Shown here: positions 1-64,000 of the stretch, one piece after another
Numbering within the stretch: position 1 is the stretch's first letter
Layout: each line of letters begins with the position of its first letter
Virus record (IMG/VR): IMGVR_UViG_3300037882_002341
Span: 958-64,957 of that record
Direction: 5' to 3' (one strand)
Source: a virus
Lineage: Duplodnaviria; Heunggongvirae; Uroviricota; Caudoviricetes
DNA: 64,000 nt
Notes under the pieces: generated by a model
Seen by the model: only the letters and a program-made list of their open reading frames with translations
Told to the model about the DNA's origin: nothing
Database searches by the model: none
Made by a program: the position numbers and the translations under genes

Positions 1-237
1 CTTGCACTCTGCCGAATGATCGAAGCCCTCCAACCTCAGAGGGTTCCCGCGCGCCTTTCCACACCAGCAGTATCCAGAGCGGAACCCGCGGAGCGCCGCC
101 TCCAGTTCCGCCACCCGCGCGGCCTGGGCGTCGACGTGGGCGAGGAGGGAACGCGCATCCAGCCGCGTCTCGTTGACGTCGTAAAAGCCGAATGCGATCC
201 GCTCCCGCACCGCCGCCAACTCCTCGGGGGTCATCAT
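1..237 (-). CDS. hypothetical phage protein, runs off the window edge (MMTPEELAAVRERIAFG...AARVAELEAALRG...CWC)
   Basis: Open frame from ATG at 237 to base 1; start overlaps the stop of 234..512; GC-rich compared with neighbours. Confidence 0.7.
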   Translation of the reverse strand, partial: MMTPEELAAVRERIAFGFYDVNETRLDARSLLAHVDAQAARVAELEAALRGFRSGYCWCGKARGNPLRLEGFDHSAECK

Positions 238-512
238 TTTCTATCTTTCTTTTGTAATATAGCAAGTAGCTTATTACACTCTTCTTGCGCAGCTCGTTCA
301 AAAAGTCCTGCGTCAATTGTAGTGGGCAATGATCCCATATTCCAATCTACAAGATTTGAGGTATCAATGATACCTCTTTTAATATTTTGCGGGTCGCGAT
401 CGTACTCTTGTGCTTCTACAATTATGTTTATTAACTCTCCTTCAAGTTGTCTTATAAGCCACTTACGTGCAATCTTTTGTGCATCTTTCTCTTCCTTTGT
501 TCTATGATTCAT
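234..512 (-). CDS. hypothetical protein
   Basis: 92 aa ORF tightly packed between neighbours; ends in TGA. Confidence 0.7.
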   Translation of the reverse strand: MNHRTKEEKDAQKIARKWLIRQLEGELINIIVEAQEYDRDPQNIKRGIIDTSNLVDWNMGSLPTTIDAGLFERAAQEECNKLLAILQKKDRK

Positions 513-1006
513 TACTTACTATCCTTTCTGGCCTTATATTTATTCAATAACTTATTGATATATTTCCTAATATCTCTTACTGTAGTTCTCTGATGTTCAT
601 TGTTGGGTCCAGAATAGAAGAGCTTATAAGCTTCTTCGGGCGTAATACCAAAAAAGTGGGCGAAGTCTGCAGATGTTCGAGAATAATAATCTGACATAGG
701 AAGGTGTAGTGTTTCACTTTCTATATCGTAAGTTAACCCTCTCTCCTGAAACCATTTGTCTAATCCTGCCCAACCGGCTACACAACAGACAGTATTACAA
801 GGCGGTATATCTTCTTCTTTTATGTCTATCATACAACTTCTAAAGAAGTTAAGCATTTGAGAACTGTTCTCAAATCTCTTACCCCATTGAGTAATCAAAA
901 AAGCACCAGAGGGCTTTTTTGCCACTTCTCTCATAACTCTCTTAAGTTGCAAGAGTTTCTCATAAGTTGTACTTATATCCATAATAGGTCTATTGGTCTC
1001 TATCAT
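512..1006 (-). CDS. phage protein, CxTxCCVxGWAG family, copy 1
   Basis: LKRV...GAF..W...CNTVCCVAGWAG.D.WFQERG...LFYSGPNN shared with 4661..5143 and 6439..6870. Confidence 0.8.
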   Translation of the reverse strand: MIETNRPIMDISTTYEKLLQLKRVMREVAKKPSGAFLITQWGKRFENSSQMLNFFRSCMIDIKEEDIPPCNTVCCVAGWAGLDKWFQERGLTYDIESETLHLPMSDYYSRTSADFAHFFGITPEEAYKLFYSGPNNEHQRTTVRDIRKYINKLLNKYKARKDSK

Positions 1007-1188
1007 TTAAGTAACCTTTGATACTTACGTAACTCTGTTACCAATTGCTGAAGTACATCGTGTCTCTTATCTGAGAATCTCATATAGCGTCCATCTAGTT
1101 TACGGATGATCCATTCACCCTTACGATGGGCATGTTTAACATCCATGCCCATTCTTTCGGCCATCTTAAGGGCTTCACGCAAGGACAT
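1003..1188 (-). CDS. small basic hypothetical protein (start likely MSLREAL)
   Basis: 3' part of ORF 1003..1392; the upstream part overlaps 1200..1718. Confidence 0.55.
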   Translation of the reverse strand: MSLREALKMAERMGMDVKHAHRKGEWIIRKLDGRYMRFSDKRHDVLQQLVTELRKYQRLLK

Positions 1189-1199
1189 GTTCTTATGGA

Positions 1200-1718
1200 T
1201 TACTTGACCTTGGCGGGGTCTAGGTTTTCTTTGTTCAGTCTCTCGATGAACGATAGTAACTTCGGACCTGCTGTCCAGCTTGTCTGTTCTATACGCTTCC
1301 CGTTTTCCCTCTTCTGAGACGAGGATGACAGAAGATAATCGCTCATTGGCACATGAATCTTGAATCTCTTCAGTGACACAAGATTTATCCAACCCTTCAG
1401 ATTCCGGAGAATAATCTTCTGATCGGAATTTATCTGTCGGAGAATTTCTGCTGAATCGATTGACTGGGGGCTTACTGAGTAGATTATTTCCAGAATCTGG
1501 AGATACAGTTTTGTTTTCTCTGTCAGAGATAGAGGACTTTTCTTCTTTGGCTCGAATCTGTTCTGTGTTGGTTGCTGTATGGGAAAGAAGTTTGGGTTCG
1601 ATAACTTGTTCTCCCGAGACAATTCGTCTTTTCCCATATGAGAAAGAATCTCCCTTGCCTCGGTAGCACTATTGCACTCGATTATGATTCCATTCGGGAA
1701 ACTAATCTTAATTGACAT
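1200..1718 (-). CDS. hypothetical protein
   Basis: 172 aa ORF in a packed gene string. Confidence 0.7.
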   Translation of the reverse strand: MSIKISFPNGIIIECNSATEAREILSHMGKDELSRENKLSNPNFFPIQQPTQNRFEPKKKSPLSLTEKTKLYLQILEIIYSVSPQSIDSAEILRQINSDQKIILRNLKGWINLVSLKRFKIHVPMSDYLLSSSSQKRENGKRIEQTSWTAGPKLLSFIERLNKENLDPAKVK

Positions 1719-2151
1719 TATGCTTTTCTTCCTCGGTAAACCTTTTTAGGGGAGGTTTGACCCAAGATGCAAAAGGTTTTGCACACCACTCTTTGACAAG
1801 AGTTACATCAAGTCCTCTGTTAGAGGCGAGAGAATAGAAACGTTCAGGCCATTGTTCAGGCTCGAACTGATCGTGAATACGTTGGGCACTATCTGCGATA
1901 CCATATTGAATAGTATCAATTCCTTTATTCTCCAGGAATACTCTAAGTCTTTGACTTCTTTCTGAAGCACAGGGGTCTCTTAGACTTGCATATCTTACTG
2001 TTTCTACTTCTTCATCAGTTAAGAAGATACCTAAGGCACATTTCGTTCCTTCAGGTCCTCTATATAAACAAGTTAAACTACTATCTGTAGATTTCCTTCC
2101 CTGTTTTTGTAGATGCTCAACGATCTTGTCGAGTACTTCTTGATCTGTCAT
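1708..2151 (-). CDS. phage protein with CxYRG..GxKCALG and Q.IHD motifs
   Basis: 147 aa; motif pattern typical of a common uncharacterised phage family; ATGA overlap with the upstream gene. Confidence 0.75.
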   Translation of the reverse strand: MTDQEVLDKIVEHLQKQGRKSTDSSLTCLYRGPEGTKCALGIFLTDEEVETVRYASLRDPCASERSQRLRVFLENKGIDTIQYGIADSAQRIHDQFEPEQWPERFYSLASNRGLDVTLVKEWCAKPFASWVKPPLKRFTEEEKHNVN

Positions 2152-2525
2152 ATAATTACCTTTTCCAGGGGTTTACGATCATCGATAATTTCTTGAGCAA
2201 TAATTCTTATTTCATTACGACTAGTGGTCTTGATTTGGCTACTATAGGTAAGTCCATTTAGACAAGGGTCAACACTATGAAATGTGTAAGGTGCTAACTT
2301 TTTCCATAAAGCACCGAGAAGTGTAGGTAATTCTCTACATCTCTTATTCTCTACCTCCGGTAGAGCTATTACCATGGGTCAAGCTATTCCACTAACATAA
2401 TCATAGATTCCGCCATCTAATAGTATAGGTTTTCCTTCTTTAATCCATTGTGCGAGTCTTTCTAATCCTTCTGTTGGAATCTGTACTAGACCTAGCTTTA
2501 TGATTCCTTTAGTTTCTGGGAGCAT
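2148..2525 (-). CDS. putative selenoprotein, paralog A (125 aa; Sec at codon 49, TGA at 2379-2381)
   Basis: MLPETKGIIKLGLVQIPTEGLERLAQWIKEGKPILLDGGIYDYVSGIA-TGA-PMVIALPEVE...; both halves homologous to five other copies; SECIS-like hairpin downstream. Confidence 0.8.
2349..2365 (-). promoter_or_regulatory. putative bacterial SECIS (paralog A)
   Basis: mRNA sense CTCTACC-GGA-GGTAGAG, 7 bp stem, loop begins at +21 from UGA. Confidence 0.75.
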
Positions 2526-2534
2526 ATTTTTCTC

Positions 2535-2735
2535 TTATTCTTTAAGCAGTTTATCTAATAATATATTTAACTGTTTTACATCAATCTCTCCATGTATTTG
2601 TCTTATTACCTTACCAACAAGAATTCCCTTAACAGCAGTTTTCCCAGTACGATATTTTGCAACTATATCGGGATTTGTGGCAAGAATTTTAAGACAGATA
2701 TTACGAAGGCTAGTATCGTCTTCTTCGATTGTCAT
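2535..2735 (-). CDS. stand-alone GatB/YqeY C-terminal-like domain protein
   Basis: DD..L...C..IL..NPD.V.KYR.GK....G.LVG.V.....G..D...L..LL pattern matches the GatB C-terminal helical tail. Confidence 0.7.
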   Translation of the reverse strand: MTIEEDDTSLRNICLKILATNPDIVAKYRTGKTAVKGILVGKVIRQIHGEIDVKQLNILLDKLLKE

Positions 2736-2740
2736 AATAT

Positions 2741-2899
2741 CTACTTTTTATTGAACTTACCTAATCTACGAGACCACTTATCTTTCTTGTGGCCGGAATC
2801 TGCCTTAGAACGTTTCGGATTAGGTGGCATGATTCCTGTCTTAGTAATCGCTAAATCTCTCTTACGTCTCTCCTCTGAGGTCCAACGTATCTTTTTCAT
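2741..2899 (-). CDS. small highly basic protein (52 aa)
   Basis: MKKIRWTSEERRKRDL...; AAGGA RBS upstream; below the ORF-track cutoff. Confidence 0.55.
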   Translation of the reverse strand: MKKIRWTSEERRKRDLAITKTGIMPPNPKRSKADSGHKKDKWSRRLGKFNKK

Positions 2900-2926
2900 T
2901 CCGTTCCTTTATGGGATCAATAAAAT

Positions 2927-3337
2927 TCATAATTGGATATCTAATTTAGATTCATTAATGATTTCTTGTGCGATGTCTCGAATCTCACTAGGTGTAAAGT
3001 TTTTCAGTGAATGAGAATATCTTAATATTCTTTCTTGTTCTTCATATTCTTCTGCACTTGCAGTAATAGCATTACCCATAATGGGATCAATGTCGAACTC
3101 TATATATCCAAGTTTACGCCATCTATATCCTAGGTCTGAAAAGCAGTCGAAATCCTTTTGTTCTTCCTCCGGAAGAGCTACAACCATAGGTCAGTGAACA
3201 CCTTTCGATGTTACTGCTCCATTTAACAGTAACTCTTTACCGCCATCTATCCAGGCTATAAGTCTTAAAAGTCCATTAATTGGGATTTGCTTCAGAGCAG
3301 TTTTTACAACTAATCTTTGTTTATCTATAAGTTTCAT
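2927..3337 (-). CDS. putative selenoprotein, paralog B (136 aa; Sec at codon 49, TGA at 3191-3193)
   Basis: MKLIDKQRLVVKTALKQIPINGLLRLIAWIDGGKELLLNGAVTSKGVH-TGA-PMVVALPEEE... Confidence 0.8.
3162..3176 (-). promoter_or_regulatory. putative bacterial SECIS (paralog B)
   Basis: TCTTCC-GGA-GGAAGA, loop at +21. Confidence 0.75.
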
Positions 3338-3348
3338 TTAAAACTCTC

Positions 3349-3720
3349 TTATTTGTGCCCATTAAGAATATCTTGAGCAATTTTCTTAATATCACTAGGA
3401 GTAGTGTTAATAAGTTCTTGAGTGTAAGTGGTTAATGCTTTTCCACTTTTATCAAGAACATGTGGATTTACACTAAAGTGTCCAAGAAAACCATTTCTTT
3501 TCCAAACTTCTCCTAAAACCAGGATTCTTTGTGCAAAACGAGTAATTTCTGCCGACGGCAGAGCAGCGACCATGGGTCAGAATAAACTCTCACTTGCCCA
3601 AATTCTTCCATCTAATAGTAAAGGTTTACCATTATCAATCCACTCTATTAGTCTTAAAAGACCAGGAGCAGGAATCTGTTCTAAACCTTGTCTTATTGCC
3701 TTTACTGTTAGCTCTTTCAT
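3349..3720 (-). CDS. putative selenoprotein, paralog C (123 aa; Sec at codon 48, TGA at 3577-3579)
   Basis: MKELTVKAIRQGLEQIPAPGLLRLIEWIDNGKPLLLDGRIWASESLF-TGA-PMVAALPSAE... Confidence 0.8.
3548..3562 (-). promoter_or_regulatory. putative bacterial SECIS (paralog C)
   Basis: TCTGCC-GTC-GGCAGA, loop G at +21. Confidence 0.72.
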
Positions 3721-3725
3721 ATTAT

Positions 3726-4247
3726 CTATAACCTTATCTTTAATCCCATTGTTTCTTTCATATGCAAAAGTGCCTCTACATTACCTTTTGCATCATCAAC
3801 AGGATTATGTGTATGTTTCGTTTTACGAAGATGCTTAAAATTCTTAAAGGTATCTTTCACCAATCCCTTATAGAGAGATCCAAGATTTGTCGAACTAAAT
3901 CCAAATGGATTAGATCCTAAGAAATGATGGAAATACCAGTTTACAAATTGCCAATCAAAACCATTATTATCAGAGATAAACATTGGTTTATCATTACATG
4001 AAACCGTTGTTATCCAGTTACGGAAAGCACACATGACTTTTGTCGGATCTTCAAAAGCTAGTGTTTGCTCACGGCTGAAGTTACTTATAGCTAGTGCTTC
4101 AGGTATCCATAAATGAGAGATTGGTGCCATGAAGCCTAGAAAAGCATGGTCTAAAGATGGCTCCACAACAATTGCACCCAGTGCAATCATTGAGTAATCA
4201 CCTGGAATTGGGCCATCTGTCTCAACATCAACCATGATATATGTCAT
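3726..4247 (-). CDS. DEDDh 3'-5' exonuclease (RNase AS/Rv2179c-like)
   Basis: MVDVETDG (ExoI), NNGFDW (ExoII), HTHNPVDDA (ExoIII). Confidence 0.88.
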   Translation of the reverse strand: MTYIMVDVETDGPIPGDYSMIALGAIVVEPSLDHAFLGFMAPISHLWIPEALAISNFSREQTLAFEDPTKVMCAFRNWITTVSCNDKPMFISDNNGFDWQFVNWYFHHFLGSNPFGFSSTNLGSLYKGLVKDTFKNFKHLRKTKHTHNPVDDAKGNVEALLHMKETMGLKIRL

Positions 4248-4259
4248 ATTATTTTCTAG

Positions 4260-4658
4260 TTAAAGTTGTTCATAGGACAATCTACTTTGTTCAGATCTCT
4301 CGGTTAACAGCATATTTATAACTAATAGAATGTGTGCAGTTGTTGAAGTTCTAAGTGCCATAAAATACGAGTTCTTTTCAATCTCTGGATTATTTAAGAA
4401 CTCATTGTTCTTAAATCCCAGATACATTCTTGCACCCTCTATTAATCCATTGACTCTTGCAACAGATTCTCTTGTTTCCTCCGGAAACAAATGTACTTGA
4501 GGTCAGAAAAGTCCTTCTGCACTAGAAACATAACCACTTAGTAGGAGTTTTCCTCCTTCTTCTATATATTTCTTAAGTCTCTGAAGTGCTTCTATTGGGG
4601 TTCTACCTTCTTGTCCCAGACCCAAAGATAGAAGTCTTATCCTCATGCTCTCTTCCAT
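4260..4658 (-). CDS. putative selenoprotein, paralog D (132 aa; Sec at codon 52, TGA at 4503-4505)
   Basis: MEESMRIRLLSLGLGQEGRTPIEALQRLKKYIEEGGKLLLSGYVSSAEGLF-TGA-PQVHLFPEET...; no ATG just after the TGA. Confidence 0.78.
4472..4490 (-). promoter_or_regulatory. putative bacterial SECIS (paralog D)
   Basis: TTGTTTCC-GGA-GGAAACAA, 8 bp stem, loop at +21. Confidence 0.75.
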
Positions 4659-4660
4659 AA

Positions 4661-5143
4661 TTACCTTATTTTCTCTATCAGTTTATATTTCTTTATCAGG
4701 GTATTGAGATAAATCCTTATCTCTTTTAATGTGGTTCTTCCATACTTGTTATTAGGTCCGTTGTAGAAAAGTTTCCAGCTTTCTTCAATACTAATATCGA
4801 AGAATTGAGCGAGAGTACTAACACCTACATATCCCGTAGGTATCTGCATTCCCTCGGATCCCAAATCAAGGGTAAATCCTCTTTTCTGAAACCAAGGATC
4901 TAGTCCAGCCCAACCAGCTACGCAACAAACTGTTTGGCAAGGAGGAATATCTTTTTCTCTTATTTTCTCGTCCTTTACTCTTTTCAAGTAACTAAGCATA
5001 TCAAGCTTATTACTGAATACAGAACCCCATCGACTGATAAAGAATGCTCCTGAGGGTTTCTTTGCTACTTTATCTAGTACTCTTTTAAGTTGGAGGAGTT
5101 TTCCATATCCAGTACTTTTATCTACAAACATCTTGTTACTCAT
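4661..5143 (-). CDS. phage protein, CxTxCCVxGWAG family, copy 2
   Basis: CQTVCCVAGWAGLDPWFQKRG; clear paralog of 512..1006. Confidence 0.8.
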   Translation of the reverse strand: MSNKMFVDKSTGYGKLLQLKRVLDKVAKKPSGAFFISRWGSVFSNKLDMLSYLKRVKDEKIREKDIPPCQTVCCVAGWAGLDPWFQKRGFTLDLGSEGMQIPTGYVGVSTLAQFFDISIEESWKLFYNGPNNKYGRTTLKEIRIYLNTLIKKYKLIEKIR

Positions 5144-5147
5144 ATTA

Positions 5148-5426
5148 TTATTTTTCCACTATGATAGAGAAATCAGGAGATATTTCGACTTTACGTCCAT
5201 CTTTTAAGTAAAGCGTATGTGATCCATCTTCATGTTTACTTATCTCTTTAACACCTAACCAGTAATCTACTCTTTTACCGGTAGATCCCTTTTTATATAC
5301 ATCTACTTTCATGCTAGGTATAGAAGGTGATTTGGGGCCGCACTGAGTAGTAAAGATAGGAATAGATAAAAGAGATACAAGTAGGAAAGGTACTATTGAA
5401 GTATTACGATTAGAGATATTCTTCAT
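5148..5426 (-). CDS. putative lipoprotein/exported protein, copy 1
   Basis: Hydrophobic N-terminus then Cys (TQCGP); paralog of 8064..8336. Confidence 0.7.
   Translation of the reverse strand: MKNISNRNTSIVPFLLVSLLSIPIFTTQCGPKSPSIPSMKVDVYKKGSTGKRVDYWLGVKEISKHEDGSHTLYLKDGRKVEISPDFSIIVEK
5221..5272. repeat. 52-bp exact direct repeat (second copy 8137..8188)
   Basis: gatccatcttcatgtttacttatctctttaacacctaaccagtaatctactc at both positions. Confidence 0.9.
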
Positions 5427-5479
5427 AAAGAGATCTCTTCTTATAGTGAGGATATTAAGAAGTTATTTAATAGTTACCA

Positions 5480-5881
5480 CTAAAGATGACTTCTAAGAAC
5501 ATACCGCTCACCAATATTATCTGAGAGCCATTTGGCAGTTCTTTTCATATCTTTAGTAGTAAATAACTCATTAGGACCAAACATCATTTCATCATAAAGA
5601 CAATAGCCATCAGGTGTATAAACACCCAGATCCATAATGGCTTTTCCTTTACAATGACATGTTCTACCTAGTTTGTCTCTTTTCCATGGTGTAACCCAAG
5701 TTAGATCAATAGACTTAACTATTGTCCAACGTTTCTTGTAATAATTATAAATCCTGTCTCCTGGTGATAAAGCAGCTACACGAGCTACTAATATCCACCA
5801 AGTACGCCAGGTATATTGAATACCATCATGAAAAGGAGCTTTCCATTTCTTCTCGTTTACTCCTCTATTGAACTTTTTCAT
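5480..5881 (-). CDS. hypothetical protein
   Basis: 133 aa ORF in the gene string. Confidence 0.7.
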   Translation of the reverse strand: MKKFNRGVNEKKWKAPFHDGIQYTWRTWWILVARVAALSPGDRIYNYYKKRWTIVKSIDLTWVTPWKRDKLGRTCHCKGKAIMDLGVYTPDGYCLYDEMMFGPNELFTTKDMKRTAKWLSDNIGERYVLRSHL

Positions 5882-5883
5882 GG

Positions 5884-6279
5884 TTATTCCTTCTTAGGTT
5901 CTTCCTCAATTAGTTCTTCTACAGCAGTGCGGACACCAGAAATACCATAAAGAGCTAAAGCAAATACATACGATTCTTCGCGTATGTCACAATTTGGATT
6001 TGCCGAGAAAGATTCAACACCATGAGCAATCCACTTACCTTCTAAAAAAGGCACTATCTTTATGCCCGATCTCTTTGATGCATCAATAACTTCTTGACGT
6101 GCTTCTCCCGGAAGCATTACAACCATAGGTCAAGGAGCACCGTTCAAATCGACTATATAGCCTGTTGTACTAATAGGCTCTCCTTTATCAATAGCTTTAA
6201 GGAGACGTCGATATGCACGTATATCTTTTACCTGGCCAAGTCCAGCTTTCAATATGTTTAAGTGTCTACGGTTTATCAT
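5884..6279 (-). CDS. putative selenoprotein, paralog E (131 aa; Sec at codon 50, TGA at 6130-6132)
   Basis: MINRRHLNILKAGLGQVKDIRAYRRLLKAIDKGEPISTTGYIVDLNGAP-TGA-PMVVMLPGEA... Confidence 0.78.
6100..6116 (-). promoter_or_regulatory. putative bacterial SECIS (paralog E)
   Basis: TGCTTC-CGGGA-GAAGCA, G at +21 retained. Confidence 0.7.
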
Positions 6280-6283
6280 TGGT

Positions 6284-6427
6284 CTATCTTTCTTTACTCT
6301 TATTAAGCTTAGTCTGAATAGCCTTTAGCTTTTTGCGTATCTCCTCTTTAGACAAGTGAACATGAATACTATTGTGTCTAATAGTGCTATTCTTACTAGG
6401 TTTATTAAGAGGTTTCTTCTTAGACAT
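6284..6427 (-). CDS. small basic protein (47 aa)
   Basis: MSKKKPLNKP...; GAGG RBS; fills the gap between genes. Confidence 0.5.
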   Translation of the reverse strand: MSKKKPLNKPSKNSTIRHNSIHVHLSKEEIRKKLKAIQTKLNKSKER

Positions 6428-6438
6428 ACCAGTAACCT

Positions 6439-6870
6439 CTATTGCTTATACTTCTCTAGTAATTTATTAATATATATTCTTACTTCTTCTAGTGTAGTAC
6501 GAGTAAAGTTATTATTAGGTCCAGTGTAGAAAAGCTTTTCACTCTCATCAGCAGTAATATTAAAAAACAATTGAACATCTTCTGGAAGTGCTACTTTACT
6601 AAAGATAAGTAAAGCATTTATTCCTAGATCAATAACAAGTCCTCTTTCTTGGAACCAGGGATCTGACCCTGCCCAACCTCCAACACAACAGATTGTTTTA
6701 CATGCTGGAACATCTTCTATTAAATTTCTGGATCTTAAGAAACCAAGTACTTCTTCATCAGTGCTGAACTTTTTACCCCATACTCCAAAATAAAATGCTC
6801 CCTGTGCTTTTGTTGATATCTCGTCCATCACTCTCTTGAGATTGAGAAGTCTCTCATATGTGGTATTCAT
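6439..6870 (-). CDS. phage protein, CxTxCCVxGWAG family, copy 3
   Basis: CKTICCVGGWAGSDPWFQERG...LFYTGPNN. Confidence 0.8.
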   Translation of the reverse strand: MNTTYERLLNLKRVMDEISTKAQGAFYFGVWGKKFSTDEEVLGFLRSRNLIEDVPACKTICCVGGWAGSDPWFQERGLVIDLGINALLIFSKVALPEDVQLFFNITADESEKLFYTGPNNNFTRTTLEEVRIYINKLLEKYKQ

Positions 6871-6884
6871 AGTTATTTACCTCT

Positions 6885-7220
6885 TTACTTATCCATAATT
6901 GAGTAAATAAGCCATCCCATTAGGACTGCCATAAGTGGATGGCCTAAATTTATTACAAAGCTCTGTGACACTACCTTTCGCCATAACTTATTCTCATAAT
7001 CCGTTTCTATTCTTTGCGGATGGAACAGGTTAACAGTGGTAGATATACCAAGAGCCCACCACATTGATAGAGTGGGTGCTCCTAATGGAACAATAAACCA
7101 TGTCCAGAGTTTACACAAAGCCCAGCCTCTAAGGAAGGTTCCTACTATGATACCTATTAATACTATTAAGCATCCAAGACTAAGTTCGGTACTATCTGGA
7201 TCATCTTTAAACTCGGACAT
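6885..7220 (-). CDS. membrane protein
   Basis: About three hydrophobic segments; LWTWFIVPLGAP motif. Confidence 0.75.
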   Translation of the reverse strand: MSEFKDDPDSTELSLGCLIVLIGIIVGTFLRGWALCKLWTWFIVPLGAPTLSMWWALGISTTVNLFHPQRIETDYENKLWRKVVSQSFVINLGHPLMAVLMGWLIYSIMDK

Positions 7221-7382
7221 GATTTACTTTCTTTTAATAAGTAATACTTAAAAGTCACTATTACCAGGCCAGGTCTTGTTAAAGATAGTCGCTAAGACGG
7301 TTACAATTGCTACAGTTACAGGAACTCCGGTAATGACTATTAACCATTCATTACAATTCATAGATTACTTTCTTAGTTCTGA

Positions 7383-7649
7383 TTAACTGATCTTTTCACA
7401 CTCTTTAATTAGTGAAGAAGCATCAGCTCTATGATCCTCAGCCCATTCTTGAATAACATACACAGAATAAGGCTCTAGATCAGCTACTGTAGTATTCTCG
7501 AATGGATAGGGACAAGAACATCCACTATCTGTGGCGTAGAAAAGCTTGTTATCTGACTTTCTTCTGTATACACGTAGTGTACAGAATTCATAGAATAGAT
7601 CAGGCTCATCAAGATCTCCTACGACATCGTATTCTGAGTCTAGATCCAT
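7383..7649 (-). CDS. acidic phage protein with DSGCSC motif
   Basis: YATDSGCSCPYPFE motif; AGGA RBS. Confidence 0.75.
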   Translation of the reverse strand: MDLDSEYDVVGDLDEPDLFYEFCTLRVYRRKSDNKLFYATDSGCSCPYPFENTTVADLEPYSVYVIQEWAEDHRADASSLIKECEKIS

Positions 7650-7865
7650 AGTATTTTCCTAATGTTAGACAATATTATTATGTTTTACTCGTCTTCTGAT
7701 ACTACGGGTGAGGACTAATTAGCGATTTTCTGGATAGCCTCGCTAATATCAATCATAGCCCATCCAATAACTCCAATCCAAAGTGTAATTGATATGAGAC
7801 AGACAATCACTATTACGTTTCCGAATGTTACCTCTATCTTAGTTTCGTTAGCCAAGGTATTTCCT

Positions 7866-8051
7866 TTACTTGTGTTTTTCTGGGTGCACTAGTGGAACAA
7901 GTAATTGTCCTCGATCATCGATACCATGCATGGTTTCAAGACGTTCAAGTCGATCATTGCTATTACAACTTGTTCCAATTATTCCCGCTAAGAGCAAAAG
8001 TCCCATGAACAGAGTCCATATTCATGCAGGTTCTTTGTTTTCGGTGGACAC
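7866..8051 (-). CDS. small lipoprotein-like ORF interrupted by in-frame TGA (8022-8024)
   Basis: AAGGAG RBS + GTG, MSTENKEPA-TGA-IWTLFMGLLLLAGIIGTSC...; may instead start at the internal ATG. Confidence 0.45.
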
Positions 8052-8063
8052 TTTATTTCTCCT

Positions 8064-8336
8064 TTACTTTTCTACTATGATGGAGAAGTCTGAAGGGATT
8101 TCAATTTGGCGTCCATCTCTTAAATAAAGAGTATAAGATCCATCTTCATGTTTACTTATCTCTTTAACACCTAACCAGTAATCTACTCGATCACCGGATT
8201 TATCCTTTTTATATACTTGAACATACATAGAAGGTTGTCTAACGGTAGTTGGTCCACAACTAACAAGTACTCCAATAACAAAAGCAAGTGCTATTAGAAA
8301 GAAGACAAGAAGAAGGTTAAGTCTGAAATTACTCAT
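8064..8336 (-). CDS. putative lipoprotein, copy 2
   Basis: Signal-like N-terminus with LVSC lipobox; paralog of 5148..5426. Confidence 0.72.
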   Translation of the reverse strand: MSNFRLNLLLVFFLIALAFVIGVLVSCGPTTVRQPSMYVQVYKKDKSGDRVDYWLGVKEISKHEDGSYTLYLRDGRQIEIPSDFSIIVEK

Positions 8337-8439
8337 TAGGATGAAATCCTTACAAAAGAGTAATGAGTACATTAGGAGGTTAAAGGAAAGGGATATACAT
8401 ATTAAGGAAGAGGAAGTTAGTACTAAAGGTAGTAACGTA

Positions 8440-8709
8440 TTATCTTACTTCCTCTACTCTTACACATTCCCACCAGTCATATGGATAATCCATTGTTGTT
8501 GTTGGATTTATCCATGACACACGCATTGTTCCATCATCCCATTTTACATAATGGAGATCTTTGCATGTAAGGAGCTGTGGACCAGTGTTTCGCTCTGCCA
8601 CATATAGATCACCTGGTTCAATAGAACCTGGTTTCATTCTAAGATTAATTCCTTCTAGATTAAGGACACCTCCATCCAGAAGGACTTTTAATGACTTGTA
8701 CTCTCTCAT
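8440..8709 (-). CDS. hypothetical protein
   Basis: 89 aa; GGAG RBS. Confidence 0.7.
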   Translation of the reverse strand: MREYKSLKVLLDGGVLNLEGINLRMKPGSIEPGDLYVAERNTGPQLLTCKDLHYVKWDDGTMRVSWINPTTTMDYPYDWWECVRVEEVR

Positions 8710-8847
8710 CTAATCTCCCTTTTGCGGCGTATTCTTTACATATACACAACACTCTTCACATCCATTACACTCTAAACATATGTACTTGGAATTCCTAGTC
8801 CCACATACGTTACAAAGATACTCAGATTCCATTCTTAGAAGAAGCAT
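8710..8847 (-). CDS. small Cys-rich zinc-finger-like protein
   Basis: CNVC...CLECNGCEECC, 45 aa. Confidence 0.5.
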   Translation of the reverse strand: MLLLRMESEYLCNVCGTRNSKYICLECNGCEECCVYVKNTPQKGD

Positions 8848-9295
8848 AGTTCTACCTTCGCAATAGTAGTAAGAGCGTTAGATGTCTCTCTCTTGTAATA
8901 GCGCGCTAGAAATAGAAAAGTTGCTGTGTAGGTTCAATCCCACTTCAGCCTCAGTACTATTTATTTCCAGGCTCAATCCAGCCTATGTCCTTCATGAGCT
9001 CGAGCTACGCTCGAGCCTATCTCCAGGCTAAGTCTAGCTTATCCCTCTTGTAATCCCCGAGCCTAGGTTTTAAGAGCAAAGATGGGCATGGTATCCTCTC
9101 GGACAGGTTGCCTCTTGGATATCCACAGTTTGAGAGCTCTTGGTAGCTCTCTTCTCTGGATCTTTGCTCTTTTATATAAAACAGGGGTCGCAAAAGCTTT
9201 TGTTCTTTTGAGCCTAAGTCTTAAGAGTTCTTCTTGAAGAGTTCTTAAAAATTAGCCTCGAAAATGCCCTCTGGGAGGGGGTAAAGTACAACTTC

Positions 9296-9511
9296 TTACC
9301 AGTTCTCTCTTAAGAACTCCATGCAAGCTTCTATTCTCCAGTCCTGGAAGAAGGGATCGAGATCACTTGCCCGGATACGTTCTGCTAGATCTGGTCTTAC
9401 GGAACATAGTTCATTAAATAAGAACTGTCCCTTGCGCCATGACCCTGGACGGGTTATGAAAGATAAAGTTACCCTACCCGCAAATTGCTCATAGTTCTCT
9501 TTATCTGGCAT
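9296..9511 (-). CDS. phage protein (WRxGQ..FN...RPDLA..IR....DPF motif)
   Basis: 71 aa; motif typical of a widespread small phage protein. Confidence 0.75.
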   Translation of the reverse strand: MPDKENYEQFAGRVTLSFITRPGSWRKGQFLFNELCSVRPDLAERIRASDLDPFFQDWRIEACMEFLRENW

Positions 9512-9899
9512 CTTTATTTCCTACGTTAAGAATAGCCTGTGCTATTTCCTTAATGTCTTCTACGCTGACTAATGAAAGACTTGATCCATAACTAAGATAT
9601 CTCTCTATGCTCGGATCCCAAAATTCCGGGTCTACCTGGAAAAGAGGGACACCATTAAGCATCCAAGCTCCCGAAAGGGATAGATCTGAATCAAGACAGT
9701 CAATCCTGGATCGCTCTGCCTCCGGCAGAGCGCAGACCATAGGTCAAAAGAGCTTCTCTCCGTTTGCTTTTGTACAAGTAATTTGACCAGTAAGTAATAC
9801 TGGCTTACCAGCATTGATCCATTCTATTAGTCTCAAAAGACCATCCGTAGGGATCTGATCCAGACCATTATGGATAGTCTTTCTTATGATATCCAGCAT
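9501..9899 (-). CDS. putative selenoprotein, paralog F (132 aa; Sec at codon 52, TGA at 9744-9746)
   Basis: MLDIIRKTIHNGLDQIPTDGLLRLIEWINAGKPVLLTGQITCTKANGEKLF-TGA-PMVCALPEAE...; AAGGA RBS before the upstream ATG. Confidence 0.8.
9712..9732 (-). promoter_or_regulatory. putative bacterial SECIS (paralog F)
   Basis: CGCTCTGCC-GGA-GGCAGAGCG, 9 bp stem after an 11-nt spacer from UGA, loop at +21. Confidence 0.78.
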
Positions 9900-9910
9900 C
9901 TTTATTCCTT

Positions 9911-10051
9911 TCAAGTGGACCTAAATCCAGGACATCTTCTTTCTTTATTAGGACTAGTATGTCCGTGCCATAGGCACATCTTGCATACTTCTTCGCCGCA
10001 AATAACACAACATGCTATTATCACCCTCTCATTGCATAGAGTGCAAACCAT
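9911..10051 (-). CDS. small Cys-rich zinc-finger-like protein
   Basis: MVCTLC...CCVICGEEVCKMC..H.H, 46 aa. Confidence 0.5.
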   Translation of the reverse strand: MVCTLCNERVIIACCVICGEEVCKMCLWHGHTSPNKERRCPGFRST

Positions 10052-10347
10052 CCAAATAGCTTGCCCAAGCTCTTTACGATGCTTCAGTAGGGGATACTAT
10101 CAACTCTCATGGTAATCTCACTGCGCCCCTTCGGGGCGCCCTTTTAAAGCGGTAAGCCAGAGGGTACTTGTACTTTCCATGTCGCAGTTCCCAGTCTGAC
10201 ATGGCACTCTGGCTCACCTCGGTGGCTGGTCACCTTTATTTACTACCAAAACAACCATTCATCAAACTATTTCAATTTGGTATTCTAAAGGTTTAGTTCT
10301 ACCGGTTCATGGGACTATCTCCTTTGGTTAAAGGACATCAGGTTAAT

Positions 10348-10480
10348 TGGTGGCGGGGAGTCCAGATCTTTCCATCAAGTTGCCATCTTGATACATTATT
10401 GCGGTAGCGATTCCGCGTTTTGTGTATCTGAACCCTCATCGACGGTCTTACTACCTTTAGTGACCTCCGAGTTCCCCGCC
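10348..10480 (-). ncRNA. unclassified structured RNA ending in ACCA
   Basis: GGCGGGGA...TCCCCGCC closing stem followed by ACCA-3'; several internal hairpins; no T-arm. Confidence 0.55.
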
Positions 10481-10523
10481 TATTCTCTTGTATTGCGCGC
10501 CTTCGGCGCGCTTACTTTATCTT

Positions 10524-10601
10524 TGGTAGGGGCACAGGGATTTGAACCCTGAACCTGTCGGTTATATGCCGACTGCTCTAGCCAGGTTGAGCTATACCCC
10601 G
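10524..10601 (-). tRNA. atypical tRNA, anticodon TAT (Ile-like), A at position 33
   Basis: Full cloverleaf, GTCGG-CATATAA-CCGAC arm, TTCAAAT T-loop, encoded CCA, 1:72 mismatch. Confidence 0.8.
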
Positions 10602-10629
10602 AGAGTCCTATTGCGCCCCTCCGGGGCGC

Positions 10630-10989
10630 TTACTGACCGTAGTAATCGCCGTAATCTTTTTCGAGTTCTTTCTCGATTTCTGCGAGTTCCTTGTTGTACT
10701 TCTTCCGGCACTCCATGCAGACCTCGTAGTATACCGAGGGCTCATCCCGGGGCTTCAGCCCTGTGATATCTCTTGCCGGTACTTCCTTGTTGCACCAGTC
10801 ACAGTGTCCCTTGGTGGGCCAGCCGATCTCGGTCAGCTGTTCGTCTGTGAGTTCTCTTGCAGCATAGTTGCAGCGTTGGCACCCATAGACCCCATCTTCA
10901 CAGTTCCCCTTGTGAAGAGGCTTGTCATTGAGCATGGGGCCTGTGTACTCACCCACGTCAACTGGGGGTCCAAGGCTGAAGTCGTGCAT
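10630..10989 (-). CDS. Cys-rich zinc-binding hypothetical protein
   Basis: CQRC, CDWC, CMEC pairs; GGAG RBS. Confidence 0.75.
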   Translation of the reverse strand: MHDFSLGPPVDVGEYTGPMLNDKPLHKGNCEDGVYGCQRCNYAARELTDEQLTEIGWPTKGHCDWCNKEVPARDITGLKPRDEPSVYYEVCMECRKKYNKELAEIEKELEKDYGDYYGQ

Positions 10990-11039
10990 GGTGTCTCCAA
11001 GAGGTCTATTGTCGAGGGAGATCTATACCCCTATGCGGA

Positions 11040-11600
11040 GTCCAGTCGCCTGGGTAACTGCTTGTCGTAACTGACTTGGGAGCTTATAGATCTCCAAGAG
11101 GTTTGGTGCGGGTTGTTTTTATCCAGGTAACCCGCAAAGCCTGCTCGGGGTCTTTAAGAGCTCGGTGGGGGTCTCCCCGTGTCATCCCCAGGTCAACGCT
11201 CTATTTCACAGGTTAACATATTGACATATGTTAGTTGCCCGCCGGTGTCGCCCGATGACCTGAAATAGGCAGTCTCCAAATCCCCAGTGGTTACGAAACT
11301 GCCAAAGATCCACCGTGAGGTCGCTCTTCAGCTATCCCGGGACGCCGAGCGTACCATAATTCCCAGGGTTATAGCTCATAAATGGCTGTTGGTTCCCCCG
11401 GTGGTCGCCATACACCAGGATCAATACCAGGACGAATACTGTTCACAGGCTGACCTGATTCCAGTATTGATCGCTTTCTCAGCGGGTGGTACCACACCCC
11501 CAAGACTGAACAGATGTCCTCTGTTGGGTCTGTTAACTCCGATGAGGACTCTCTACTGCTCTAAGCCTGGTGGCACCCTTTCGGGCACCACCAGGTACTT
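11040..11600 (-). ncRNA. candidate large structured ncRNA (~550 nt); strand inferred from context
   Basis: No convincing ORF; many helices, e.g. 11107-14/11129-36, 11201-08/11261-68, 11419-27/11464-72, 11566-11595. Confidence 0.5.
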
Positions 11601-11662
11601 TAGTAGTAGTAGGTAATTTAAACTTAGATGTTTGTTTATTACCTATTTATTACTGTCTTGTG

Positions 11663-12712
11663 CTAGAACCCGACCTCCGCCGGGTTGACGACGTTGTCCT
11701 CCGTGTTGGAGGGAGCGAAGTTGCCCGAGGGGGCTTCCATGGGTCCCGGACCCGACGGTCCGAAGCGCTGGTTCCCGCCCGAGTTCTGGCTGTTCCGAGC
11801 CTGGGCCCGGCCCGCGAAGGGGATTCCCTTGATCTCGGAGATCTGCTTCCAGATCGGCGAGGCCTTGATCTCCCGGAGGAGGTGATCGCTCACCACCTTG
11901 CTCCGCTGTCCACGGCTGAAGACCTGCCCGCGGAAGCGACGCGTCTGCTGACGCCGGTTGTTCATGCGGTCCATGACGGGCACTCCCGTCAGGTTGCCGG
12001 CCTCGTCCGTTCCCCAGGTGAAGTAGAGTCCCAGCCCCGGGAGACGCGACGAGGACCACTGGTCCGAGTGCGGGTTGACGATGAGGTTCCCGTCCTTGCC
12101 GATCGGGCAGAAGAGGAACGGCGTGTAGCCGATCTTCGAAGCCGGGAACTCGATGATGTGGGTGATGCGCTCGCGGCCCTTGATGGCCTTGAGCCAGCCC
12201 TTGTTCTTGAACTCCTCCAGCAGTTCGGGGTTCTCGTTGATGCTCTTGATGGCGTCGGCCATCAGGTTGTCGAGCTCGATCGTCGAGGGCACGTCCGAGG
12301 CGAAGTACGTGTCCGAACCGGAGCCCTGCTCTCCGAAGCGGAGGCTCACGGCGCTGCCCGAGGCCTTCATGTTCCCGCGGGGGTTGAGGCCGCAGGCTCG
12401 GCTGACCAGGACCGGAGGCAGGCTGTACTTCCCGTCCTCCTCGAGCTTGATCTCGCGGGAGACCCAGAGTTCGGAGGCGGCCCTGTGCTTGTTCTTCTTC
12501 TCGGGACGTCCGGGACCGAAGACGAACTGGATGTTCGCTCCGTTCACGTTGTTCTGCTGGTCCTTCTCGATCAGCAGGTTGAGTCCGGTGACGTGAGGCG
12601 GGATGGGCTCGGCCCTCACGACCTGGAGGTTCGGCAGGACCTCCTGGAGCCACTTGTCGGCGAGCGAAGCGGCGACGGCCACGGCGACGGTGGCCCTGTT
12701 CTTTCTGGACAT
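11663..12712 (-). CDS. hypothetical protein (349 aa, start MSRKNR)
   Basis: Strong G/C third-position bias; GGAGG RBS; the ORF-track extension runs into tRNA-Leu. Confidence 0.8.
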   Translation of the reverse strand: MSRKNRATVAVAVAASLADKWLQEVLPNLQVVRAEPIPPHVTGLNLLIEKDQQNNVNGANIQFVFGPGRPEKKNKHRAASELWVSREIKLEEDGKYSLPPVLVSRACGLNPRGNMKASGSAVSLRFGEQGSGSDTYFASDVPSTIELDNLMADAIKSINENPELLEEFKNKGWLKAIKGRERITHIIEFPASKIGYTPFLFCPIGKDGNLIVNPHSDQWSSSRLPGLGLYFTWGTDEAGNLTGVPVMDRMNNRRQQTRRFRGQVFSRGQRSKVVSDHLLREIKASPIWKQISEIKGIPFAGRAQARNSQNSGGNQRFGPSGPGPMEAPSGNFAPSNTEDNVVNPAEVGF

Positions 12713-12814
12713 TTCTGTCCTCCTGTTTGTGTACACACGACAGCCCTGTGTACTGGGCGTGATCTCCTCGAAAGAGAAGATGCAGAGTAAGAGAAAGGAA
12801 GAGAAGAGTTCAGC

Positions 12815-12897
12815 TGGGCGAGGAGGGAGTCGAACCCTCACGCTCTTGCGAGCAGGAGATTTTAAATCTCCAGTGTCTGCCATTCCACCACACGCCC
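12815..12897 (-). tRNA. tRNA-Leu(TAA)
   Basis: Cloverleaf with long variable arm, GGAGA-TTTAAAA-TCTCC, GTTCGACTCC. Confidence 0.92.
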
Positions 12898-12913
12898 AGG
12901 CTTGAGACGGGTA

Positions 12914-13495
12914 CTACTGAGCGTAGCTGGGCATCGACGGAGCGATACCCTCGAACGGGGAGGTACGGGTCTCCCTGGTCCGTTCCTGTCTGGGCTCGGG
13001 CTGAGTCTGGGGCTCGGAGTAGTCCATCTCCTGCCCGTTGTACGTGTCCTGCTCGTCGATGTAGCTGAACGGTGTGGACCTCCGGGCGAGTTCCCGGGTG
13101 ACCTCGCTGTCCGACATCCGGCTGACGATCAGGGCCCAGTTGCCCTTCTGGGGGCCTTCGATGGTCTCGATCAGGGCGATGCGCCTGGCCTGGGGGTCCA
13201 CCTTCGAGAGCTGGCGTCCCATGGCCCATTCGGCCTTGCGGTTCTCGGCCTTGTCCCACCCGTACTTCGTGGACTGGCCGTACTGCGAGCCTGCGATGGA
13301 GCTGGCTGCTGACTTCAGGATGTCGCCGAGCATCATGAACGGTGTGGCCAGGGCGTTGCCCAGTTCACCGGTGGCGACTCCTGCGCAGTGAGTGCTGTGT
13401 ACGAGCCTGTTGCCCACTGCGGGCATGGGGACGAGACGTCCGTTGCGCACGACGAGCACGTGGTCCTTGGGGATACGACTTTCCTGGACTCGCAT
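12914..13495 (-). CDS. hypothetical protein (start MRVQES)
   Basis: AGGAGG RBS; GC3-biased frame. Confidence 0.75.
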   Translation of the reverse strand: MRVQESRIPKDHVLVVRNGRLVPMPAVGNRLVHSTHCAGVATGELGNALATPFMMLGDILKSAASSIAGSQYGQSTKYGWDKAENRKAEWAMGRQLSKVDPQARRIALIETIEGPQKGNWALIVSRMSDSEVTRELARRSTPFSYIDEQDTYNGQEMDYSEPQTQPEPRQERTRETRTSPFEGIAPSMPSYAQ

Positions 13496-13560
13496 TGAGC
13501 CCTCCTGAGAAAGAGAAAAAGAAACCACAAGAGAGGAAGAGAGAAGAGAAAGAGGTATTC

Positions 13561-13815
13561 TTATGCTACGTTCCTCCTTCCTCGCCTGAGGCTAGTTGTG
13601 GTCTGTTGTTCCAGGACAAAGCCCGTAGGGCGCATGTCCGGGAATGCCTGATTCAGGACACTCTGCCTGAACTCTGGACTTGAGATCACAACAATTGTTG
13701 CCTTGAGCACTGCATCGGCTACGCTTTCGCGCTTGGCCTTAGCAGAGGCTATGGCAACTATTGTTGCAATACCCGCTCCCAGGAGGAAACACACGAGACC
13801 GATGATGATTGTCAT
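13561..13815 (-). CDS. small membrane-anchored protein (start MTIIIG)
   Basis: N-terminal hydrophobic helix; ATGA overlap with the upstream gene. Confidence 0.65.
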   Translation of the reverse strand: MTIIIGLVCFLLGAGIATIVAIASAKAKRESVADAVLKATIVVISSPEFRQSVLNQAFPDMRPTGFVLEQQTTTSLRRGRRNVA

Positions 13816-13991
13816 GGTTTGAAGATCCCGATGTAGGTGAGATCGTTGTTGTTCTTGTTGAACATGAAGAGCTTGAAGCCACTCTTCTTGTCCTCGATGC
13901 GAACGTCTTCTACGACCTTCTCGGGGGACTCCCTGAGCATGGGCCACCATGTGTAGTCGTCGAAGATTACGTAGAACAGGTACTTATCCAT
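13812..13991 (-). CDS. hypothetical protein (59 aa, MDKYLFYVIF...)
   Basis: Below the ORF-track cutoff; fills the gap with an ATGA overlap. Confidence 0.65.
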   Translation of the reverse strand: MDKYLFYVIFDDYTWWPMLRESPEKVVEDVRIEDKKSGFKLFMFNKNNNDLTYIGIFKP

Positions 13992-14000
13992 GTTTAGCCC

Positions 14001-14333
14001 CTACATGTCGAGCTGATTTCTCAGCCTCTTCTTTTCGAAGTAGAGGATCATGGTTAGCATAAGTCCAAAGACTAACCCCGCAGTGAATCCCGTCAGGGTG
14101 AATCCGAGGCCATATGTCAACCCCCAAGATAGACCAATGTCAATGATCCATGACACTGGGCCCCATGTGATCACTCTCTTCAACCAAGTAGGAGTGAACA
14201 CGTACGCGAAGCCTACTGAGAACAACATGACAATTCCCAGTAATGCCCCGTTGATGATCAGGTGGGCTCCCGACAGGGAGGCCAGGAGTATGACTACTCC
14301 GAAGATTGCGCACAGAATCCAGAACGACTTCAT
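14001..14333 (-). CDS. membrane protein
   Basis: About four hydrophobic segments. Confidence 0.75.
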   Translation of the reverse strand: MKSFWILCAIFGVVILLASLSGAHLIINGALLGIVMLFSVGFAYVFTPTWLKRVITWGPVSWIIDIGLSWGLTYGLGFTLTGFTAGLVFGLMLTMILYFEKKRLRNQLDM

Positions 14334-14335
14334 GT

Positions 14336-14545
14336 CTACCTTCCCTTATATGGCTCGAGGACCCACTTCTTGTGCATGATCCCGAGGTACCTGAAGTCTA
14401 CGTCCACCTGCTCGTAGATCTCGAGGGGATAGGTCGAGTTCCTGTCCACCCTGTTCTGGAAGGCCAGGATAGCATCCTCCACGTTTTCCGCCTCACAGTG
14501 CCAGAAAGTCCCACCCGTGTAGTGGATAGCGAAGTACTTCTTCAT
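14336..14545 (-). CDS. hypothetical protein (start MKKYF)
   Basis: AGGAG RBS after a pyrimidine tract. Confidence 0.7.
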   Translation of the reverse strand: MKKYFAIHYTGGTFWHCEAENVEDAILAFQNRVDRNSTYPLEIYEQVDVDFRYLGIMHKKWVLEPYKGR

Positions 14546-14609
14546 GTTTATCTCCTGTGAGAAGAAGAGAGAAATAGACCAAGAGGTAGAGAAAGGGAAG
14601 AAAAGACTA

Positions 14610-14873
14610 CTACTTGAGCTGCCAGCCCAGTTCCATCCTCCCACAGTAGACGAGATTGTTGTTGTCACCCATGCTCTTCTTCCAGTAGAGGAAGACCATG
14701 TGTCCCTCTGTCAGGTTCTTGTGTTTCAGTTCCTTGGCGATCTTCTTCATTGCGCTTTCCCGGTCCGTGTCCATTACAACGATGTACTGACCTTCGTGTA
14801 GTGCGTAGAAGAAGAACTCTTCCGTGTCCTGTTCTCCCCCTCCCAGTTCCTCGAAAACCTTTGCTATGCTCAT
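14610..14873 (-). CDS. hypothetical protein
   Basis: 87 aa; AAGGAG RBS. Confidence 0.7.
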   Translation of the reverse strand: MSIAKVFEELGGGEQDTEEFFFYALHEGQYIVVMDTDRESAMKKIAKELKHKNLTEGHMVFLYWKKSMGDNNNLVYCGRMELGWQLK

Positions 14874-15100
14874 GTACCTATCTCCTTTCCCCTGCAGGGG
14901 ACACGTGATAAGACCACAACGTAAGAAGGAGAGAGGAAAGCCTACTGTTTACAGAGTGTATTTCTATGGTTTAGGTGGGTTTAAGTATGTGTTTAGCGGG
15001 GATCTATTTGAACGAGTAGGTTTATCGAGGATTAGCTTTGAGCTCGGAAATTCCGGTTGGATGGGATAATCCGGGTCAATTGAGGTTACGTACCTCATTT

Positions 15101-15133
15101 AAAACAAAAGGAGTAGGTGATGTCCCTACTCCT
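15101..15133 (-). terminator. intrinsic terminator
   Basis: AGGAGTAGG-loop-CCTACTCCT + TTTGTTTT downstream of 15160..16887. Confidence 0.75.
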
Positions 15134-15159
15134 AATGTTGTGTACGTCGTGAGGCTCAG

Positions 15160-16887
15160 TTAGCCTACGACACGCTTGAGCGCATCGAGGAACTGTTCGC
15201 CCCCAAGACGGAGCTTGACCACCCAGGTCCGCCCCTCATTCAGGTCCAGGTGATGGGTGACCTTGCCGTCACACCAACTCCTGTCCTTCGTGAAGGTGGC
15301 CCCCGTGGTCCACTGCATCAGTACGATGTAGCTCCGGAAGATCTTGCTCCTGCCACACAGCAGGCAGCGCCAGTCTCCAGACGTACCCCGGATCTTCCAG
15401 GTGTCGTCCATCTCGAAGGCGGCCTTGCCCAGGAGCTTCTCCTGGGTGTACCGACAGTCCGTCGTGTCCTTCACGAACAGGCTGTAGACTCCGAAGTCAC
15501 CGGTCTCCCGGTACTGTGTCGCGAACATGTTCCTCACACTGTTCACGAGGTTCCAGTACCAGTCGCCCTTCTCCGTGACCCTCTTGCTGCAGTGGTCACA
15601 GCGAGACTGACGCAGGCTCCGTTTGCCCGCGCACAGCCTCTTGAATGTCGGAATCTCCGTGTCCCAGCCGATCGGCATGACCAGTCCACTGTTCCTCAGG
15701 TTGAGCCTGGGGCGCAGCGTCTCCTCTTCACACAGCCACCGCTTGAGCAGGCTCTTGGCCCGCTTGACGATGAAGTCCGTGTGGAGCTTGGTGAATCCAC
15801 GATCTGACTCGTACCCCCAGCCTTCGCCGGGAACGTAGACAGGCCTGTGAATCCTGGTCTCCCAGGGCAACCGCTCAAGGGACTTGATGCCCTTGATGAT
15901 CACCACGGGATCCGCTTCGAGCCTGGGAGCATGGACGTGGTAGTACTTGATGTTGTCCACCATGTCCTGGAGCCTCTTCAGCCCTCCGTGGCGCTGGATC
16001 CAGGTACAGAATCCACCCACGTAGTCTGACCGATAGTCCCAGAACGGGTACCTCTCGGTCATGTCCCTGAACTCGTCCCTCGCCCACGTCACGGCCCGGC
16101 GATCCGTGTGGTGCATGGGATAGTCCGGAAGGACCATGTCCATGTCATCACGATCACCCAGATCGTTCTGTGAGTCGAGGGCTTCCTGAAGCACCAGAGA
16201 GGTCGGCCTCATCGCCGAGATCACCCTGGCATTCAGGTCGTAGTACTGCTTCTCTTCGAGGGTATACGTCACCCACGATTCCGAGCAGTGAGTCCTGTGG
16301 GCTGCGATGTCCCACTCGTCAGGGGCCTCATCCACCGGGTGGAGGAGCTTGAGCTCTGCCTTCGTCAGGCGAGGCTTCTTGACCTTGAAGCCTGAGGCGC
16401 AGCCAGCAGTCGGATCGGCCTTCTGCAGGCTCTTCAGACGCTTCTTTGCCTCCTTCAGCCTCTTGATCCGGTCAGCCTCCATGGGATCGGTGTCCGGTGA
16501 GATCTTCCCCACCTTCTGCCTCCTCCATGCAAAGGCCTTCCAAGCCTCAGCGAGCCTAGACCTTTCGGCCATCAGCCCGTAGAGTTGGGAGCTCTTCTCC
16601 CAGGCCTGGGCCTCAGCCACGATCGCCGAGTACTCCGAGAGGAGCCGCTTCAGCGCCATGTTGGGACGCTTGACGACACCCTCTTCCGTGAGCACATCTT
16701 CGAACGCAGGCACTTCGAGGAACTCTTCCTTCTCGCGCAGATGCGAGAGGACGAGCCTACGAAGCACCTCTGCCTTGGCCCACCCTGCATCGATAGGGTC
16801 TTCCCTGTTCCGATACGTGACGGACTCGTCAGGTGAGCTGTGGAAGAGATATTCCATGAGCTCATCGACTCTCTCTTGCTCACTCAT
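15160..16887 (-). CDS. large hypothetical protein (575 aa, start MSEQER) with C-terminal CxxC pairs
   Basis: AAGGAGG RBS; CDHC and CLLC; no recognisable catalytic motif. Confidence 0.8.
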   Translation of the reverse strand: MSEQERVDELMEYLFHSSPDESVTYRNREDPIDAGWAKAEVLRRLVLSHLREKEEFLEVPAFEDVLTEEGVVKRPNMALKRLLSEYSAIVAEAQAWEKSSQLYGLMAERSRLAEAWKAFAWRRQKVGKISPDTDPMEADRIKRLKEAKKRLKSLQKADPTAGCASGFKVKKPRLTKAELKLLHPVDEAPDEWDIAAHRTHCSESWVTYTLEEKQYYDLNARVISAMRPTSLVLQEALDSQNDLGDRDDMDMVLPDYPMHHTDRRAVTWARDEFRDMTERYPFWDYRSDYVGGFCTWIQRHGGLKRLQDMVDNIKYYHVHAPRLEADPVVIIKGIKSLERLPWETRIHRPVYVPGEGWGYESDRGFTKLHTDFIVKRAKSLLKRWLCEEETLRPRLNLRNSGLVMPIGWDTEIPTFKRLCAGKRSLRQSRCDHCSKRVTEKGDWYWNLVNSVRNMFATQYRETGDFGVYSLFVKDTTDCRYTQEKLLGKAAFEMDDTWKIRGTSGDWRCLLCGRSKIFRSYIVLMQWTTGATFTKDRSWCDGKVTHHLDLNEGRTWVVKLRLGGEQFLDALKRVVG

Positions 16888-16962
16888 TTGAGTGGTACCT
16901 CCTTTGGGTGAGCAACTCTCGGTGCTTTCTTTAGTGAGGTGCACCTAAGCCTCATTGAAAAT

Positions 16963-17003
16963 AAAGAAACAAAAGGGCAGAGCCTGCAAAGCAGGATGCC
17001 CTT
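16963..17003 (-). terminator. intrinsic terminator (bulged hairpin + TTTGTTTCTTT)
   Basis: AAGGGCA..TGCCCTT followed by a U-rich tail. Confidence 0.7.
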
Positions 17004-17006
17004 GTC

Positions 17007-17279
17007 TCAGGAATCTGAGCAGGCAGCGCACATCTTGCTGCCAGTCAGCCTGTCGATAGGGATCTCGTTCGGGCACTGAACCCGACGGTATCCCTCTGGC
17101 TTGGACTCATCAGGGACAGTCCATCCAGCCTTGCACTGGACAGTCTTCTCTGATGAACCGGTCTGCGCACAACGAGCGTGCAGGAATGGGTTGCCAGGTC
17201 CACCAACCCTAGAGATCTCTTCTCCAGGTCTGATGTGACCGTAGCACACCCTGCATGACCCGTGGTACCGGGCACGCAT
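17007..17279 (-). CDS. zinc-ribbon hypothetical protein
   Basis: MRARY.G.C..C...I.PGE.I......H..C pattern; GGAGG RBS. Confidence 0.75.
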   Translation of the reverse strand: MRARYHGSCRVCYGHIRPGEEISRVGGPGNPFLHARCAQTGSSEKTVQCKAGWTVPDESKPEGYRRVQCPNEIPIDRLTGSKMCAACSDS

Positions 17280-17300
17280 GTTGACCTCCCTTGAATGAAC

Positions 17301-17756
17301 CTACTCGACGTCCTTCACCTCGGATCCACATCCCAGACAGATCGACGACTCTCCGTATCGATCGATCATGTCAGCCGAACAGCACGGGCTGACGTGGAAC
17401 TTCTCAGGTTCCTTCGGTGCCCTCTCTTCCTTTTCCTGGACGTCCGACCAGTACTCGTACCCACACGTGGGATCGCAGAACTTCGCTTCCGCGAGGTCCA
17501 GCACATACGGACTGAGCAGGTCCTTCCCGCACTGAGAGCACGTTCCCATCGGAGTGACAGCCTCGTAGACGATCCCCACCGAGCTGAGATCGTTGATCCC
17601 CTGAGCTCGCATCTCTTCTCCGAGCCAGAGACGCTTCTCGATCATGACCCCGATGGCCAGCTTCGCAGCGGTCTCCTTATCCTCTGCGTTCACCTGGCAG
17701 ATCCAGGGGTCACAGGCTCCCTGTCCTGGGTGGATCCAAACATTCCATGTCTTCAT
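17301..17756 (-). CDS. zinc-binding hypothetical protein (start MKTWNV)
   Basis: CSQC..FCDPTC, SPCC..CLGC; AAGGAG RBS. Confidence 0.72.
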   Translation of the reverse strand: MKTWNVWIHPGQGACDPWICQVNAEDKETAAKLAIGVMIEKRLWLGEEMRAQGINDLSSVGIVYEAVTPMGTCSQCGKDLLSPYVLDLAEAKFCDPTCGYEYWSDVQEKEERAPKEPEKFHVSPCCSADMIDRYGESSICLGCGSEVKDVE

Positions 17757-17808
17757 ACTGCTCCTTGGCCATATTGGTAACTGGGTTGGCCAGACCCACT
17801 TAAGTAGT

Positions 17809-17843
17809 AAAGAAACAAAGGGCCCACCCGTTAGGGCGAGCCC
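17809..17843 (-). terminator. intrinsic terminator (bulged hairpin + TTTGTTTCTTT)
   Basis: Same tail as the 16963 and 18417 elements. Confidence 0.65.
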
Positions 17844-17866
17844 AGTGTTCATGTCCTAGTCAGAGA

Positions 17867-18337
17867 CTAGAACTGCAGGTCCGTGTCCGGAGCCTGAGAG
17901 ACGGTGGCCTTCTTCGCCAGGTACGCCTTCACGGCCTCCTGGGTCGGGGCCTGCCGGGTGAAGCGGTTCCTCTGCACTCCGGCCTCCTCCTCCTTGAGGA
18001 AGGTGTCGTGGACGATCTGGTCCACGTACGTCTGGACACCGTCGGTTCCCATCAACTCACGGCCGATGAGGCAGCCGTAGCAGCGGAAGTACCCCGACGA
18101 CGGGGACGCCTGGTAGACGCCCGTGCCGAGACAGCTCGTGCACTCCCTGGAGGGCTTCAGGGTCTCCAGGTACTTCACGAACGCCACGATGTGCTCGCGC
18201 CCCTTGACGAAGGTCTTCGAGTCGGTGGACTCGACGAACTTCTCACGGATGATGCAGAGAAGGCTGAATGCCGCCTTGCCCAGCAACTCCCGCTTCGCCT
18301 GGGACTCGACCATCTCGGCGCTGTTCTTCTTGGCCAT
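17867..18337 (-). CDS. hypothetical protein with CxxCxGxG zinc-finger repeat
   Basis: CTSCLGTG...CYGC; AAGGAGG RBS; GC3 bias. Confidence 0.78.
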   Translation of the reverse strand: MAKKNSAEMVESQAKRELLGKAAFSLLCIIREKFVESTDSKTFVKGREHIVAFVKYLETLKPSRECTSCLGTGVYQASPSSGYFRCYGCLIGRELMGTDGVQTYVDQIVHDTFLKEEEAGVQRNRFTRQAPTQEAVKAYLAKKATVSQAPDTDLQF

Positions 18338-18416
18338 GTTGGCCTCCTTTCGGTGAGTGGTACCTCACCACCTGACGATATGTCAGGTACTAGGTCTGTT
18401 CCTAGTTCAATATAGT

Positions 18417-18453
18417 AAAAGAAACAAAAGGGCAGGCCCTAAAGCCCACCCTT
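18417..18453 (-). terminator. intrinsic terminator (bulged hairpin + TTTGTTTCTTT)
   Basis: AAGGG..CCCTT + U-rich tail. Confidence 0.65.
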
Positions 18454-18557
18454 ATGCCCTACACTAGGCCTAGCTACAGCCTGGGTAGGTAAGTCCATGT
18501 AGTACCACCAGAGGCCCACAGTGAGTGTCCTGTGAGCCCCTGTGCATGTCCTGGTGA

Positions 18558-18791
18558 CTAGCCCTTGTTGGGCTTGTGCTGCGTGCTGGGACTTCCAGCC
18601 TCACAGAGGTAGCACCTTGGTGCCGTATTGCACACCGATGAGTGCTTGGTGCACGTGTAGTACACCTTGCCCCTGTGTTCGGGCAATGCCACGACGTGCG
18701 CTGTGCCCTTCCTGGTACGGAAGTACTCCCGTGCTTCCTCCAGGATGCAGAACACTGCGATCAACATTACGACCAACACAATGAGCTCCAT
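18558..18791 (-). CDS. small membrane-anchored Cys/His protein
   Basis: AAGGAGG RBS; N-terminal hydrophobic helix. Confidence 0.65.
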   Translation of the reverse strand: MELIVLVVMLIAVFCILEEAREYFRTRKGTAHVVALPEHRGKVYYTCTKHSSVCNTAPRCYLCEAGSPSTQHKPNKG

Positions 18792-19108
18792 GACAGAGCC
18801 TCCTTGAACGGATACGCGGGATTGCGTATCTCGCTAAATAAAAAGAAAGCAAGCTAGACACAATGTCAATCAGACCTACCCCGGGGCGGGAAATGGAATA
18901 CAGGCAAAGTACCTACTTACAAACTCCTAGTATCCGGCCAGATTTTCCATAAAATTTTCTGCTATAAGGTTCTGGGTCTATTAGCGACTCTTCTCTCTTC
19001 CAAGCTCTTATAAAAATTTTGTATACTCTTTTACTGTCTATATGGACTTCTGCCATTCGGGGATACTACAATGTCTTCTTGTGCTAAGACTAGGCTCGAA
19101 AAGGAGAG

Positions 19109-19312
19109 ATGTGTGATCTTATGGACAATGAGATGACTTTGGCCGAGGCCATTATCCAGGGTGAGCAAGCATGGTTGAATAGCGGGAAAGATGTCAGCAT
19201 TAGAATAGGTAAGTGTGTTCTGACATTCTACGAAGGTCAGCTTGAGATGATTGAAGATGATAACGGGAAGATGGTGTCAATCCCCGGAGGCTCGGTCATT
19301 GTTAAGAAATAG
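19109..19312 (+). CDS. hypothetical protein
   Basis: AAGGAG RBS; first plus-strand gene. Confidence 0.65.
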   Translation: MCDLMDNEMTLAEAIIQGEQAWLNSGKDVSIRIGKCVLTFYEGQLEMIEDDNGKMVSIPGGSVIVKK

Positions 19313-19700
19313 CTTTGATGGCTTTACCTACAACTCTCTTTCTAGAGAATATGATTGGTTTTCCAAGCCGCCGAATCTCATTACTCCGTATGAGTTGGTA
19401 AAGTGGGCGATAACGTGCTGTGGTTGGGCCACTCGAGACAATGCCCCACAGGGTAAGCTCTACTGGTGGGGCCCTTCGGGGCCCACTCCATGGACTGGTT
19501 CGCGCTATATTGAATACACAGACGATGGTGTAGCACTACAAGTAATGCGTTCGCACTACTCTCATTGGTGGAATCAAAGAGAGACAGTAAAGAAAGCATT
19601 CGAACTTTTGGACGCCGCAGAAGCCAAACCAGATAGTCTTCCCGGCTTTGTTATGCCAGACGAAACAGATAATGGTTTCAAGGGGACAGAAGAGGATTAA
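19251..19700 (+). CDS. hypothetical protein (true start may be ~19299)
   Basis: ORF abutting the next gene. Confidence 0.6.
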   Translation: MKMITGRWCQSPEARSLLRNSFDGFTYNSLSREYDWFSKPPNLITPYELVKWAITCCGWATRDNAPQGKLYWWGPSGPTPWTGSRYIEYTDDGVALQVMRSHYSHWWNQRETVKKAFELLDAAEAKPDSLPGFVMPDETDNGFKGTEED

Positions 19701-20246
19701 ATGATTACAAAGAGATACGAAGAGACCTTCTGGTATTACACACAATCTCGCGACATCCACTGGGGATATACAATCCCAAACTCCACTGCAGACGCGAGAG
19801 GATACAAATCAGAAGAAGAGGCGCATCAATTCTATCTAATGTATATGAATCTCAATCCCCACCTCAAAGCAGATTCGCCGATCAATCTTCCAAAAGACAC
19901 AACAATATTCGTAGATTTCGACGGTACGATCTATAAAGGGCCACTTAGCGACAACTACCAGGACATGGCGCCACCAGACCCCCAGGCAGTGCGTACAATC
20001 CAACAACTCCACGCTGCCGGGTACCGCATTACCCTTTACTCTTGCCGCTCTAATCCCGCTGTTGTGGGCTCTAATATAAGGGCAGATCAGCAAACCGCCC
20101 ATATGACAAGATACTGCACACTGCACGGTATCCCTTATGACAATGTGGAGTTCTTCAAACCACACTATCATCTTCTTATAGATGATCGTGCTATTTCCGG
20201 TAAAGACTGGAATATCGTAAGAAGTCTGTTGGGCATGACACCCTAG
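19701..20246 (+). CDS. HAD-superfamily phosphatase
   Basis: FVDFDGT motif I, YSCR motif II, KP...LIDDRA motifs III/IV. Confidence 0.85.
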   Translation: MITKRYEETFWYYTQSRDIHWGYTIPNSTADARGYKSEEEAHQFYLMYMNLNPHLKADSPINLPKDTTIFVDFDGTIYKGPLSDNYQDMAPPDPQAVRTIQQLHAAGYRITLYSCRSNPAVVGSNIRADQQTAHMTRYCTLHGIPYDNVEFFKPHYHLLIDDRAISGKDWNIVRSLLGMTP

Positions 20247-20255
20247 CCTTATACA

Positions 20256-20495
20256 ATGGCGTCCTACGCCAGCAAGGTCCTCCGGACCTTTAAAATAGGT
20301 TTAATAATGAGAGATAGAAAAAAGAAACTTGAGATGACCGACATAGAACCCTATGATCTATGTGACTTCAGGGAACACTATCCTAGAACAGGAGAAGACC
20401 AAGTGATGAAAAAACATATGAGCGAAAAGACAATGAAAAAGAACATGGCGAAAAAGCCAAAACCAGACAAAAAGAAGTATCCTAAGTCTAAGTAA
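20256..20495 (+). CDS. Lys-rich small protein (start uncertain)
   Basis: C-terminal poly-basic tract. Confidence 0.45.
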   Translation: MASYASKVLRTFKIGLIMRDRKKKLEMTDIEPYDLCDFREHYPRTGEDQVMKKHMSEKTMKKNMAKKPKPDKKKYPKSK

Positions 20496-20697
20496 CTAGC
20501 AAATGCAAAAACGCACGCTATAATCTACGAGGCCTAGTCAGCCCAACGGCTGACCCTTCTCCTTAAGGCGGGGTTTGGCCTTGTAAACCAGATCCCGCCA
20601 AAGAGTTTATATGATCAAAATCCGCTCCCATTCCTGGCGAAATACCCACACCCGACACACCGGGTAGAGTTTCCCTCTACCTCAGGCATGTCGAGGC

Positions 20698-20769
20698 TCT
20701 GAGGTAGCTCAATGGTTGAGCGGCTGGCTGTTACCCAGTTGGATGTAGGTTCGAGCCCTACCCTCAGAG
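20698..20769 (+). tRNA. tRNA-Asn(GTT)
   Basis: Cloverleaf, loop CTGTTAC. Confidence 0.9.
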
Positions 20770-20783
20770 CCCTGAATGCCTAC

Positions 20784-20857
20784 AGTAGCCTGGTGCAACG
20801 GCAGCATGAGGGACTGTTAATCCCACGATCTAGGTTCGAATCCTAGGGCTACTGCCA
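20784..20857 (+). tRNA. tRNA-Asn(GTT), second copy
   Basis: Loop CTGTTAA, GCCA end. Confidence 0.88.
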
Positions 20858-20872
20858 ATTCTAAGACAAAGC

Positions 20873-20946
20873 AGGCTGGAGGTTCCGGCGACCAAGATTG
20901 TCTCCAAAACAAATTTAGGTGGGTTCGACTCCCACACAGCCTGCCA
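20873..20946 (+). tRNA. tRNA-Trp(CCA)
   Basis: Loop CTCCAAA, GCCA end; weak D arm. Confidence 0.8.
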
Positions 20947-20961
20947 AAAGAATCCTCAGGT

Positions 20962-21033
20962 GTGGCCGTTGACTAAAGGTAAGTCGCCTCTCTGTGAAAG
21001 AGGTATATATGGGTTCGAATCCCATCGGTCACC
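20962..21033 (+). tRNA. tRNA-His(GTG)
   Basis: Loop CTGTGAA, C73. Confidence 0.9.
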
Positions 21034-21062
21034 CCTAAGGATACCATAGTGTAATTGTAAAT

Positions 21063-21082
21063 AAAACCCCCTTTCGGGGGTT
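21063..21082. terminator. probable terminator between convergent units
   Basis: AACCCCC-TTTC-GGGGGTT hairpin with an A-tract on the left. Confidence 0.6.
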
Positions 21083-21106
21083 CTAAGATGAGAACTTACA
21101 ATTACA

Positions 21107-21313
21107 CTATTTAATGGATTCTATCTCCGACTCTGCCTCCTTGAGGTCTGTTTGGACCTCAATGGCTTCCTGGATGATCTCTTCTAGTGCTTTCTGATTA
21201 TTTTTCTGTTGGATATAGATGTCCAACTGTTCTTCTGTTAAAAGTGGCCTAACGGGTTCTTTTATTGCTTGACCACAACCCAAAAGTAACAGAATAAACA
21301 AAAGACATCGCAT
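21107..21313 (-). CDS. small lipoprotein (possible o-spanin)
   Basis: MRCLLFILLLLGC lipobox-like signal. Confidence 0.65.
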   Translation of the reverse strand: MRCLLFILLLLGCGQAIKEPVRPLLTEEQLDIYIQQKNNQKALEEIIQEAIEVQTDLKEAESEIESIK

Positions 21314-21633
21314 TACTTCACTCTATCCAACTTGTCTTCAATTCTCTTTGCGGTGTCTGATACACTTGACAACATAACGCGCAGCGTCTCAACCTGGCCC
21401 GTGAGTTTGGTTTGCTCAACCTTTAAAAGACCAGACACAGAGATCAGCTCCCTAACTACCTCTTTGTTTTCCAGTAACTCTCTCTCTTGTGAGTCTATTC
21501 TATACTCGAGTCTAGCTCCCCACGTTGCGCCACCAATACACACCAGGATTATAGGCAAGAGATACTTGACTATATAATTAGGTGTAAGCGGGGAATTTCC
21601 CATGTCAGATGTTTCCTGGTCAGTATTTGCCAT
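21313..21633 (-). CDS. single-TM coiled-coil protein (possible i-spanin or holin-like)
   Basis: One TM helix then a heptad-rich tail; GGAG RBS. Confidence 0.65.
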   Translation of the reverse strand: MANTDQETSDMGNSPLTPNYIVKYLLPIILVCIGGATWGARLEYRIDSQERELLENKEVVRELISVSGLLKVEQTKLTGQVETLRVMLSSVSDTAKRIEDKLDRVK

Positions 21634-21737
21634 GACTCTCCTTTGGATTAAGACATAATTATACGATAGATAAATCTAACCCCAATACATTTAAAGTTTA
21701 ACTTGATCTTTCTACTGATTGATGGCAAAATTCTATC

Positions 21738-21965
21738 ATGAGCTTTCCTCTTAATCCCAAGTTATTGGAAGCAGCCGAAAAAATTATTGAGGCTCTGTCT
21801 TCGGACATCTTGGCTCCGCGCAAGTGTCCCTCTTGTGGAGAGACATACTTATCTCCATCTCAAACACAAATAGACAAGATAGACGAAGTGTTACCGGGAA
21901 AAATAGACTTCTCCGACGTAGATACAATTTGCTCTTCTTGTGTGAATACAAGATTTGTAAGCTAG
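21738..21965 (+). CDS. zinc-ribbon protein
   Basis: CPSC...CSSC; TTGATC-17-CAAAAT promoter-like element just upstream. Confidence 0.7.
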   Translation: MSFPLNPKLLEAAEKIIEALSSDILAPRKCPSCGETYLSPSQTQIDKIDEVLPGKIDFSDVDTICSSCVNTRFVS

Positions 21966-21977
21966 AATAGTAGAGCT

Positions 21978-22157
21978 GTGCTCTACTATCAAAACTTCCA
22001 TTGTGCAGAGTGTTTAAAAACAGAGAAATTTATTGACGTTGGTGATTACTGGCTCTGTCTACGGTGTTGTAAGAAACTGTGGAAGAAACATGGTCAAATT
22101 AAACCTCGCCCAGATCAGGATGAGAGAAGACTTCCTGAAGATTCACACGGCGAGTAA
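21978..22157 (+). CDS. small zinc-ribbon protein (59 aa)
   Basis: CAEC...WLCLRC; below the ORF-track cutoff. Confidence 0.5.
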   Translation: MLYYQNFHCAECLKTEKFIDVGDYWLCLRCCKKLWKKHGQIKPRPDQDERRLPEDSHGE

Positions 22158-22341
22158 AAGAGCAAGTCCCGACACATCAGAGTTTTGTTTCCTGTGTGAC
22201 AAGCCAGGAGACAATAGGCAAAGTGGATCCATGTTTAGTACTCTTATCCCATGTAATCCCGGCAAGGGATTCATAATGGATGAGATAACAGGAATATGGG
22301 TTTGCTCAAGTTGCGTGGTCGTGATGGAAAAGAAAATCTAG
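22121..22341 (+). CDS. small zinc-finger protein (start uncertain)
   Basis: CFLC...WVCSSC. Confidence 0.55.
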
Positions 22342-22559
22342 AATTCTCTGGTGTTTTGAAAAGTCTCTGTTAGTATTTGGCACGGTTACTAACCAAGGAC
22401 AAACCTATGCGTAAAGTCATAAGCCAGATGCCCGCAAAATCCCCGCGAGATACCTTTATAGGTAGTCTCGCCGGACTAGCCACGGCTCGCTATGAATCTG
22501 AGCCAAGGCAGTCCTCAGCTAGACCTTGTCGCAAGCAACGACAAACTAGCTAACCCGGT

Positions 22560-22638
22560 AGCGCGGTAGGGGAGTTTGGTCGTCCCCGCTAGCCTCATAA
22601 GCTAGAGATCACAGGTTCGAATCCTGTCTGCGCCACCA
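22560..22638 (+). tRNA. tRNA-Met(CAT), initiator-like
   Basis: Loop CTCATAA; unpaired 1:72; ACCA end. Confidence 0.88.
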
Positions 22639-22645
22639 CCGGGGT

Positions 22646-22716
22646 TTCGAGATCGTCTAACGGCAGGACCTCGGACTTTGACCCCGACGATGTTGGTTCG
22701 AATCCAGCTCTCGAAA
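22646..22716 (+). tRNA. tRNA-Gln(TTG)
   Basis: Loop CTTTGAC. Confidence 0.88.
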
Positions 22717-22776
22717 CTCTGGTTGTAAAGCTCTTTGACATTTCTGGTATCTAAGTAATCTTAGGTATGGTTTTAT

Positions 22777-22851
22777 GGGCTTGTAGTGCTAATGGTAGCA
22801 CGCCTGCTTTGCAAGCAGGAAGTTAGAGTTCGATTCTCTACTGGTCCACCA
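22777..22851 (+). tRNA. tRNA-Ala(TGC)
   Basis: Loop TTTGCAA, G3:U70, CCA. Confidence 0.92.
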
Positions 22852-22853
22852 GT

Positions 22854-22928
22854 GCTGCTTTCTTCTACTGGCTAGGATATCTCCCTTTCAAGGAGATGAA
22901 GAGGGGTCGGAACCCTCAAGCAGTACCA
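22854..22928 (+). tRNA. tRNA-Glu(TTC)
   Basis: Loop CTTTCAA, CCA. Confidence 0.88.
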
Positions 22929-22933
22929 CATAC

Positions 22934-23009
22934 GGGGATGAGGATAAAGAGTCGAGTCGCCGACCTGTCACGTCGGAAAAAGCGAGTTCAAGTCTCGTCT
23001 TCCCCGCCA
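22934..23009 (+). tRNA. tRNA-Asp(GTC)
   Basis: Loop CTGTCAC, GCCA. Confidence 0.85.
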
Positions 23010-23020
23010 CTGTCTTCAAT

Positions 23021-23098
23021 GCTCCTATCGTCTACGTTTGGCTAGGATAAGACCTTCTCAAGGTCTAGAACTCGGATCGACACCGAGTAGGAGTACCA
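23021..23098 (+). tRNA. tRNA-Glu(CTC)
   Basis: Loop TTCTCAA, CCA. Confidence 0.88.
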
Positions 23099-23102
23099 CT
23101 GT

Positions 23103-23176
23103 ACCGGTTTCGTCTAACGGCAGGATGACGGTCTCTGACTCCGTCGATTGGGGTTCGAATCCCTGAGCCGGTACCA
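23103..23176 (+). tRNA. tRNA-Gln(CTG)
   Basis: Loop CTCTGAC, CCA. Confidence 0.88.
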
Positions 23177-23179
23177 TAT

Positions 23180-23254
23180 GTTCAGATAGCTGAGATGGAT
23201 TAGCGAGGGTCTGAAAAGCCCTAGAGATTGGATCGATACCAATTCTGGACACCA
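23180..23254 (+). tRNA. tRNA-Phe(GAA)
   Basis: Loop CTGAAAA, CCA. Confidence 0.9.
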
Positions 23255-23285
23255 AACCTAAGATTACTTAGTATTACTATATGGA

Positions 23286-23360
23286 CGAGGAGTAGGGTAA
23301 TGGTATCCCACCAGCTTTGGGAGCTGGGGACTGCGAGTTCGAGTCTCGCCTTCTCGACCA
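23286..23360 (+). tRNA. tRNA-Pro(TGG)
   Basis: Loop TTTGGGA, C1:G72, CCA. Confidence 0.9.
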
Positions 23361-23402
23361 TAAAGTAATGTATAGTGGTGCCAGAGCACCACTATTTACA
23401 AC

Positions 23403-23476
23403 TGCTATGTAGTTTAAGGGTAAAATAGGGCCCTCATAAGGCTTTGATCCTAGTTCGACTCTAGGCGTAGCAACCA
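23403..23476 (+). tRNA. tRNA-Met/Ile2(CAT)
   Basis: Loop CTCATAA, CCA; elongator Met versus lysidine-Ile not resolvable by eye. Confidence 0.85.
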
Positions 23477-23506
23477 GACATTTGAAAACAAGGTGAGTAA
23501 AACGGG

Positions 23507-23581
23507 GCGGGAGTGGTATAGAGGCTGTGCCCTTGCCTTCCAAGCAAGAGAGGTCCGGTTCGAGTCCGGCCTTCCGCCCCA
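23507..23581 (+). tRNA. tRNA-Gly(TCC)
   Basis: Loop CTTCCAA, GCG acceptor. Confidence 0.9.
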
Positions 23582-23642
23582 AGCTATGTTTGTTTAATGC
23601 TTCAGTTGTTGCATAAACAAAAGAATCTAGTACAATAACCAA

Positions 23643-24260
23643 ATGCCCAAATCCAAGACATGTAAACACTGTCAAAAAGAATTTTATGGAACAGGGAAAT
23701 ACTTTTGCTCTCTATCTTGCTCTTCTTTTGCCAATGCGAGACGCGGGCAAAGAGTTGACAGGGCTAAAGTTTGTAGACATTGCCTCAATATTTTTCAGGC
23801 GCCAGATCGTAGACAGAGATACTGTAGCCATTCTTGTGCTGCCCTATTTTATAATAAGAAAAGAGGTATAGCACCCGCTAAGCGTTGTGAGGGGTGCGGT
23901 GTGCCTCTCAAGTCTCGTAGAAGTACACACTGTAGTACACGATGCCATTCAGATCACTTCATTAGGAAATGGTTAGCGGGAGAGGTCAGTGGTACAGGAA
24001 AATTGAAATATGCAAATCCCATCAAGAGATATTTAATTGAGGCGAGTGGTGACAAGTGTCAGCTGTGTGAATTTAATGGTCACAACCCCGTATCCGGGAA
24101 GACCATCCTACAGATCGATCATATAGATGGTAGGTGGGATAACAACTCGCCATCAAATGTTCGACTTATTTGCCCCAACTGTCATGCTATGACACCAAAT
24201 TATGGATTTCTAAACAAAGGCAACGGCAGAGAGTACCGTTATAAGAAAACTCTAACTTAG
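23643..24260 (+). CDS. HNH endonuclease with N-terminal zinc-finger repeats
   Basis: Three CxxC..(F/Y/H)CSxxC repeats; LQIDHIDG...NN...N.RLICPNCH. Confidence 0.92.
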   Translation: MPKSKTCKHCQKEFYGTGKYFCSLSCSSFANARRGQRVDRAKVCRHCLNIFQAPDRRQRYCSHSCAALFYNKKRGIAPAKRCEGCGVPLKSRRSTHCSTRCHSDHFIRKWLAGEVSGTGKLKYANPIKRYLIEASGDKCQLCEFNGHNPVSGKTILQIDHIDGRWDNNSPSNVRLICPNCHAMTPNYGFLNKGNGREYRYKKTLT

Positions 24261-24297
24261 GGGCACCATAACCGAACATCTCCATAGCAACCACGGT

Positions 24298-24371
24298 TCC
24301 CGCTTGGTCTATTGGTAGCACTCCTCTTTTACAAGGAGGAAGAAGTGGTTCGATTCCACTAGTGGGAACCA
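24298..24371 (+). tRNA. tRNA-Val(TAC)
   Basis: Loop TTTACAA, CCA. Confidence 0.85.
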
Positions 24372-24379
24372 TAAACAAT

Positions 24380-24473
24380 GCACCCATAGCTCTTGGTAGA
24401 GCAGGGGCCCTTATAAAGCCTTTTACCGGCAGATTACCGGAAGGATACAGTTCGATTCTATATGGGTGTACCA
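24380..24473 (+). tRNA. tRNA-Ile(TAT) with long variable arm
   Basis: Loop CTTATAA; CCGG-CAGATTA-CCGG variable arm; CCA. Confidence 0.82.
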
Positions 24474-24474
24474 T

Positions 24475-24550
24475 CTCTCTATAGTCTAACGGGATAAAAC
24501 TACTGCCTCCTAAGCAGTGATTCTTGGTTCGAGCCCAAGTGGAGAGACCA
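24475..24550 (+). tRNA. tRNA-Arg(CCT)
   Basis: Loop CTCCTAA, CCA. Confidence 0.9.
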
Positions 24551-24554
24551 TATT

Positions 24555-24629
24555 GCCTCTGTAGTTTAACGGGATAAAATGGGGTCTTCTAAGCCCTAGT
24601 TTGAGGTTCGAGCCCTCACGGAGGTACCA
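24555..24629 (+). tRNA. tRNA-Arg(TCT)
   Basis: Loop CTTCTAA, CCA. Confidence 0.9.
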
Positions 24630-24729
24630 AAAGTAGAGATGCGCTAAATGGGAGGACAGTCAGTGAACTAGCTAGCACAAGCGCCTCTCCCTCTCTATTT
24701 GTGGTTCCTTTTCACAACAGGAGCATAAT

Positions 24730-24960
24730 ATGCATTTAGATTTTGGTCATTTAGATGGCTTCGATGAGCTTGTACTAAACCTAAAGCAGGCACTTGATGC
24801 ACTTAAGCTTCATGAAGAGAACATGAAGATAGAAAACCCTGATTTTCAATATGAAGAGACAGGGGTCATCAGGATAGAAATCCACGACAAGAACCAGGTT
24901 CCCGGCAAACATGGTATTAGGGTTACGTTTAATACAGATATTATCAATACTCTAGTTTAG
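24730..24960 (+). CDS. hypothetical protein
   Basis: AGGAG RBS; 76 aa. Confidence 0.7.
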   Translation: MHLDFGHLDGFDELVLNLKQALDALKLHEENMKIENPDFQYEETGVIRIEIHDKNQVPGKHGIRVTFNTDIINTLV

Positions 24961-24969
24961 GTCTTCACG

Positions 24970-25635
24970 ATGAGAATAGTTGCAATTAGTGATACCCACA
25001 ACCTCCAAAAGCACTTTCCGCCTCTTCCCGAGGCAGATATGATAATCCACTGTGGAGATATGACCACCCACGGTAAACATCAAGAGTTTTTTAACTTTAA
25101 CTCCTGGTGGAGAAATCTACGTTATAAACATAAGATCCTTATCCCTGGCAATCACGACAGATGTCTAGCCTCAGATCCTTCCCTCGAAATGATGCTTAAA
25201 GAATATTGTCACTATCTAGTTGATGATAGTGTTGAAATCGAAGGACTTGTCTTTCACGGTAGTCCATGGGTGCTTACCTTCCTGAATTATCCCTTTATGA
25301 TGGATGAGGGAGGAGATCTCGAACACAAGTGGTCTTTAATCCCAGATAAGACCGACGTTCTTATTACTCATGGTCCTCCTTATGGCATAAGAGACTTTGT
25401 TACGCGCAATTCAGAGAACGCAGGCTCTATGTCTCTACTGGAAGCCGTTCTTAGAATAAAACCACAAGTGCACGTCTTTGGACACATTCATGAAAACTAT
25501 GGCCAGGAAGAACACGCCGGCATTAAGTTTATTAATGCAGCTAGTCACAAGGGTCCATGGAAAGACCCTGACGATCCATACCATTCTCTTAACGCCCCCA
25601 TGGTCTTCGAAGTAACACCACGGAAAGCCAACTAG
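24970..25635 (+). CDS. calcineurin-like metallophosphoesterase (MPPED/239FB-like)
   Basis: SDTH, HCGD, GNHD, THGPP, FGHIHE motifs. Confidence 0.93.
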   Translation: MRIVAISDTHNLQKHFPPLPEADMIIHCGDMTTHGKHQEFFNFNSWWRNLRYKHKILIPGNHDRCLASDPSLEMMLKEYCHYLVDDSVEIEGLVFHGSPWVLTFLNYPFMMDEGGDLEHKWSLIPDKTDVLITHGPPYGIRDFVTRNSENAGSMSLLEAVLRIKPQVHVFGHIHENYGQEEHAGIKFINAASHKGPWKDPDDPYHSLNAPMVFEVTPRKAN

Positions 25636-25706
25636 TGAGGCGCTAGTCCTGATTGCTAATCAGAGAGTACCCTTGGTATGTGGGTCGGGTCCACGACTTT
25701 CCGCCA
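25622..25706 (+). tRNA. tRNA-Ser(GCT)
   Basis: Loop TTGCTAA, long variable arm, GCCA; overlaps the end of the upstream CDS. Confidence 0.82.
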
Positions 25707-25709
25707 TAT

Positions 25710-25813
25710 AGAACAGACAGGTTCGCGGTTAATGGTTAATCTACCGGCTCAATAGGGAAGCTACAGATGCAACGCTGTACCTATAAGGAAACTTCCCCGG
25801 CCTGTCTAGTTCT
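25710..25813 (+). ncRNA. unclassified structured RNA
   Basis: AGAAC-AGACAGG...CCTGTCT-A-GTTCT closing stem; inner GGGAAG/CTTCCC junction. Confidence 0.4.
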
Positions 25814-26474
25814 CTTCCAGAACCCAGCCCATTTTCTGTCTGCCAAGCATCATTAATATCTCAATCATTGGTACGTATCCGCCCACATCCCCAGCTTCAT
25901 TCCTTGTGGCAAGGATACCAATTAGTCTGTGATCCTCGTCGTATACTCCTGATCCAGAGTTCCCAAACTTTACGTCGCTCTCGTCTGTAAAGAAATTGTA
26001 ATTAGAGCCCTGTCTACCGCCATAGGTGTATGGGCTTTCCTCTGGACAGAAAGCCTCAATACAAAGACATTCTCCTCTGTCTGGTGTATCAAAGCTCTCT
26101 ATTGAGGCCAAACAGTTTATTTCTTCTGGTACCCATAGTAATACGAAGTCAACATCTTGAACATCTCCCGTTATGACAAAAGCATCAAACTCTTGCCCAG
26201 AAGAATTGATGATCTTGATATTGTCAAGAATGGCTTTACCGGCAGGAAGGATAAAGCCACCAACTCCGACATGCCCAACTATCACAACATGACCAGAGGT
26301 TAAGATAAATGAACCATGTTCTGTTGTCTTAACAACAACACCAGAACCAGAAGAGAAGGGGGTTTTGACCAATACCGTTCTTGATAGAGAGTCGTGCTCA
26401 ATGGGTGCGGTGATGCAACAGCTTAGCCAGAGCAAAACTACAGCAAACAGACCCCAGACTCTTTTAAAGGTCAT
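25806..26474 (-). CDS. exported trypsin-like serine protease (start MTFKRV)
   Basis: ILTSGHV (His), DFVLL (Asp), GNSGSG (Ser); signal/lipobox-like WLSC. Confidence 0.88.
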   Translation of the reverse strand: MTFKRVWGLFAVVLLWLSCCITAPIEHDSLSRTVLVKTPFSSGSGVVVKTTEHGSFILTSGHVVIVGHVGVGGFILPAGKAILDNIKIINSSGQEFDAFVITGDVQDVDFVLLWVPEEINCLASIESFDTPDRGECLCIEAFCPEESPYTYGGRQGSNYNFFTDESDVKFGNSGSGVYDEDHRLIGILATRNEAGDVGGYVPMIEILMMLGRQKMGWVLEEN

Positions 26475-26497
26475 AAGTATATTGTACTCTATAAAAT

Positions 26498-26590
26498 GGA
26501 AGATGAACCGGACAGGCGCACCGGGACCGCTTTGAAAGCGATTCGTGCCCCCGAAAAGGGCATGGGGGTCAGGCCCTCCGTCTTCCTCCA
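26498..26590 (+). tRNA. tRNA-Ser(TGA)
   Basis: Loop TTTGAAA, long variable arm, CCA. Confidence 0.82.
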
Positions 26591-26592
26591 AT

Positions 26593-26667
26593 CTCTCGGT
26601 CGTCCAATGGATAGGATAGGACGCTACGAACGTTCAGATCTGAGTTCGAGTCTCAGCTGAGAGACCA
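26593..26667 (+). tRNA. tRNA-Arg(ACG)
   Basis: Loop CTACGAA, CCA. Confidence 0.9.
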
Positions 26668-26673
26668 CAAAGT

Positions 26674-26748
26674 GGGTCTAAAGGATAAATGGTGATCTTC
26701 CTGTTTCTTACACAGGCAAACTTGGTTCGATTCCAAGTAGACCCACCA
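26674..26748 (+). tRNA. tRNA-Lys(CTT)
   Basis: Loop TTCTTAC, CCA. Confidence 0.8.
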
Positions 26749-26768
26749 CTCCGTGTATAATAAGAACT

Positions 26769-27317
26769 ATGACTTGCTGCATAGCTCTTAAGACCAAAGA
26801 TAAAGGCAAGACATCTATCCTGATGGGTGCCGACAGCGCAGCCTGTGACGACAATGAAGTAAGAAGTGCTCTGGATACCAAAATATCTCAGTCGGGCCCC
26901 TTTACTTTATCATACGCCGGAGACGTCAGGGTTGGACAGGTACTTAAGTATTCTTTCATCCCGCCAGAACCTCCAAAAGATCCAGAGGATCTTTTTTGCT
27001 TCATGATTACTGATTTCGTAGACTCTTTAGTAAGAATAATGAAGAAAAATGGTCTTTGGATAAAGAATAAGCTAATAGGTGAAACCGAATTAATCGTTGT
27101 GGTATTGTCTCGTGTCTTCTATGTTGGGGATGATCTTTGTGTTCTCGAGATGGAAGATGATATGGTTTCCATAGGAGCTGGTGCAGAGCTCGCTTTAGGC
27201 TCGCTCTTTACGTCGGCTGGTCTACCTCCTCGGGATAGAGTTCTAGCGGCACTTAAAGCCGCGGCACATTTTTGCCCCTGGGTAAAAGAACCATATACAA
27301 TTCTTAAGTGTACTTAG
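26769..27317 (+). CDS. Ntn-hydrolase, HslV/proteasome beta-like peptidase
   Basis: N-terminal Thr (MTCCIA), GADS, K, SIGAG...ALG. Confidence 0.82.
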   Translation: MTCCIALKTKDKGKTSILMGADSAACDDNEVRSALDTKISQSGPFTLSYAGDVRVGQVLKYSFIPPEPPKDPEDLFCFMITDFVDSLVRIMKKNGLWIKNKLIGETELIVVVLSRVFYVGDDLCVLEMEDDMVSIGAGAELALGSLFTSAGLPPRDRVLAALKAAAHFCPWVKEPYTILKCT

Positions 27318-27391
27318 CTCGTGTAGCCAAGTGGTAAGGCCGCGGTCTGCAAAACCGTTAGACACAGGTTCGATTCCTGTCTCGAGCTCCA
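27317..27391 (+). tRNA. tRNA-Cys(GCA)
   Basis: Loop CTGCAAA, U73, CCA. Confidence 0.92.
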
Positions 27392-27394
27392 AAT

Positions 27395-27468
27395 GCTGGT
27401 GTAGTTCAGTGGGAGAATAAGGGTTTTGTAAACCTTTGACCTTGGTTCGATTCCAGGCTCCAGCACCA
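27395..27468 (+). tRNA. tRNA-Thr(TGT)
   Basis: Loop TTTGTAA, CCA. Confidence 0.9.
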
Positions 27469-27490
27469 TCTAGTCTCTTATCTAATCTTT

Positions 27491-27565
27491 GGGCTGTAAG
27501 CTTTAATGGTGAAGCACCTGGCTTTTAACCAGGGGAACACGGATCGTTACCGTGGCGGCCTACCA
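27491..27565 (+). tRNA. tRNA-Lys(TTT)
   Basis: Loop CTTTTAA, CCA. Confidence 0.9.
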
Positions 27566-27576
27566 AAAACACTTGT

Positions 27577-27651
27577 GCCCGTATGGTGCTAATGGTAGCA
27601 TGCTAACTTGGTAAGTTAGCGGATCAGGTTCGAATCCTGATATGGGCTCCA
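27577..27651 (+). tRNA. tRNA-Thr(GGT)
   Basis: Loop TTGGTAA, CCA. Confidence 0.92.
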
Positions 27652-27658
27652 AAACGGT

Positions 27659-27746
27659 GCCTTCGTGGTTGGAATTGGCAGACACGCGGGGCTCAAATCC
27701 TCGTGACCGAAAGGTCGTACAGGTTCAACTCCTGTCGGAGGCACCA
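27659..27746 (+). tRNA. tRNA-Leu(CAA)
   Basis: Loop CTCAAAT, long variable arm, CCA. Confidence 0.92.
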
Positions 27747-27755
27747 AGAAATCTC

Positions 27756-28067
27756 ATGGAACAAGAGACAGAAGAACTCGATACGTGGATGAAATGGATG
27801 ATTGAATTCAAGGATCTCAATCTGGATTCAAGAGACTACAGTATTAGTGCCATAGAAGAAATGCTCGAAAATCCCGTATTGGCAAGACAATCAATCACTG
27901 AAGCAAAAGAGTTCTTATCCTATCTATACTCGGATATGCTATTCGGTGGATTCCTGGACAGAGCAGAGGACAAGGAAGAGAAAGAGTTCTTTTCAAGACA
28001 AGAAATCCATATCGCTCATCTAGTGAGACGTTATTACAAATACGGAAAAGAGAAAAGACATGGATAG
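27756..28067 (+). CDS. acidic hypothetical protein (start MEQETE)
   Basis: The ORF-track 5' extension overlaps tRNA-Leu. Confidence 0.7.
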   Translation: MEQETEELDTWMKWMIEFKDLNLDSRDYSISAIEEMLENPVLARQSITEAKEFLSYLYSDMLFGGFLDRAEDKEEKEFFSRQEIHIAHLVRRYYKYGKEKRHG

Positions 28068-28245
28068 AAAGAGCTTTACCTTTGATTTTGCACTGAGTTT
28101 TGAACTATATCCACGTTATTGGACAATAGACTATTGGTTTGAAATCTCCAATATCAAAAGATTTATGACTTTTGGATTGGTCCTTGGTCCTATAACGTTC
28201 ACGTTAGATCTTTATAGAAGCATAACTAAAATGATGCCTAAATAG
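28060..28245 (+). CDS. hypothetical protein
   Basis: 61 aa, aromatic-rich. Confidence 0.6.
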   Translation: MDRKSFTFDFALSFELYPRYWTIDYWFEISNIKRFMTFGLVLGPITFTLDLYRSITKMMPK

Positions 28246-28319
28246 TCTTGTAAGGGGCAAGAGCAGACTGTAAATCTGATGTGAAAACCCTGTGGGCTCG
28301 AATCCCACTTTAGGCACCA
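28236..28319 (+). tRNA. tRNA-Tyr(GTA)
   Basis: Loop CTGTAAA, extended variable region, CCA. Confidence 0.85.
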
Positions 28320-28320
28320 C

Positions 28321-28394
28321 CCACAGATAATTCAAAGGAAGAATAGGCGGCTGATAACCGCCCAACCCAGGATCGTTACCTGGTCTGTGGACCA
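28321..28394 (+). tRNA. tRNA-Ile(GAT)
   Basis: Loop CTGATAA, CCA. Confidence 0.9.
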
Positions 28395-28405
28395 ATATAA
28401 ACTGT

Positions 28406-28489
28406 GGGCAGGTGGCGTAACGGCAGCCGCGCGGGTCTTAGAAGCCCGTCTCGAAAGGGGTATAGGTTCGACTCCTATCCTGCCTACCA
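28406..28489 (+). tRNA. tRNA-Leu(TAG)
   Basis: Loop CTTAGAA, variable arm, CCA. Confidence 0.92.
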
Positions 28490-28498
28490 AATTAATGG

Positions 28499-28615
28499 TA
28501 ATGTGATCGGTTTCAGAGGTACGGGCCTCATAAAGCTCGTGGTACCAACCGGGACCGAATAAAAGCTTGCATGCAAAGTGAAAGTAGGACTGACACCGTT
28601 CTGCCGATCACATTA
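28499..28615 (+). ncRNA. unclassified structured RNA
   Basis: Perfect 12-bp closing helix TAATGTGATCGG/CCGATCACATTA. Confidence 0.5.
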
Positions 28616-28688
28616 AACTCACCTTGTTCATAACTCTATTCAGAATCAGTATTTGCTAATATAGTATACTGTATGGTATATTTTATAT

Positions 28689-28769
28689 ACCGGTGTGGTG
28701 TAATGTGGACAGCATGATTACTTGAGATGAGGTAATAGGCGCTGGTTCGACTCCAGCCTCCGGGTGCCA
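28689..28769 (+). tRNA. aberrant tRNA-like RNA with enlarged anticodon loop
   Basis: Good D and T arms; ATTAC-TTGAGATGAG-GTAAT arm; imperfect acceptor; GCCA end. Confidence 0.6.
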
Positions 28770-28771
28770 AT

Positions 28772-28806
28772 AGGAGCCCAGGTTTTCCTGGGCTCCTTCT
28801 ATTTTC
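28772..28806 (+). terminator. intrinsic terminator closing the tRNA region
   Basis: AGGAGCCCAGG-TTTT-CCTGGGCTCCT + T-rich tail. Confidence 0.8.
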
Positions 28807-28837
28807 ATATGCTAGAATAGCCGTATGAAGAACGAGT

Positions 28838-29095
28838 ATGAGCGGTAGTAAATACCGTAAACATCTTCGGGCTCTAGTAAAGTCCTGTAAAAGCAAGCCA
28901 TGCAAGGACTGCGGGAAACTATACCCTCTTAATGAGATGTCCTATGACCATGTCAAGGGTATAAAATTATTTAATCTTGGCGGCTCTCTACTAGGCCTAA
29001 CAGAACAAGATATTCGTAGTGAGATAAGTAAGTGCGAAGTTGTCTGTATCTGGTGCCATAGAAATAGGGAATCACAGAGAAATAGGGCCGCTTAA
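28838..29095 (+). CDS. small HNH-type endonuclease
   Basis: PCKDCG..Y....M.YDHV......EI.KCEVVC..CH. Confidence 0.8.
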   Translation: MSGSKYRKHLRALVKSCKSKPCKDCGKLYPLNEMSYDHVKGIKLFNLGGSLLGLTEQDIRSEISKCEVVCIWCHRNRESQRNRAA

Positions 29096-30264
29096 ATCTC
29101 TCTGATAATCTTCTTGTTACCATCTATTTCTAACATCTTTCCACCGGGAAGATGATAAGACAATATACCATCGTAGATCAACACGGGGATCATCTGAGTC
29201 TGGCCATCTGGATAGATAATCACAATCCCCATGGCGTGCATGTGATCGTTTGGCGCATGGTATTCATAGTCATGAATAAGTTGTCCACGGGTACCACATG
29301 TCATACCTAGTTCTGGATAACCAGGACGGGTATTTGACAAGAATGTCTGGACACGATGCGTGTGTCCGAATACCGTAGACCCCTCTTTCTCCATAGTCTT
29401 TGCGGCAACGAACTTACTATGGCCTCTCCCGTGAGTAAATTGCACGGGCCCCACTCGTATAGCACCACCGTACGCCACGAAGTCCCAACCAGACTCCTCT
29501 AATTCAAGCATACCAGCTATGGTTGGCATCATCTCGTAAAGCTCTGGACACTTCTTTACTATATATGCATGCATCCTCTTCTCATGATTACCACCAAGCA
29601 TGGCTCTTCTCTTAACCCCAGCCGCTGTCAATCTCTCACCTTGGTTCTTCAGAATCTCCCTGCCAGGGATTATTGATTCATACAGAAATCCGCTTTCACC
29701 ACGATGGACCCTTACCGGATCATGGGCAGAGACTTCTTCCAGATCCAGAAAGTCACCAAGATCTATAACTATATCTGGCACCATGTACTCAGCAAACATT
29801 GTACATGCTTCTACTGTTCCGGGGTCATGCAATGGAACGTGAGCATCAGGCCAAACATGTATTACTGTTGGTTTGTTGGGATTCAATTCATAGCGCAAAT
29901 CTCCTCTTTGTCTTGGATTAGCGGGATTTGCATGCTTGAATTGTAGTTCTTTTTTGCTATATTTAAGGTAATCAGGACGTTGATCTCTGACATTCATGGC
30001 TTGATCATCAACCTCTTTTATGAGATTCATGAACTTTGTTGCTATGGATTTGTCTTGCGTTGCACGGATCCTTTTACCGACATAGTCTCTAAGATTTACT
30101 TCAGGGAAAGATGAAGAAAGCATCTTTTGTAAACTGTTCTTTGTTACTTCCTTTCCAAAATCTGTTGATATTTTTCTTGCTGCCTCCTCCAGATTTTCGT
30201 GATCCAACACCGCCTCAAAAGCATGTAACTTGCGCTCCTCTGACCAGAACGTATTCCTTGCCAT
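29092..30264 (-). CDS. metallophosphoesterase with N-terminal extension (start MARNTF)
   Basis: PDAH, GDFLD, GNHE, THG, GHTHR; AGGAG RBS. Confidence 0.9.
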   Translation of the reverse strand: MARNTFWSEERKLHAFEAVLDHENLEEAARKISTDFGKEVTKNSLQKMLSSSFPEVNLRDYVGKRIRATQDKSIATKFMNLIKEVDDQAMNVRDQRPDYLKYSKKELQFKHANPANPRQRGDLRYELNPNKPTVIHVWPDAHVPLHDPGTVEACTMFAEYMVPDIVIDLGDFLDLEEVSAHDPVRVHRGESGFLYESIIPGREILKNQGERLTAAGVKRRAMLGGNHEKRMHAYIVKKCPELYEMMPTIAGMLELEESGWDFVAYGGAIRVGPVQFTHGRGHSKFVAAKTMEKEGSTVFGHTHRVQTFLSNTRPGYPELGMTCGTRGQLIHDYEYHAPNDHMHAMGIVIIYPDGQTQMIPVLIYDGILSYHLPGGKMLEIDGNKKIIREI

Positions 30265-30352
30265 CTCTTCTCCTTTTTGTCTACGGGACGCCGTAGCTGA
30301 CGCCACTATTGTACAAGGAACCACGAACAAGTCTAATGTACTCCACATCTTT

Positions 30353-30586
30353 ATGGCGATTAATAAGGCTTCTTTAACGTTGTGCCAAAAGTGTCACGCC
30401 AAAGTGACCATCGTGTTTCTCACGGATGATTCTGGCGTGGTTTTTACACCTGTTATTCATAAAGAAAAAACAACATGGGCAGTGGTTGCGACAAAAGAGT
30501 GTCCTTATCCAGACACAAGGAAATTTACAGATGGCAGACCCCTTTGGGTCTGCCAAACTTGTCTTAGGAGTATAAATGTTAAGTGA
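30353..30586 (+). CDS. zinc-ribbon protein
   Basis: CQKC...WVCQTC. Confidence 0.6.
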   Translation: MAINKASLTLCQKCHAKVTIVFLTDDSGVVFTPVIHKEKTTWAVVATKECPYPDTRKFTDGRPLWVCQTCLRSINVK

Positions 30587-31130
30587 ACAAACTCTAACAC
30601 AGGCAGCCGAAATATATTTCCAGGAAAATCTACCCAGAGTTCTTGGAGAAAACTTTTGGCGACCTCTAACAAGATGCGAAGTCTACGAAGCCGTAGAAGC
30701 AATTGTCAAACTGACATCAGAGGAAATGGATGGCCAAGAGCTAAAATACGAGATCTCAGATCACTGTATGCACTGGCTAGTTGATCTTACGGTTGTTACT
30801 CCAGAGACTGAGTCCACAATTGAGATACCGATCAACAGGGTCTCAAGCGCAGAGACCCATATCGGGATGCCACACTTTTTCCTAATGGCAATACTGTCTC
30901 AAATAGTCTCTGGAGAGAACCTAAGGATTCTTAATCCTGTCGCAATCAGACAATGTAGTGATAAATTAGAGGAGATCATTACAAGGTGTAAGGGTTGCGA
31001 AGCCAATATTGTTTTGCAGGAAGTTAAGTTTCATTCGGACACTGTCTTCTTCTGTTTCCGTGTTCAGTTTGACGCAGGTCTTCTTAAGACCACGTTTGTT
31101 ACATATGAGATACCATGGCCTCGCACCTAA
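30576..31130 (+). CDS. hypothetical protein
   Basis: AGGAG RBS; 184 aa. Confidence 0.75.
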   Translation: MLSEQTLTQAAEIYFQENLPRVLGENFWRPLTRCEVYEAVEAIVKLTSEEMDGQELKYEISDHCMHWLVDLTVVTPETESTIEIPINRVSSAETHIGMPHFFLMAILSQIVSGENLRILNPVAIRQCSDKLEEIITRCKGCEANIVLQEVKFHSDTVFFCFRVQFDAGLLKTTFVTYEIPWPRT

Positions 31131-31456
31131 CAATAAGATTCACTGACCAATCTAATCGTGTCTTCATAGGAAGAGTGAAGAACGGTGTGGTTAGTCTAAT
31201 CTCCTCTCCCCAAGATCTAGAGCACAGCATACTGGAAGCAGATATTAAACTTCAAAGTTGGCCTAGCTTCACAGTGGTGGGTGATGTTAATATATCTGTT
31301 ATGGCCAAAATAGGCGCCAAGACTATTAACACAAAAGTGTTTAAAACAAGAGAGCTCAAAATCATAAGGGGAGAGACGTGTCATTCTCTTTATTGTCTCG
31401 TGAAGAACATAGACCTAAGAGAATTCTTTGGGAGCATTCATGAACATTCTTCCTAA
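31115..31456 (+). CDS. hypothetical protein
   Basis: 113 aa in an overlapping gene string. Confidence 0.7.
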   Translation: MASHLTIRFTDQSNRVFIGRVKNGVVSLISSPQDLEHSILEADIKLQSWPSFTVVGDVNISVMAKIGAKTINTKVFKTRELKIIRGETCHSLYCLVKNIDLREFFGSIHEHSS

Positions 31457-32102
31457 CGTTACTGCGGTCCACGTCCTCTTGCCGGGACAAAGTCCCAATA
31501 GAGCAAAGATAAACTTTGATAATGCCGATCTGCACATAGTCAACACAGAAACATCTCTACAGGGTGGTGTGTGGCTAGCCATAGCCAATATTTGGCTTGC
31601 TGCAAGAACAAAATATGTTTGCTATCTCCCACCTTTCTATGGCAGTCTTCCTGGAAGATTCAATGCGCAAATTGATTTCATGGAACACCACGATCTAGCA
31701 GGATGCTATACGGACATAAAGCTCATTGATCCCGACAATAATGAAATAAGTCTTTGCACATTTACGGCATTTGACGCCGATATGATTGGCACACCGGCAA
31801 TCCCAAACGAAAGTCTCCTCATTAATAGAAAGAAGTTCCTGGATACCGGTGGTTTTGACACGATGATAGCGGGTTGCTATGACCCCGTGCGCTATATTAC
31901 GACCATGACAGCATGCGCTGGGCGCATCATGCATCTAAATAAACACCTTGTTTCTCTGTCTGTTGACTCAAATGGATCCACTCTTGGTCTTCAAAGAGAC
32001 CTATCGTACAGAGATGAAGACTTTCACGATATACACAAGAGATTTCGTATGGACAAGTGGATCACTAGAGCAAGAACACACTACAAATCAATGAGATGGT
32101 AA
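31440..32102 (+). CDS. GT2 (GT-A fold) glycosyltransferase-like protein, apparently lacking DxD
   Basis: AR.KYVCYL.....LPGR...Q..FM.....CYTD...ID...GGFD pattern. Confidence 0.55.
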   Translation: MNILPNVTAVHVLLPGQSPNRAKINFDNADLHIVNTETSLQGGVWLAIANIWLAARTKYVCYLPPFYGSLPGRFNAQIDFMEHHDLAGCYTDIKLIDPDNNEISLCTFTAFDADMIGTPAIPNESLLINRKKFLDTGGFDTMIAGCYDPVRYITTMTACAGRIMHLNKHLVSLSVDSNGSTLGLQRDLSYRDEDFHDIHKRFRMDKWITRARTHYKSMRW

Positions 32103-33010
32103 TGTCAGATTTCTCCGATCCACTTGATCCTCTTGGCATAGGCAAGAATAGAATTCCCGAGAATCCTCCTCCGGAGGATATATCTGCGTCTTTAGAACCA
32201 GTAATTCCAGAGAACTTTGGCCTACCATCTCCCATCTCTATTGAAGAGGATAAATCAAACACCCTTGTCCACATTGGGTTAAGAGAAGAAAACGTACCAG
32301 AAGAGAGAAGAGTAGAACTACCTGAGTTTAATGTCCCTGAGTCGGCTACAGAGAAACAACGTAAATTGGTTCAGGATGCGGTAAAGGATGTTGTCCTTCT
32401 CGGGGCCCAGGCATCCGCTATGATCTGTGAGGGAGAGGCCTGTCCGTATGCTAAGAAGTGTCCCCTTTTAAGATACAACCTACCCACACCAAATGGCTCC
32501 GAATGCCCAATCGAGCTATACGCTATGAGAATCTGGATGCAGGCACAGATGAGAGAAATGGAGATTAATCCACACGATGTCGGTTCTTTCTATGATGTAA
32601 TGGCAAGTCAGGCCATGACCGGTCTTCTTCTTCAAACTCAAAGAGCAAGATGGGGAGAAGCCCTGAACCCCATACTAGAGCAGACCATGGAGAACATTAT
32701 TTCTCAGGGGAATAAGACCATTACCACTATTGTGAAGACAGGCAACTTCAACACAGACTACAGAGAAAGAGCTCTTAAACAATTAGAGAAAATGGCCAAG
32801 AGCAATATGCAAACAAGGGAAAGAAAAGCCGCTCTCACCAAGGCTGGCTGGAAAGATAAGTCTAAGCATGCTGCGGAGGTCTCTGAAAGACTGGCAGAGA
32901 TAAGAGAGGTTGAAGAGAAGGTGTCTGGGGTAGATGTTAATGGTCTTCCTGTGGCCTTGTCTAGGATTAAACGCTTTAACGTTGGCACACCAGACAAGGA
33001 AGTCGATTAA
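32096..33010 (+). CDS. Cys-cluster protein, possible terminase small subunit
   Basis: CEGEACPYAKKCP...CPIE plus helical C-terminus; lies upstream of the packaging genes. Confidence 0.45.
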   Translation: MVMSDFSDPLDPLGIGKNRIPENPPPEDISASLEPVIPENFGLPSPISIEEDKSNTLVHIGLREENVPEERRVELPEFNVPESATEKQRKLVQDAVKDVVLLGAQASAMICEGEACPYAKKCPLLRYNLPTPNGSECPIELYAMRIWMQAQMREMEINPHDVGSFYDVMASQAMTGLLLQTQRARWGEALNPILEQTMENIISQGNKTITTIVKTGNFNTDYRERALKQLEKMAKSNMQTRERKAALTKAGWKDKSKHAAEVSERLAEIREVEEKVSGVDVNGLPVALSRIKRFNVGTPDKEVD

Positions 33011-33037
33011 GACATATATTTAATGTAGAATGTATCT

Positions 33038-34867
33038 ATGCCCAGTCCCAGCGTAGATAACTATTCTGACAGCGCCTTTCTGCGTAACTCTATTTACTAC
33101 CAGAAATACGGCAGCAAGGGGCACAATCTCCTAATGGAGTATCTTGGGAACCAACTCCCACAACTGTCTCGTAGTTTTCACCCAACAACAAATGTCCTTG
33201 CTTTTGACCTCGAGACAACCGGAGTTGGAGATGATGCAGAAATCATTCAGTTCTTTGGAAGGCTCCACGATAAGAATCTTAATCCTATAGATAGTGGCCT
33301 TGAGGTTATAGCCAAAAGAACCAAACCCTGGGAATGGAAGGCCCAGGCCTTGGCTAAAAGCGCAGGATTAGGAGATGACGTTCTGTCTACACGGGGAGTA
33401 GACCAAGACGTAATGAAGACACGGGTCATAGATTATCTTGATACCCTACATGCAAAGCATGGTAAGTTCCAGGCTCTAGGATCCAATATTAGATTCGATA
33501 CAGAGCGACTATCTGCTCTTATCGGTGAGGAGAAAATGGCTCAGTATTTTGAGCCCAATCTTCTCGACACAATGTCTTTATCCGCCTTTGAAACGGGTAG
33601 AAGAGGAGGACCAAGTGTATCTCACGGTCTTCCTGCGATCATACAAAGACTTGGTATTGAAAATACCATGATCCACAATGCGGTGGGAGACGTACCCGCA
33701 GCTGTGGAGGCGTATAAAACATTACTGGGTGGCACAGAAACAGTATCACGTACCCCAATAAGAAGAGCATTTGTCATTCCACAAGCAATTCAAAGCGCTG
33801 GTAAAGCCAGCGTACCGGGCATTAAGGGGCACTGGAAGCTTGCCACTGCGATAGCCGGTCTTGGTGTGATCGGAATGGCCTCCAGAAGCGATAGCTCAGA
33901 CAGCCAGCAGATTAAGGGCATTCGCACGCCCTATGGTCCATATGACACCATACACGGTATTAATACCAGCTCTTCTCTTACTCCTTTCGGTTCCGGCAGG
34001 AATATCATATCTCAATTCTTAAACGAGGCTAACCTACCAGGACACCCATGGATTAGAGCATCAAGTCTTGGATATACAAGACAAGAAGACATCAATAAGG
34101 TTTATTTACGGGATTCCGAGGACGACCCGGAATCCAGAAGTATCATGTCTAGCGGTGACTTTATTCACGCACACATTCAAAGAATGATGATGCGTAACGG
34201 GCAAGCCGTAGGATCAGAAGTAGAGGTGGCTGATCCAATCTCAAGAGTGCAGGGCTCAATTGACGTGCTTCTTAAGGGTAATATTCCACTCGAGATCAAG
34301 ACTGTTGGAAGCCTATATGATCTTAAAAGTCTAAAAGCAGCTAAAGATACAGCTGTATCACAGGCCAATGCTTATGCAATTATGCTGGGCGCACCCTATG
34401 GCATTGTCATGTATACGGCCAGAGAAAATCAAGACCATTATAAAAGCTTTAAAATACCGGTTGATCTCGAGAGATATAGATCAGATGTTGCAAGACTAAG
34501 GCTTGGTATTCAGAGAATCCCCGGAGAGCCCGTTGGTCATAACACTCTTGCTGTTAACTTTAAACAATTCAAGGCTACACTATCTCAACCACAAGGCTTA
34601 ATAGAAAGATTGCTTCACCCTTGGAGAGGTACAGCGGGCCCGCCTGTCTTTTATAGCCAGGATGCTGTAGAGCCCATAGGTGATTATGGTAGAACCATGG
34701 TGGCGGCCTTTAGAGAAGGTAATGCTGGTGTGGTTCAAGACTTGGGAGAAAGGGCAATAAATCACGGATATCGCAATCAAAGACGTCATATGATAGGATA
34801 TAGTGGAAGCCCACATTCTAATTCTCACCCAATAAGAAGCAGGGCTAATAGGAGTGGTAATGTCTAG
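33038..34867 (+). CDS. DEDDh exonuclease domain fused to a PD-(D/E)XK (Cas4/RecB-like) nuclease domain
   Basis: FDLETTG, NIRFD, HNAVGD; then G..IH, E, GSID, LEIKT, Q...Y. Confidence 0.8.
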   Translation: MPSPSVDNYSDSAFLRNSIYYQKYGSKGHNLLMEYLGNQLPQLSRSFHPTTNVLAFDLETTGVGDDAEIIQFFGRLHDKNLNPIDSGLEVIAKRTKPWEWKAQALAKSAGLGDDVLSTRGVDQDVMKTRVIDYLDTLHAKHGKFQALGSNIRFDTERLSALIGEEKMAQYFEPNLLDTMSLSAFETGRRGGPSVSHGLPAIIQRLGIENTMIHNAVGDVPAAVEAYKTLLGGTETVSRTPIRRAFVIPQAIQSAGKASVPGIKGHWKLATAIAGLGVIGMASRSDSSDSQQIKGIRTPYGPYDTIHGINTSSSLTPFGSGRNIISQFLNEANLPGHPWIRASSLGYTRQEDINKVYLRDSEDDPESRSIMSSGDFIHAHIQRMMMRNGQAVGSEVEVADPISRVQGSIDVLLKGNIPLEIKTVGSLYDLKSLKAAKDTAVSQANAYAIMLGAPYGIVMYTARENQDHYKSFKIPVDLERYRSDVARLRLGIQRIPGEPVGHNTLAVNFKQFKATLSQPQGLIERLLHPWRGTAGPPVFYSQDAVEPIGDYGRTMVAAFREGNAGVVQDLGERAINHGYRNQRRHMIGYSGSPHSNSHPIRSRANRSGNV

Positions 34868-35477
34868 ACTCGGTATTATAGATTCCTTTGGGCAAGGCCT
34901 TAGAAGAACGGCTGAGAAGTATATTGACAATATCAATCCTATTCGTATGTTCAATATGCAACAGGGACATAAATTAAGAGCCGATCTTGGTGGATCTTAT
35001 TCAAGAAGAGTTGGCCCCGCGATGCTAGGTAGAACAACGAGGGCCCGAGCAGGAAGGCAAAGTGTGCCTACTGGTAAAAGAATTCAAGCTTATTTTAATG
35101 GTTACAACATGGACGATCTGTCTGGACTACCAGAGCATGGGAATATGATGTCTATGTCCAGAATGGAAAGGGCTGGAAGTCGTGGACATAGCCTTTATGC
35201 GAAAGTTGCAGCTAAGAGAGCTGGTGTACGAAGAGTGTCGGCTGGTATCTTGGGTGCTGCAACGGTCGGTACGATGGTTTTCGGCAGAGACAACCTTGTC
35301 TCAGAAGCGGGGATAAGTGGTGTTTCTCTTGGGGGTGTCGGTCTAGCCTCGGCTGGCATAGCCGAATTAGGCCATAGATCGGGTCACGGTAGAGCAGGAG
35401 CTATGGGCGCTGCTGCTCTCGTCGGTTGGACAGCTCTAAATATGTACAGAAGTGGCGACAATTGGGGGCCAATGTAA
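34860..35477 (+). CDS. Gly/Arg-rich protein with hydrophobic C-terminal helices (putative virion internal protein)
   Basis: Composition and position; AGGAG RBS. Confidence 0.65.
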   Translation: MSRLGIIDSFGQGLRRTAEKYIDNINPIRMFNMQQGHKLRADLGGSYSRRVGPAMLGRTTRARAGRQSVPTGKRIQAYFNGYNMDDLSGLPEHGNMMSMSRMERAGSRGHSLYAKVAAKRAGVRRVSAGILGAATVGTMVFGRDNLVSEAGISGVSLGGVGLASAGIAELGHRSGHGRAGAMGAAALVGWTALNMYRSGDNWGPM

Positions 35478-36388
35478 TGTTGGGGAGCATACTTAAAACA
35501 GGTGCTCGCGCAGTGCGAGGAACCACCAGAGCCATTTTCAGAGCCCCTCCTGGCCACAGGATAAGTCCACTAATCAAGGGCGCTGCGGGCGTAATAGGTT
35601 TTAACACTGCAGCTAGCATGTTAGAAAACTACTCCAGAGGTAATTTTGAGAATGATGGTAGTAAAACAGTTGCCAATATTGGTGCTGGCCTATTAAGACT
35701 TAAAGGATTTCATTCCGGTTTGATGGGAGCTACCAGGACAGCGGGTATGTATGGTGGTTTTGCTGGAAGATCTCTGGGTAATAGTAACAATGGGATAGCC
35801 AGAATGACCGGCAGGAAACTAAGCTCTTTCTCCGGAGAGATAAGACCAGGGGGATCAGCAGACAAATTTCTTTCAGGACTCTCTCCAGAAAGACTTATCT
35901 TCAAGGGAGGTAAACTTGCTGGTAAAGGTTTAGGCCATCTGGCTAAACTCCCCATAAATGCGGCGACAGGAACTGGAGAATACTTCAGATTAGGTTACAG
36001 AATTGAGAAGGCCTCAAGAGCAGCGGGTGGTGGCATCGCTGGTGCCAAGGCTGGATGGTCAACCTTTGGGGCCGGTATGGCAGGCATGAGACATGATTTT
36101 GCGCCCATGCTAGCTGCTGGATTGGCCGTTGGTGGTGCGCGTGCATTTGTCAAGAACTATCATCCTCAACAAGGTGATGGTTACCTATCTGATCCCAGGT
36201 CTTGGAGCGAGACAAGATACACAATGCCAGGCATGGGTGGACCACATGGTAGTGTGGGCTCTATAGACCCGTCTAATTTCCCAGGTGGTATAACCGTGGG
36301 GAGAGGAAGATCCGCAATAAGAAGTCAAACCGTCATGGAAGGTCAAATGGCTGTTACCTCCAAAATGGTAACAAGAAGAAGAGTCTAA
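35477..36388 (+). CDS. Gly/Ala-rich putative virion internal protein
   Basis: TAATG overlap; composition. Confidence 0.65.
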   Translation: MLGSILKTGARAVRGTTRAIFRAPPGHRISPLIKGAAGVIGFNTAASMLENYSRGNFENDGSKTVANIGAGLLRLKGFHSGLMGATRTAGMYGGFAGRSLGNSNNGIARMTGRKLSSFSGEIRPGGSADKFLSGLSPERLIFKGGKLAGKGLGHLAKLPINAATGTGEYFRLGYRIEKASRAAGGGIAGAKAGWSTFGAGMAGMRHDFAPMLAAGLAVGGARAFVKNYHPQQGDGYLSDPRSWSETRYTMPGMGGPHGSVGSIDPSNFPGGITVGRGRSAIRSQTVMEGQMAVTSKMVTRRRV

Positions 36389-36389
36389 A

Positions 36390-37223
36390 ATGCCAGGACC
36401 CTATGACCTCTATGGAAACATAGAAGAAGAGAGATCTGTAAGCTCAAGACTTCCCTTTAACATAGGTGGCTCAGGCGTCGGAGCTTGGTTACCTGAGCTT
36501 GGCACCTACGCAGTAGGTGCCCTTGCCTTCCGCTATGGCATTAAGAGTGGTCTTGGAAACAAATTCTTTGGTGGACCAAAGAGCCTATTAACCTTTGGTG
36601 CGGGATACACCCCAGCAGAGAAGGCTATTGCCAATGCCGTAGGAAGAACAGCAAAGTTGGGCGGCTCTCGCTCAAGTATCAACAGTAGAGTTAGACAAAC
36701 TCTACTAGACGCCCAAGCCACAAGAGCTACAACAACCATTCAAACAACCATGAGAATTGAAGAACAACTATCTGGCTCACCCAATAGAGTTAGACCTAAT
36801 GCTCTTTGGGGGGAAAGATTTGTTAATGCTCAACAGAATGTCCCCGCGGTTAGATTCGGGAACGGTACAACCCTACCACTTAATGACCCTCAGGCTCGCT
36901 TAAGACTTGGCAAAATAGCAGCCAATACAAGAAGGGGATCTAACTTTGCGCAATGGGGCAATAACCTCAAAGGATTTTCTAAAGCTCTGGGTGCAATGGC
37001 TGTTTTTGGTGGCATGATAGATCTAGGCACATCTTTGGGAGAGGCCGCAATTGATTGGAGACCACGTAGAGATAGTCCATCTCCATTTGAGTTTGGCAAT
37101 GTTTATACAGAAATCACAGGGGCCTATACCCAGCGTCAGAGGGCCATCATGGCCATTCATGATTCACAGCTTACAAGCCGTGCTGCCATTGGCAACGAAG
37201 CTAGTTTCATCCACGGTGCGTAA
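36390..37223 (+). CDS. Gly/Ala-rich putative virion protein
   Basis: C-terminal T.RQRA..AI..S....R...GNEA...H motif; immediately upstream of terminase. Confidence 0.65.
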   Translation: MPGPYDLYGNIEEERSVSSRLPFNIGGSGVGAWLPELGTYAVGALAFRYGIKSGLGNKFFGGPKSLLTFGAGYTPAEKAIANAVGRTAKLGGSRSSINSRVRQTLLDAQATRATTTIQTTMRIEEQLSGSPNRVRPNALWGERFVNAQQNVPAVRFGNGTTLPLNDPQARLRLGKIAANTRRGSNFAQWGNNLKGFSKALGAMAVFGGMIDLGTSLGEAAIDWRPRRDSPSPFEFGNVYTEITGAYTQRQRAIMAIHDSQLTSRAAIGNEASFIHGA

Positions 37224-37226
37224 ACA

Positions 37227-39359
37227 ATGAGATACGATGACTACGTACCCGAGATAGATTATGCTCAGAGAGGTTACAAACCAGTAGGTGGTAGGGTTAA
37301 TCATTTCTGCGAAGACTGTGTTGTGTACTATAAGGAGCTCCACGCAGACGGGAAGACCAAAAGAGAATTCCCCTTCAACTATGTCAAACAAGACGGCAGA
37401 ACCATCCAGACTTGTCGTTTTGATAAACGACTAGACAAAGAATATGTTCGCAGAGAGAACTTTGATACAGATGAAGATTATGAAGAAGCCCTTGTCTCTG
37501 TCGATCCTGTAACATGGGCGTATTCTGAGCTTGGCTGGAAACCTAGGTGGTATCAGGAAGAAATTCTTTGTTGCACTTCTCAGTTTAAGGCCATCAGAGC
37601 TGGCCGACGTGTCGGTAAAACAGCGTCCCTATCTGTACTAGCTCTTTGGTATGCTGTAACCAATAAGAACTTCGAGGTTCTACTTGTCTGCCCGTTCGTT
37701 GCCCAGGTCTCAAAGATCATGGACAACATTAGAAAACTCATGGCAGAGAGTCCCGGTGTATCAAACTCCGTTGTAAGAGACGTGAGAAGCTCCCCTCAGG
37801 AAATAGAGTTTGCCAATGGATCCAAGATAAGAGGTTTCGCTGCCGGAGGCAGCTCGTCTGGCAGATCTGACCAGATCAGAGGACAGGATGCCGACCTTAT
37901 TATCATGGACGAGGTGGACTATATTGCGGACGCAGACATCGAAGTCATTATGGCTATCCTCACATCCAACGAGGGAGTTAGAGTCGTAGTTTCTTCTACT
38001 CCACGTGGTCTAAGATCTCGACTATTTGAATGGACGAGAGACAAGGATGGTAGATGGAAAGAATTCTGGTACATCTCTGCGGAGGGCCCTTCTTGGAAAG
38101 AGGAAACAGAAGAGTTCTATCTGCAGATGTACTCTCCAGGAGGCTATGCTCGAGAGTTTCTTGCGGAATTCGGCGAGGAGATGACCGGAGTATTTAGGGG
38201 AACAGATCTTCAAAAATGCATCTTCCCATATAAATACGAAGACTGTCACCCAGATAACACCAATTGTACCTACACCATGGGTGTTGACTGGAATAAGATT
38301 ACCGGTACACACATTTGTGTTATTGAAAGACCTAAGACTGGCCCAATCTCTTATAAGCTTGTAGACAAAGTTATCATAAGAAAGACAGAGTTCACGCAGA
38401 TGGATGCGGTTAGGACTATTCAGGAACTAGATAATAAGTGGCACACAAGTTATATCTATTGCGACGCAGGATTTGGCCATACACAGGTTGAAATGTTGTG
38501 GTCAGAAGATAAGACAACACCACACAAAAACTATAGAAATCGAGTCAAGCCTATTGAGATGAACTCAAATATCATTATTTATGATCCAATCTTGAAGCAA
38601 GAGATTAAGAAGCCAGCCAAACCACTAATGGTCTATCTGGCCGCACATCAGGTAGAGAGAACAAGAGTTATGTTCCCCAAACTTGAGGACACAGTAACTC
38701 CAGTTGTGCCAGAAGAACTGGCATATGCAAATATAGGTATTATCCAGCAAGCCAGAAACTTTATGGTAACTAAAGTTTCCCCAACAGGCAGAGAAACGTT
38801 CTCTCAGGATTACGAGCACACTCTTACCGCCTGGATGTTGGGTATCATGGCTCACCTTCTTGAGTACGGAGATTACCAGAAGATAAACCACGATCTCTTT
38901 ATAGGTAAGACTGGACCACTTGGACAGAGTAGTGGGAGACCAGAAGTTAAACTCAAGGATGTATTTGGTCAAGATCTTCCTCCTGCGCAGATCAAGAATG
39001 CCATGGATCGTCTTAGAGATATAAGACAAAAAGAGGCTGCAGAAAGAAAAGCCAATCTCTTCAACACAAGAAGAGCCAGCCTCGAGAAAGATACCACTTC
39101 CCGAGGCGCAGTCTTGAATGGTGCCTCAGAAAGCGATGAGATGAACAGGGGTAGCTCAGTAACACGCCACGAGGGTGGTGTCTATGTTAGCCACAAAATG
39201 GGCGAGACTCTTATCTCCAGAAACGGGGTGCCCGTAAAAGACGCTTCGAAACTAGCTCGTTGGGGTAGGAATTCTATAGGTGATAGTCCTAGACAAAGAG
39301 ACATATATGGCCGTAGAATAACCAGAACTGGTAAGTTTGAGAGGCGCAATGGCCGTTAA
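37227..39359 (+). CDS. terL: terminase large subunit
   Basis: YQ adenine motif, Walker A AGRRVGKT, Walker B IIMDE, SSTP motif, nuclease GVDW. Confidence 0.95.
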   Translation: MRYDDYVPEIDYAQRGYKPVGGRVNHFCEDCVVYYKELHADGKTKREFPFNYVKQDGRTIQTCRFDKRLDKEYVRRENFDTDEDYEEALVSVDPVTWAYSELGWKPRWYQEEILCCTSQFKAIRAGRRVGKTASLSVLALWYAVTNKNFEVLLVCPFVAQVSKIMDNIRKLMAESPGVSNSVVRDVRSSPQEIEFANGSKIRGFAAGGSSSGRSDQIRGQDADLIIMDEVDYIADADIEVIMAILTSNEGVRVVVSSTPRGLRSRLFEWTRDKDGRWKEFWYISAEGPSWKEETEEFYLQMYSPGGYAREFLAEFGEEMTGVFRGTDLQKCIFPYKYEDCHPDNTNCTYTMGVDWNKITGTHICVIERPKTGPISYKLVDKVIIRKTEFTQMDAVRTIQELDNKWHTSYIYCDAGFGHTQVEMLWSEDKTTPHKNYRNRVKPIEMNSNIIIYDPILKQEIKKPAKPLMVYLAAHQVERTRVMFPKLEDTVTPVVPEELAYANIGIIQQARNFMVTKVSPTGRETFSQDYEHTLTAWMLGIMAHLLEYGDYQKINHDLFIGKTGPLGQSSGRPEVKLKDVFGQDLPPAQIKNAMDRLRDIRQKEAAERKANLFNTRRASLEKDTTSRGAVLNGASESDEMNRGSSVTRHEGGVYVSHKMGETLISRNGVPVKDASKLARWGRNSIGDSPRQRDIYGRRITRTGKFERRNGR

Positions 39360-41343
39360 TCCCCTATCCCCATCTGTTATTGAGCTACATCGCGAACGTA
39401 TCCTAACGGATATCGGGCGCATTAGAGACTCCAAAAATCTAACTCCCGATCCAGATCAACTAGAAAAACTATTCAATAGGGCAGCCTTTCTTTCCAACAA
39501 GGCCAACATTGTGGCCAGATCTCTCTCCGAAGTGGCAGAGAAATACTTTATTCCTGTTGATCCTGAAGCTACTGACGTAGTCGCGGCTGTAAAAAGAAAG
39601 AGTGCTGATTCTCTGGATGGTCTAAAGATATCCTTTGATCTCTTCAAGGATGCCGTCAAGGCATCCCAACAAACTAAGAAAGACATGGAAGAAACTGTCA
39701 TTCTTAGTCAATCAATAACAACTGGCTCTGTCCTTCAAAAGAGGATAAGGAAGATTCGGGCCCGAGCCTCCATCATGGTCCAAAGTGGCTTTGATCCGGA
39801 AGATCAATTGCTCGAGACTTTAGTCTCGCAGTTTATCATCCTGTGGATAGCTCATGAACTTATGAAGCCCTTTGAGGCCATCACAGACCACACTCAGCTC
39901 TCGGAAACATGGGTAGAGAAAGGATCCGGTAGTTCTAAGGCACAGATCATAATCTCCATTCTTATTGGTCTTGTGATGCAGTTCATAATCATGGGACTCA
40001 ATGATGACCTAATGGAAGAGTACCTGAACGAGGCAGCGGGAGGAATCTTCCCAGAAGGACACACGGCTGCTTCAATCATAGCTGAGGCCAGGTCTTTTGA
40101 GAAAACTAGGGCACATGAACTTGCCGAAATCATGGTTGGGCTTAACGATTACGAGATTATCTTACGTTATAGTTTTCAATATCTCAGAGCCACAACAGAG
40201 CCTGGGTATGATTTTTGGCTAGCCTATGTTGACGCAGTCCAAATGAGATACACAGCACAATCTCTTTGGGTTCAAGCCCCACACTACTCTGTTTCTCATG
40301 CAATTGTTACACAGACCTTTCAGGCTGGCCACAAGAGACCCAGAAACTGGGACAAGCTAGGTAAACAAAACTCCACCATCGCCTTCGATGATGTCGGGAG
40401 AATTGACAGTGAATTGGTTAGAAATGAGTTTAGACAAACAATTGTTAGCAGTCTTGTGCCCATGGCACAAGTTTCCTACCTAGCTAGGAGTGACACTCTA
40501 GACGGTATAGATCAGAATCTTGACTTAATAGCGCAAGTATTTAGTAGTGATTTTGCTATAGAAATAGCATATTGTATTGGGAGCTTTCTTGGTAAACTAG
40601 ATCCCAAGATTCTCAGGGCCCTTAGGGCCATGCTTGATGGTCTCCTTAAAGCGCACAGATTTGATTTTGGCGCAGCGCTCAATGCGATGCTAGATGCACT
40701 GATAACGCCAAACTTCGAAGAAGTAATAGCCCAAGAGGCCATGCATCAAATAGATAAGATCTTTGATAAGCTTATTGATAAGGTTTTGGGCCTATTTGGA
40801 GATGATATAGAACCATTACTTTGCTGCCCCTTTATAGGGGAAATAATACAAATGGTACTGGAAAGTATAATTAGACTTGAGGCAGAATTAAAAGGAGCTG
40901 TTAAAATCTTTCTCGGTAAGCTGTTAGAATCTACGGGTATAGGAAGCGTTAATATCGCATTGAGAGCAGAGCAAAAATACGAAGAAAGAATCATACACAA
41001 GATGATAAAGATCATCGATTCTGTTATTCGAGCCGTAGAAGCCATGGATGCAGCAACAGAGGATAAAAGAAACTTTAGTCCAAAACCACAGGATCTTCAC
41101 ACATCAATTCAATTACCTGTCCTTCAGATAGACGACAACGAAAGAACAAACTATTTTACCAGTGCTCTCCCAAGAGAGCTGAGCAATGGTAAATTTCTTC
41201 CTGCCCTTGGGGAAAAGATTGAAGCCACAGCGGTTGGAACCACTACAGATGCTCTGGACAGAATAGCGGGTAAACATTCCTGTAGTTCAGCATTTAGCCA
41301 AGAGATTTTAAACAAAGCAGCAAGATCGTTTGTTACCAAATAA
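39349..41343 (+). CDS. large helical hypothetical protein between terminase and portal
   Basis: 664 aa from MAVNP; GAGG RBS. Confidence 0.75.
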   Translation: MAVNPLSPSVIELHRERILTDIGRIRDSKNLTPDPDQLEKLFNRAAFLSNKANIVARSLSEVAEKYFIPVDPEATDVVAAVKRKSADSLDGLKISFDLFKDAVKASQQTKKDMEETVILSQSITTGSVLQKRIRKIRARASIMVQSGFDPEDQLLETLVSQFIILWIAHELMKPFEAITDHTQLSETWVEKGSGSSKAQIIISILIGLVMQFIIMGLNDDLMEEYLNEAAGGIFPEGHTAASIIAEARSFEKTRAHELAEIMVGLNDYEIILRYSFQYLRATTEPGYDFWLAYVDAVQMRYTAQSLWVQAPHYSVSHAIVTQTFQAGHKRPRNWDKLGKQNSTIAFDDVGRIDSELVRNEFRQTIVSSLVPMAQVSYLARSDTLDGIDQNLDLIAQVFSSDFAIEIAYCIGSFLGKLDPKILRALRAMLDGLLKAHRFDFGAALNAMLDALITPNFEEVIAQEAMHQIDKIFDKLIDKVLGLFGDDIEPLLCCPFIGEIIQMVLESIIRLEAELKGAVKIFLGKLLESTGIGSVNIALRAEQKYEERIIHKMIKIIDSVIRAVEAMDAATEDKRNFSPKPQDLHTSIQLPVLQIDDNERTNYFTSALPRELSNGKFLPALGEKIEATAVGTTTDALDRIAGKHSCSSAFSQEILNKAARSFVTK

Positions 41344-41352
41344 AAGGAAACT

Positions 41353-43509
41353 ATGAGTCTTTCCGGGACACTTAAATCCTTTCTAGAAGAAAGCTTTCCA
41401 AAGAAGCCCGAACCACCTCGCGTTAGAGCGGAGGCCAGGTCTCCTATCATCTTGGCTCCGGACTTCCGCTTAACAGCCCCTGGCGCCAGAGCGCCAGAAT
41501 CTATTGAGGAAGCTGTTAAAGAAAAGGGTAGAGCCCCCTTATCGGTACTCACATTCCAAAGAGGCAACCTACAACCAAGAGGTAATCCCGGTGATGGTCA
41601 AGGCCTCATGTATGAAGAGTCTCATTACGATCTGGTAGAGCTCGCCAGGGCACGAGACACCGAGTCTCTTATAAATACCTCGTGTGAAAGACACGTAGAG
41701 ACAGCGCTACAACAAGGATTCCATTGGCAAGGCTCAAATGAAGAGATCGTTAATTATGTAAAAGAACGCACACTGCAGATAAGCGTTATTTCAAGAATAA
41801 CCCTGCGCAAGATTCTCGAACAGATCCTTGATCAATTAGCGACATATGGTACGGCTTTTATGGTTGTTCGCAGAGATAAAGAAAGATCCTCTGGCAGAGC
41901 AATAAGAATGTTCGGTAGAGATCTAGAGCCTATCTCTTCTTGGTCTGTCCCAGATACCTCAACCATGAAAATGGCCGAGAATAAAAGCGGTAATATTATT
42001 GGTTGGAAACAAGAGATAAGAGAATCCGGCATCCTTTCTGGTGGTACATCGAAGACAAAATTCTATTTTCCACAAGATGTTTTTCTCTTCACAAGACACA
42101 AACAGCCCGGTCGTGTATTTGGAAGATCTATGTATCTGGCATCTTTAGATGATGCAATTATGCTTAGATCTCTTGAAGACTTGGTCTACATAATATCTCA
42201 AAAACACGCCTTCCCTATATTTCAATATATCGTAGGAACTCCAGAAAGACCAGCCACAGATGTTACTCTGCCAAATGGTCAGCTCATTTCTGAGGTTGAG
42301 CTTGCCCAGGCGGTGGTAGAGAACATGCCTGTTGAAGGTGGCTTCGTTACACCTGAGCGTCATGAGATCAAATTGATTGGCACCGAGGGTAAGGTTCTTG
42401 ACCTCACCTCGTACATTGAACACTTTCGCCAACGCGTACAAGACTCCACAAGAATGTCCAATGCGGCCCTGGGTACGGGAAAGGGCGAGCAGTCCAAGTC
42501 TACAGCGCAGTCTCAAATACAAAATCTTGTTGATTCATCCAAGTATCTCCAGGATGTTGTTATTGACGGCATGTCGTGGTTTGTCATGATGATAATTGCC
42601 GAAGGTGGCTTCGAGATAAACGAAGAAAACGAAGTGAAACTAGACTTTAGTTCTCCGGACACGGAAGAGAACCGTGCCAGAGAGAATCATGTCACAGCCC
42701 AGCTGCAGGCTGATCTTGTTACCTTCAAAGAAGCCAGACACGCTCTTGGTAGGAAGGAGTTCTCAGAAGAGGAGAAGTCCGACACATTCTCTGAAAAGAA
42801 TCACGCTAGAGATCTTAATCTTGCAAGAACAGCAGCCGCCGCTAAGGCTGCCAACTCCGCCAGCTCTAGTAGTTCTTCTTCGGCAAACTCCACACTGAGC
42901 ACAACAAGACCCACTAACCAGAGTGGAACCAAAGCCACAAAAACAAAAGTTCGTAAGAACGACTATCTATCCGAGATAGAAAAATTGTGGACAGATGCAA
43001 AAAATGCATCTCTTAAACATGAACCAATTAAGACAGAAAAATACCTGGGGTACAACAGGATAACCTCTGAGGCCATTGATAAGATGGGAGAGCTGGCCAA
43101 GAAATTCTTGGGGACCGGCATAGAAGAGGGCATTGCCGAAGCAAGAATAAAGAGTAAGAATGGATATGCTTTTGTTACCCTAAACCAGAGAAAAGCTATA
43201 TTCCACGCTTGCAGACAAGCATTCAAAAAGCACATGTCAGATACTGTTGGTACGGGATTTAAAGACGGTAATAAAGTATGGATTAATGCCGCATTTACAT
43301 CTGGTAAAAGGAAGCTGGATGAGATAGCAGAGTCTCAAATAGGATTTGTTTTCAGAGCGGGATTAATAGCAGCCCTGAGTAATACGGGTATAGATAAAAT
43401 CAAAGTCACCGACAATCAAACAGGTCAATCTGTTATAATTGATTGCTTAGACTACTCTAGCAGTATTGTTCAACTTATGTCAGAAGAACACACTATCGAG
43501 GTAGCGTAA
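41353..43509 (+). CDS. portal protein
   Basis: Position and size; YGTAF..V.R, W.Q, FGRS...LDD, P.FQY.VG portal-like motifs. Confidence 0.85.
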   Translation: MSLSGTLKSFLEESFPKKPEPPRVRAEARSPIILAPDFRLTAPGARAPESIEEAVKEKGRAPLSVLTFQRGNLQPRGNPGDGQGLMYEESHYDLVELARARDTESLINTSCERHVETALQQGFHWQGSNEEIVNYVKERTLQISVISRITLRKILEQILDQLATYGTAFMVVRRDKERSSGRAIRMFGRDLEPISSWSVPDTSTMKMAENKSGNIIGWKQEIRESGILSGGTSKTKFYFPQDVFLFTRHKQPGRVFGRSMYLASLDDAIMLRSLEDLVYIISQKHAFPIFQYIVGTPERPATDVTLPNGQLISEVELAQAVVENMPVEGGFVTPERHEIKLIGTEGKVLDLTSYIEHFRQRVQDSTRMSNAALGTGKGEQSKSTAQSQIQNLVDSSKYLQDVVIDGMSWFVMMIIAEGGFEINEENEVKLDFSSPDTEENRARENHVTAQLQADLVTFKEARHALGRKEFSEEEKSDTFSEKNHARDLNLARTAAAAKAANSASSSSSSSANSTLSTTRPTNQSGTKATKTKVRKNDYLSEIEKLWTDAKNASLKHEPIKTEKYLGYNRITSEAIDKMGELAKKFLGTGIEEGIAEARIKSKNGYAFVTLNQRKAIFHACRQAFKKHMSDTVGTGFKDGNKVWINAAFTSGKRKLDEIAESQIGFVFRAGLIAALSNTGIDKIKVTDNQTGQSVIIDCLDYSSSIVQLMSEEHTIEVA

Positions 43510-45536
43510 TGAGATTGTCCTGGTGTGATACTACTACATTCAAACCTATTATATCGGATTCGGGGCGTTCTTTCCTCGATGATGCTATAAAGTCGATAGA
43601 CAACAAGGTATTCCTCGAGACCAAGATCAGAGCCACACATTCTGGCCATCTTATAACAGGTCGTTGCTATACCGGTTGGGGTATGCGAGGTGGTTGTCCA
43701 ACCTGGTTTGACATGATAAATGGTGGCAAAGCTGGCTTCAATAAGCCAGTATTGATAGATCATGACCTTAGCAGCGAACCCCTTGGTCGAGTTGTTTATG
43801 CCGAGTTTACTCAATTAAAGACAGGTCAAGATTGGTTAAGCGACTGGAAAAATCCAGAAGAGGGTCCCGGTAAAATGGGTAGTGGTTATATAACAACCAC
43901 CTCACACATTTTCAATCCCGAGGCAATGGTCATGATCGCAGACGGTCGCTACTCGACCGTCTCTACTCGTCAAGAAGCCAAGGATGCCTGGTGTAGTGTA
44001 TGTGGTACCCAATTCGAAGATGGATGCGAGCATGAAATTGAATCTGTATACGATGGAGTTCCCTGTTACGCAGTAACAGGGCTTCTTGACTATATAGAAC
44101 AATCTTTTGTAAATTCACCCCGTCAACCCAATGCCAAAGTGATGTCTTTCAAACAAATGAAGGATGCTCTTATGGACAAGGACGTTAACGGTACTGTCCT
44201 TGTTGGAGATTGCAGATACGAAGGGGCCGTTGATTCTTGGACAGCTCTAAAAAGTCTTGAGGACCTTGGTATAACCATTAATCTAGCGGACACCACCTTG
44301 CCATCGATTGGCACTGTTACAGGAAAGACTCAGGTATCTATGACTAATAAAAAGAAAGAAGTTATTCTTGATGGTTTTGATAAGGCCAAAGCAGAGGCAG
44401 AAGCCCAACCCGATACGATAATCGAGGATAATTTTTATTTCATCTTTGCCAATCTGTGTCGTTTCTGGAAAGACTCTCTTGATCTTAAAGAACCACTCAC
44501 AGATAGTTCGTATGTTATGGGTATAACAGACAAGTCTTCTGGTCACGCTCACGTATTTGACTCATTCCTTGATACCAAGAATAAAGTGTTTCGCGGCAAT
44601 ACCTATGGTTCGGGACAGGGGAAGACAACCGAATCCCATGGCCACGCTATATGGTTAGAGGGTATTGATCTCAATCAAGAGATTAAGGGCGAGACCAGAA
44701 GTGCAAGTGCGGGACCAGATCATACACATACTTTCGTTGCAACAATGTGCGACGCCAAGAAATTGCATGGTACACTTATATCTGATGTTGATACTATTCA
44801 GAAGGCCATCAAGGCTCTTGATGACAGGGTTAACAAGGACACCCTACAATCGGGAGACAAAGATAGACTTCTAGATGGTAAAAACACCAAGATAGTTTGG
44901 GATGATGTTCATTTTACTGCTGCAATGCGTTTAATGGGACGTCTCAGTCTAACCAAGCGACAAGAGGTTGTGGAAGATCTTATAGCCACAGGCTTCTTAA
45001 AGACAGACGAAGAGGAACCTAATATGGAAAAATCGACTGTAGATAAGCTCCTGGTTGATCTGCTTGCAGATAAGACCAAGCTTACTGCGCAGCTTGCAGA
45101 TGCCATTCAGCTTGCAGACTCAAAAGAGGCTGAAAGACAGAAGCTACTCGATGAGAATGTCGGTCTAAAGACCTCCATTCTTAACACCAAGGCAACCCTC
45201 ATCGTAAATGCCAGAGTCAAATTGTCTGGTGAGCCACTTGAAGATGCTGCTCGTAAGACCACCATCCAAGAACTCGCCACGAAAGACGAAACGACTCTTG
45301 ACACAATGCTTGACACTGAGGTAATCGCCAATATCCGCAAGGAATATGTTGCACCGGTTGTAGAGACCGTTGTGGCAGACAATAGTAAAAAGGAACTAAT
45401 CACAGGAGAATCAGCTCCCCCATTCAATGACTCTGATAATAGTAAGACTGGTGCAGTAACTCCTCCCAGTCCGCCAAAAAGCTTTGCCTCTCTCGACAAG
45501 AGAATAACCCAAAAAGCTACTCGCCAGAGAGCTTAA
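43509..45536 (+). CDS. prohead protease/scaffold fusion
   Basis: PVLIDHD..PLGRV, DGRYSTVS, CSVC, EQSFVN.P; coiled-coil C-terminus. Confidence 0.8.
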   Translation: MRLSWCDTTTFKPIISDSGRSFLDDAIKSIDNKVFLETKIRATHSGHLITGRCYTGWGMRGGCPTWFDMINGGKAGFNKPVLIDHDLSSEPLGRVVYAEFTQLKTGQDWLSDWKNPEEGPGKMGSGYITTTSHIFNPEAMVMIADGRYSTVSTRQEAKDAWCSVCGTQFEDGCEHEIESVYDGVPCYAVTGLLDYIEQSFVNSPRQPNAKVMSFKQMKDALMDKDVNGTVLVGDCRYEGAVDSWTALKSLEDLGITINLADTTLPSIGTVTGKTQVSMTNKKKEVILDGFDKAKAEAEAQPDTIIEDNFYFIFANLCRFWKDSLDLKEPLTDSSYVMGITDKSSGHAHVFDSFLDTKNKVFRGNTYGSGQGKTTESHGHAIWLEGIDLNQEIKGETRSASAGPDHTHTFVATMCDAKKLHGTLISDVDTIQKAIKALDDRVNKDTLQSGDKDRLLDGKNTKIVWDDVHFTAAMRLMGRLSLTKRQEVVEDLIATGFLKTDEEEPNMEKSTVDKLLVDLLADKTKLTAQLADAIQLADSKEAERQKLLDENVGLKTSILNTKATLIVNARVKLSGEPLEDAARKTTIQELATKDETTLDTMLDTEVIANIRKEYVAPVVETVVADNSKKELITGESAPPFNDSDNSKTGAVTPPSPPKSFASLDKRITQKATRQRA

Positions 45537-45556
45537 GAACTTTACGGAGATAAAAT

Positions 45557-46522
45557 ATGGTTGACTTCCGCACGCCACGTGGCTACCAGAAGGTTGACTG
45601 GCCTTTCCAGACCAGATTCACTGACGGTACGACTCCTTCGTACTTTGTCAAACCGGCTATATTCTTGCCGGTCTGGGCTGTAGACAAGGTTCAGGATGAC
45701 CCCGTGGTAATCCCACCTGGTACTTTCATTGGCCGTCTCAATGCTACAGATCATTCTGACCTGTACGCACTTGACCCTGCATTCGTGGGTAATGATGACC
45801 TAGCACCAGCTAGTCCTATTGCCTACATAATCACATATGGTTCAAATGACCTTGCTGATGCAGTTGACACAGGTTCTGGTACACCAGACATCGATGTTGA
45901 CTCAACAACCTACGTAGCGGCAGCAGGAGATGCCACGGAGACGGTTAACCCCGTTAAGCCTTGTGGTATGGCCTTCAGACCTTACTATGCGGGTTGGATC
46001 AAGTCACGTTATGAGAACTACGACCCTCACCTTCTACAGACCTGGATCTCGGGTAATCACATTGTCCGAATCCCTGCTATGACCGCCGGAGAATTCGACG
46101 TTCAGCCAGGCGATCTGGTACAGCTGAACGATGGTGCAGGTCAAAAGTGGAACCCTGGTGCACTTCTAACCAGTCTACCGGGACGTGTCGAACCATACGA
46201 TGGCACATACAACGTTGAATTCATAGTTGGACGTTGTGTTAACAAGCATCGTATCGCACGTCAGGCCGCTTATTCCTCTGGTCAAAAGCTTCTAACAGCC
46301 ATAGGAACAGCAGCTCCTCGTACCCTTACCAATATCAACACAACAACCACCTATCTATGGCCAACAGGCGAGAACTATCAGGTTCAGTCTAAGGTAGAAG
46401 GTGTTCCCGGCATGCAGTTGTCTGCAACATCGGCAACGCTAGGTCGTCCATCTGAATTGCTCTGGGCTATGCCAGACACGAATGGCGATTACTGGGCTTT
46501 GGACATCCTTCTCAGGGTCTAA
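45557..46522 (+). CDS. putative head decoration/minor capsid protein
   Basis: Between protease and major capsid; beta-rich; GGAG RBS. Confidence 0.65.
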   Translation: MVDFRTPRGYQKVDWPFQTRFTDGTTPSYFVKPAIFLPVWAVDKVQDDPVVIPPGTFIGRLNATDHSDLYALDPAFVGNDDLAPASPIAYIITYGSNDLADAVDTGSGTPDIDVDSTTYVAAAGDATETVNPVKPCGMAFRPYYAGWIKSRYENYDPHLLQTWISGNHIVRIPAMTAGEFDVQPGDLVQLNDGAGQKWNPGALLTSLPGRVEPYDGTYNVEFIVGRCVNKHRIARQAAYSSGQKLLTAIGTAAPRTLTNINTTTTYLWPTGENYQVQSKVEGVPGMQLSATSATLGRPSELLWAMPDTNGDYWALDILLRV

Positions 46523-46549
46523 CCCAGAAAGATATAGGAGCAATTAAAC

Positions 46550-47965
46550 ATGGATAAGAACAAAACCTTTGTTGACGAAGCCCTTGTATCAGAGGTATTC
46601 GCCAGCGAAAAGAAAGAACAGGCAATGGCTTTGTTCGATGGTGTGGGTGATAGTGTAACAGCTATCGCTACCGAAGCTGTCGATAGAGCTATGATAGATA
46701 ATGGAATCTTCCGCCGTGCGGTTCCAGCTAATAAGGGAACTCGTCTTGTCAGAGAGCTTAAGTCGATCTTTGACAACAACGGTATTGATCCTCGTACTGG
46801 AGAGAAGTGGTCGATCGCCGATTTCCAGAACGTAGACAAAGAACTCTTTGATGCAATTAAGACCAACAAGGCAAACCCAAGAGACTATGCTGACCTTCAG
46901 ATGTCTGGAGATCAACCTCTTCTTATGCCACGTGTGGTCTCTCAGACCGTCAGAGAGGCTCTTGAGCCAGCTCTACTTCTAACTCCTCTTCTTCAGAGAA
47001 TTAACTTCAGCAACGGAACAACCATTACGTTCCCTGCAATTTCTTCGATGATGGCTGGGGATCTAAGAATCGCAGAGCGTGGTGAGTATCCAGAGGGCAA
47101 GCTACAGTTCGCAGGACAGATCACTGCATCGATTGGTAAGCATGGTATCAAGGTCTCCATGACCGAAGAGGCCATCAAGTACTCAATCATGGATATCTGG
47201 GCCATGAACTTGCGTGCCGCTGGACGCGCTCTTGCTAAGCACAAGGAACAACAGGTTGTTGATCAGATCTTTGGTCAGGGCCAAATCTACTTTGACAACA
47301 GCACCATCTCTGGTCGTAAGACCACAGGCCGCGATATGACAGGTGCCTTCAATGGTACCTTCACACAGGACGACCTGTTTGAGATGTGGGCTGACCTGGT
47401 CAAGGACGGCTTCGTTCCAGACACCATTATGATGCATCCTTTCGCGTGGCCTATCTTCGCACGCGATCCAGTTCTACGTAACCTTGCGTACATCAATGGT
47501 GGCGGACCTGTAATCAGCAATGGTTACCAGGGTAAGCCAGGCAGTGCTCCTTCTCAGTGGGATCTCGGTGGTCTTAACCAGCAGAGGAATCTGACAGAGC
47601 CAGCCAACCAGGCTACTACTTTCAGCCCTGTGCCAGGTACTTTCCCATTCGGCCAGATCCGTATGATCATCACTCCTTTCGTTAACTATGACACCACATC
47701 TAACTTCACGGATATCTGGATCTTCGATAGCCGCGATCTAGGTGTGATGGTTGTGGACGAGGACGTAATGACAGAAGAGTGGAAGGATCCAGAGCACGAT
47801 ATACGTAGCATTAAGCTGCGTGAACGTTATGCTCTCGCCAATGCCAACAACGGCAGAAGCATCCGTAGAGCTAAGAACGTTGTTGTTACTAAGTCTTACG
47901 ACTTCAGTCTCAGCACCCTATCTGCTCAGATAACACTTGACACATCAGAAATCATAATTAGCTAA
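46550..47965 (+). CDS. major capsid protein (HK97 fold)
   Basis: LMPRVV...EA.EP, I.E.GEYP, K.G.....TEE, PDTIMMHP, ERY; biased codon usage. Confidence 0.9.
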   Translation: MDKNKTFVDEALVSEVFASEKKEQAMALFDGVGDSVTAIATEAVDRAMIDNGIFRRAVPANKGTRLVRELKSIFDNNGIDPRTGEKWSIADFQNVDKELFDAIKTNKANPRDYADLQMSGDQPLLMPRVVSQTVREALEPALLLTPLLQRINFSNGTTITFPAISSMMAGDLRIAERGEYPEGKLQFAGQITASIGKHGIKVSMTEEAIKYSIMDIWAMNLRAAGRALAKHKEQQVVDQIFGQGQIYFDNSTISGRKTTGRDMTGAFNGTFTQDDLFEMWADLVKDGFVPDTIMMHPFAWPIFARDPVLRNLAYINGGGPVISNGYQGKPGSAPSQWDLGGLNQQRNLTEPANQATTFSPVPGTFPFGQIRMIITPFVNYDTTSNFTDIWIFDSRDLGVMVVDEDVMTEEWKDPEHDIRSIKLRERYALANANNGRSIRRAKNVVVTKSYDFSLSTLSAQITLDTSEIIIS

Positions 47966-47995
47966 ACTAATTAGAATAATCTGTTGTTGACGACA

Positions 47996-48035
47996 GGGCC
48001 ATGTTTAGGATAGACTAATATCCTGGCGTGGCCCT
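47996..48035 (+). terminator. hairpin after major capsid gene (terminator or mRNA stabiliser)
   Basis: AGGGCCATG...CGTGGCCCT imperfect stem; weak U-tail. Confidence 0.45.
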
Positions 48036-48059
48036 AACCCTTTAATCCAGGAGATTAAA

Positions 48060-48710
48060 ATGAATCCAAGCCTTGTAGGTAGGTCTTTGAACAGCACACT
48101 TGATATCTCAGACACCTTTAATCCTAATCTGCTTCGTGGGAAGATGGTTTCACTGAACCTTAAGTCATGTAAATGGTTTCTTCCACCATCCCAAGATCCC
48201 CGTCTAAGCCTTAACACAGAAGAGCCCTCTGTTAAAATCCCAGAGACTGCTTCTCCAGCCGATCTCGAATGCATCTATCTAAAGATGAAAGCAGGACATA
48301 TTGTCCTGGGAGCTATCCCCGTCCCCGAGCATACCAAGGTCCAAGACGTGCTCCAGGCCCACTTAAACATGGTCAAGCAACAGTTCCCTGAACCGGTTGT
48401 GCTCGATCATATTAAGGCCATTGTTGGTGGAGTAAATCTCGATGGAGGTTATAGTAAGATCGAGATACTTGAGGCCCTATTGGAAGCCGAGGAAGTTAAC
48501 CCTGTAACACGCAAGGGTGGCAGAAATAGGCCGAAGGTCATAAATCTTATTAGAGAGGCTATAACATACGTAGAAGAAGTCTATGGTGGCCACTCCAGAG
48601 TTAAGAGAGAAGACTTTGTACCATCAAACGATGGCTCCTCTCTGCGTGAATATCCCTCCGCAAAAGTCACAGGGCCCAAAGCAAGATCTTTCCTTGGCTT
48701 AAAAGAATAA
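48060..48710 (+). CDS. hypothetical protein
   Basis: AGGAG RBS; 216 aa. Confidence 0.75.
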   Translation: MNPSLVGRSLNSTLDISDTFNPNLLRGKMVSLNLKSCKWFLPPSQDPRLSLNTEEPSVKIPETASPADLECIYLKMKAGHIVLGAIPVPEHTKVQDVLQAHLNMVKQQFPEPVVLDHIKAIVGGVNLDGGYSKIEILEALLEAEEVNPVTRKGGRNRPKVINLIREAITYVEEVYGGHSRVKREDFVPSNDGSSLREYPSAKVTGPKARSFLGLKE

Positions 48711-48733
48711 TCTTAAGCCAGACAAGGTAGTCC

Positions 48734-50152
48734 ATGGGTGTTCCAACCATTGCATCCACCAGTCCATCGACTGGTGAGAACAGTGTTTACAAGAACAAGA
48801 CTCTTACAGTAACGTTCTCAGAAACGTTACTGTCTTCTACGGTTAATGCGTCCACATTTATTCTTAAGAATCTGGACTCTAATCAAATTGTTCCCGTAGA
48901 TGTCACGTTACTAGCGGGCAGCCTATCTGTCGCAGTAACACCTATTCGACACCTTATAGGATCAACCTCCTATAGATTAACAATTGTGGGTGCCAACACT
49001 GCGGTTGGCACCCCTGTAAAGTCAGCTACCTCTGATAGCCTTGCGACCACTCTACTAATAACATTCAGTACTGGAGATGAGATTGAGGTTGTCGCGCCTC
49101 AAAAGACAGAAATAGAGAAAGTCCAAGAAGGTGAAATAACCCTTCCAGAGAACTGGAATATTACAGTAGAGACCAGTTCGCTCGAGATTGTCGCCACAGA
49201 TCCTGTTAATAGAGACTATGGAGTAGACCCAGGGCTAACAGAGATATCTGTTCTGTTTAGTGATGATCTATCTACCTCGTCTATTACAGACGAAACCTTC
49301 GTAGTGTCTATCGAACCATACTACGAAGAAGACGAACCGTACTTTGCGTATCCAGACACATCAGACGGATCCATGAACTTTAAGTGGCAAGAACCAACAG
49401 ATACCTCTGATGTGCCACTGGATTTCTCAGATCTTACTGGAACACTTTCTTCTTCTGGAAAGGTAGCTGTCTGGACAGTAGACCCAGACAGAGACTTCCC
49501 AAGAAACACCAAAGTAAGATTAACCCTAACAACAGGTATAGAATCTGTTGGTGGCATAGCGTTAAGCGGTAACTATGAAGTGGTCTTCTATATTAAGCAA
49601 TTTCCAAATGTAGTATCTGTTGATCGCATTAAAGATGAGTTTTATCCCTACAAACTCGCGGCGTGGACCGACGATATGATAGGTAAGACGATATATAAAA
49701 ACACACTAGATGCACTCAACATAATGCGATATGTCTATGATTTCAGAGAAAGAAATCGCATCCTATCTGAATATGTAGTGGCCTCAACAATCGTGGATGT
49801 TTTTAAGGGTCTTCGTATAGAAGAGGATCTCCTTGCTGGTCAGTTCAAGAAACTAGGAGATCTAGTTGTAAGATACGACGTAGGTATGTCTGGGTCTCTA
49901 CCTCCTAAAATGAAAGAGGCTATGAAGAAAGTAGAGGAACTCAAAGACATGTTAAGGGGTCGTTGGACCAAGGCGTCTATATCAACAGTTAAAGGAAGAG
50001 AACACCCAGAGCAAAAAACGATATGGAGAACAAGGCTTTGGCATCAAGATCTTGAATTTGCACTGGAAGGATATTACGCCGGATCTCAAGTGTCAGGAAA
50101 CGACAGAAACCAAAGGGCAACAAAGGTCCCAGGGGCCTTAGACAGGTGGTAA
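48734..50152 (+). CDS. Ig-like (Big_5/SbsA-type) domains fused to a putative head-tail adaptor
   Basis: Two TSP..G...V......V.FSE.L...T repeats; C-terminal KKLGDL.V.Y. Confidence 0.7.
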   Translation: MGVPTIASTSPSTGENSVYKNKTLTVTFSETLLSSTVNASTFILKNLDSNQIVPVDVTLLAGSLSVAVTPIRHLIGSTSYRLTIVGANTAVGTPVKSATSDSLATTLLITFSTGDEIEVVAPQKTEIEKVQEGEITLPENWNITVETSSLEIVATDPVNRDYGVDPGLTEISVLFSDDLSTSSITDETFVVSIEPYYEEDEPYFAYPDTSDGSMNFKWQEPTDTSDVPLDFSDLTGTLSSSGKVAVWTVDPDRDFPRNTKVRLTLTTGIESVGGIALSGNYEVVFYIKQFPNVVSVDRIKDEFYPYKLAAWTDDMIGKTIYKNTLDALNIMRYVYDFRERNRILSEYVVASTIVDVFKGLRIEEDLLAGQFKKLGDLVVRYDVGMSGSLPPKMKEAMKKVEELKDMLRGRWTKASISTVKGREHPEQKTIWRTRLWHQDLEFALEGYYAGSQVSGNDRNQRATKVPGALDRW

Positions 50153-50154
50153 CC

Positions 50155-50580
50155 ATGAAGAGACTCGTTTTAATAATAGCTATCCTTTTTTGCACCGGCT
50201 GCGCAACAAATGTTGGTCGTGCATTAAGTAGTGCCTTTCGGGGTACGCCAGAAGAGGTTGTAGCTGCGGTGCAATTTGTCGATCAGAAAATGGGCAGAGA
50301 GCTTCGTGAGAAGTACGACGCCGTAGAATCGTCAGATGTAACCAATCCGGATGGGTCTATTAACCATACCGCAGCCGAAAATAGATTTCGTGACATGGCC
50401 GACTACAACGCTGAGATAGAAAAATGGGAAGAGCTATCCCAGGGACTGGCAGATTATCTTGGTGTGTCGTTAGACGAGCCAAGTGACGCCTCAGAGAAGA
50501 GAGCAGACAAGAGACGTAGAGAACTGTGGAGTGGCCTTCTAAAGGGCGCCAAAGAGGTTATAGAGGGTCTGGAGGAATAA
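50155..50580 (+). CDS. lipoprotein
   Basis: MKRLVLIIAILFCTGC lipobox. Confidence 0.7.
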   Translation: MKRLVLIIAILFCTGCATNVGRALSSAFRGTPEEVVAAVQFVDQKMGRELREKYDAVESSDVTNPDGSINHTAAENRFRDMADYNAEIEKWEELSQGLADYLGVSLDEPSDASEKRADKRRRELWSGLLKGAKEVIEGLEE

Positions 50581-50581
50581 A

Positions 50582-50761
50582 ATGATGACTCCCACAGAAG
50601 TGGCATATCTCAAAGGACAAGCTATGCTTGTCGTTACCAATAATCCCTCTGTAACACCCGAGACAATAGCAAATCATCTCGGTATAACTATTGACGTTGC
50701 AGAGATGCTAGTTAGACAACTAATAAAAGAGAAAAGACTCAAGATGAATCCCAAGGTCTAA
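50582..50761 (+). CDS. small winged-helix-like protein (59 aa)
   Basis: GGAGG RBS; T...IA.HLGI....A..L...L pattern. Confidence 0.6.
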   Translation: MMTPTEVAYLKGQAMLVVTNNPSVTPETIANHLGITIDVAEMLVRQLIKEKRLKMNPKV

Positions 50762-50770
50762 GGAGTTTAC

Positions 50771-51034
50771 ATGTCAAAGATTAAACCTGGTTTTGTGTGG
50801 GACGCTTTGGGCCGTCGCTGGAAACCAGTTGACTACATGAACATGTCCTCAGATGAAATGCAAAGACGACGCGATGAAGCAGAGGACAGACTACTCGAGG
50901 TTGACTTTCAGGTCAGAGCCATATTGCCCGCAGCAGCTGCCCAGGCTCTATTGACAAAGGGATCCGAGGCCCTTATGGACACTCTGATTAAGCTAGCCAA
51001 GAAGGCGCCTGAGGCATTGCTTGGGGTTATATAA
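50771..51034 (+). CDS. hypothetical protein
   Basis: AAGGAG RBS. Confidence 0.7.
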   Translation: MSKIKPGFVWDALGRRWKPVDYMNMSSDEMQRRRDEAEDRLLEVDFQVRAILPAAAAQALLTKGSEALMDTLIKLAKKAPEALLGVI

Positions 51035-51649
51035 ATGCCCAATAATCCATTGCCGCCACCTAAGATCAAGAAGCCAGACAATAAGATAGACGCCAACGAA
51101 GCCAAGCTCATTGGCGCTTTCTTTGTAACGGTCGGAAACGAACTTAATGATGCCAATGCAGAATTAAGAACAGATGTTCTTAAGAGAGCAGACTCTGGTG
51201 TGCCAATAGATTACTATTGGATAGACGGAGCCGAAGCAGAATACAAACTTGCCATAGAAGTTGGTACCAACACAGAAGGTGGTGGTAAGAAAAGAGAGTC
51301 TGAGGTTGTGTTAAAAGCACAGTACAAAAGGACTTCCGTCAACAACCAACACGCACCACATAACGTTCTTTTCGGTGTAATCTCCCCAGCGGAGAGACAA
51401 AGACAAAACATTATAACCACTCTAAATGACGCCTTCCCGGCAAGCCCAGCAAGCCCGACATCCCCGATTTTCCATCTTGGAGGATCCAGGTTTTGGGTAG
51501 TGGTTGGTGGAACAGAGTTCTACGTGGTAGAATTAGGACCACCTAATCATACAATAAAGATTAAAGATCTTAATGAAATGAAAGAGAATTTAAAAGGTAT
51601 GTTCTTGTTCCTTGAAACCCAGCTCGCAGGCACTCACACAGGGAGTTAA
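51035..51649 (+). CDS. hypothetical protein
   Basis: 204 aa in operon. Confidence 0.75.
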   Translation: MPNNPLPPPKIKKPDNKIDANEAKLIGAFFVTVGNELNDANAELRTDVLKRADSGVPIDYYWIDGAEAEYKLAIEVGTNTEGGGKKRESEVVLKAQYKRTSVNNQHAPHNVLFGVISPAERQRQNIITTLNDAFPASPASPTSPIFHLGGSRFWVVVGGTEFYVVELGPPNHTIKIKDLNEMKENLKGMFLFLETQLAGTHTGS

Positions 51650-51651
51650 TC

Positions 51652-52263
51652 ATGGCTAAAAACTTTAAAGACGCACTTGGTTCTGTAGGACCAGCACTCT
51701 ACGAAATACTAGAGGCCATAGTGCAGACCAATGATCTTGCGGCCTCAGGCCAAATCAAGACATTCAAGGAACTCGTACAGCTATCCTTGAAGGCAAAAGA
51801 AGCTGGGGTTGACATGGACTTCTTCCTAACCCTGCTATCTTCTTTCAGGGTTGATCGTGCCGCTCTAGCTGGTGGAGAGATTGAAATGGCAGGTGCTGCT
51901 AGCACGGGACTAGAAACCCAAAAGGGTAACGCTCTGCATGTAGACTTCAATGCCGGAGGCTCTCTTGTTGGCTTTGAACTCGGCCTTAATGCTGGTTATC
52001 AACAGTCTGAGAGTAGAGCTAACTTCGAACGCTCTTCTCAGAACTTCAGGATACTTGCAAGGTGGCAAGTCGGCCCAGCCGAACTTGCCCCAGAGCTTAT
52101 GGCCAAGATGGTAGACTTTATCTCTGCCTCAACACCGGGCGCCGCAGTACCACCATTACCAGCAGAATTCCAGAGTCCTACCCTAGAAATGCTGCGTGAC
52201 ATGCTACCTCTTCTATCAAAGGTTTTGGGAGTAGATGATACCCCCGCTGGACCAGGACAGTAA
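51652..52263 (+). CDS. hypothetical protein
   Basis: 203 aa; GGAG RBS. Confidence 0.75.
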   Translation: MAKNFKDALGSVGPALYEILEAIVQTNDLAASGQIKTFKELVQLSLKAKEAGVDMDFFLTLLSSFRVDRAALAGGEIEMAGAASTGLETQKGNALHVDFNAGGSLVGFELGLNAGYQQSESRANFERSSQNFRILARWQVGPAELAPELMAKMVDFISASTPGAAVPPLPAEFQSPTLEMLRDMLPLLSKVLGVDDTPAGPGQ

Positions 52264-52278
52264 TATCGGTTTGATCCC

Positions 52279-53010
52279 ATGAAGATCTTATTGGTAATGT
52301 TCTTGTTTCTTTTGGCTGGTTGTGGGACGCTTACACAACCCATCCAGGAGACAGACAAGGTCCTTGAGCAGAGGCTTCTCCAGATAGAGGACGCCACCAA
52401 GCGTCTGAAATCAGAAGCTATTGCCGAAGCACGAGACGCAGCAGTCGATCTCGTGTCTAAGGCAACTAAGAAGCTCGAGGATACTGGAAAGGAGGTGATC
52501 TCTCACGCTGCTAGTGAGCTCGATTCCAAGCTTGAAAAACGCCTTGATCAAGTAGATGTCATTCTTGAAAAGAGAATAGATCAAACAATGGTTAAGGTTG
52601 AGGGCGTAGTTGATCGTCAAAAGAACGACGCCACCGAGATTGTGAGAATGCTCATGAGGGACGAAGTCCCTGTAATGATCGAATCCTCTGTGGTAAAGTC
52701 TGCCGATAAAATAGCTGAAAGATTTGGCGCGGTTAAGAAGACCACTATTGGATCCGACGGTGTTCCAATGGAGGTCTGGGCCCTCGGTGGCTCAGGCCTC
52801 CTAGGAACTTTAATGGGAGCTTTCCAGTTCTTTAGAAACTATCTCAATACAAGGGCTGGACAACAGCGCTGGTCAGAAAAAGAGATAGAAGAAAAAGTAG
52901 ACAACCGTGTCTATAGGGCTGTCGTAGCAAGAGAAATAAATGGATCAATTAGCAATAGTGGTAGCTCTGATAATGGTTCCGGTTCTAGTTTTAGTTATAC
53001 CTCTTCTTAA
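52279..53010 (+). CDS. coiled-coil lipoprotein with a C-terminal hydrophobic segment
   Basis: LLAGC lipobox; long amphipathic helices; WALGGSGLLGTLMGAF. Confidence 0.72.
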   Translation: MKILLVMFLFLLAGCGTLTQPIQETDKVLEQRLLQIEDATKRLKSEAIAEARDAAVDLVSKATKKLEDTGKEVISHAASELDSKLEKRLDQVDVILEKRIDQTMVKVEGVVDRQKNDATEIVRMLMRDEVPVMIESSVVKSADKIAERFGAVKKTTIGSDGVPMEVWALGGSGLLGTLMGAFQFFRNYLNTRAGQQRWSEKEIEEKVDNRVYRAVVAREINGSISNSGSSDNGSGSSFSYTSS

Positions 53011-53371
53011 TAAACTACTCCGTACCCATATAGCTGAAAAGCAACTTAGTATTCTCACAGAGAATATTCAGGTGCAAGTCAACTCGTTTATGGGTCAGGC
53101 TGCGCGTATGAAGGCCGAGAACAAGGAAACACAAAAGCTAACCAAAGAACAAAGAGATGGACTTGAAGAACATGCCATCAATATGGCCCTTGAATCAACC
53201 AAGAGTATCCTTGGGGAACAATTTGTTTCCCCAACATTCCAGGATCTTCAGGCAAGAATCGCTTGCGCTGTGGGGTTAGCCAAGATGCAATTTGCTAGTT
53301 CCGGTATGGCAGACATAGTGGCTCTCAAAGAGATACTGAAAAATGAAGACGAAGATGAAGACGAAGAATAG
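52940..53371 (+). CDS. single-TM protein, holin-like
   Basis: N-terminal TM, helical body, acidic tail. Confidence 0.5.
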   Translation: MDQLAIVVALIMVPVLVLVIPLLNKLLRTHIAEKQLSILTENIQVQVNSFMGQAARMKAENKETQKLTKEQRDGLEEHAINMALESTKSILGEQFVSPTFQDLQARIACAVGLAKMQFASSGMADIVALKEILKNEDEDEDEE

Positions 53372-53406
53372 AGGCTACCATCACAGAGATAAATCTTCGA
53401 AGAGAA

Positions 53407-53847
53407 TTGGTTAAGTGGTTCCTAAAAAGGGCCCACTGGGTAGTCGTACGTTCAAGTAGTCTGCAATTATCGGGCGTGGTTGATACAGAAACTGGTCAGG
53501 TATCCGTAATAAACACGGGATTAAATAGGGCAGATGGGAAACCCTATACAGACTTCCTTGTAAAGTCTGACCGTAGAAAAGTGGTCCCCGATATTTCACT
53601 GGACACACGTGTTGGTGACATGGCATCTGGATCAGACCACTTCTATTTCGAACATTTTATCCCCATCAAAGAGGGAGATATGATTCTCGAAATCGAACTA
53701 CAAAGCACCGGAGATCCCGTGGTCCCCATTAGGATTAGAAAAGCCTACAAGGTTATTGATCCAGAAGATATGAGGGATGGCGCCGGTATAACACCGGGAA
53801 GAGTGGAATTTTTTCAATGCAAAGTTGAAATGATAAATGCCGGTTAG
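53407..53847 (+). CDS. putative head closure/neck protein (may start ~53380)
   Basis: FYFEH..PIKEGD.I.E...RD..GRVEF; position before tail genes. Confidence 0.6.
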   Translation: MVKWFLKRAHWVVVRSSSLQLSGVVDTETGQVSVINTGLNRADGKPYTDFLVKSDRRKVVPDISLDTRVGDMASGSDHFYFEHFIPIKEGDMILEIELQSTGDPVVPIRIRKAYKVIDPEDMRDGAGITPGRVEFFQCKVEMINAG

Positions 53848-53856
53848 AATAACTCA

Positions 53857-54402
53857 ATGCCCAACTTCATAAACCTAACAGGTCAACGATTTGGACGCCT
53901 GCTTGTCGTCCAAAGAGATGGCATCTATACTTCTCCCAAGGGGCACAAACTAATCTTGTGGAAGTGTATCTGTGATTGTGGCAACAATGTATCTGTCATA
54001 AGACCCAATCTTATGCGATGCAATACTAGTAGCTGTGGGTGTCTCAAGAAAGAATTGGGTGTAGTCAAAATGTCAGAAAGGAGAGGCGCACTTAACCCAA
54101 ACTGGAAGGGTGGTAGGACAAAGACGCCCGATGGCTACGTCCTCGTCGCGGCGCGTAATCACCCCAGTGCCAAGAAGCCACATTATAAAGTTGCAGAACA
54201 TAGACTTGTCATGGAGAAACATATCGGAAGATATTTATTAAAACATGAGAATGTTCACCATAAGAACGGTATCAAGGATGACAACAGAATAGAGAATCTA
54301 GAGCTCTGGTCCAGGTCCCAACCAACTGGTCAGCGTGTTGAGGATAAGCTTGCCTGGGCTTACGAGATCATAAAACTATATGAGCAGATAAATGCCGGAT
54401 AA
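53857..54402 (+). CDS. HNH homing endonuclease
   Basis: [44 protein letters not shown]. Confidence 0.93.
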
Positions 54403-55555
54403 TCCAAACTTTAACCGACGTCTCTCTGCCTCTATACCCACAAAACCGGGTAAAGAAGAGCGTCCCAGGCTTAAAGAGGTTATCGGCAGACCTATCTTCG
54501 ACAAAAGATATATGTCCTGGAGGCTTGTTAATCCTAATCATAAACAGGCACATGATCCGGATCTAGACAGAGAAGGCCGCTGGCCACGCCAGCAGGCCGA
54601 CTCGTCATGTAACCTTCTACAGCTATATGAGCATATTGAATACTACGCACTAGAGAGTCAAACAGAATATAACCATTTTGGCTCAAGTCGGGTCTTAATG
54701 ATGCCCCACCAGGAGATCACACCACTACCTGGCTGGATGCTTTACGACAATGACACCAACGCTGTCTATACAGTAAAAGAAGTTTTAGTATCTCATGACC
54801 CACAGGGTCGTTCGGTATTTGATGGAAGAGTATTACTTTCTGAATCAGAGGGACCTGCAGAGGGACATAGGCTTTCCTGGATGGACCCCCTTGGGGAATT
54901 AGATGAGCAAATTAAGGTTATTCGCCTGATACACCAGGAAGAAATTAGACCACTCGTAGCCACCAGAAGACAAGAAGGTGATACGGCTGATGTTACCGGT
55001 AAGCCATTCTCTCCTATCATAGGTTATTCACTTATTAGGCGCGAGCCTGCATCTGTCTCAAATCATCCATTTGGGCCCGCAAGAGAGCTTAAACATAGAC
55101 TCAGAATGGTGGTTAGAGACCCAGAATCTCCAGATTTAATTCAAAAAGTTTGGGGTCAGTGGTATGACTGTCTGATTGAATTTCACGTATATGCCCTTGG
55201 ACCAAAGGTGGCAGATCGCATAGGAGTATGGTTAGAACACTTCTTTATGAGGTATAATCGTGTTCTCATGCAACTAGGTGTACAAAGAGTATTACCTTGG
55301 AGCATGCGTAGAGACAGTGAAGAGGCAAGAGCCATCCACGACTTGAGTGTACGCACAATTGAAATTTATTTCCGATTAGAAGACATACAAGTAGAGGTAG
55401 ATGGTCAAATAAAGAGTTACAATATAAAGCTTAATGTATCACAGGACACAGACCCTGCCCCCTGGTTTACGTCGGAACCTGAACTACCCTGCTTTGTAAC
55501 AGACACATCCGGACTTCCTTTGTTTGGTGACGCAGACATAGGAGATGACTACTAA
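54392..55555 (+). CDS. putative tail completion/terminator protein
   Basis: Directly upstream of the sheath; GQWYD..IEF...A.....AD....W.E.F. Confidence 0.6.
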
Positions 55556-55570
55556 TGGAGACAGAATAAC

Positions 55571-57007
55571 ATGACTACGCCTTCCGCAAACTACTCTCTT
55601 CCTGGCGTAACAGTTAGTATAGGTGACTTTGGTCTTAGGATCAGTGCACCACTACCTGGACCTAAGCTTACTCTTATCGGCGCCACAACAAGCACACTTG
55701 GTGGCTCCGTTGATCTAAATGAGCCTTATCTTATTCAATCCTTCCCTACCGCCATAGTCGCTCTCAAGAACGCAGACGGGACAGACTCTGAGCTATCCCT
55801 GGCGGTAGAGAAGGCTGTTGAGGCCGGAGCGGATCACGTTGAGATTGTTATTTGCTCAGACTCCAGCTCGTATACAAACGAGAATGCGCGTTGGGACTCG
55901 CTCAAGGCGAGTCTTACAAGCCTTAAGCATCACCCATTAGACTGGGTAATCTCAGATAATGCTTGGTTCGATGCAACCGGTCTTACCGGTACTGGTCCAG
56001 ATGGAGAGGCGCGTACCGACTACCGTAGGATGTTTGGGGACTTCTGCCATCGTGCAACCGCAATAGGAAACACCGTCCGCGCAGTTGTTGGTATGAAGCC
56101 ACTTCTAAAGGTTGCTCTTGACGAGACTTGGTCTGTGGCACCAACCTCACAGAACCAGGTTGACTTTGATTACCCAACTCTCTCGCAGGTCAACGAATAT
56201 GAATACCACGTTCGTGGAGAGAATGGTGTTCTTGAGAACCACAGCGCCGAGACCACTCTAACAGGACACGTACAAGGTTCTGTTGAGGCTTCTCCTGGTG
56301 TGATTCACCCAGCCTATGATGGCTGGGCCAAGGACGACGATGGCTCCCAGGCCTACGACCATCTTGGTAATAAGGTTGATGGTGGTAGGGCAATCACTAT
56401 CTTCGGTGGTATCTGTCGCCAGGCACTATCTAGCACACGTACCAGAGCTGCACAACAGGGCTACGGTGGTGAGACAAGCCAGAATACTAATGGAGCCGTA
56501 GCTTTCGCTGCTGCTCTTACTAAGCTTCAGCCTGGAGAGTCTATTACCAACAAGACCATACCTTCTATTCTCCCAGCCAGAAGCATTCCTGCTTCGCTGG
56601 CCACAGCTCTCCTAAACGCAAGAATTTGCACCATGGTAAACAGGACAAATGGTTTCGTGGTATCCAAGGGTATCACTGCGGCGCACAACGCTGGACCATA
56701 CACTAAGTCTGACTTTACCAACATCTCAACCTACGATGTTGTTATCCTTGCTGTTGACATCTCTAAGGCCAGAGTCGAGAAGTATATTGGTAAGCAGTCA
56801 GCACCAGAGATAATCAACGCTATGCAAAACGAACTTGACCAGGGTCTACACACCCTGATTCAGGCCGGCTTAGCATCAAGAGTAACAGCCTCAATCATTC
56901 AAACAAGGGATCAACAGATCCTAGGAGATCTTGATATCGAACTCGATATCGTTCCTTACGGCGAGATCAGTACAATCAACTTCAGGGCCCTGCTACACAG
57001 AGAGTAA
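55571..57007 (+). CDS. tail sheath protein
   Basis: N-terminal LPGV.V; C-terminal KYIG...L.I.L.IVP.GEI..I; precedes the tube gene. Confidence 0.85.
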   Translation: MTTPSANYSLPGVTVSIGDFGLRISAPLPGPKLTLIGATTSTLGGSVDLNEPYLIQSFPTAIVALKNADGTDSELSLAVEKAVEAGADHVEIVICSDSSSYTNENARWDSLKASLTSLKHHPLDWVISDNAWFDATGLTGTGPDGEARTDYRRMFGDFCHRATAIGNTVRAVVGMKPLLKVALDETWSVAPTSQNQVDFDYPTLSQVNEYEYHVRGENGVLENHSAETTLTGHVQGSVEASPGVIHPAYDGWAKDDDGSQAYDHLGNKVDGGRAITIFGGICRQALSSTRTRAAQQGYGGETSQNTNGAVAFAAALTKLQPGESITNKTIPSILPARSIPASLATALLNARICTMVNRTNGFVVSKGITAAHNAGPYTKSDFTNISTYDVVILAVDISKARVEKYIGKQSAPEIINAMQNELDQGLHTLIQAGLASRVTASIIQTRDQQILGDLDIELDIVPYGEISTINFRALLHRE

Positions 57008-57029
57008 TCCCTAAAGGGGAAAATTAACT

Positions 57030-57716
57030 ATGCCTAATGCAACCTTTTCACAAACCTTCAACTCTTTTTGCGGGGTTGACATGTTGGTTACCTTTGGTAA
57101 CCAGGTCATTGGAGAGATCCAGGGACTTTCCTACACTATCACAAGAGAGAAGGCACCGCTCTACACCATGGGCAGTGCTAACCCCCGTTCGTTCAGTAGA
57201 GGCAAGAGAGGTATAGCGGGATCACTTATCTTCCTTGTATTCGATCGCTCGGCTATTCTCGAGACCCTTGGTAACCAAGAGAGCTCTAAGTATGTCGGTA
57301 ATGAGTATGAGGTACGACCAGATTATGACCCTCAGCGTATTACCTCGACAAATACAGCGTCTCAGCTAGGTGCAAGCAGCGTAGGCACACCAACCAGGAT
57401 AGGCGGCGTAGGTCTCAATGAGATAGGCGCCTCAAAGGTTCTGGCTAAGCCACAGTACCATGATCAGATTCTGCCATTCAACGTGTCTATCACCGCGGCC
57501 AATGAATATGGCCACGTGGCCAGCATGCACATCCTTGGTATTGAAATCATGAATTGCGGGAGTGGAATGTCCGTTGATGACATCACCGTTGATGAGTCCT
57601 GCACATTCGTATGCACCGATGTCATTGCCTGGGGCAACCAGAAGTTCATTCGTGGTGGCATTCAGGACGTATCTCGCAGAAGCGAAAGTCCTAAGGCTGG
57701 CGGAGGCCTGATCTAA
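57030..57716 (+). CDS. tail tube protein
   Basis: SF.G.D, Q..SY.I.REKAP.YTMG..PR.FSRGKRGIAGSL.F, DQI.PF..I.AANEYG. Confidence 0.8.
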   Translation: MPNATFSQTFNSFCGVDMLVTFGNQVIGEIQGLSYTITREKAPLYTMGSANPRSFSRGKRGIAGSLIFLVFDRSAILETLGNQESSKYVGNEYEVRPDYDPQRITSTNTASQLGASSVGTPTRIGGVGLNEIGASKVLAKPQYHDQILPFNVSITAANEYGHVASMHILGIEIMNCGSGMSVDDITVDESCTFVCTDVIAWGNQKFIRGGIQDVSRRSESPKAGGGLI

Positions 57717-57752
57717 TCTAGTATATTGCATTATAGAAATCTTCGGCGACAA

Positions 57753-57783
57753 TAAGGCGGTCTCTTAAAAGGGGGCCGCCTTA
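57753..57783 (+). terminator. hairpin after the tube gene
   Basis: TAAGGCGGTCTCT-TAAA-AGGGGGCCGCCTTA, directly abutting the next ATG. Confidence 0.5.
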
Positions 57784-58721
57784 TGTCTGCCAACTTCTTA
57801 CTCAATCCCAATAACGATCCGAGAGATCGTTTCCTCTATCGCCTAGGATTACTCACTGGCAAGAGCCAGCTTGGGACTAACTCTAGATTTGAGTCATTGA
57901 ACTGGGACAAGATTGTTAATAGACCTAGTTTCAATCCCCTGGATCCTCAATCTAAGATCCTAGTAAGAGATGATACTGTAGGAGAAGATCCTTATTTCAA
58001 CTCCTATTCTGGCACCGATGTATCCATTTATCTTTTGTTTGATGATGGCGATACAAACCAGGGTATAAGAAACTTCAGACCATTCAGGGAAATTCAGACT
58101 CTGTCTGTGTCATCCGCAAGATCAGTACATCCTGTACGTAGGCTGGGTGAGAGTCATGTCACTGAATACACAAGAGGAGCCAGGACCATAGCTGGCTCTA
58201 TGGTCTGTGTGTCAGGTGACAGAGACCCCTTGGCCAAGATAGCCGCAAAGTCTCTAAGAGAGAAGTCCAGTGATGTTCCATTCTTTACTGATGAGTTGCC
58301 AGCATTCAATATCCTTATTATGGCTTCTGATGAATATGGGAATGTTTCTCATGCAGCTCTAACAGATTTGACTATCACCAACTTCGGTCAAACCTTTTCT
58401 GCAGACGACCTTTACTTAGAAAACACCTATACCTATGTAGCAAGATACTACCATCCATTGCTTCCCGATCCAAGTGTACTTAATCATCTTCCACAGAGAT
58501 ATGGTCCACGCAATAGGGCGTCCAAAGTATTTATTAACGGCTGGGGCACAACCGGTGGAAGTGGAGATATAAAGAATTTTGTTAACGAGAGTAACATTTC
58601 CAATCTGGCCAGTGAACAGTTCGATGTCTCCATAGATCTGGATGCCGAAGACAGAGCCGTATCGAGAGAATGGTTGTTACGTCAAACTCTACTTAACCAA
58701 GCTGCGGGAACAGGTTCTTAA
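57783..58721 (+). CDS. tail tube-like paralog (tube initiator/baseplate hub)
   Basis: SYSG.D, QT.S.S..R...PVR.LG......TRG.RTIAGS, DELP.F.I....EYG. Confidence 0.72.
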   Translation: MSANFLLNPNNDPRDRFLYRLGLLTGKSQLGTNSRFESLNWDKIVNRPSFNPLDPQSKILVRDDTVGEDPYFNSYSGTDVSIYLLFDDGDTNQGIRNFRPFREIQTLSVSSARSVHPVRRLGESHVTEYTRGARTIAGSMVCVSGDRDPLAKIAAKSLREKSSDVPFFTDELPAFNILIMASDEYGNVSHAALTDLTITNFGQTFSADDLYLENTYTYVARYYHPLLPDPSVLNHLPQRYGPRNRASKVFINGWGTTGGSGDIKNFVNESNISNLASEQFDVSIDLDAEDRAVSREWLLRQTLLNQAAGTGS

Positions 58722-59453
58722 ATGTACGGTAACTATATTACTCCAAGTCAGAGTGCCATTTACATAGGTGAATACCATGTCGATGACTGTTACAGTATAG
58801 AGTGGAACTATAGAGATAATCGGAACCCTTTATATAGTTATTTCAACGACGAAGTGGTATCCACTTCTTTAGGTAAGAAGATAGTTGTTGGTTCCTTATC
58901 TATTAACTATAGATATCCTGGGTATCTACCGTGGGCCATTAAAGAAGCAAGAAGTATAAGTCTTAGTGGATCCATAGATGTTAAACAAATTCATCAAGAT
59001 GGTAGAAACTTTGTTGATACCTATTTAACAGAGATGAAGAATGGTACAGCTGCAGAGCGCATGAAGCTTCTACTCGCAGCGGCTATTGTTGGACCCAAGG
59101 CACTCAACAGAATGTCTGCCCTTGCCTACCTAAGTCAACAAGGCCTATCTTTGGGCCTAAGAGGGGTAGATAGTCAACAAGAGTTCCCTGATGTATTTGA
59201 CATACAAAATCCAGATCTAGATGTAGTTCCTGTTGACATTTGGACACATTTCGGCGACATTGACGAGACGCACGTTGCGGAGAAAATAGAAGGCGCTGTA
59301 TTTATCGGAGAGTCTCGACAAGTACAAGCAGGAGCATCGGCCTCTGGTGGACTGTCTGCCAGTGGCATAAACCTACTTGAAGTTTACTCTTTTTGGGCCA
59401 AAAAGGTAACCAAGTTTAGATTCGAAGGAGGAACGCTAGATAAGCGTTCATAA
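58722..59453 (+). CDS. second tail tube-like paralog
   Basis: P.Y.Y........GK.IV.GSL.INY..PGYL. Confidence 0.62.
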   Translation: MYGNYITPSQSAIYIGEYHVDDCYSIEWNYRDNRNPLYSYFNDEVVSTSLGKKIVVGSLSINYRYPGYLPWAIKEARSISLSGSIDVKQIHQDGRNFVDTYLTEMKNGTAAERMKLLLAAAIVGPKALNRMSALAYLSQQGLSLGLRGVDSQQEFPDVFDIQNPDLDVVPVDIWTHFGDIDETHVAEKIEGAVFIGESRQVQAGASASGGLSASGINLLEVYSFWAKKVTKFRFEGGTLDKRS

Positions 59454-59461
59454 GGAGAGAC

Positions 59462-60091
59462 ATGGATATCAAAGACATTGTGGCAGCAGCTATTCAGGAA
59501 GCAAAGAAGCCCGACGAGGACTTTACCTCAGAAGCCACACCTAGCACTGTTGTTATGGAGTCTGATCCTAAGCCTAGTATCGAAGCCTATGTTCAGGACA
59601 AGGTTACATCAAGCCCTGGCGAACTAATCGTAGTCACAGAGCATTTTGGTGAGAACACTGTGGTACCTGGATTCGAATCTTTTACCATAGGCTTAGCTCA
59701 GGTTTATGGACTTAAGTGGGGTGCTCTGGGAAGCTATCTCGAGTGGAAAGACAAGGCCTACCAGGCTCACCTTGTGCCAACTAGCGTTGGGGTCCACGTT
59801 GTCCGAGGCTTTAGCAGGAGAGAATGGTCCAGCTTGCAGAAGAAGATCCTTGAGCACACCAAGGATCGTATCACAAAGCACACAGAAGAGTCTTCGGATG
59901 CACGCTGGGCCGAGACCGAGATCCAGATGCACACAGAAGAGATGATTGTTGTAGCTGGTTCCTGCGATCCCAAATACACCATGGAGACAATACGCCAGGT
60001 TCCTACTGGTATAGTTAGTCATCTTGCTAACTGTGTCATGGTGGCTTCTGGTCATGAGACCAACCCATTGCCACCACTTGCACTAAAATAA
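59462..60091 (+). CDS. putative tail assembly chaperone
   Basis: VVR..SR.EW...E..V......P......PTG....LA..VM..SG; AAGGAG RBS. Confidence 0.6.
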   Translation: MDIKDIVAAAIQEAKKPDEDFTSEATPSTVVMESDPKPSIEAYVQDKVTSSPGELIVVTEHFGENTVVPGFESFTIGLAQVYGLKWGALGSYLEWKDKAYQAHLVPTSVGVHVVRGFSRREWSSLQKKILEHTKDRITKHTEESSDARWAETEIQMHTEEMIVVAGSCDPKYTMETIRQVPTGIVSHLANCVMVASGHETNPLPPLALK

Positions 60092-60096
60092 TCTCT

Positions 60097-60858
60097 GTGC
60101 AGTTCCCAGAAGAGCTTAAGGAACAGATTTCAAAATGGAGACGCATGGGGTACGAGCCCCATAGCGTCTCCATATCTAATTTGTCCAAGGAAACAATTGT
60201 TGTATTTAGAACCCTAACAAAAAGAGAATACGATGAACTAACCAGAAGCCCTCTCCACAATCCTCCTGAGGAATCTCGTTTTTTGGGCTCTCTGTACAAT
60301 ACTCAATTCCAAGAGATCATAGAGCTTGCTCTCCTGTGGCCAAGACCATTACCGGATGACTTACCCGCAGCGGCAGACAAGTTGATAGCAGAGGCTATCA
60401 TAGATGCCTCTGCTTGGATCAGTACAGAGAAACTTACCACGGGGTTAAATGAGGCCAGAGAAAAGGCAAGCAGTCTTGAGGGATTTCTTAGAAGCAGAGT
60501 CTTTGCGGCTTTCCCTACGATGTCCGTAGACGAAGTTAATGATCTCAGATTTACACAACTTATAGATCTTGTAGCAAGCTCAGAAATTATCACCGGCTTC
60601 CCTGTAGATCTTCAACCATGGTTAGATCCAGATGGTTATAGAAGTAAGATAGATAGACAGGAAAGAATGGGTAGAAGAATTCAACAGGAAAGAGAGGCGG
60701 GTATGAATGTTGATCCAAGAATGAAAGACCCCGCCTTCAGAAGAAAACTTATTGAACAAGCACAAGAATCCCGAGAAAGGCTCCATGCTCGACCAACTAA
60801 CGAAACAATAGATCTTAATAAGATGGCAGAGCAGTTGACAAAAGCAAAGAATGCCTAA
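60097..60858 (+). CDS. putative tail assembly chaperone 2
   Basis: VFR.LT..EY...LWP; GTG start; precedes the giant tail gene. Confidence 0.58.
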   Translation: MQFPEELKEQISKWRRMGYEPHSVSISNLSKETIVVFRTLTKREYDELTRSPLHNPPEESRFLGSLYNTQFQEIIELALLWPRPLPDDLPAAADKLIAEAIIDASAWISTEKLTTGLNEAREKASSLEGFLRSRVFAAFPTMSVDEVNDLRFTQLIDLVASSEIITGFPVDLQPWLDPDGYRSKIDRQERMGRRIQQEREAGMNVDPRMKDPAFRRKLIEQAQESRERLHARPTNETIDLNKMAEQLTKAKNA

Positions 60859-63800
60859 TTTTGAACCACGTGGTAACACTAATTACAGGAGAGAAGAAGA
60901 TCTCTTCACTTCCAGGATTCTCAACAAGAGATCTGAGGATCAACGTTTCCCAGGACAGACTGCTAGGGAGGACTCTGAAGCCGAACTAGTAAGGCAAGAG
61001 ATCAGAGACAAAACACCAGACCTGCAGCGTATCGCTAAGATGGTTGTGGTTGCTGGTGGTGCCGCAGCTGTTGGTAAGGCAATCGGTCGTAAGAATATGA
61101 TAGGCATGATGTCATGGGTAAGTACCCATGGATATTCAGCCAATAAAAGAGTATTTCAGCCGATCAGACACCTTGTAGACGACATGGTACTTGGGCAGGG
61201 CCCAGCAGCAAGATCTATATCACGAAGATATCTTGGGGCTAGCACCTCTGGTGCGCCCAGCAGACTTGATCCAGATCTCTCAATGGAGCTCGAGCGCATG
61301 TACTCCAAGTACAGCGCTAATGGACCGGATTCTATTACATGGCTCCATGGACCAAACAGAACCGGTGTTGACTATCATCGTCAGTATCTGTCTGCCCGCT
61401 TCTCTGGAAGAACTGCCCCTGATGGACTTCAACACTTAACAGTCGGGGACGTTTTAGGCAGTTCCAATATTAGAGATAGATTCTCTAGTAACTCCATAAA
61501 GGTTCTACAGCAAGCCAGAAGACACGGCGTCATTCATGACGCAATGTCCGTCTCTTCTTCTAATACCTTTGGTCTGTTTAAGAATAGCACAGGAAACATT
61601 CTTGACTCCCAGGCTTTCTCACCGTTACGCGTCTTCGATGCAGCCCACTCGGCACTTCGACAGTTCACCATACCGTTCTTTGAGTTAAGACCAGCCGATC
61701 TTATCTTTGGTGCCATAAGGCCAATGCTTGTGCCATCAAGGCACACCACTATTGGTGGTGGACAAAGACTCCCTAATGGATCAGTAACAGGAAGAGGTCT
61801 TAACTTCAGCATGGGAGACACAATATTCTCCCAGGTACCAGGACTAAATAGATTCACTGCGGTCGCCAGAGGTGTCAAGACCTACGATATCTCAGGAGAG
61901 GGTTCACACTTCTATGGTCGTGCTGTTGCTATTAAGCAAGGTCGCATAGCCTCAGAGATGAACAGGAACCTACAAGGGAACTTTGTTCCCCGTAATACCC
62001 AGCCGATCAAACACTTTTGGCAAAGAGTTCAAGAGACCATAGGTGTAGGACCAGAGTTCGCCACCAACAGGAGCATCTTTGGACTCATCAAGGATGCAGC
62101 CCAAAGACACTCAATAGACAGAGGCAACTCAGGAGGAGCCTTCTTACCTAACCGCTTCATGCCCCGTCATGCCACCATGACAAGAAGACAGGTTATCCAG
62201 GCTCAGTCTGCTTTTAATCAGGGACTATTACCAAATCAGGCTCTCTATTCCAACGCACAAGAGTATCTCGATGAGGCTATACCTAGTCCAGCTGGTCCAG
62301 TGCCCCTGTATGAAAGAATAAAGGCAAAGTTATTTGATAACTCTAGATCCGGATCCTATTATTCAAGATTACCTTCCGCAGGATTCCCGGGAGAAAAAAT
62401 AGGAGAGGTACCTAATCCCCGCACCCCCAAGCAGGGTTACACTCTCGTGGCTCCTGGAGCGGTGCCAATAGTAGGCCCTGGTGGAGTCCCAGCTTCAACC
62501 GTCCCCGCCACAGGCGTAGTAGACAGTCCTGGATTCATGAACAGCGCCAACCTGTTCCTGCACCACGGTGTTGAGCGCCTAAACCAACTCATAGGTACAA
62601 CAACAGGGTTTGGCATTAGGCCTAGTAGTGGAACCTATGGCTGGATAGGAAGCCTGGCCAAGGTTTACGGAGGAGCCTTTCTTGCGAAGATGGGTCTCGA
62701 GTATGCAAAATACTCTGACTATATTGCCGGAGAAGCCCTAGACTTCGTCCCCGGTTTAGATAATACAACGCCATCCGAGTATGCCGTTAGAGCCTATTCT
62801 GGGTCCATGGTTCTCAGACAGAAACTTAGAGAACAAGCGGGCATTCAGCAGTTAGCGGCCTATTCAGAAAGCTTAATGCCCGGTAGTATGAATCTCCCTG
62901 GCATGACAATGGCCCGCACAGCGGGCCCAGTGGCCTTGGGAGCTCTCCTTAGTGGTAGGAGAGGGGCAATGCTTGGGAGCGCAGTCAGCGCGATAATAGG
63001 AGGTTTAGACCCAGATATCAAATCCCAAGAGCTTGCCGACATTTATTCGGGCAGGAAAAAGATACCCGTTATGAAGAGTCGAGGCTGGATGATGGGTCTC
63101 CAGCCATTTGGGGGTGATGAAATAGATTATTATCGACCCCATTGGGCGGCAAGGTATCTTTCAAACTATAGATATACAGACACACAGTATGGTTCCAAGG
63201 CTGAGTACTTTGGATTTGAGAGTTCAGCACCAACCCCACATAACTTATTCGGTATCTTAAAGCTGGCTAATCCAGACTACTATGCCGAGAAACATTATTA
63301 CAACAGGCCTTATCCTTTCTCTACAACAGGAGAGAGGATGCACGAGGGTGAGGAGTTTGTACCACCTCCGTCACCAGGCGCCTATTGGGCCCAGGCTCTT
63401 GGTTACTCTCCCACACCGGGGACCTATACCACAGGAGTAAACCCCAACTCGAGCTCAGGTCTACTTAGAAGAGGGATGGATCAAATTACCCAGTTGGGTG
63501 GCTTCTATAAATTCGCAGCTCAGCAAATTCCTTTCTACGACGATCTATTTGGTGGCAAGGCTGAGTTGATGTACGCTGCGCAAGCAGGCACCATCACAAG
63601 CGCATCAAGAGAATTCTATGATGAGTCTGTGGGCGGTTTATTCGGTATGACCGAATTACTCCGCAGATTCATGTCTCCAGATAAAGGCAGACAGGGTATT
63701 AACATGCTGCCCAATACCATGCCAACATGGTTGCCAGGTATGCGATCTGAATACCCAAATGATCAAGACTACTTTACAGACTTCACCACAGGAGACCCTT

Positions 63801-64000
63801 ACGCAAGGATATCCAGTGGAGAGTCTCGTCTGCCAGGTCCCGGTTACGAAGCTTTAGCAGAACTCCACTCCAAGACCCCCGGTGTCTACGACGCCTACGA
63901 TAGGTATAAGATCCTAGCGGACGTGGCTCCTTACTCTGAGGCCTTTAAAAACTATAGGACAATTGTTCAATCATGGGCTCTTGCCGGTGTGCTAGATAAA
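60851..64000 (+). CDS. very large virion protein (tape-measure-like), runs off the window
   Basis: ATG at 60851 and the coding-looking frame at the window end are in phase (1050 codons; interior not checked codon by codon); Gly/Ala-rich; PNTMP.WLPG...DF.TGDPY..I..GE.RLPG.GYE; absent from the ORF track, consistent with no stop in the window. Confidence 0.8.
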   Translation, partial: MPNFEPRGNTNYRREEDLFTSRILNKRSEDQRFPGQTAREDSEAELVRQEIRDKTPDLQRIAKMVVVAGGAAAVGKAIGRKNMIGMMSWVSTHGYSANKRVFQPIRHLVDDMVLGQGPAARSISRRYLGASTSGAPSRLDPDLSMELERMYSKYSANGPDSITWLHGPNRTGVDYHRQYLSARFSGRTAPDGLQHLTVGDVLGSSNIRDRFSSNSIKVLQQARRHGVIHDAMSVSSSNTFGLFKNSTGNILDSQAFSPLRVFDAAHSALRQFTIPFFELRPADLIFGAIRPMLVPSRHTTIGGGQRLPNGSVTGRGLNFSMGDTIFSQVPGLNRFTAVARGVKTYDISGEGSHFYGRAVAIKQGRIASEMNRNLQGNFVPRNTQPIKHFWQRVQETIGVGPEFATNRSIFGLIKDAAQRHSIDRGNSGGAFLPNRFMPRHATMTRRQVIQAQSAFNQGLLPNQALYSNAQEYLDEAIPSPAGPVPLYERIKAKLFDNSRSGSYYSRLPSAGFPGEKIGEVPNPRTPKQGYTLVAPGAVPIVGPGGVPASTVPATGVVDSPGFMNSANLFLHHGVERLNQLIGTTTGFGIRPSSGTYGWIGSLAKVYGGAFLAKMGLEYAKYSDYIAGEALDFVPGLDNTTPSEYAVRAYSGSMVLRQKLREQAGIQQLAAYSESLMPGSMNLPGMTMARTAGPVALGALLSGRRGAMLGSAVSAIIGGLDPDIKSQELADIYSGRKKIPVMKSRGWMMGLQPFGGDEIDYYRPHWAARYLSNYRYTDTQYGSKAEYFGFESSAPTPHNLFGILKLANPDYYAEKHYYNRPYPFSTTGERMHEGEEFVPPPSPGAYWAQALGYSPTPGTYTTGVNPNSSSGLLRRGMDQITQLGGFYKFAAQQIPFYDDLFGGKAELMYAAQAGTITSASREFYDESVGGLFGMTELLRRFMSPDKGRQGINMLPNTMPTWLPGMRSEYPNDQDYFTDFTTGDPYARISSGESRLPGPGYEALAELHSKTPGVYDAYDRYKILADVAPYSEAFKNYRTIVQSWALAGVLDK

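Follow-up and report, generated by a model that had tools for sequence, protein, structure and literature searches.

The closest described counterparts of the genes reported here are the bacterial selenoprotein genes that carry a SECIS element within the open reading frame and are decoded with SelB, the prototype being E. coli fdhF. The likeness extends to several traits, i.e. a conserved in-frame UGA, Cys in most of the uninterrupted homologs, and a hairpin that lies inside the coding sequence directly downstream of the UGA, with a loop of 3-5 nt and a stem of 6-9 bp. As in the bacterial SECIS model, in the form given in the available part of PMC13188914, the first two loop positions include a G, and the loop follows the UGA by 19-20 nt. 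Moreover, as in the bacterial genes, a TGA lacking such an element can be a true stop in the same gene. The differences concern the setting: this family is carried by phages that encode no selenocysteine (Sec) machinery, its hairpins have mostly GGA triloops and match no Rfam SECIS family, the Sec forms appear to outnumber the Cys forms, and nine paralogs are found in one small genome, with a protein family and a fold that have no known match.

A second point of comparison is the A1 protein of the RNA phage Qbeta, where UGA readthrough inserts Trp, a residue whose identity does not matter, and the extension forms a domain of its own. A leaky UGA in the present genes would likewise yield a short and an extended product. 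Unlike in A1, however, the UGA lies inside what is predicted to be a single domain, at a column that is Cys in relatives.

Sec decoding is usually regarded as a cellular trait. The available text of PMC8310308 names two viral selenoproteins as exceptions, the poxvirus glutathione peroxidases (GPx) of molluscum contagiosum and fowlpox viruses, and places the SECIS of the fowlpox gene inside the coding region. Like the poxvirus enzymes as described in that text, the phage proteins would be virus-encoded selenoproteins (here candidates) that rely on the Sec machinery of the host. The poxvirus genes, by the same text, belong to eukaryotic viruses, were captured from cellular GPx genes and have a eukaryotic SECIS, whereas the phage family resides in bacteriophages, has no named cellular relative and carries a hairpin of the bacterial type. 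The words phage, virus and viral are absent from the main text of a review on the prokaryotic selenoproteome published in 2026 (PMC13188914), and we found no bacteriophage in the literature for which a selenocysteine-protein gene of this kind has been described.

The gene family and its phage

The window, i.e. the whole 64,000-nucleotide stretch of DNA that was analysed, belongs to the genome of an uncultured phage (192,957 bp, with terminal repeats). A sequence-only reading had described a six-copy family on the minus strand, each copy consisting of an N-part of 47-51 aa that is joined, by a TGA at one aligned position, to a homologous in-frame C-part. All six TGA-joined pairs were found where that reading had put them, and these properties were confirmed. 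The copy number holds for the window; the genome as a whole has nine paralogs, every one with TGA-CCN at the same aligned codon. The first copy (c1) occupies positions 2148..2525 (125 codons, in-frame TGA at 2379-2381, own stop TGA at 2148-2150), c2 is at 2927..3337 (136 codons, in-frame TGA at 3191-3193, own stop also TGA), c3 at 3349..3720 (123 codons, TGA at 3577-3579), c4 at 4260..4658 (132 codons, TGA at 4503-4505), c5 at 5884..6279 (131 codons, TGA at 6130-6132) and c6 at 9501..9899 (132 codons counted from the ATG at 9899, TGA at 9744-9746). The c6 frame also stays open up to a TTG at 9914. Three further copies, each with the TGA, lie outside the window at genome positions 139319-139732, 167855-168271 and 188149-188613, the last of which has TGA as its terminal stop as well. 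Beyond these nine, the best match of a six-frame genome search had E = 3. The family proteins are about 120-135 residues long; if the copies are taken as two ORFs, the C-part measures 63-91 aa.

The 11 members with readable DNA, which come from three phage genomes, all retain the TGA, and, as had been claimed, the codon is never TAA or TAG (0 of 11). The codon that follows had been given as CCY. This is true of the six window copies, where it is CCC or CCT, but CCA was also found elsewhere, and the codon is therefore CCN; it is invariant in 11 of 11 members, the third base alone differing (C, T, A or G). The next codons are ATG-GTN in five of the six window copies, c4 having CAA in place of ATG. 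In the whole genome ATG follows TGA-CCN in eight of the nine copies, c4 being the sole copy without it, and the two other phage contigs with readable DNA have TGA-CCG-ATG together with the hairpin described below. The statement that gene callers see only the 3' halves did not hold: the window's own 16 matches in the protein database are nine C-halves and seven N-halves, i.e. each half is reported as a separate small protein.

The phage uses the standard genetic code. Greedy selection kept 232 table 11 ORFs (coding density 92%, longest 2289 aa), of which 231 have their stop inside the record and one is cut by the record's end. The 231 stops are TAA in 129 cases, TAG in 68 and TGA in 34, and most genes here do end in TAA, as had been said. 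It is extremely improbable that the phage or its host reads every TGA as an amino acid (code 4 or 25). The two Trp and one Gly residues seen in relatives (next section) could be TGA translated under such a code, but TGA serves as an ordinary stop in this genome, which contradicts it: 34 ORFs end in this codon, three of them family genes. In addition, table 11 ORFs of up to 2289 aa cover 92% of the genome, the phage has no tRNA with a UCA anticodon, and a genome-wide scan with a covariance model built on the TGA-hairpin element detects the nine family sites only.

Neither tRNA-Sec nor any UCA anticodon is present among the 31 tRNAs of the phage found by ARAGORN and two more found by Rfam only, and the tRNA-Sec model RF01852 reached at most 36.6 bits in the phage, below its cut-off of 47. 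SelA, SelB and SelD domains were absent from the 221 phage ORFs scanned. Decoding as Sec would thus depend on the host. The records of two other family-bearing phages also contain no tRNA-Sec. The phage encodes no suppressor tRNA; it has its own tRNA-Trp(CCA) and tRNA-Cys(GCA), and the idea that the former acts as a Hirsh-type suppressor was dropped (D-stem of 3 bp). The closest terminase match is Moorella phage MTATph1 (32% identity), and a DegT scan of genomes gave matches only in Gemmatimonadota and Ardenticatenales MAGs (44-46%).

Residues at the TGA column in foreign relatives

When 1.84 billion (1.84e9) representative proteins were searched with a profile, 107 matched, 91 of them foreign and 16 the window's own. 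The foreign set comprises 26 relatives that run through the site uninterrupted, 47 that are just an N-half and 18 that are just a C-half. The TGA column of the 26 uninterrupted sequences holds Cys in 18, Trp in 2, Ser in 2, Asp in 2, Gly in 1 and Glu in 1, so that Cys is well above the 2 in 8 expected from a stop mutating to any sense codon (binomial p = 2.6e-6). Full-length homologs with Cys at this column, named beforehand as the decisive check, are in other words the majority, and Trp or Gly, named as the residues that would speak against Sec, occur in just 3 of the 26. Separate genes with TAA or TAG at the junction had been named in the same sense; neither codon occurs there in the 11 members with readable DNA.

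These residues bear on the alternative that the UGA undergoes programmed readthrough by an ordinary tRNA, where a weak UGA-C context and the hairpin would let a near-cognate Trp (or Cys) tRNA decode the codon in a fraction of ribosomes and fix how much of the short N-terminal product is made relative to full-length protein, as in Qbeta A1. Near-cognate decoding of UGA in bacteria puts in mainly Trp, which would not mimic a conserved Cys; Trp is rare at the site, the 69% of Cys among uninterrupted relatives is unexpected if any residue would do, and the phage has no suppressor tRNA. We regard readthrough as unlikely, although Trp is found in 2 of the 26 relatives, the phage does supply tRNA-Trp(CCA) and tRNA-Cys(GCA), and the TGA has turned into a sense codon in no paralog, which is consistent with a need for partial termination.

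In the uninterrupted relatives the residue after the site is Pro in 24 of 26 and the one after that is Met in 20 of 26, from which we conclude that CCN-ATG codes for Pro-Met and is not a spacer with a start codon. It is accordingly quite unlikely that each copy represents two translationally coupled genes, i.e. that proteins of 47-51 and 63-91 aa form an obligate heterodimer, with UGA-NNN-AUG as a termination-reinitiation junction and a hairpin that blocks independent initiation or holds the terminating ribosome. Such an arrangement would agree with the ATG found in eight of nine copies and in both foreign phages, with a purine-rich, SD-like stretch 12-17 nt upstream of the ATG in most copies, with the split forms that make up the majority of the family and with the two genes already called by gene callers. 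Against this, the conserved Met cannot be a start codon in the uninterrupted relatives, the "spacer" is conserved there as Pro, c4 has no ATG, and the SD-like stretch is 4-5 nt further upstream than the usual SD of the phage (-11 to -7). Moreover, a codon that served purely as a stop would drift to the other two stop codons, TAA and TAG, which is not the case in any of the 11 members, and the fused relatives are enriched for Cys and not for a random linker residue.

Some observations count against the Sec reading as well. The residue is other than Cys in 8 of the 26 uninterrupted relatives, a switch to Cys is seen in none of the nine paralogs, and no partner Cys is conserved across the nine copies. 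N-half split forms number 47 vs 18 Cys forms, which is unusual among selenoprotein families. One of these foreign N-halves is letter-for-letter identical to the N-half of phage G017, which is a TGA form, and it is there only that the stop of a split form could be read.

Other searches added little to this set. With the six-copy alignment as query, a word-indexed search of proteins recovered the window's own C-halves only. Pattern scans of IMG/VR gave no relative, whether run with the full alignment or with that of the C-half or the N-half; the IMG/VR scan with six foreign N-halves gave one, phage G017. Scanning IMG/VR for Cys forms (CPMVA[ASG]LP) produced 14 pattern matches and no relative. 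The DNA pattern GKPxLLxG...CCNATGG had 22 matches, all due to chance, and a DNA pattern with TRR at the stop had 17, one of which is a true member, with TGA as the stop. Two loci from a metagenome scan are type II secretion GspF-like genes sharing the string EIKKIAQDI, i.e. false positives. Family members were absent from 17 related phage records (16 IMG/VR relatives by terminase, 39-48% identity, and Moorella phage MTATph1), and one Cys form had no tblastn match in 50,697 phage records. The earlier view that the family cannot be assigned to any known selenoprotein family is in accordance with the lack of a significant profile or fold match in Pfam, PHROG, NCBIfam, PADLOC and PDB.

The hairpin downstream of the TGA

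The hairpin starts 12-13 nt 3' of the TGA, and its loop 19-20 nt after it. On the minus strand it spans 2348..2366 in c1 (CUCUACC GGA GGUAGAG), 3160..3178 in c2 (CUCUUCC GGA GGAAGA), 3546..3564 in c3 (UCUGCC GUC GGCAGA), 4472..4490 in c4 (UUGUUUCC GGA GGAAACAA), 6099..6117 in c5 (UGCUUC CGGGA GAAGCA) and 9713..9731 in c6 (CGCUCUGCC GGA GGCAGAGCG; -15.8 kcal/mol folded alone). The stem shows covariation, with compensatory changes in five of its eight pairs, a score that was reached by none of 500 shuffles, and 83% of the hairpin cells are paired vs 68% in the shuffles. RNAalifold predicted the same hairpin independently from 11 sequences, four of six pairs being compensatory.

The bSECIS model, as given in PMC13188914 (Fig. 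2 legend), has a loop of 3-9 nt, a stem of 4-16 bp, a G in the first two loop positions, a distance of 16-37 nt from the UGA and an MFE <= -7.5 kcal/mol. Its rules on loop, stem, G and spacing are satisfied by the consensus hairpin in 9 of 11 MFE folds, and the energy rule also in 7, the other two being marginal (-7.1 and -7.4 kcal/mol). In other words, a SECIS-like hairpin, which the sequence-only reading had not noticed, is present after the TGA and co-varies. The MFE structures of c2 and c9 show a different fold; the hairpin of c2 is in the centroid structure. Against the Sec reading stand this alternative folding in two copies and the weakness of several hairpins (-7.1 to -7.5 kcal/mol). 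Two further results count in the same sense: 876 of 6201 TGA trinucleotides (14%) and 7 of the 34 terminal TGAs likewise get through a loose hairpin filter, and the Rfam SECIS families gave no match at the gathering score in the window nor at E <= 10 in positions 2000-10000.

Readthrough by an ordinary tRNA finds its other points here, as the hairpin is placed where readthrough stimulators sit, and C follows the UGA in 11 of 11 family sites vs 5 of 34 ordinary TGA stops. Two further interpretations of the site were rejected: the hairpin is not followed by a T-run, as an intrinsic terminator would be, and a +1 frameshift of the prfB type fails because the +1 frame closes at once.

Probable selenocysteine decoding and the predicted protein

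The UGA at a mostly-Cys column and the co-varying hairpin suggest that the nine genes likely encode selenocysteine proteins. Judged from sequence comparisons (Cys in 18 of 26, the SECIS-like hairpin, TGA in 11 of 11), the selenoprotein interpretation given at the outset is supported, and in this previously undescribed phage-borne family the in-frame UGA is most likely read as Sec. We also think it probable that this is a phage-restricted selenoprotein family with an unmatched fold, in which Sec predominates over Cys and which has reached nine copies in a 193-kb phage. During infection, the SelB-GTP-Sec-tRNA(Sec) complex of the host would bind the hairpin just outside the mRNA entrance of the ribosome while the UGA is in the A site, and Sec would be inserted at the UGA; ribosomes that lose the race to RF2 would release the N-terminal fragment of 47-51 residues. 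We note that nine Sec genes would burden a low-capacity pathway, a consideration that speaks against the Sec reading.

If the Sec reading is true, phages exploit for their accessory proteins a recoding machinery (SelB/tRNA-Sec) that is encoded by the host and not by themselves. Such phages would need Sec-competent hosts as well as a supply of selenium, and their host range and fitness could depend on this element. UGA/Sec would have been kept in most lineages of the family, and nine times in one genome. Gene callers would systematically break such genes into pairs of small "hypothetical proteins", and structural and chemical studies would gain a new small domain that has one reactive Sec.

The question whether the two halves form one domain was addressed with an AF2 model of the fused c3 sequence, which gave a single domain (pLDDT 93.2, pTM 0.86); for the C-half by itself, the Atlas model reaches a pLDDT of 0.46. 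With low confidence, the model suggests that both halves make up one compact alpha/beta domain, and that the Sec, within a G-[U/C]-P-M motif, may lie with a strand on one side and the N-terminal end of a short helix on the other. Such a site is characteristic of a redox residue or a reactive nucleophile, and the proteins, which are found among early accessory genes, are probably single-selenol redox or covalent-catalysis enzymes, an assignment that is likewise of low confidence.

Copies of the family and coding capacity of the phage

The sequence-only reading had described six minus-strand gene pairs in the window, and these were borne out by ORF listings (table 11), a TGA-readthrough listing and inspection of the DNA. 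The copies, c1 to c6, lie at 2148-2525, 2927-3337, 3349-3720, 4260-4658, 5884-6279 and 9501-9899, and each consists of an N-terminal part of 47-51 amino acids, the TGA, CCC or CCT, and a homologous C-terminal part in frame. A count of six is correct for the window, but the whole genome, which is 192,957 bp long with direct terminal repeats according to its IMG/VR virus record and of which the window spans bases 958-64957, has nine copies. When the six-frame translation of the genome was searched with a profile of the six copies, nine matches were found with E-values between 5e-50 and 1e-15, the next match being at E = 3; a separate genome search gave the same count, with one internal TGA in each match. 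The remaining copies, c7 to c9, are outside the window at genome positions 139319-139732, 167855-168271 and 188149-188613. Identity among the paralogs is 24-48%, and in three of the nine copies the terminal stop is a TGA as well. None of the paralogs has switched to Cys, which counts against selenocysteine.

The phage uses the standard genetic code. A greedy set of table 11 ORFs covers 92% of the genome (longest ORFs, 2289 aa) and ends in TAA, TAG and TGA in 129, 68 and 34 cases, respectively. The base following TGA is C in 5 of these 34 ordinary stops vs. all 9 family sites. Readthrough of the UGA by an ordinary tRNA is a possible explanation, in favour of which we note the weak UGA-C context and a phage-encoded tRNA-Trp; the relatives described below speak against it.

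We found 31 tRNAs with ARAGORN and two more with Rfam only, at window positions 22934-23006 (+; anticodon loop GUC in the fold, i.e. Asp) and 28236-28316 (+; GUA, i.e. Tyr). Neither tRNA-Sec nor a UCA anticodon is among them, the best score with the tRNA-Sec model being 36.6 bits, under the cut-off of 47. The Pfam scan of 221 ORFs showed no SelA, SelB or SelD domains. Selenocysteine machinery was present in none of the phage records examined, which also counts against selenocysteine. The same scan identified Pol III alpha, RNA-polymerase beta/beta'-like pieces, RecA, NAMPT, class II RNR, ThyA, Cpn10 and peptide deformylase, and the terminase, portal, capsid and sheath genes are those of a tailed phage. 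The RNA-polymerase-like pieces, Pol III alpha, and NAMPT with a PRPP-synthetase-like gene are located outside the window (L037:14308-17912; L036:5567-9124; L037:11760-14074), and together with the 33 tRNAs they are traits of large, rather autonomous phages. A tRNA-Ile(tat) of 94 nt at window 24380-24473 (+) combines, according to ARAGORN, a long variable arm with a UAU anticodon, which is unusual (fold support z = -2.7); the opposite strand carries another tRNA-Ile(tat), this one of ordinary length (10524-10601, -).

Relatives across the UGA site

Word-indexed and pattern-based searches initially pointed to an orphan family, and the family is absent from 17 related phage records. The orphan reading was overturned by an exhaustive profile search, which gave 107 matches at E <= 1e-3, i.e. 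16 of the window's own halves and 91 foreign sequences. The foreign matches comprise 26 proteins uninterrupted across the site, 47 N-halves ending at the aligned position and 18 C-halves, 16 of which start with a Met exactly two residues past the site. Split forms are commoner than Cys forms, which again counts against selenocysteine.

The sequence-only reading had regarded full-length homologs with Cys at the TGA as decisive, and such homologs exist: the residue in this column is Cys in 18 of the 26 uninterrupted relatives, the others having Trp (2), Ser (2), Asp (2), Gly (1) or Glu (1). A TGA stop mutating to sense would neutrally give Cys in 2 of 8 one-step outcomes, and the excess over this expectation is significant (p = 2.6e-6). 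Pro follows this column in 24 of the 26 relatives, and Met occupies the second position past it in 20 of 26. Because Pro-Met is conserved in uninterrupted proteins, the CCN-ATG of the TGA forms is coding sequence, which takes away the chief reason for assuming a stop-start junction. A coupled gene pair is possible, as is ordinary readthrough, but the Cys enrichment and the conserved Pro-Met speak against either.

Readable DNA is available for two foreign split members. In G017, a complete phage of 63,876 bp, the site reads ...SSGFG TGA CCG ATG... and a 7-bp hairpin lies downstream; in G018, a contig of 36,466 bp, it reads ...EGRG TGA CCG ATG... and the loop of the downstream hairpin is GGUC. 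The latter was found with a pattern that permits TAA, TAG and TGG besides TGA. All 11 readable sites, i.e. the nine copies and these two, are TGA; most split relatives are outside this count.

The hairpin after the UGA

When the nine sites are aligned without gaps, a hairpin lies 12-13 nt past the UGA, over the A-L-P-E-x-E codons. Its 8-pair structure has 83% paired cells vs. 68% in shuffles, and compensatory changes are seen in five of the eight pairs, one of which occurs as U-A, G-C, A-U and C-G. None of 500 shuffles matched the covariation score, and slid registers scored much lower. A covariance model of the TGA-hairpin element matches only the nine family sites in the genome. RNAalifold independently predicted the same hairpin with the two foreign phages added (4 of 6 pairs compensatory), with the register offset by one base in c7 and both foreign copies.

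The bacterial SECIS model, as summarized in the Fig. 2 legend of a review (PMC13188914), has a loop of 3-9 nt, a stem of 4-16 bp, a G in the first two loop positions, a distance of 16-37 nt from the UGA and an MFE <= -7.5. The consensus hairpin appears in 9 of the 11 MFE folds (nine copies and two foreign), with the loop starting 19-20 nt past the UGA. The energy threshold is satisfied by seven of the 11 and is borderline in two, while two copies favour alternative folds; the weakness of some hairpins counts against selenocysteine. Individual z-scores are mostly unremarkable, a loose hairpin filter is passed by 14% of the TGA trinucleotides overall and by 7 of the 34 terminal TGAs, and the Rfam SECIS families do not match the element. 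The hairpin argument rests on the fixed position and the covariation; the presence of a stem in itself carries little weight. In c3 (window 3570-3582, -) and c6 (9737-9749, -) a 4-bp mini-palindrome, GACC-NAU-GGUC, surrounds the UGA/AUG and forms a small additional hairpin in the predicted folds.

We consider it very probable that a bacterial-type hairpin within the ORF directs decoding of the UGA as selenocysteine. The family is new, phage-borne and predominantly UGA-containing. Among the texts reached by full-text literature searches, none was listed that deals with a selenoprotein naturally encoded by a phage. In the accessible parts of a 2021 recoding review only two poxvirus selenoproteins are named (PMC8310308), and the words phage, virus and viral appear nowhere in the main text of the 2026 review of prokaryotic selenoproteomes (PMC13188914).

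Possible chemistry and neighbouring genes

In some relatives a further Cys precedes the site at position -1 or -2, giving CC or CxC among the Cys forms, and 9 of 46 foreign N-halves have a Cys among their three final residues (C-G-stop or C-stop, e.g. P0043, P0049, P0059, P0032, P0076 and P0106). Judged from these sequences, a Cys-Sec redox pair is possible for some family members, the nine copies here excepted. Zinc-ribbon-like, Cys/His-rich segments are fused to some Cys forms, N-terminally in P0022 and C-terminally (...SGYTLH.K.C) in P0042, P0046 and P0051, and such fusions hint at a role that may be linked to nucleic acids or to metals. We infer redox or covalent chemistry, as suggested by the putative reactive selenol in the N-cap position of a helix.

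Two paralogous proteins of 160 aa (window 4661-5143, -) and 143 aa (6439-6870, -), 46% identical and without a Pfam match, share a conserved C-x3-CC-V-[AG]-G-W-A-G motif. Each adjoins a family copy (c4 and c5, respectively) just upstream, which points to duplication of a two-gene cassette whose other product may be a partner protein. In G017, a 298-aa protein encoded directly downstream of the sole family copy (L044 1892-2788, +) carries the motif 'GIGPVIAAGLLAHI', which we take to be an IS110-like helix-hairpin-helix motif. The accessory region of the window also encodes two small paralogous proteins (5148-5426, - and 8064-8372, -; 59% identity) that are lipoprotein-like, i.e. have a hydrophobic N-terminus followed by a Cys.

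Follow-up and report, generated by a model that had tools for sequence, protein, structure and literature searches.

Six genes in the phage DNA analysed here each contain one in-frame TGA, and behind each of these codons lies a short hairpin. How is such a UGA read, and what part does the hairpin have in its decoding? The window, by which we mean the whole stretch of 64,000 nt that was analysed, is taken from IMG/VR record IMGVR_UViG_3300037882_002341, and the complete record of the source phage is 192,957 bp (193 kb). Because the two arms of the fixed-distance hairpin change together, host machinery likely decodes the UGA as selenocysteine (Sec), and we consider a bacterial-type SECIS element in a phage-borne selenoprotein family to be the best reading of this locus, and probably the right one. 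A first-pass annotation had proposed such a SECIS element, and its proposal is supported by the conserved frame, the fit of loop, stem, loop G and spacing to the published consensus model, covariation, a recoding test, and ordinary stops that have no hairpin. The genes and hairpins of the window are as follows.

2148..2525, minus strand: family gene A, 125 codons; candidate Sec TGA at 2379-2381; ordinary stop TGA at 2148-2150 overlaps the ATG of the next gene
2349..2365, minus strand: hairpin A, CTCTACC-GGA-GGTAGAG; 7 bp, loop GGA; positions 17-33 (T of TGA = 1, here and below)
2927..3337, minus strand: family gene B, 136 codons; TGA at 3191-3193; ordinary stop TGA at 2927-2929
3162..3176, minus strand: hairpin B, TCTTCC-GGA-GGAAGA; 6 bp, loop GGA; positions 18-32
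3349..3720, minus strand: family gene C, 123 codons; TGA at 3577-3579
3548..3562, minus strand: hairpin C, TCTGCC-GTC-GGCAGA; 6 bp, loop GUC; positions 18-32
4260..4658, minus strand: family gene D, 132 codons; TGA at 4503-4505; the sole copy with Gln (CAA), not Met, two codons past the TGA
4471..4491, minus strand: hairpin D, TTGTTTCC-GGA-GGAAACAA; 8 Watson-Crick pairs and one G-U, loop GGA; positions 15-35
5884..6279, minus strand: family gene E, 131 codons; TGA at 6130-6132
6100..6116, minus strand: hairpin E, TGCTTC-CGGGA-GAAGCA; 6 bp, loop CGGGA; positions 17-33
9501..9914, minus strand: family gene F, 137 codons from a TTG start, with an ATG five codons further in; TGA at 9744-9746
9712..9732, minus strand: hairpin F, CGCTCTGCC-GGA-GGCAGAGCG; 9 bp, loop GGA; positions 15-35; stem start 11 nt past the UGA

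One UGA position in a recurrent gene family

The six window paralogs, all on the minus strand with the T of the in-frame TGA at window positions 2381, 3193, 3579, 4505, 6132 and 9746 (A-F), are 25-48% identical and have the motif U-P-M/Q-V-x-x-L/F-P in common. A profile search reading through stops found nine family copies in the whole phage, each with one internal TGA; copies G, H and I are the three that lie beyond the window. Outside the source phage the family has 12 members in seven contigs of metagenome or virus origin, with GC contents of 36-62%, ten of them spread over five distinct metagenome contigs and the other two found in records of IMG/VR. An in-frame TGA at the same alignment column, with a hairpin downstream, is present in all 21 members. 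Fourteen of these were retrieved by DNA patterns in which part of the hairpin is predetermined, and in those only the free positions are informative; G, H, I, L038a and L049b were retrieved without a TGA or hairpin pattern, and all five have TGA at the site.

Coding conservation extends to both sides of the UGA, and the frame is kept in 21/21 members. The codon past the UGA is CCN, and its invariant CC with a third base that takes all four identities indicates a translated Pro codon, not a spacer. If the UGA is read through, the predicted proteins have about 125-140 residues. TGA otherwise acts as a stop: it ends 16 of 161 crude ORFs in the phage as well as 12 family genes, and under table 11 the long structural genes run uninterrupted.

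Hairpin arms covary in a fixed register

All six hairpins that had been described were found when the minus strand was read, and the invariant distance attributed to them holds in 6/6: a single register places pairs 22-28, 21-29 and 20-30 in outward order. Their description as compact and bulge-less also stands, with stems of 5-9 bp, loops of 3-5 nt and no bulge in the window's six, and we measured the same 11 nt from UGA to stem start in copy F. The Pro codon at the loop is CCG in all six, as had been noted, and the loop's first G falls at position 24, 21 nt past the A of the UGA. Pair 21-29, reported as variable in sequence and constant in pairing, varies among A-T (copy A), T-A (copies B, D and E) and G-C (copies C and F), and the encoded peptides read LPEV, LPEE, LPSA, FPEE, LPGE and LPEA in A-F, again as described. 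In line with the proposal that RNA pairing constrains the protein, paired changes of a third base and a second base alter the amino acid and keep the pair.

Covariation was present both in the nine phage copies and in 20 aligned sequences that include other contigs, and RNAalifold, one of the checks that had been suggested, recovered the helix from the aligned family unprompted. In the 20 sequences 78.9% of cells were paired, compared to 67.3 +/- 2.3% after shuffling, and the covariation score was 0.403 compared to 0.188; in each case 0 of 500 shuffles were as high. Four pairs covary in this alignment. For example, pair 18-32 is UA in 6, GC in 6, AU in 1 and CG in 1, and pair 21-29 is UA in 10, GC in 4, CG in 2 and AU in 1. 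Slid registers gave at most 57.2% pairing and a covariation score of at most 0.176. Copies G and L088 have an intact hairpin in a shifted register (loops AGUUA and GGUC).

An objection raised beforehand was that equal hairpins might stand behind ordinary TGA stops. Among 30 TGA stops of crude ORFs of at least 60 aa, a run of at least five pairs in register occurred in just one, and the terminal TGA stops of family genes have the hairpin in 0/12. At least five Watson-Crick pairs in the exact register were seen at 22 of the 6201 TGA trinucleotides on both phage strands, and 6 of these 22 are family sites. A hairpin of any kind within +10 to +40 is commonplace, being found at 51/178 in-frame TGAs that are open on both sides. 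What distinguishes the family is the fixed register together with covariation, not the mere presence of a hairpin. Among stretches matching one retrieval pattern, all five free pairs are present in 8/12 family members versus 4/39 unrelated stretches. Three of those four unrelated, fully paired stretches are one recurrent element.

Likeness to bacterial SECIS elements

The E. coli fdhF SECIS is read by SelB. The general mechanism is outlined in PMC4513850. Each phage hairpin is predicted to bring host SelB, loaded with Sec-tRNA(Sec), to the UGA that lies 20 nt upstream, and the ribosome would then insert Sec and complete the protein rather than stop. No selA, selB or selD was found in the source phage and no tRNA-Sec scored over the cut-off; nor is a UGA suppressor tRNA (anticodon UCA) among its 31 tRNAs called by ARAGORN, and two additional tRNAs found by Rfam alone have the anticodons GTC and GTA by manual sequence reading. 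Decoding would therefore depend on the host, and we infer SelB binding, Sec as the residue inserted and a Sec-competent host.

The bSECIS consensus model, which is of the bSECISearch type, has, as its Fig. 2 legend gives it, an apical loop of 3-9 nt on an upper stem of 4-16 bp (PMC13188914). The same source places a G within the first two loop positions, mostly as N1 G [G|U] N N2 with N1 and N2 paired, and sets a UGA-loop spacing of 16-37 nt and an MFE of -7.5 kcal/mol or lower. Like the elements so modelled, the phage hairpins are stem-loops that lie within coding sequence, directly 3' of an in-frame UGA; their loops and stems are within these limits, their spacing of 19-20 nt in all members is inside the modelled range, and their loop C-G-[G/U]-N-G corresponds to the published pattern. 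The loop reads CGGAG in A, B, D, F, H and most metagenome copies, CGUCG in C, CGUUG in I, CGGGA in E, AGUUA in G, CGGUG in L038a, CGUGU in L049b, CGGCG in L113 and GGUC in L088. With a 29-nt fold, 5/9 phage and 9/10 metagenome copies are at or below -7.5 kcal/mol, a threshold whose fold window in the published model may differ from ours; the weaker folds are B, E, H and I in the phage and L049b (-3.9) in the metagenomes. Folds of 48-54 nt past the UGA brought all nine phage copies to -7.8 or lower, some via other pairings. The family hairpins are at the small end of the model as outlined, with a triloop or pentaloop, no bulge and no lower stem, and in contrast to the modelled elements they are borne by phage genes and not cellular ones.

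In E. coli fdhF the minimal element begins 11 nt past the UGA, as the stem does in copy F. The two systems also share a C after the UGA, a hairpin immediately downstream and an apical loop G followed by G or U, and copy L088 resembles fdhF further in its GGUC loop and a bulge on the 3' arm. However, the fdhF SECIS has about 40 nt with a bulged U, whereas the window's six are far shorter and have no bulged U, and the stem sequence of the family is not conserved. We rejected the fdhF subtype for the window hairpins, whose stems are uninterrupted and bulge-free; the predicted working mode is fdhF-like.

Other readings of the UGA and the hairpin

Could the UGA be read by a near-cognate tRNA (Trp, Cys or Arg), with the hairpin as a general stimulator and a mix of a ~50-residue peptide and selenium-free full-length protein as the outcome? 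The UGA is followed by C in all members, UGA-C is the leakiest stop context in E. coli, and the phage encodes tRNA-Trp(CCA) and tRNA-Cys(GCA). A new selenoprotein is usually supported by homologs that pair Sec with Cys, and no Cys-form homologs that would tie the site to Sec were found in searches of limited sensitivity: word-indexed searches returned only C-terminal pieces cut off at the UGA, a Cys peptide pattern matched 6 stretches in IMG/VR with 0 relatives among them, and 0 of the 35 loci hit by a TGY DNA pattern were members, as were 0 of the 17 hit by the matched TGA pattern. Nevertheless we regard this reading as unlikely, since a mere roadblock would not need the bSECIS loop pattern and spacing that the hairpins show; TGG, TGY or CGA occupies the site in 0/21 members, including the five retrieved without the TGA pattern; and low-efficiency miscoding would be odd in the most conserved motif of a family. 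In phage Q-beta, leaky UGA readthrough of the coat gene via tRNA-Trp yields A1 and is not known to involve a SECIS-like hairpin. There too a phage protein is extended past a partly read UGA, but the Q-beta stop ends a complete coat protein, whereas the UGA here falls within a single domain, in the motif that is conserved most strongly.

Alternatively, each gene could be two, with a stop at the TGA, a restart at TGA-CCN-ATG, assembly of the two peptides, and a hairpin that serves coupling or mRNA stability. An ATG two codons past the TGA in 20/21 members fits this idea, and public gene calls begin at that ATG (P0001-P0008, 74-86 aa). Copy D, however, has CAA in its place and so no restart codon there, the intervening CCN varies at the third base only, as a translated Pro would, and the halves are always in the same frame with exactly one codon between. 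A stable hairpin 13 nt past the start codon would also impede initiation. Furthermore, a structure model (pLDDT 92.6, pTM 0.86) predicts one chain in which both halves form one compact domain and residues 56-58 are continuous between strand and helix. Together these points make two genes quite improbable.

We also judge it very improbable that the palindrome simply follows from the conserved peptide A-L-P-E-E/A-E or from common descent and has no RNA function, the UGA being decoded, or not, without regard to it. Part of the in-register pairing does come from the peptide itself, because random synonymous recodings still keep 4-6 of 9 pairs, with mean MFE values between -2.4 and -7.9 kcal/mol, and the native hairpins of E and L049b are no better than a typical recoding (fractions matching native stability, 0.489 and 0.673). 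The native hairpin is nevertheless more stable than most recodings (Fisher combined p = 6e-11 over 19 copies, and 1e-5 when the nine phage copies are taken alone). Third bases 18 and 21 covary with second bases 32 and 29, four or three codons on, and the residues at the latter codons change because the pair with the synonymous third base is kept. CCG, the rarest Pro codon in the phage (9.6%), supplies the loop G in 8/9 phage copies yet occurs at the first Pro after the UGA in none. The intact though register-shifted hairpins of G and L088 argue against a by-product as well, as do the free pairs (8/12 versus 4/39). Finally, internal stops usually signal decay, but pseudogenes or sequencing errors are hardly credible given one TGA in the same column of 21 copies in eight contigs (GC 36-62%), no other stops or frameshifts, and conservation in both halves.

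The protein and its implications

If the UGA is read as Sec through a bacterial-type SECIS, the candidate Sec would sit, in the structure model, flanked by a short strand and a short helix within the family's most conserved motif, where it would form the reactive centre in an enzyme or effector that is small and new. The family protein had no Pfam, PHROG or NCBIfam match and no PDB sequence match at E < 0.5, and the best hit of a structural search over 48,161 chains had a Z of 3.9, with none at 5 or above. The fold would then be an orphan and possibly new, in a family known in its Sec form alone. The presence of nine diverged copies in one genome, together with the absence of Cys forms from the search results, suggests that selenium itself is important to the function.

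Molluscum contagiosum and fowlpox viruses encode glutathione peroxidase selenoproteins. Eukaryotic-virus selenoproteins (e.g. PMC6769590) resemble the phage family in being virus-encoded UGA-Sec proteins that lean on host machinery. Theirs are homologs of host GPx and use 3'-UTR or in-ORF eukaryotic SECIS elements, whereas the phage genes have a bacterial-type element, no cellular homolog that we found, and nine copies. In the literature searched, including a 2026 prokaryotic selenoproteome review (PMC13188914), we found no report of a phage-encoded selenoprotein, and the words phage, virus and viral are absent from that review.

If the assignment is correct, a virus of bacteria would employ bacterial-type Sec recoding with a minimal SECIS of 5-9 bp. 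E. coli has three selenocysteine codons, a number that the nine of this phage would exceed. We lean, on balance, towards the view that phages can own a selenoproteome, with nine Sec codons, an orphan Sec-only fold, a minimal SECIS and host SelB, as a recurrent phage tool. Selenium chemistry would then serve phage-host dealings in a family that recurs across unrelated phage contigs of 36-62% GC, and a Sec-dependent phage would link infection success to the selenium supply and sel genes of the host. The 21 natural variants of a very small SECIS, with their compensatory changes, should be useful for defining the minimal requirements of SelB.

Gene callers systematically cut such phage genes at the UGA, and in word-indexed searches the family is present in databases only as C-terminal pieces that start past it. 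The source phage appears to have expanded the family gene to nine diverged copies near the left genome end, amid small function-unassigned genes. Outside this phage the family is often arranged as tandem arrays.

Paralogous phage genes with one in-frame TGA each

The complete phage record (192,957 bp with direct terminal repeats), of which the window covers bases 958-64957, is that of a tailed phage, carrying terminase, portal, major head protein and tail sheath genes. Reading TGA as a residue yields six ORFs of 123–137 codons each (family genes A–F), placed towards the left end in a tract of small minus-strand genes with a local GC content of 35–41%:

2148-2525, minus strand, family gene A, T of the TGA at 2381
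2927-3337, minus strand, family gene B, T of the TGA at 3193
3349-3720, minus strand, family gene C, T of the TGA at 3579
4260-4658, minus strand, family gene D, T of the TGA at 4505
5884-6279, minus strand, family gene E, T of the TGA at 6132
9501-9914, minus strand, family gene F, T of the TGA at 9746

Genes B–F are paralogs of A (25–41% identity), and the invariant core of the six is U-P-x-V-x-x-x-P, read as U-P-M/Q-V-x-x-L/F-P, with U the candidate selenocysteine (Sec) at the TGA. A profile search reading through stops found nine family copies in the whole phage, with one TGA in each. The three copies outside the window (copies G, H and I), each with U-P-M-A/V plus a hairpin, lie at the following genome positions:

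139316-139693, minus strand, family copy
167852-168199, minus strand, family copy
188194-188565, minus strand, family copy

An 18-base DNA pattern made from the site returned 35 metagenome loci. Among these, L026 holds four tandem family copies, L038 and L049 two each, and L045 and L030 one each; L046 is the same DNA as L038, and L052 the same as L045. The marginal L031/L053 was left out of the protein set. A looser pattern gave two single-copy members in IMG/VR records, where the single match to the strict pattern was due to chance. In the 19-row alignment no stretch is conserved enough to seed a search for related loci. In total there are 21 members in eight contigs with GC contents from 36% to 62%; a weak point is that 14 of the 21 were fetched by patterns in which some hairpin positions are preset. 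The neighbours of the members in other contigs are nearly all ORFans, an endonuclease VII being the one neighbour with a Pfam family, and none of the gene families next to the family in the window is shared with the other loci. We infer that these contigs are phage DNA.

By tblastn, not one of 50,697 phage records matched the family, and none of three IMG/VR fragments related by major capsid protein carries it. The closest terminase is that of Moorella phage MTATph1 (32% identity), which has no family member and thus gives no host clue. Bacterial species genomes gave 21 matches to the 18-base pattern, none of them a family member, and so no host lead. The pattern also matched one recurrent conserved element, unrelated to the family, in six contigs, three of them from Rhodoluna MAGs and three from metagenomes (L022, L040, L044, L056, L062 and L069). 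It has an extended stem around CTTCC-GGA-GGAAG, is crossed by no sensible reading frame, and is possibly a structured RNA.

Probable translation through the UGA

The UGA of the family genes is most likely translated. The halves on either side are always in the same frame, exactly one codon apart, and both carry motifs conserved across contigs. The codon after the TGA is CCN in every member, with CC invariant and all four third bases occurring. Public gene calls are fragments of 74–86 residues that begin at the Met after U-P, a position where copy D has CAA in place of ATG, and a word-indexed protein search returned only truncated fragments of the family itself.

Readthrough by a phage suppressor tRNA was rejected, as no UCA anticodon occurs among the 31 phage tRNAs reported by ARAGORN or the two further ones found by Rfam only (anticodons GTC and GTA on manual reading of the sequence). 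A reassigned genetic code was likewise rejected: table 11 leaves the long structural genes open, TGA ends 16 of 161 crude ORFs, and it is a normal stop here that also ends many family genes. No tRNA-Sec scored over the cut-off in the phage, nor were selA, selB or selD found there. ARAGORN reports an odd, class-II-like tRNA-Ile(tat) of 94 nt with a long extra arm at 24380-24473 (plus strand); its anticodon is not UCA, and the Rfam tRNA model does not report it at the gathering score.

The hairpins share one register

The first-pass annotation had described hairpins behind the six TGAs; the sequences it quoted are exact, and its CCG codon and residue strings proved correct. Counting the T of TGA as position 1, all six share one register, with pairs 23–27, 22–28, 21–29 and so on outward and loop positions 24–26. 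Outside the window, the hairpins of copies H and I keep the register, H having one G-U pair and I an A-C mismatch, while in copy G the 3’ arm is shifted by one base and the loop is AGUUA.

The phage contains 6201 TGA trinucleotides, of which 22 are followed by at least five Watson-Crick pairs in register, and six of these 22 are the window family sites. Equally good hairpins behind ordinary TGA stops would have spoken against the first-pass reading; such a run follows one of 30 ordinary TGA stops of crude ORFs. The best internal control is the terminal TGAs of the family genes themselves: none of the 12 genes ending on an ordinary TGA has a hairpin behind it, and the longest in-register run is three. 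Hairpins at no fixed distance are frequent, occurring behind 51 of 178 in-frame TGAs, and the argument rests on register and covariation rather than on the mere presence of a stem. None of these 178 in-frame TGAs marks another convincing selenoprotein candidate in the phage.

Rfam reported no SECIS or other family over the hairpin region at E values up to 5. With a covariance model, R1, the phage matches at E ≤ 4e-6 were the nine family sites and no others, and nothing else came below E 0.19. R1 also gives unrelated pattern matches 12–35 bits; it thus responds mainly to the coding motif and does not test the structure independently.

The RNA structure is under selection

The hairpins form a genuine RNA structure that is under selection. 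In the nine phage copies, 77.8% of cells are paired, compared to 66.3 ± 3.5 in shuffles, and the covariation score is 0.438 compared to 0.222; neither value was reached in any of 500 shuffles. With 20 sequences, pairing is 78.9% (67.3 ± 2.3 in shuffles), 28 cells are changed on both sides (11.8 in shuffles) and the covariation score is 0.403 (0.188 in shuffles), and again none of 500 shuffles reached the observed value on any of the three measures. Slid registers of the same 20 sequences gave at most 57.2% pairing and a covariation score of at most 0.176. GC drift between genomes is ruled out as the cause, because the covariation is present within a single phage.

The covarying pairs are 17–33, 18–32, 19–31 and 21–29. 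At positions 18 and 21 a synonymous third base pairs with the second base of another codon, at 32 and 29 respectively, so that keeping the pair alters the encoded residue (V, E, A or G). RNAalifold, which the first-pass annotation had proposed as a check, predicts the helix 17–22/28–33 unaided. It also predicts a 3-bp mini-helix at positions 3–11 from each family TGA (e.g. window 2371-2379), with pairs A3-U11, C4-G10 and C5-G9, which includes the A of UGA; this element is nearly invariant, so covariation is uninformative on it.

Codon choice was examined with 1000 synonymous recodings of each of 19 copies. Few recodings usually match the stability of the native hairpin, the fraction at least as stable being 0.001–0.19 in 17 of the 19 (Fisher combined p = 6e-11 for all 19 copies and 1e-5 for the nine phage copies). 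In two copies, E (0.489) and L049b (0.673), the native hairpin has no stability excess over the recodings. The peptide alone yields 4–6 of the 9 pairs. Among stretches matching the strict pattern, all five unforced pairs form in 8 of 12 family members compared to 4 of 39 unrelated stretches, and three of those four are one recurrent element. CCG is the rarest Pro codon in the phage (232 of 2409, 9.6%); it supplies the first loop G in eight of the nine phage copies, and is used for the Pro adjoining U in none of them.

Comparison with bacterial SECIS elements

SECIS elements of the fdhF subtype carry a bulged U. The family hairpins have none and are therefore not of this subtype; they are a minimal form of the general bacterial SECIS kind. 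In the bSECIS model, as set out in a 2026 review (PMC13188914), the apical loop is 3–9 nt, the upper stem 4–16 bp and the UGA-to-loop distance 16–37 nt, a G stands at loop position 1 or 2, mostly as N1 G [G|U] N N2, and the MFE is -7.5 kcal/mol or lower. By the model as given there, the family hairpins agree in loop size, stem length, loop G and spacing. The loop sequence is C-G-G/U-N-G, AGUUA or GGUC, at a distance of 19–20 nt from the UGA. The -7.5 kcal/mol limit is reached by the bare hairpin in five of the nine phage copies and by all nine when 48–54 nt are folded. The family stems are small, which is a weak point of the SECIS reading.

Agreement with these four constraints supports, at the level of sequence analysis, the first-pass view of a compact bulge-less SECIS variant. 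The hairpins are probably compact SECIS elements of bacterial type, belonging to a new selenoprotein family that the phage carries in nine copies. No report of a phage-encoded selenoprotein turned up in the literature searched, in one listing among the top 12 of 55 papers, and ‘viral selenoprotein’ appeared there in eukaryotic-virus papers only.

The encoded protein

Pfam, PHROGs and NCBIfam hold no family for the protein, and a PDB sequence search gave no match. AlphaFold2, run on a 19-row alignment with U read as C, predicts one compact domain (mean pLDDT 92.6, pTM 0.86), in which position 57 lies between a short strand (54–56) and a short helix (58–61). No structural match of Z ≥ 5 was found among 48,161 PDB representatives (best Z 3.9), and the modelled fold is possibly new. 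The invariant residues are the Gln in G-L-x-Q, a Gly, U-P, a second Pro, the Pro in N/D-P and a Tyr.

The candidate Sec stands alone in the most conserved motif of the family. This, its place at a strand-helix junction in the model, the multiplication and divergence of the copies (in tandem in L026) and the small neighbouring genes of unknown function lead us to a tentative working guess that the protein might be a selenol-based redox enzyme or a reactive effector used early in infection. Word-indexed protein searches and an IMG/VR DNA pattern found no Cys-form homolog, which is a weak point of the Sec reading; in IMG/VR the TGY pattern gave no members, nor did the matched TGA pattern.

Other features of the window

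A second paralog family (143–164 residues, motif C-C-V-A/G-G-W-A-G) matches nothing in Pfam. Two of its copies are the immediate upstream neighbours of family genes D and E, but in other contigs no copy was seen next to the TGA-containing family. A GatB/YqeY domain is tRNA-associated in cellular proteins, and any link of the small phage protein with this domain to Sec decoding is pure speculation. Two further small proteins are paralogs: their C-terminal halves are nearly identical, and their N-termini resemble signal peptides or those of lipoproteins.

512-1006, minus strand, C-C-V-A/G-G-W-A-G paralog
4661-5143, minus strand, C-C-V-A/G-G-W-A-G paralog
6439-6870, minus strand, C-C-V-A/G-G-W-A-G paralog
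2535-2735, minus strand, 66-residue GatB/YqeY domain protein (E 2.8e-12), between family genes B and A
5148-5426, minus strand, small protein with signal-peptide or lipoprotein-like N-terminus
8064-8372, minus strand, its paralog

Positions 1-300, about 1 kb from the left genome end, are far GC-richer than the genes that follow, and the ORFs there translate into sequences with much Arg, Gly and Pro. A high-GC island at 10000-18000 (53–60%, compared to 35–46% around it) contains two minus-strand tRNA genes, tRNA-Ile(tat) and tRNA-Leu(taa), and ORFs of up to 594 codons without a Pfam family, and may be a foreign insertion.
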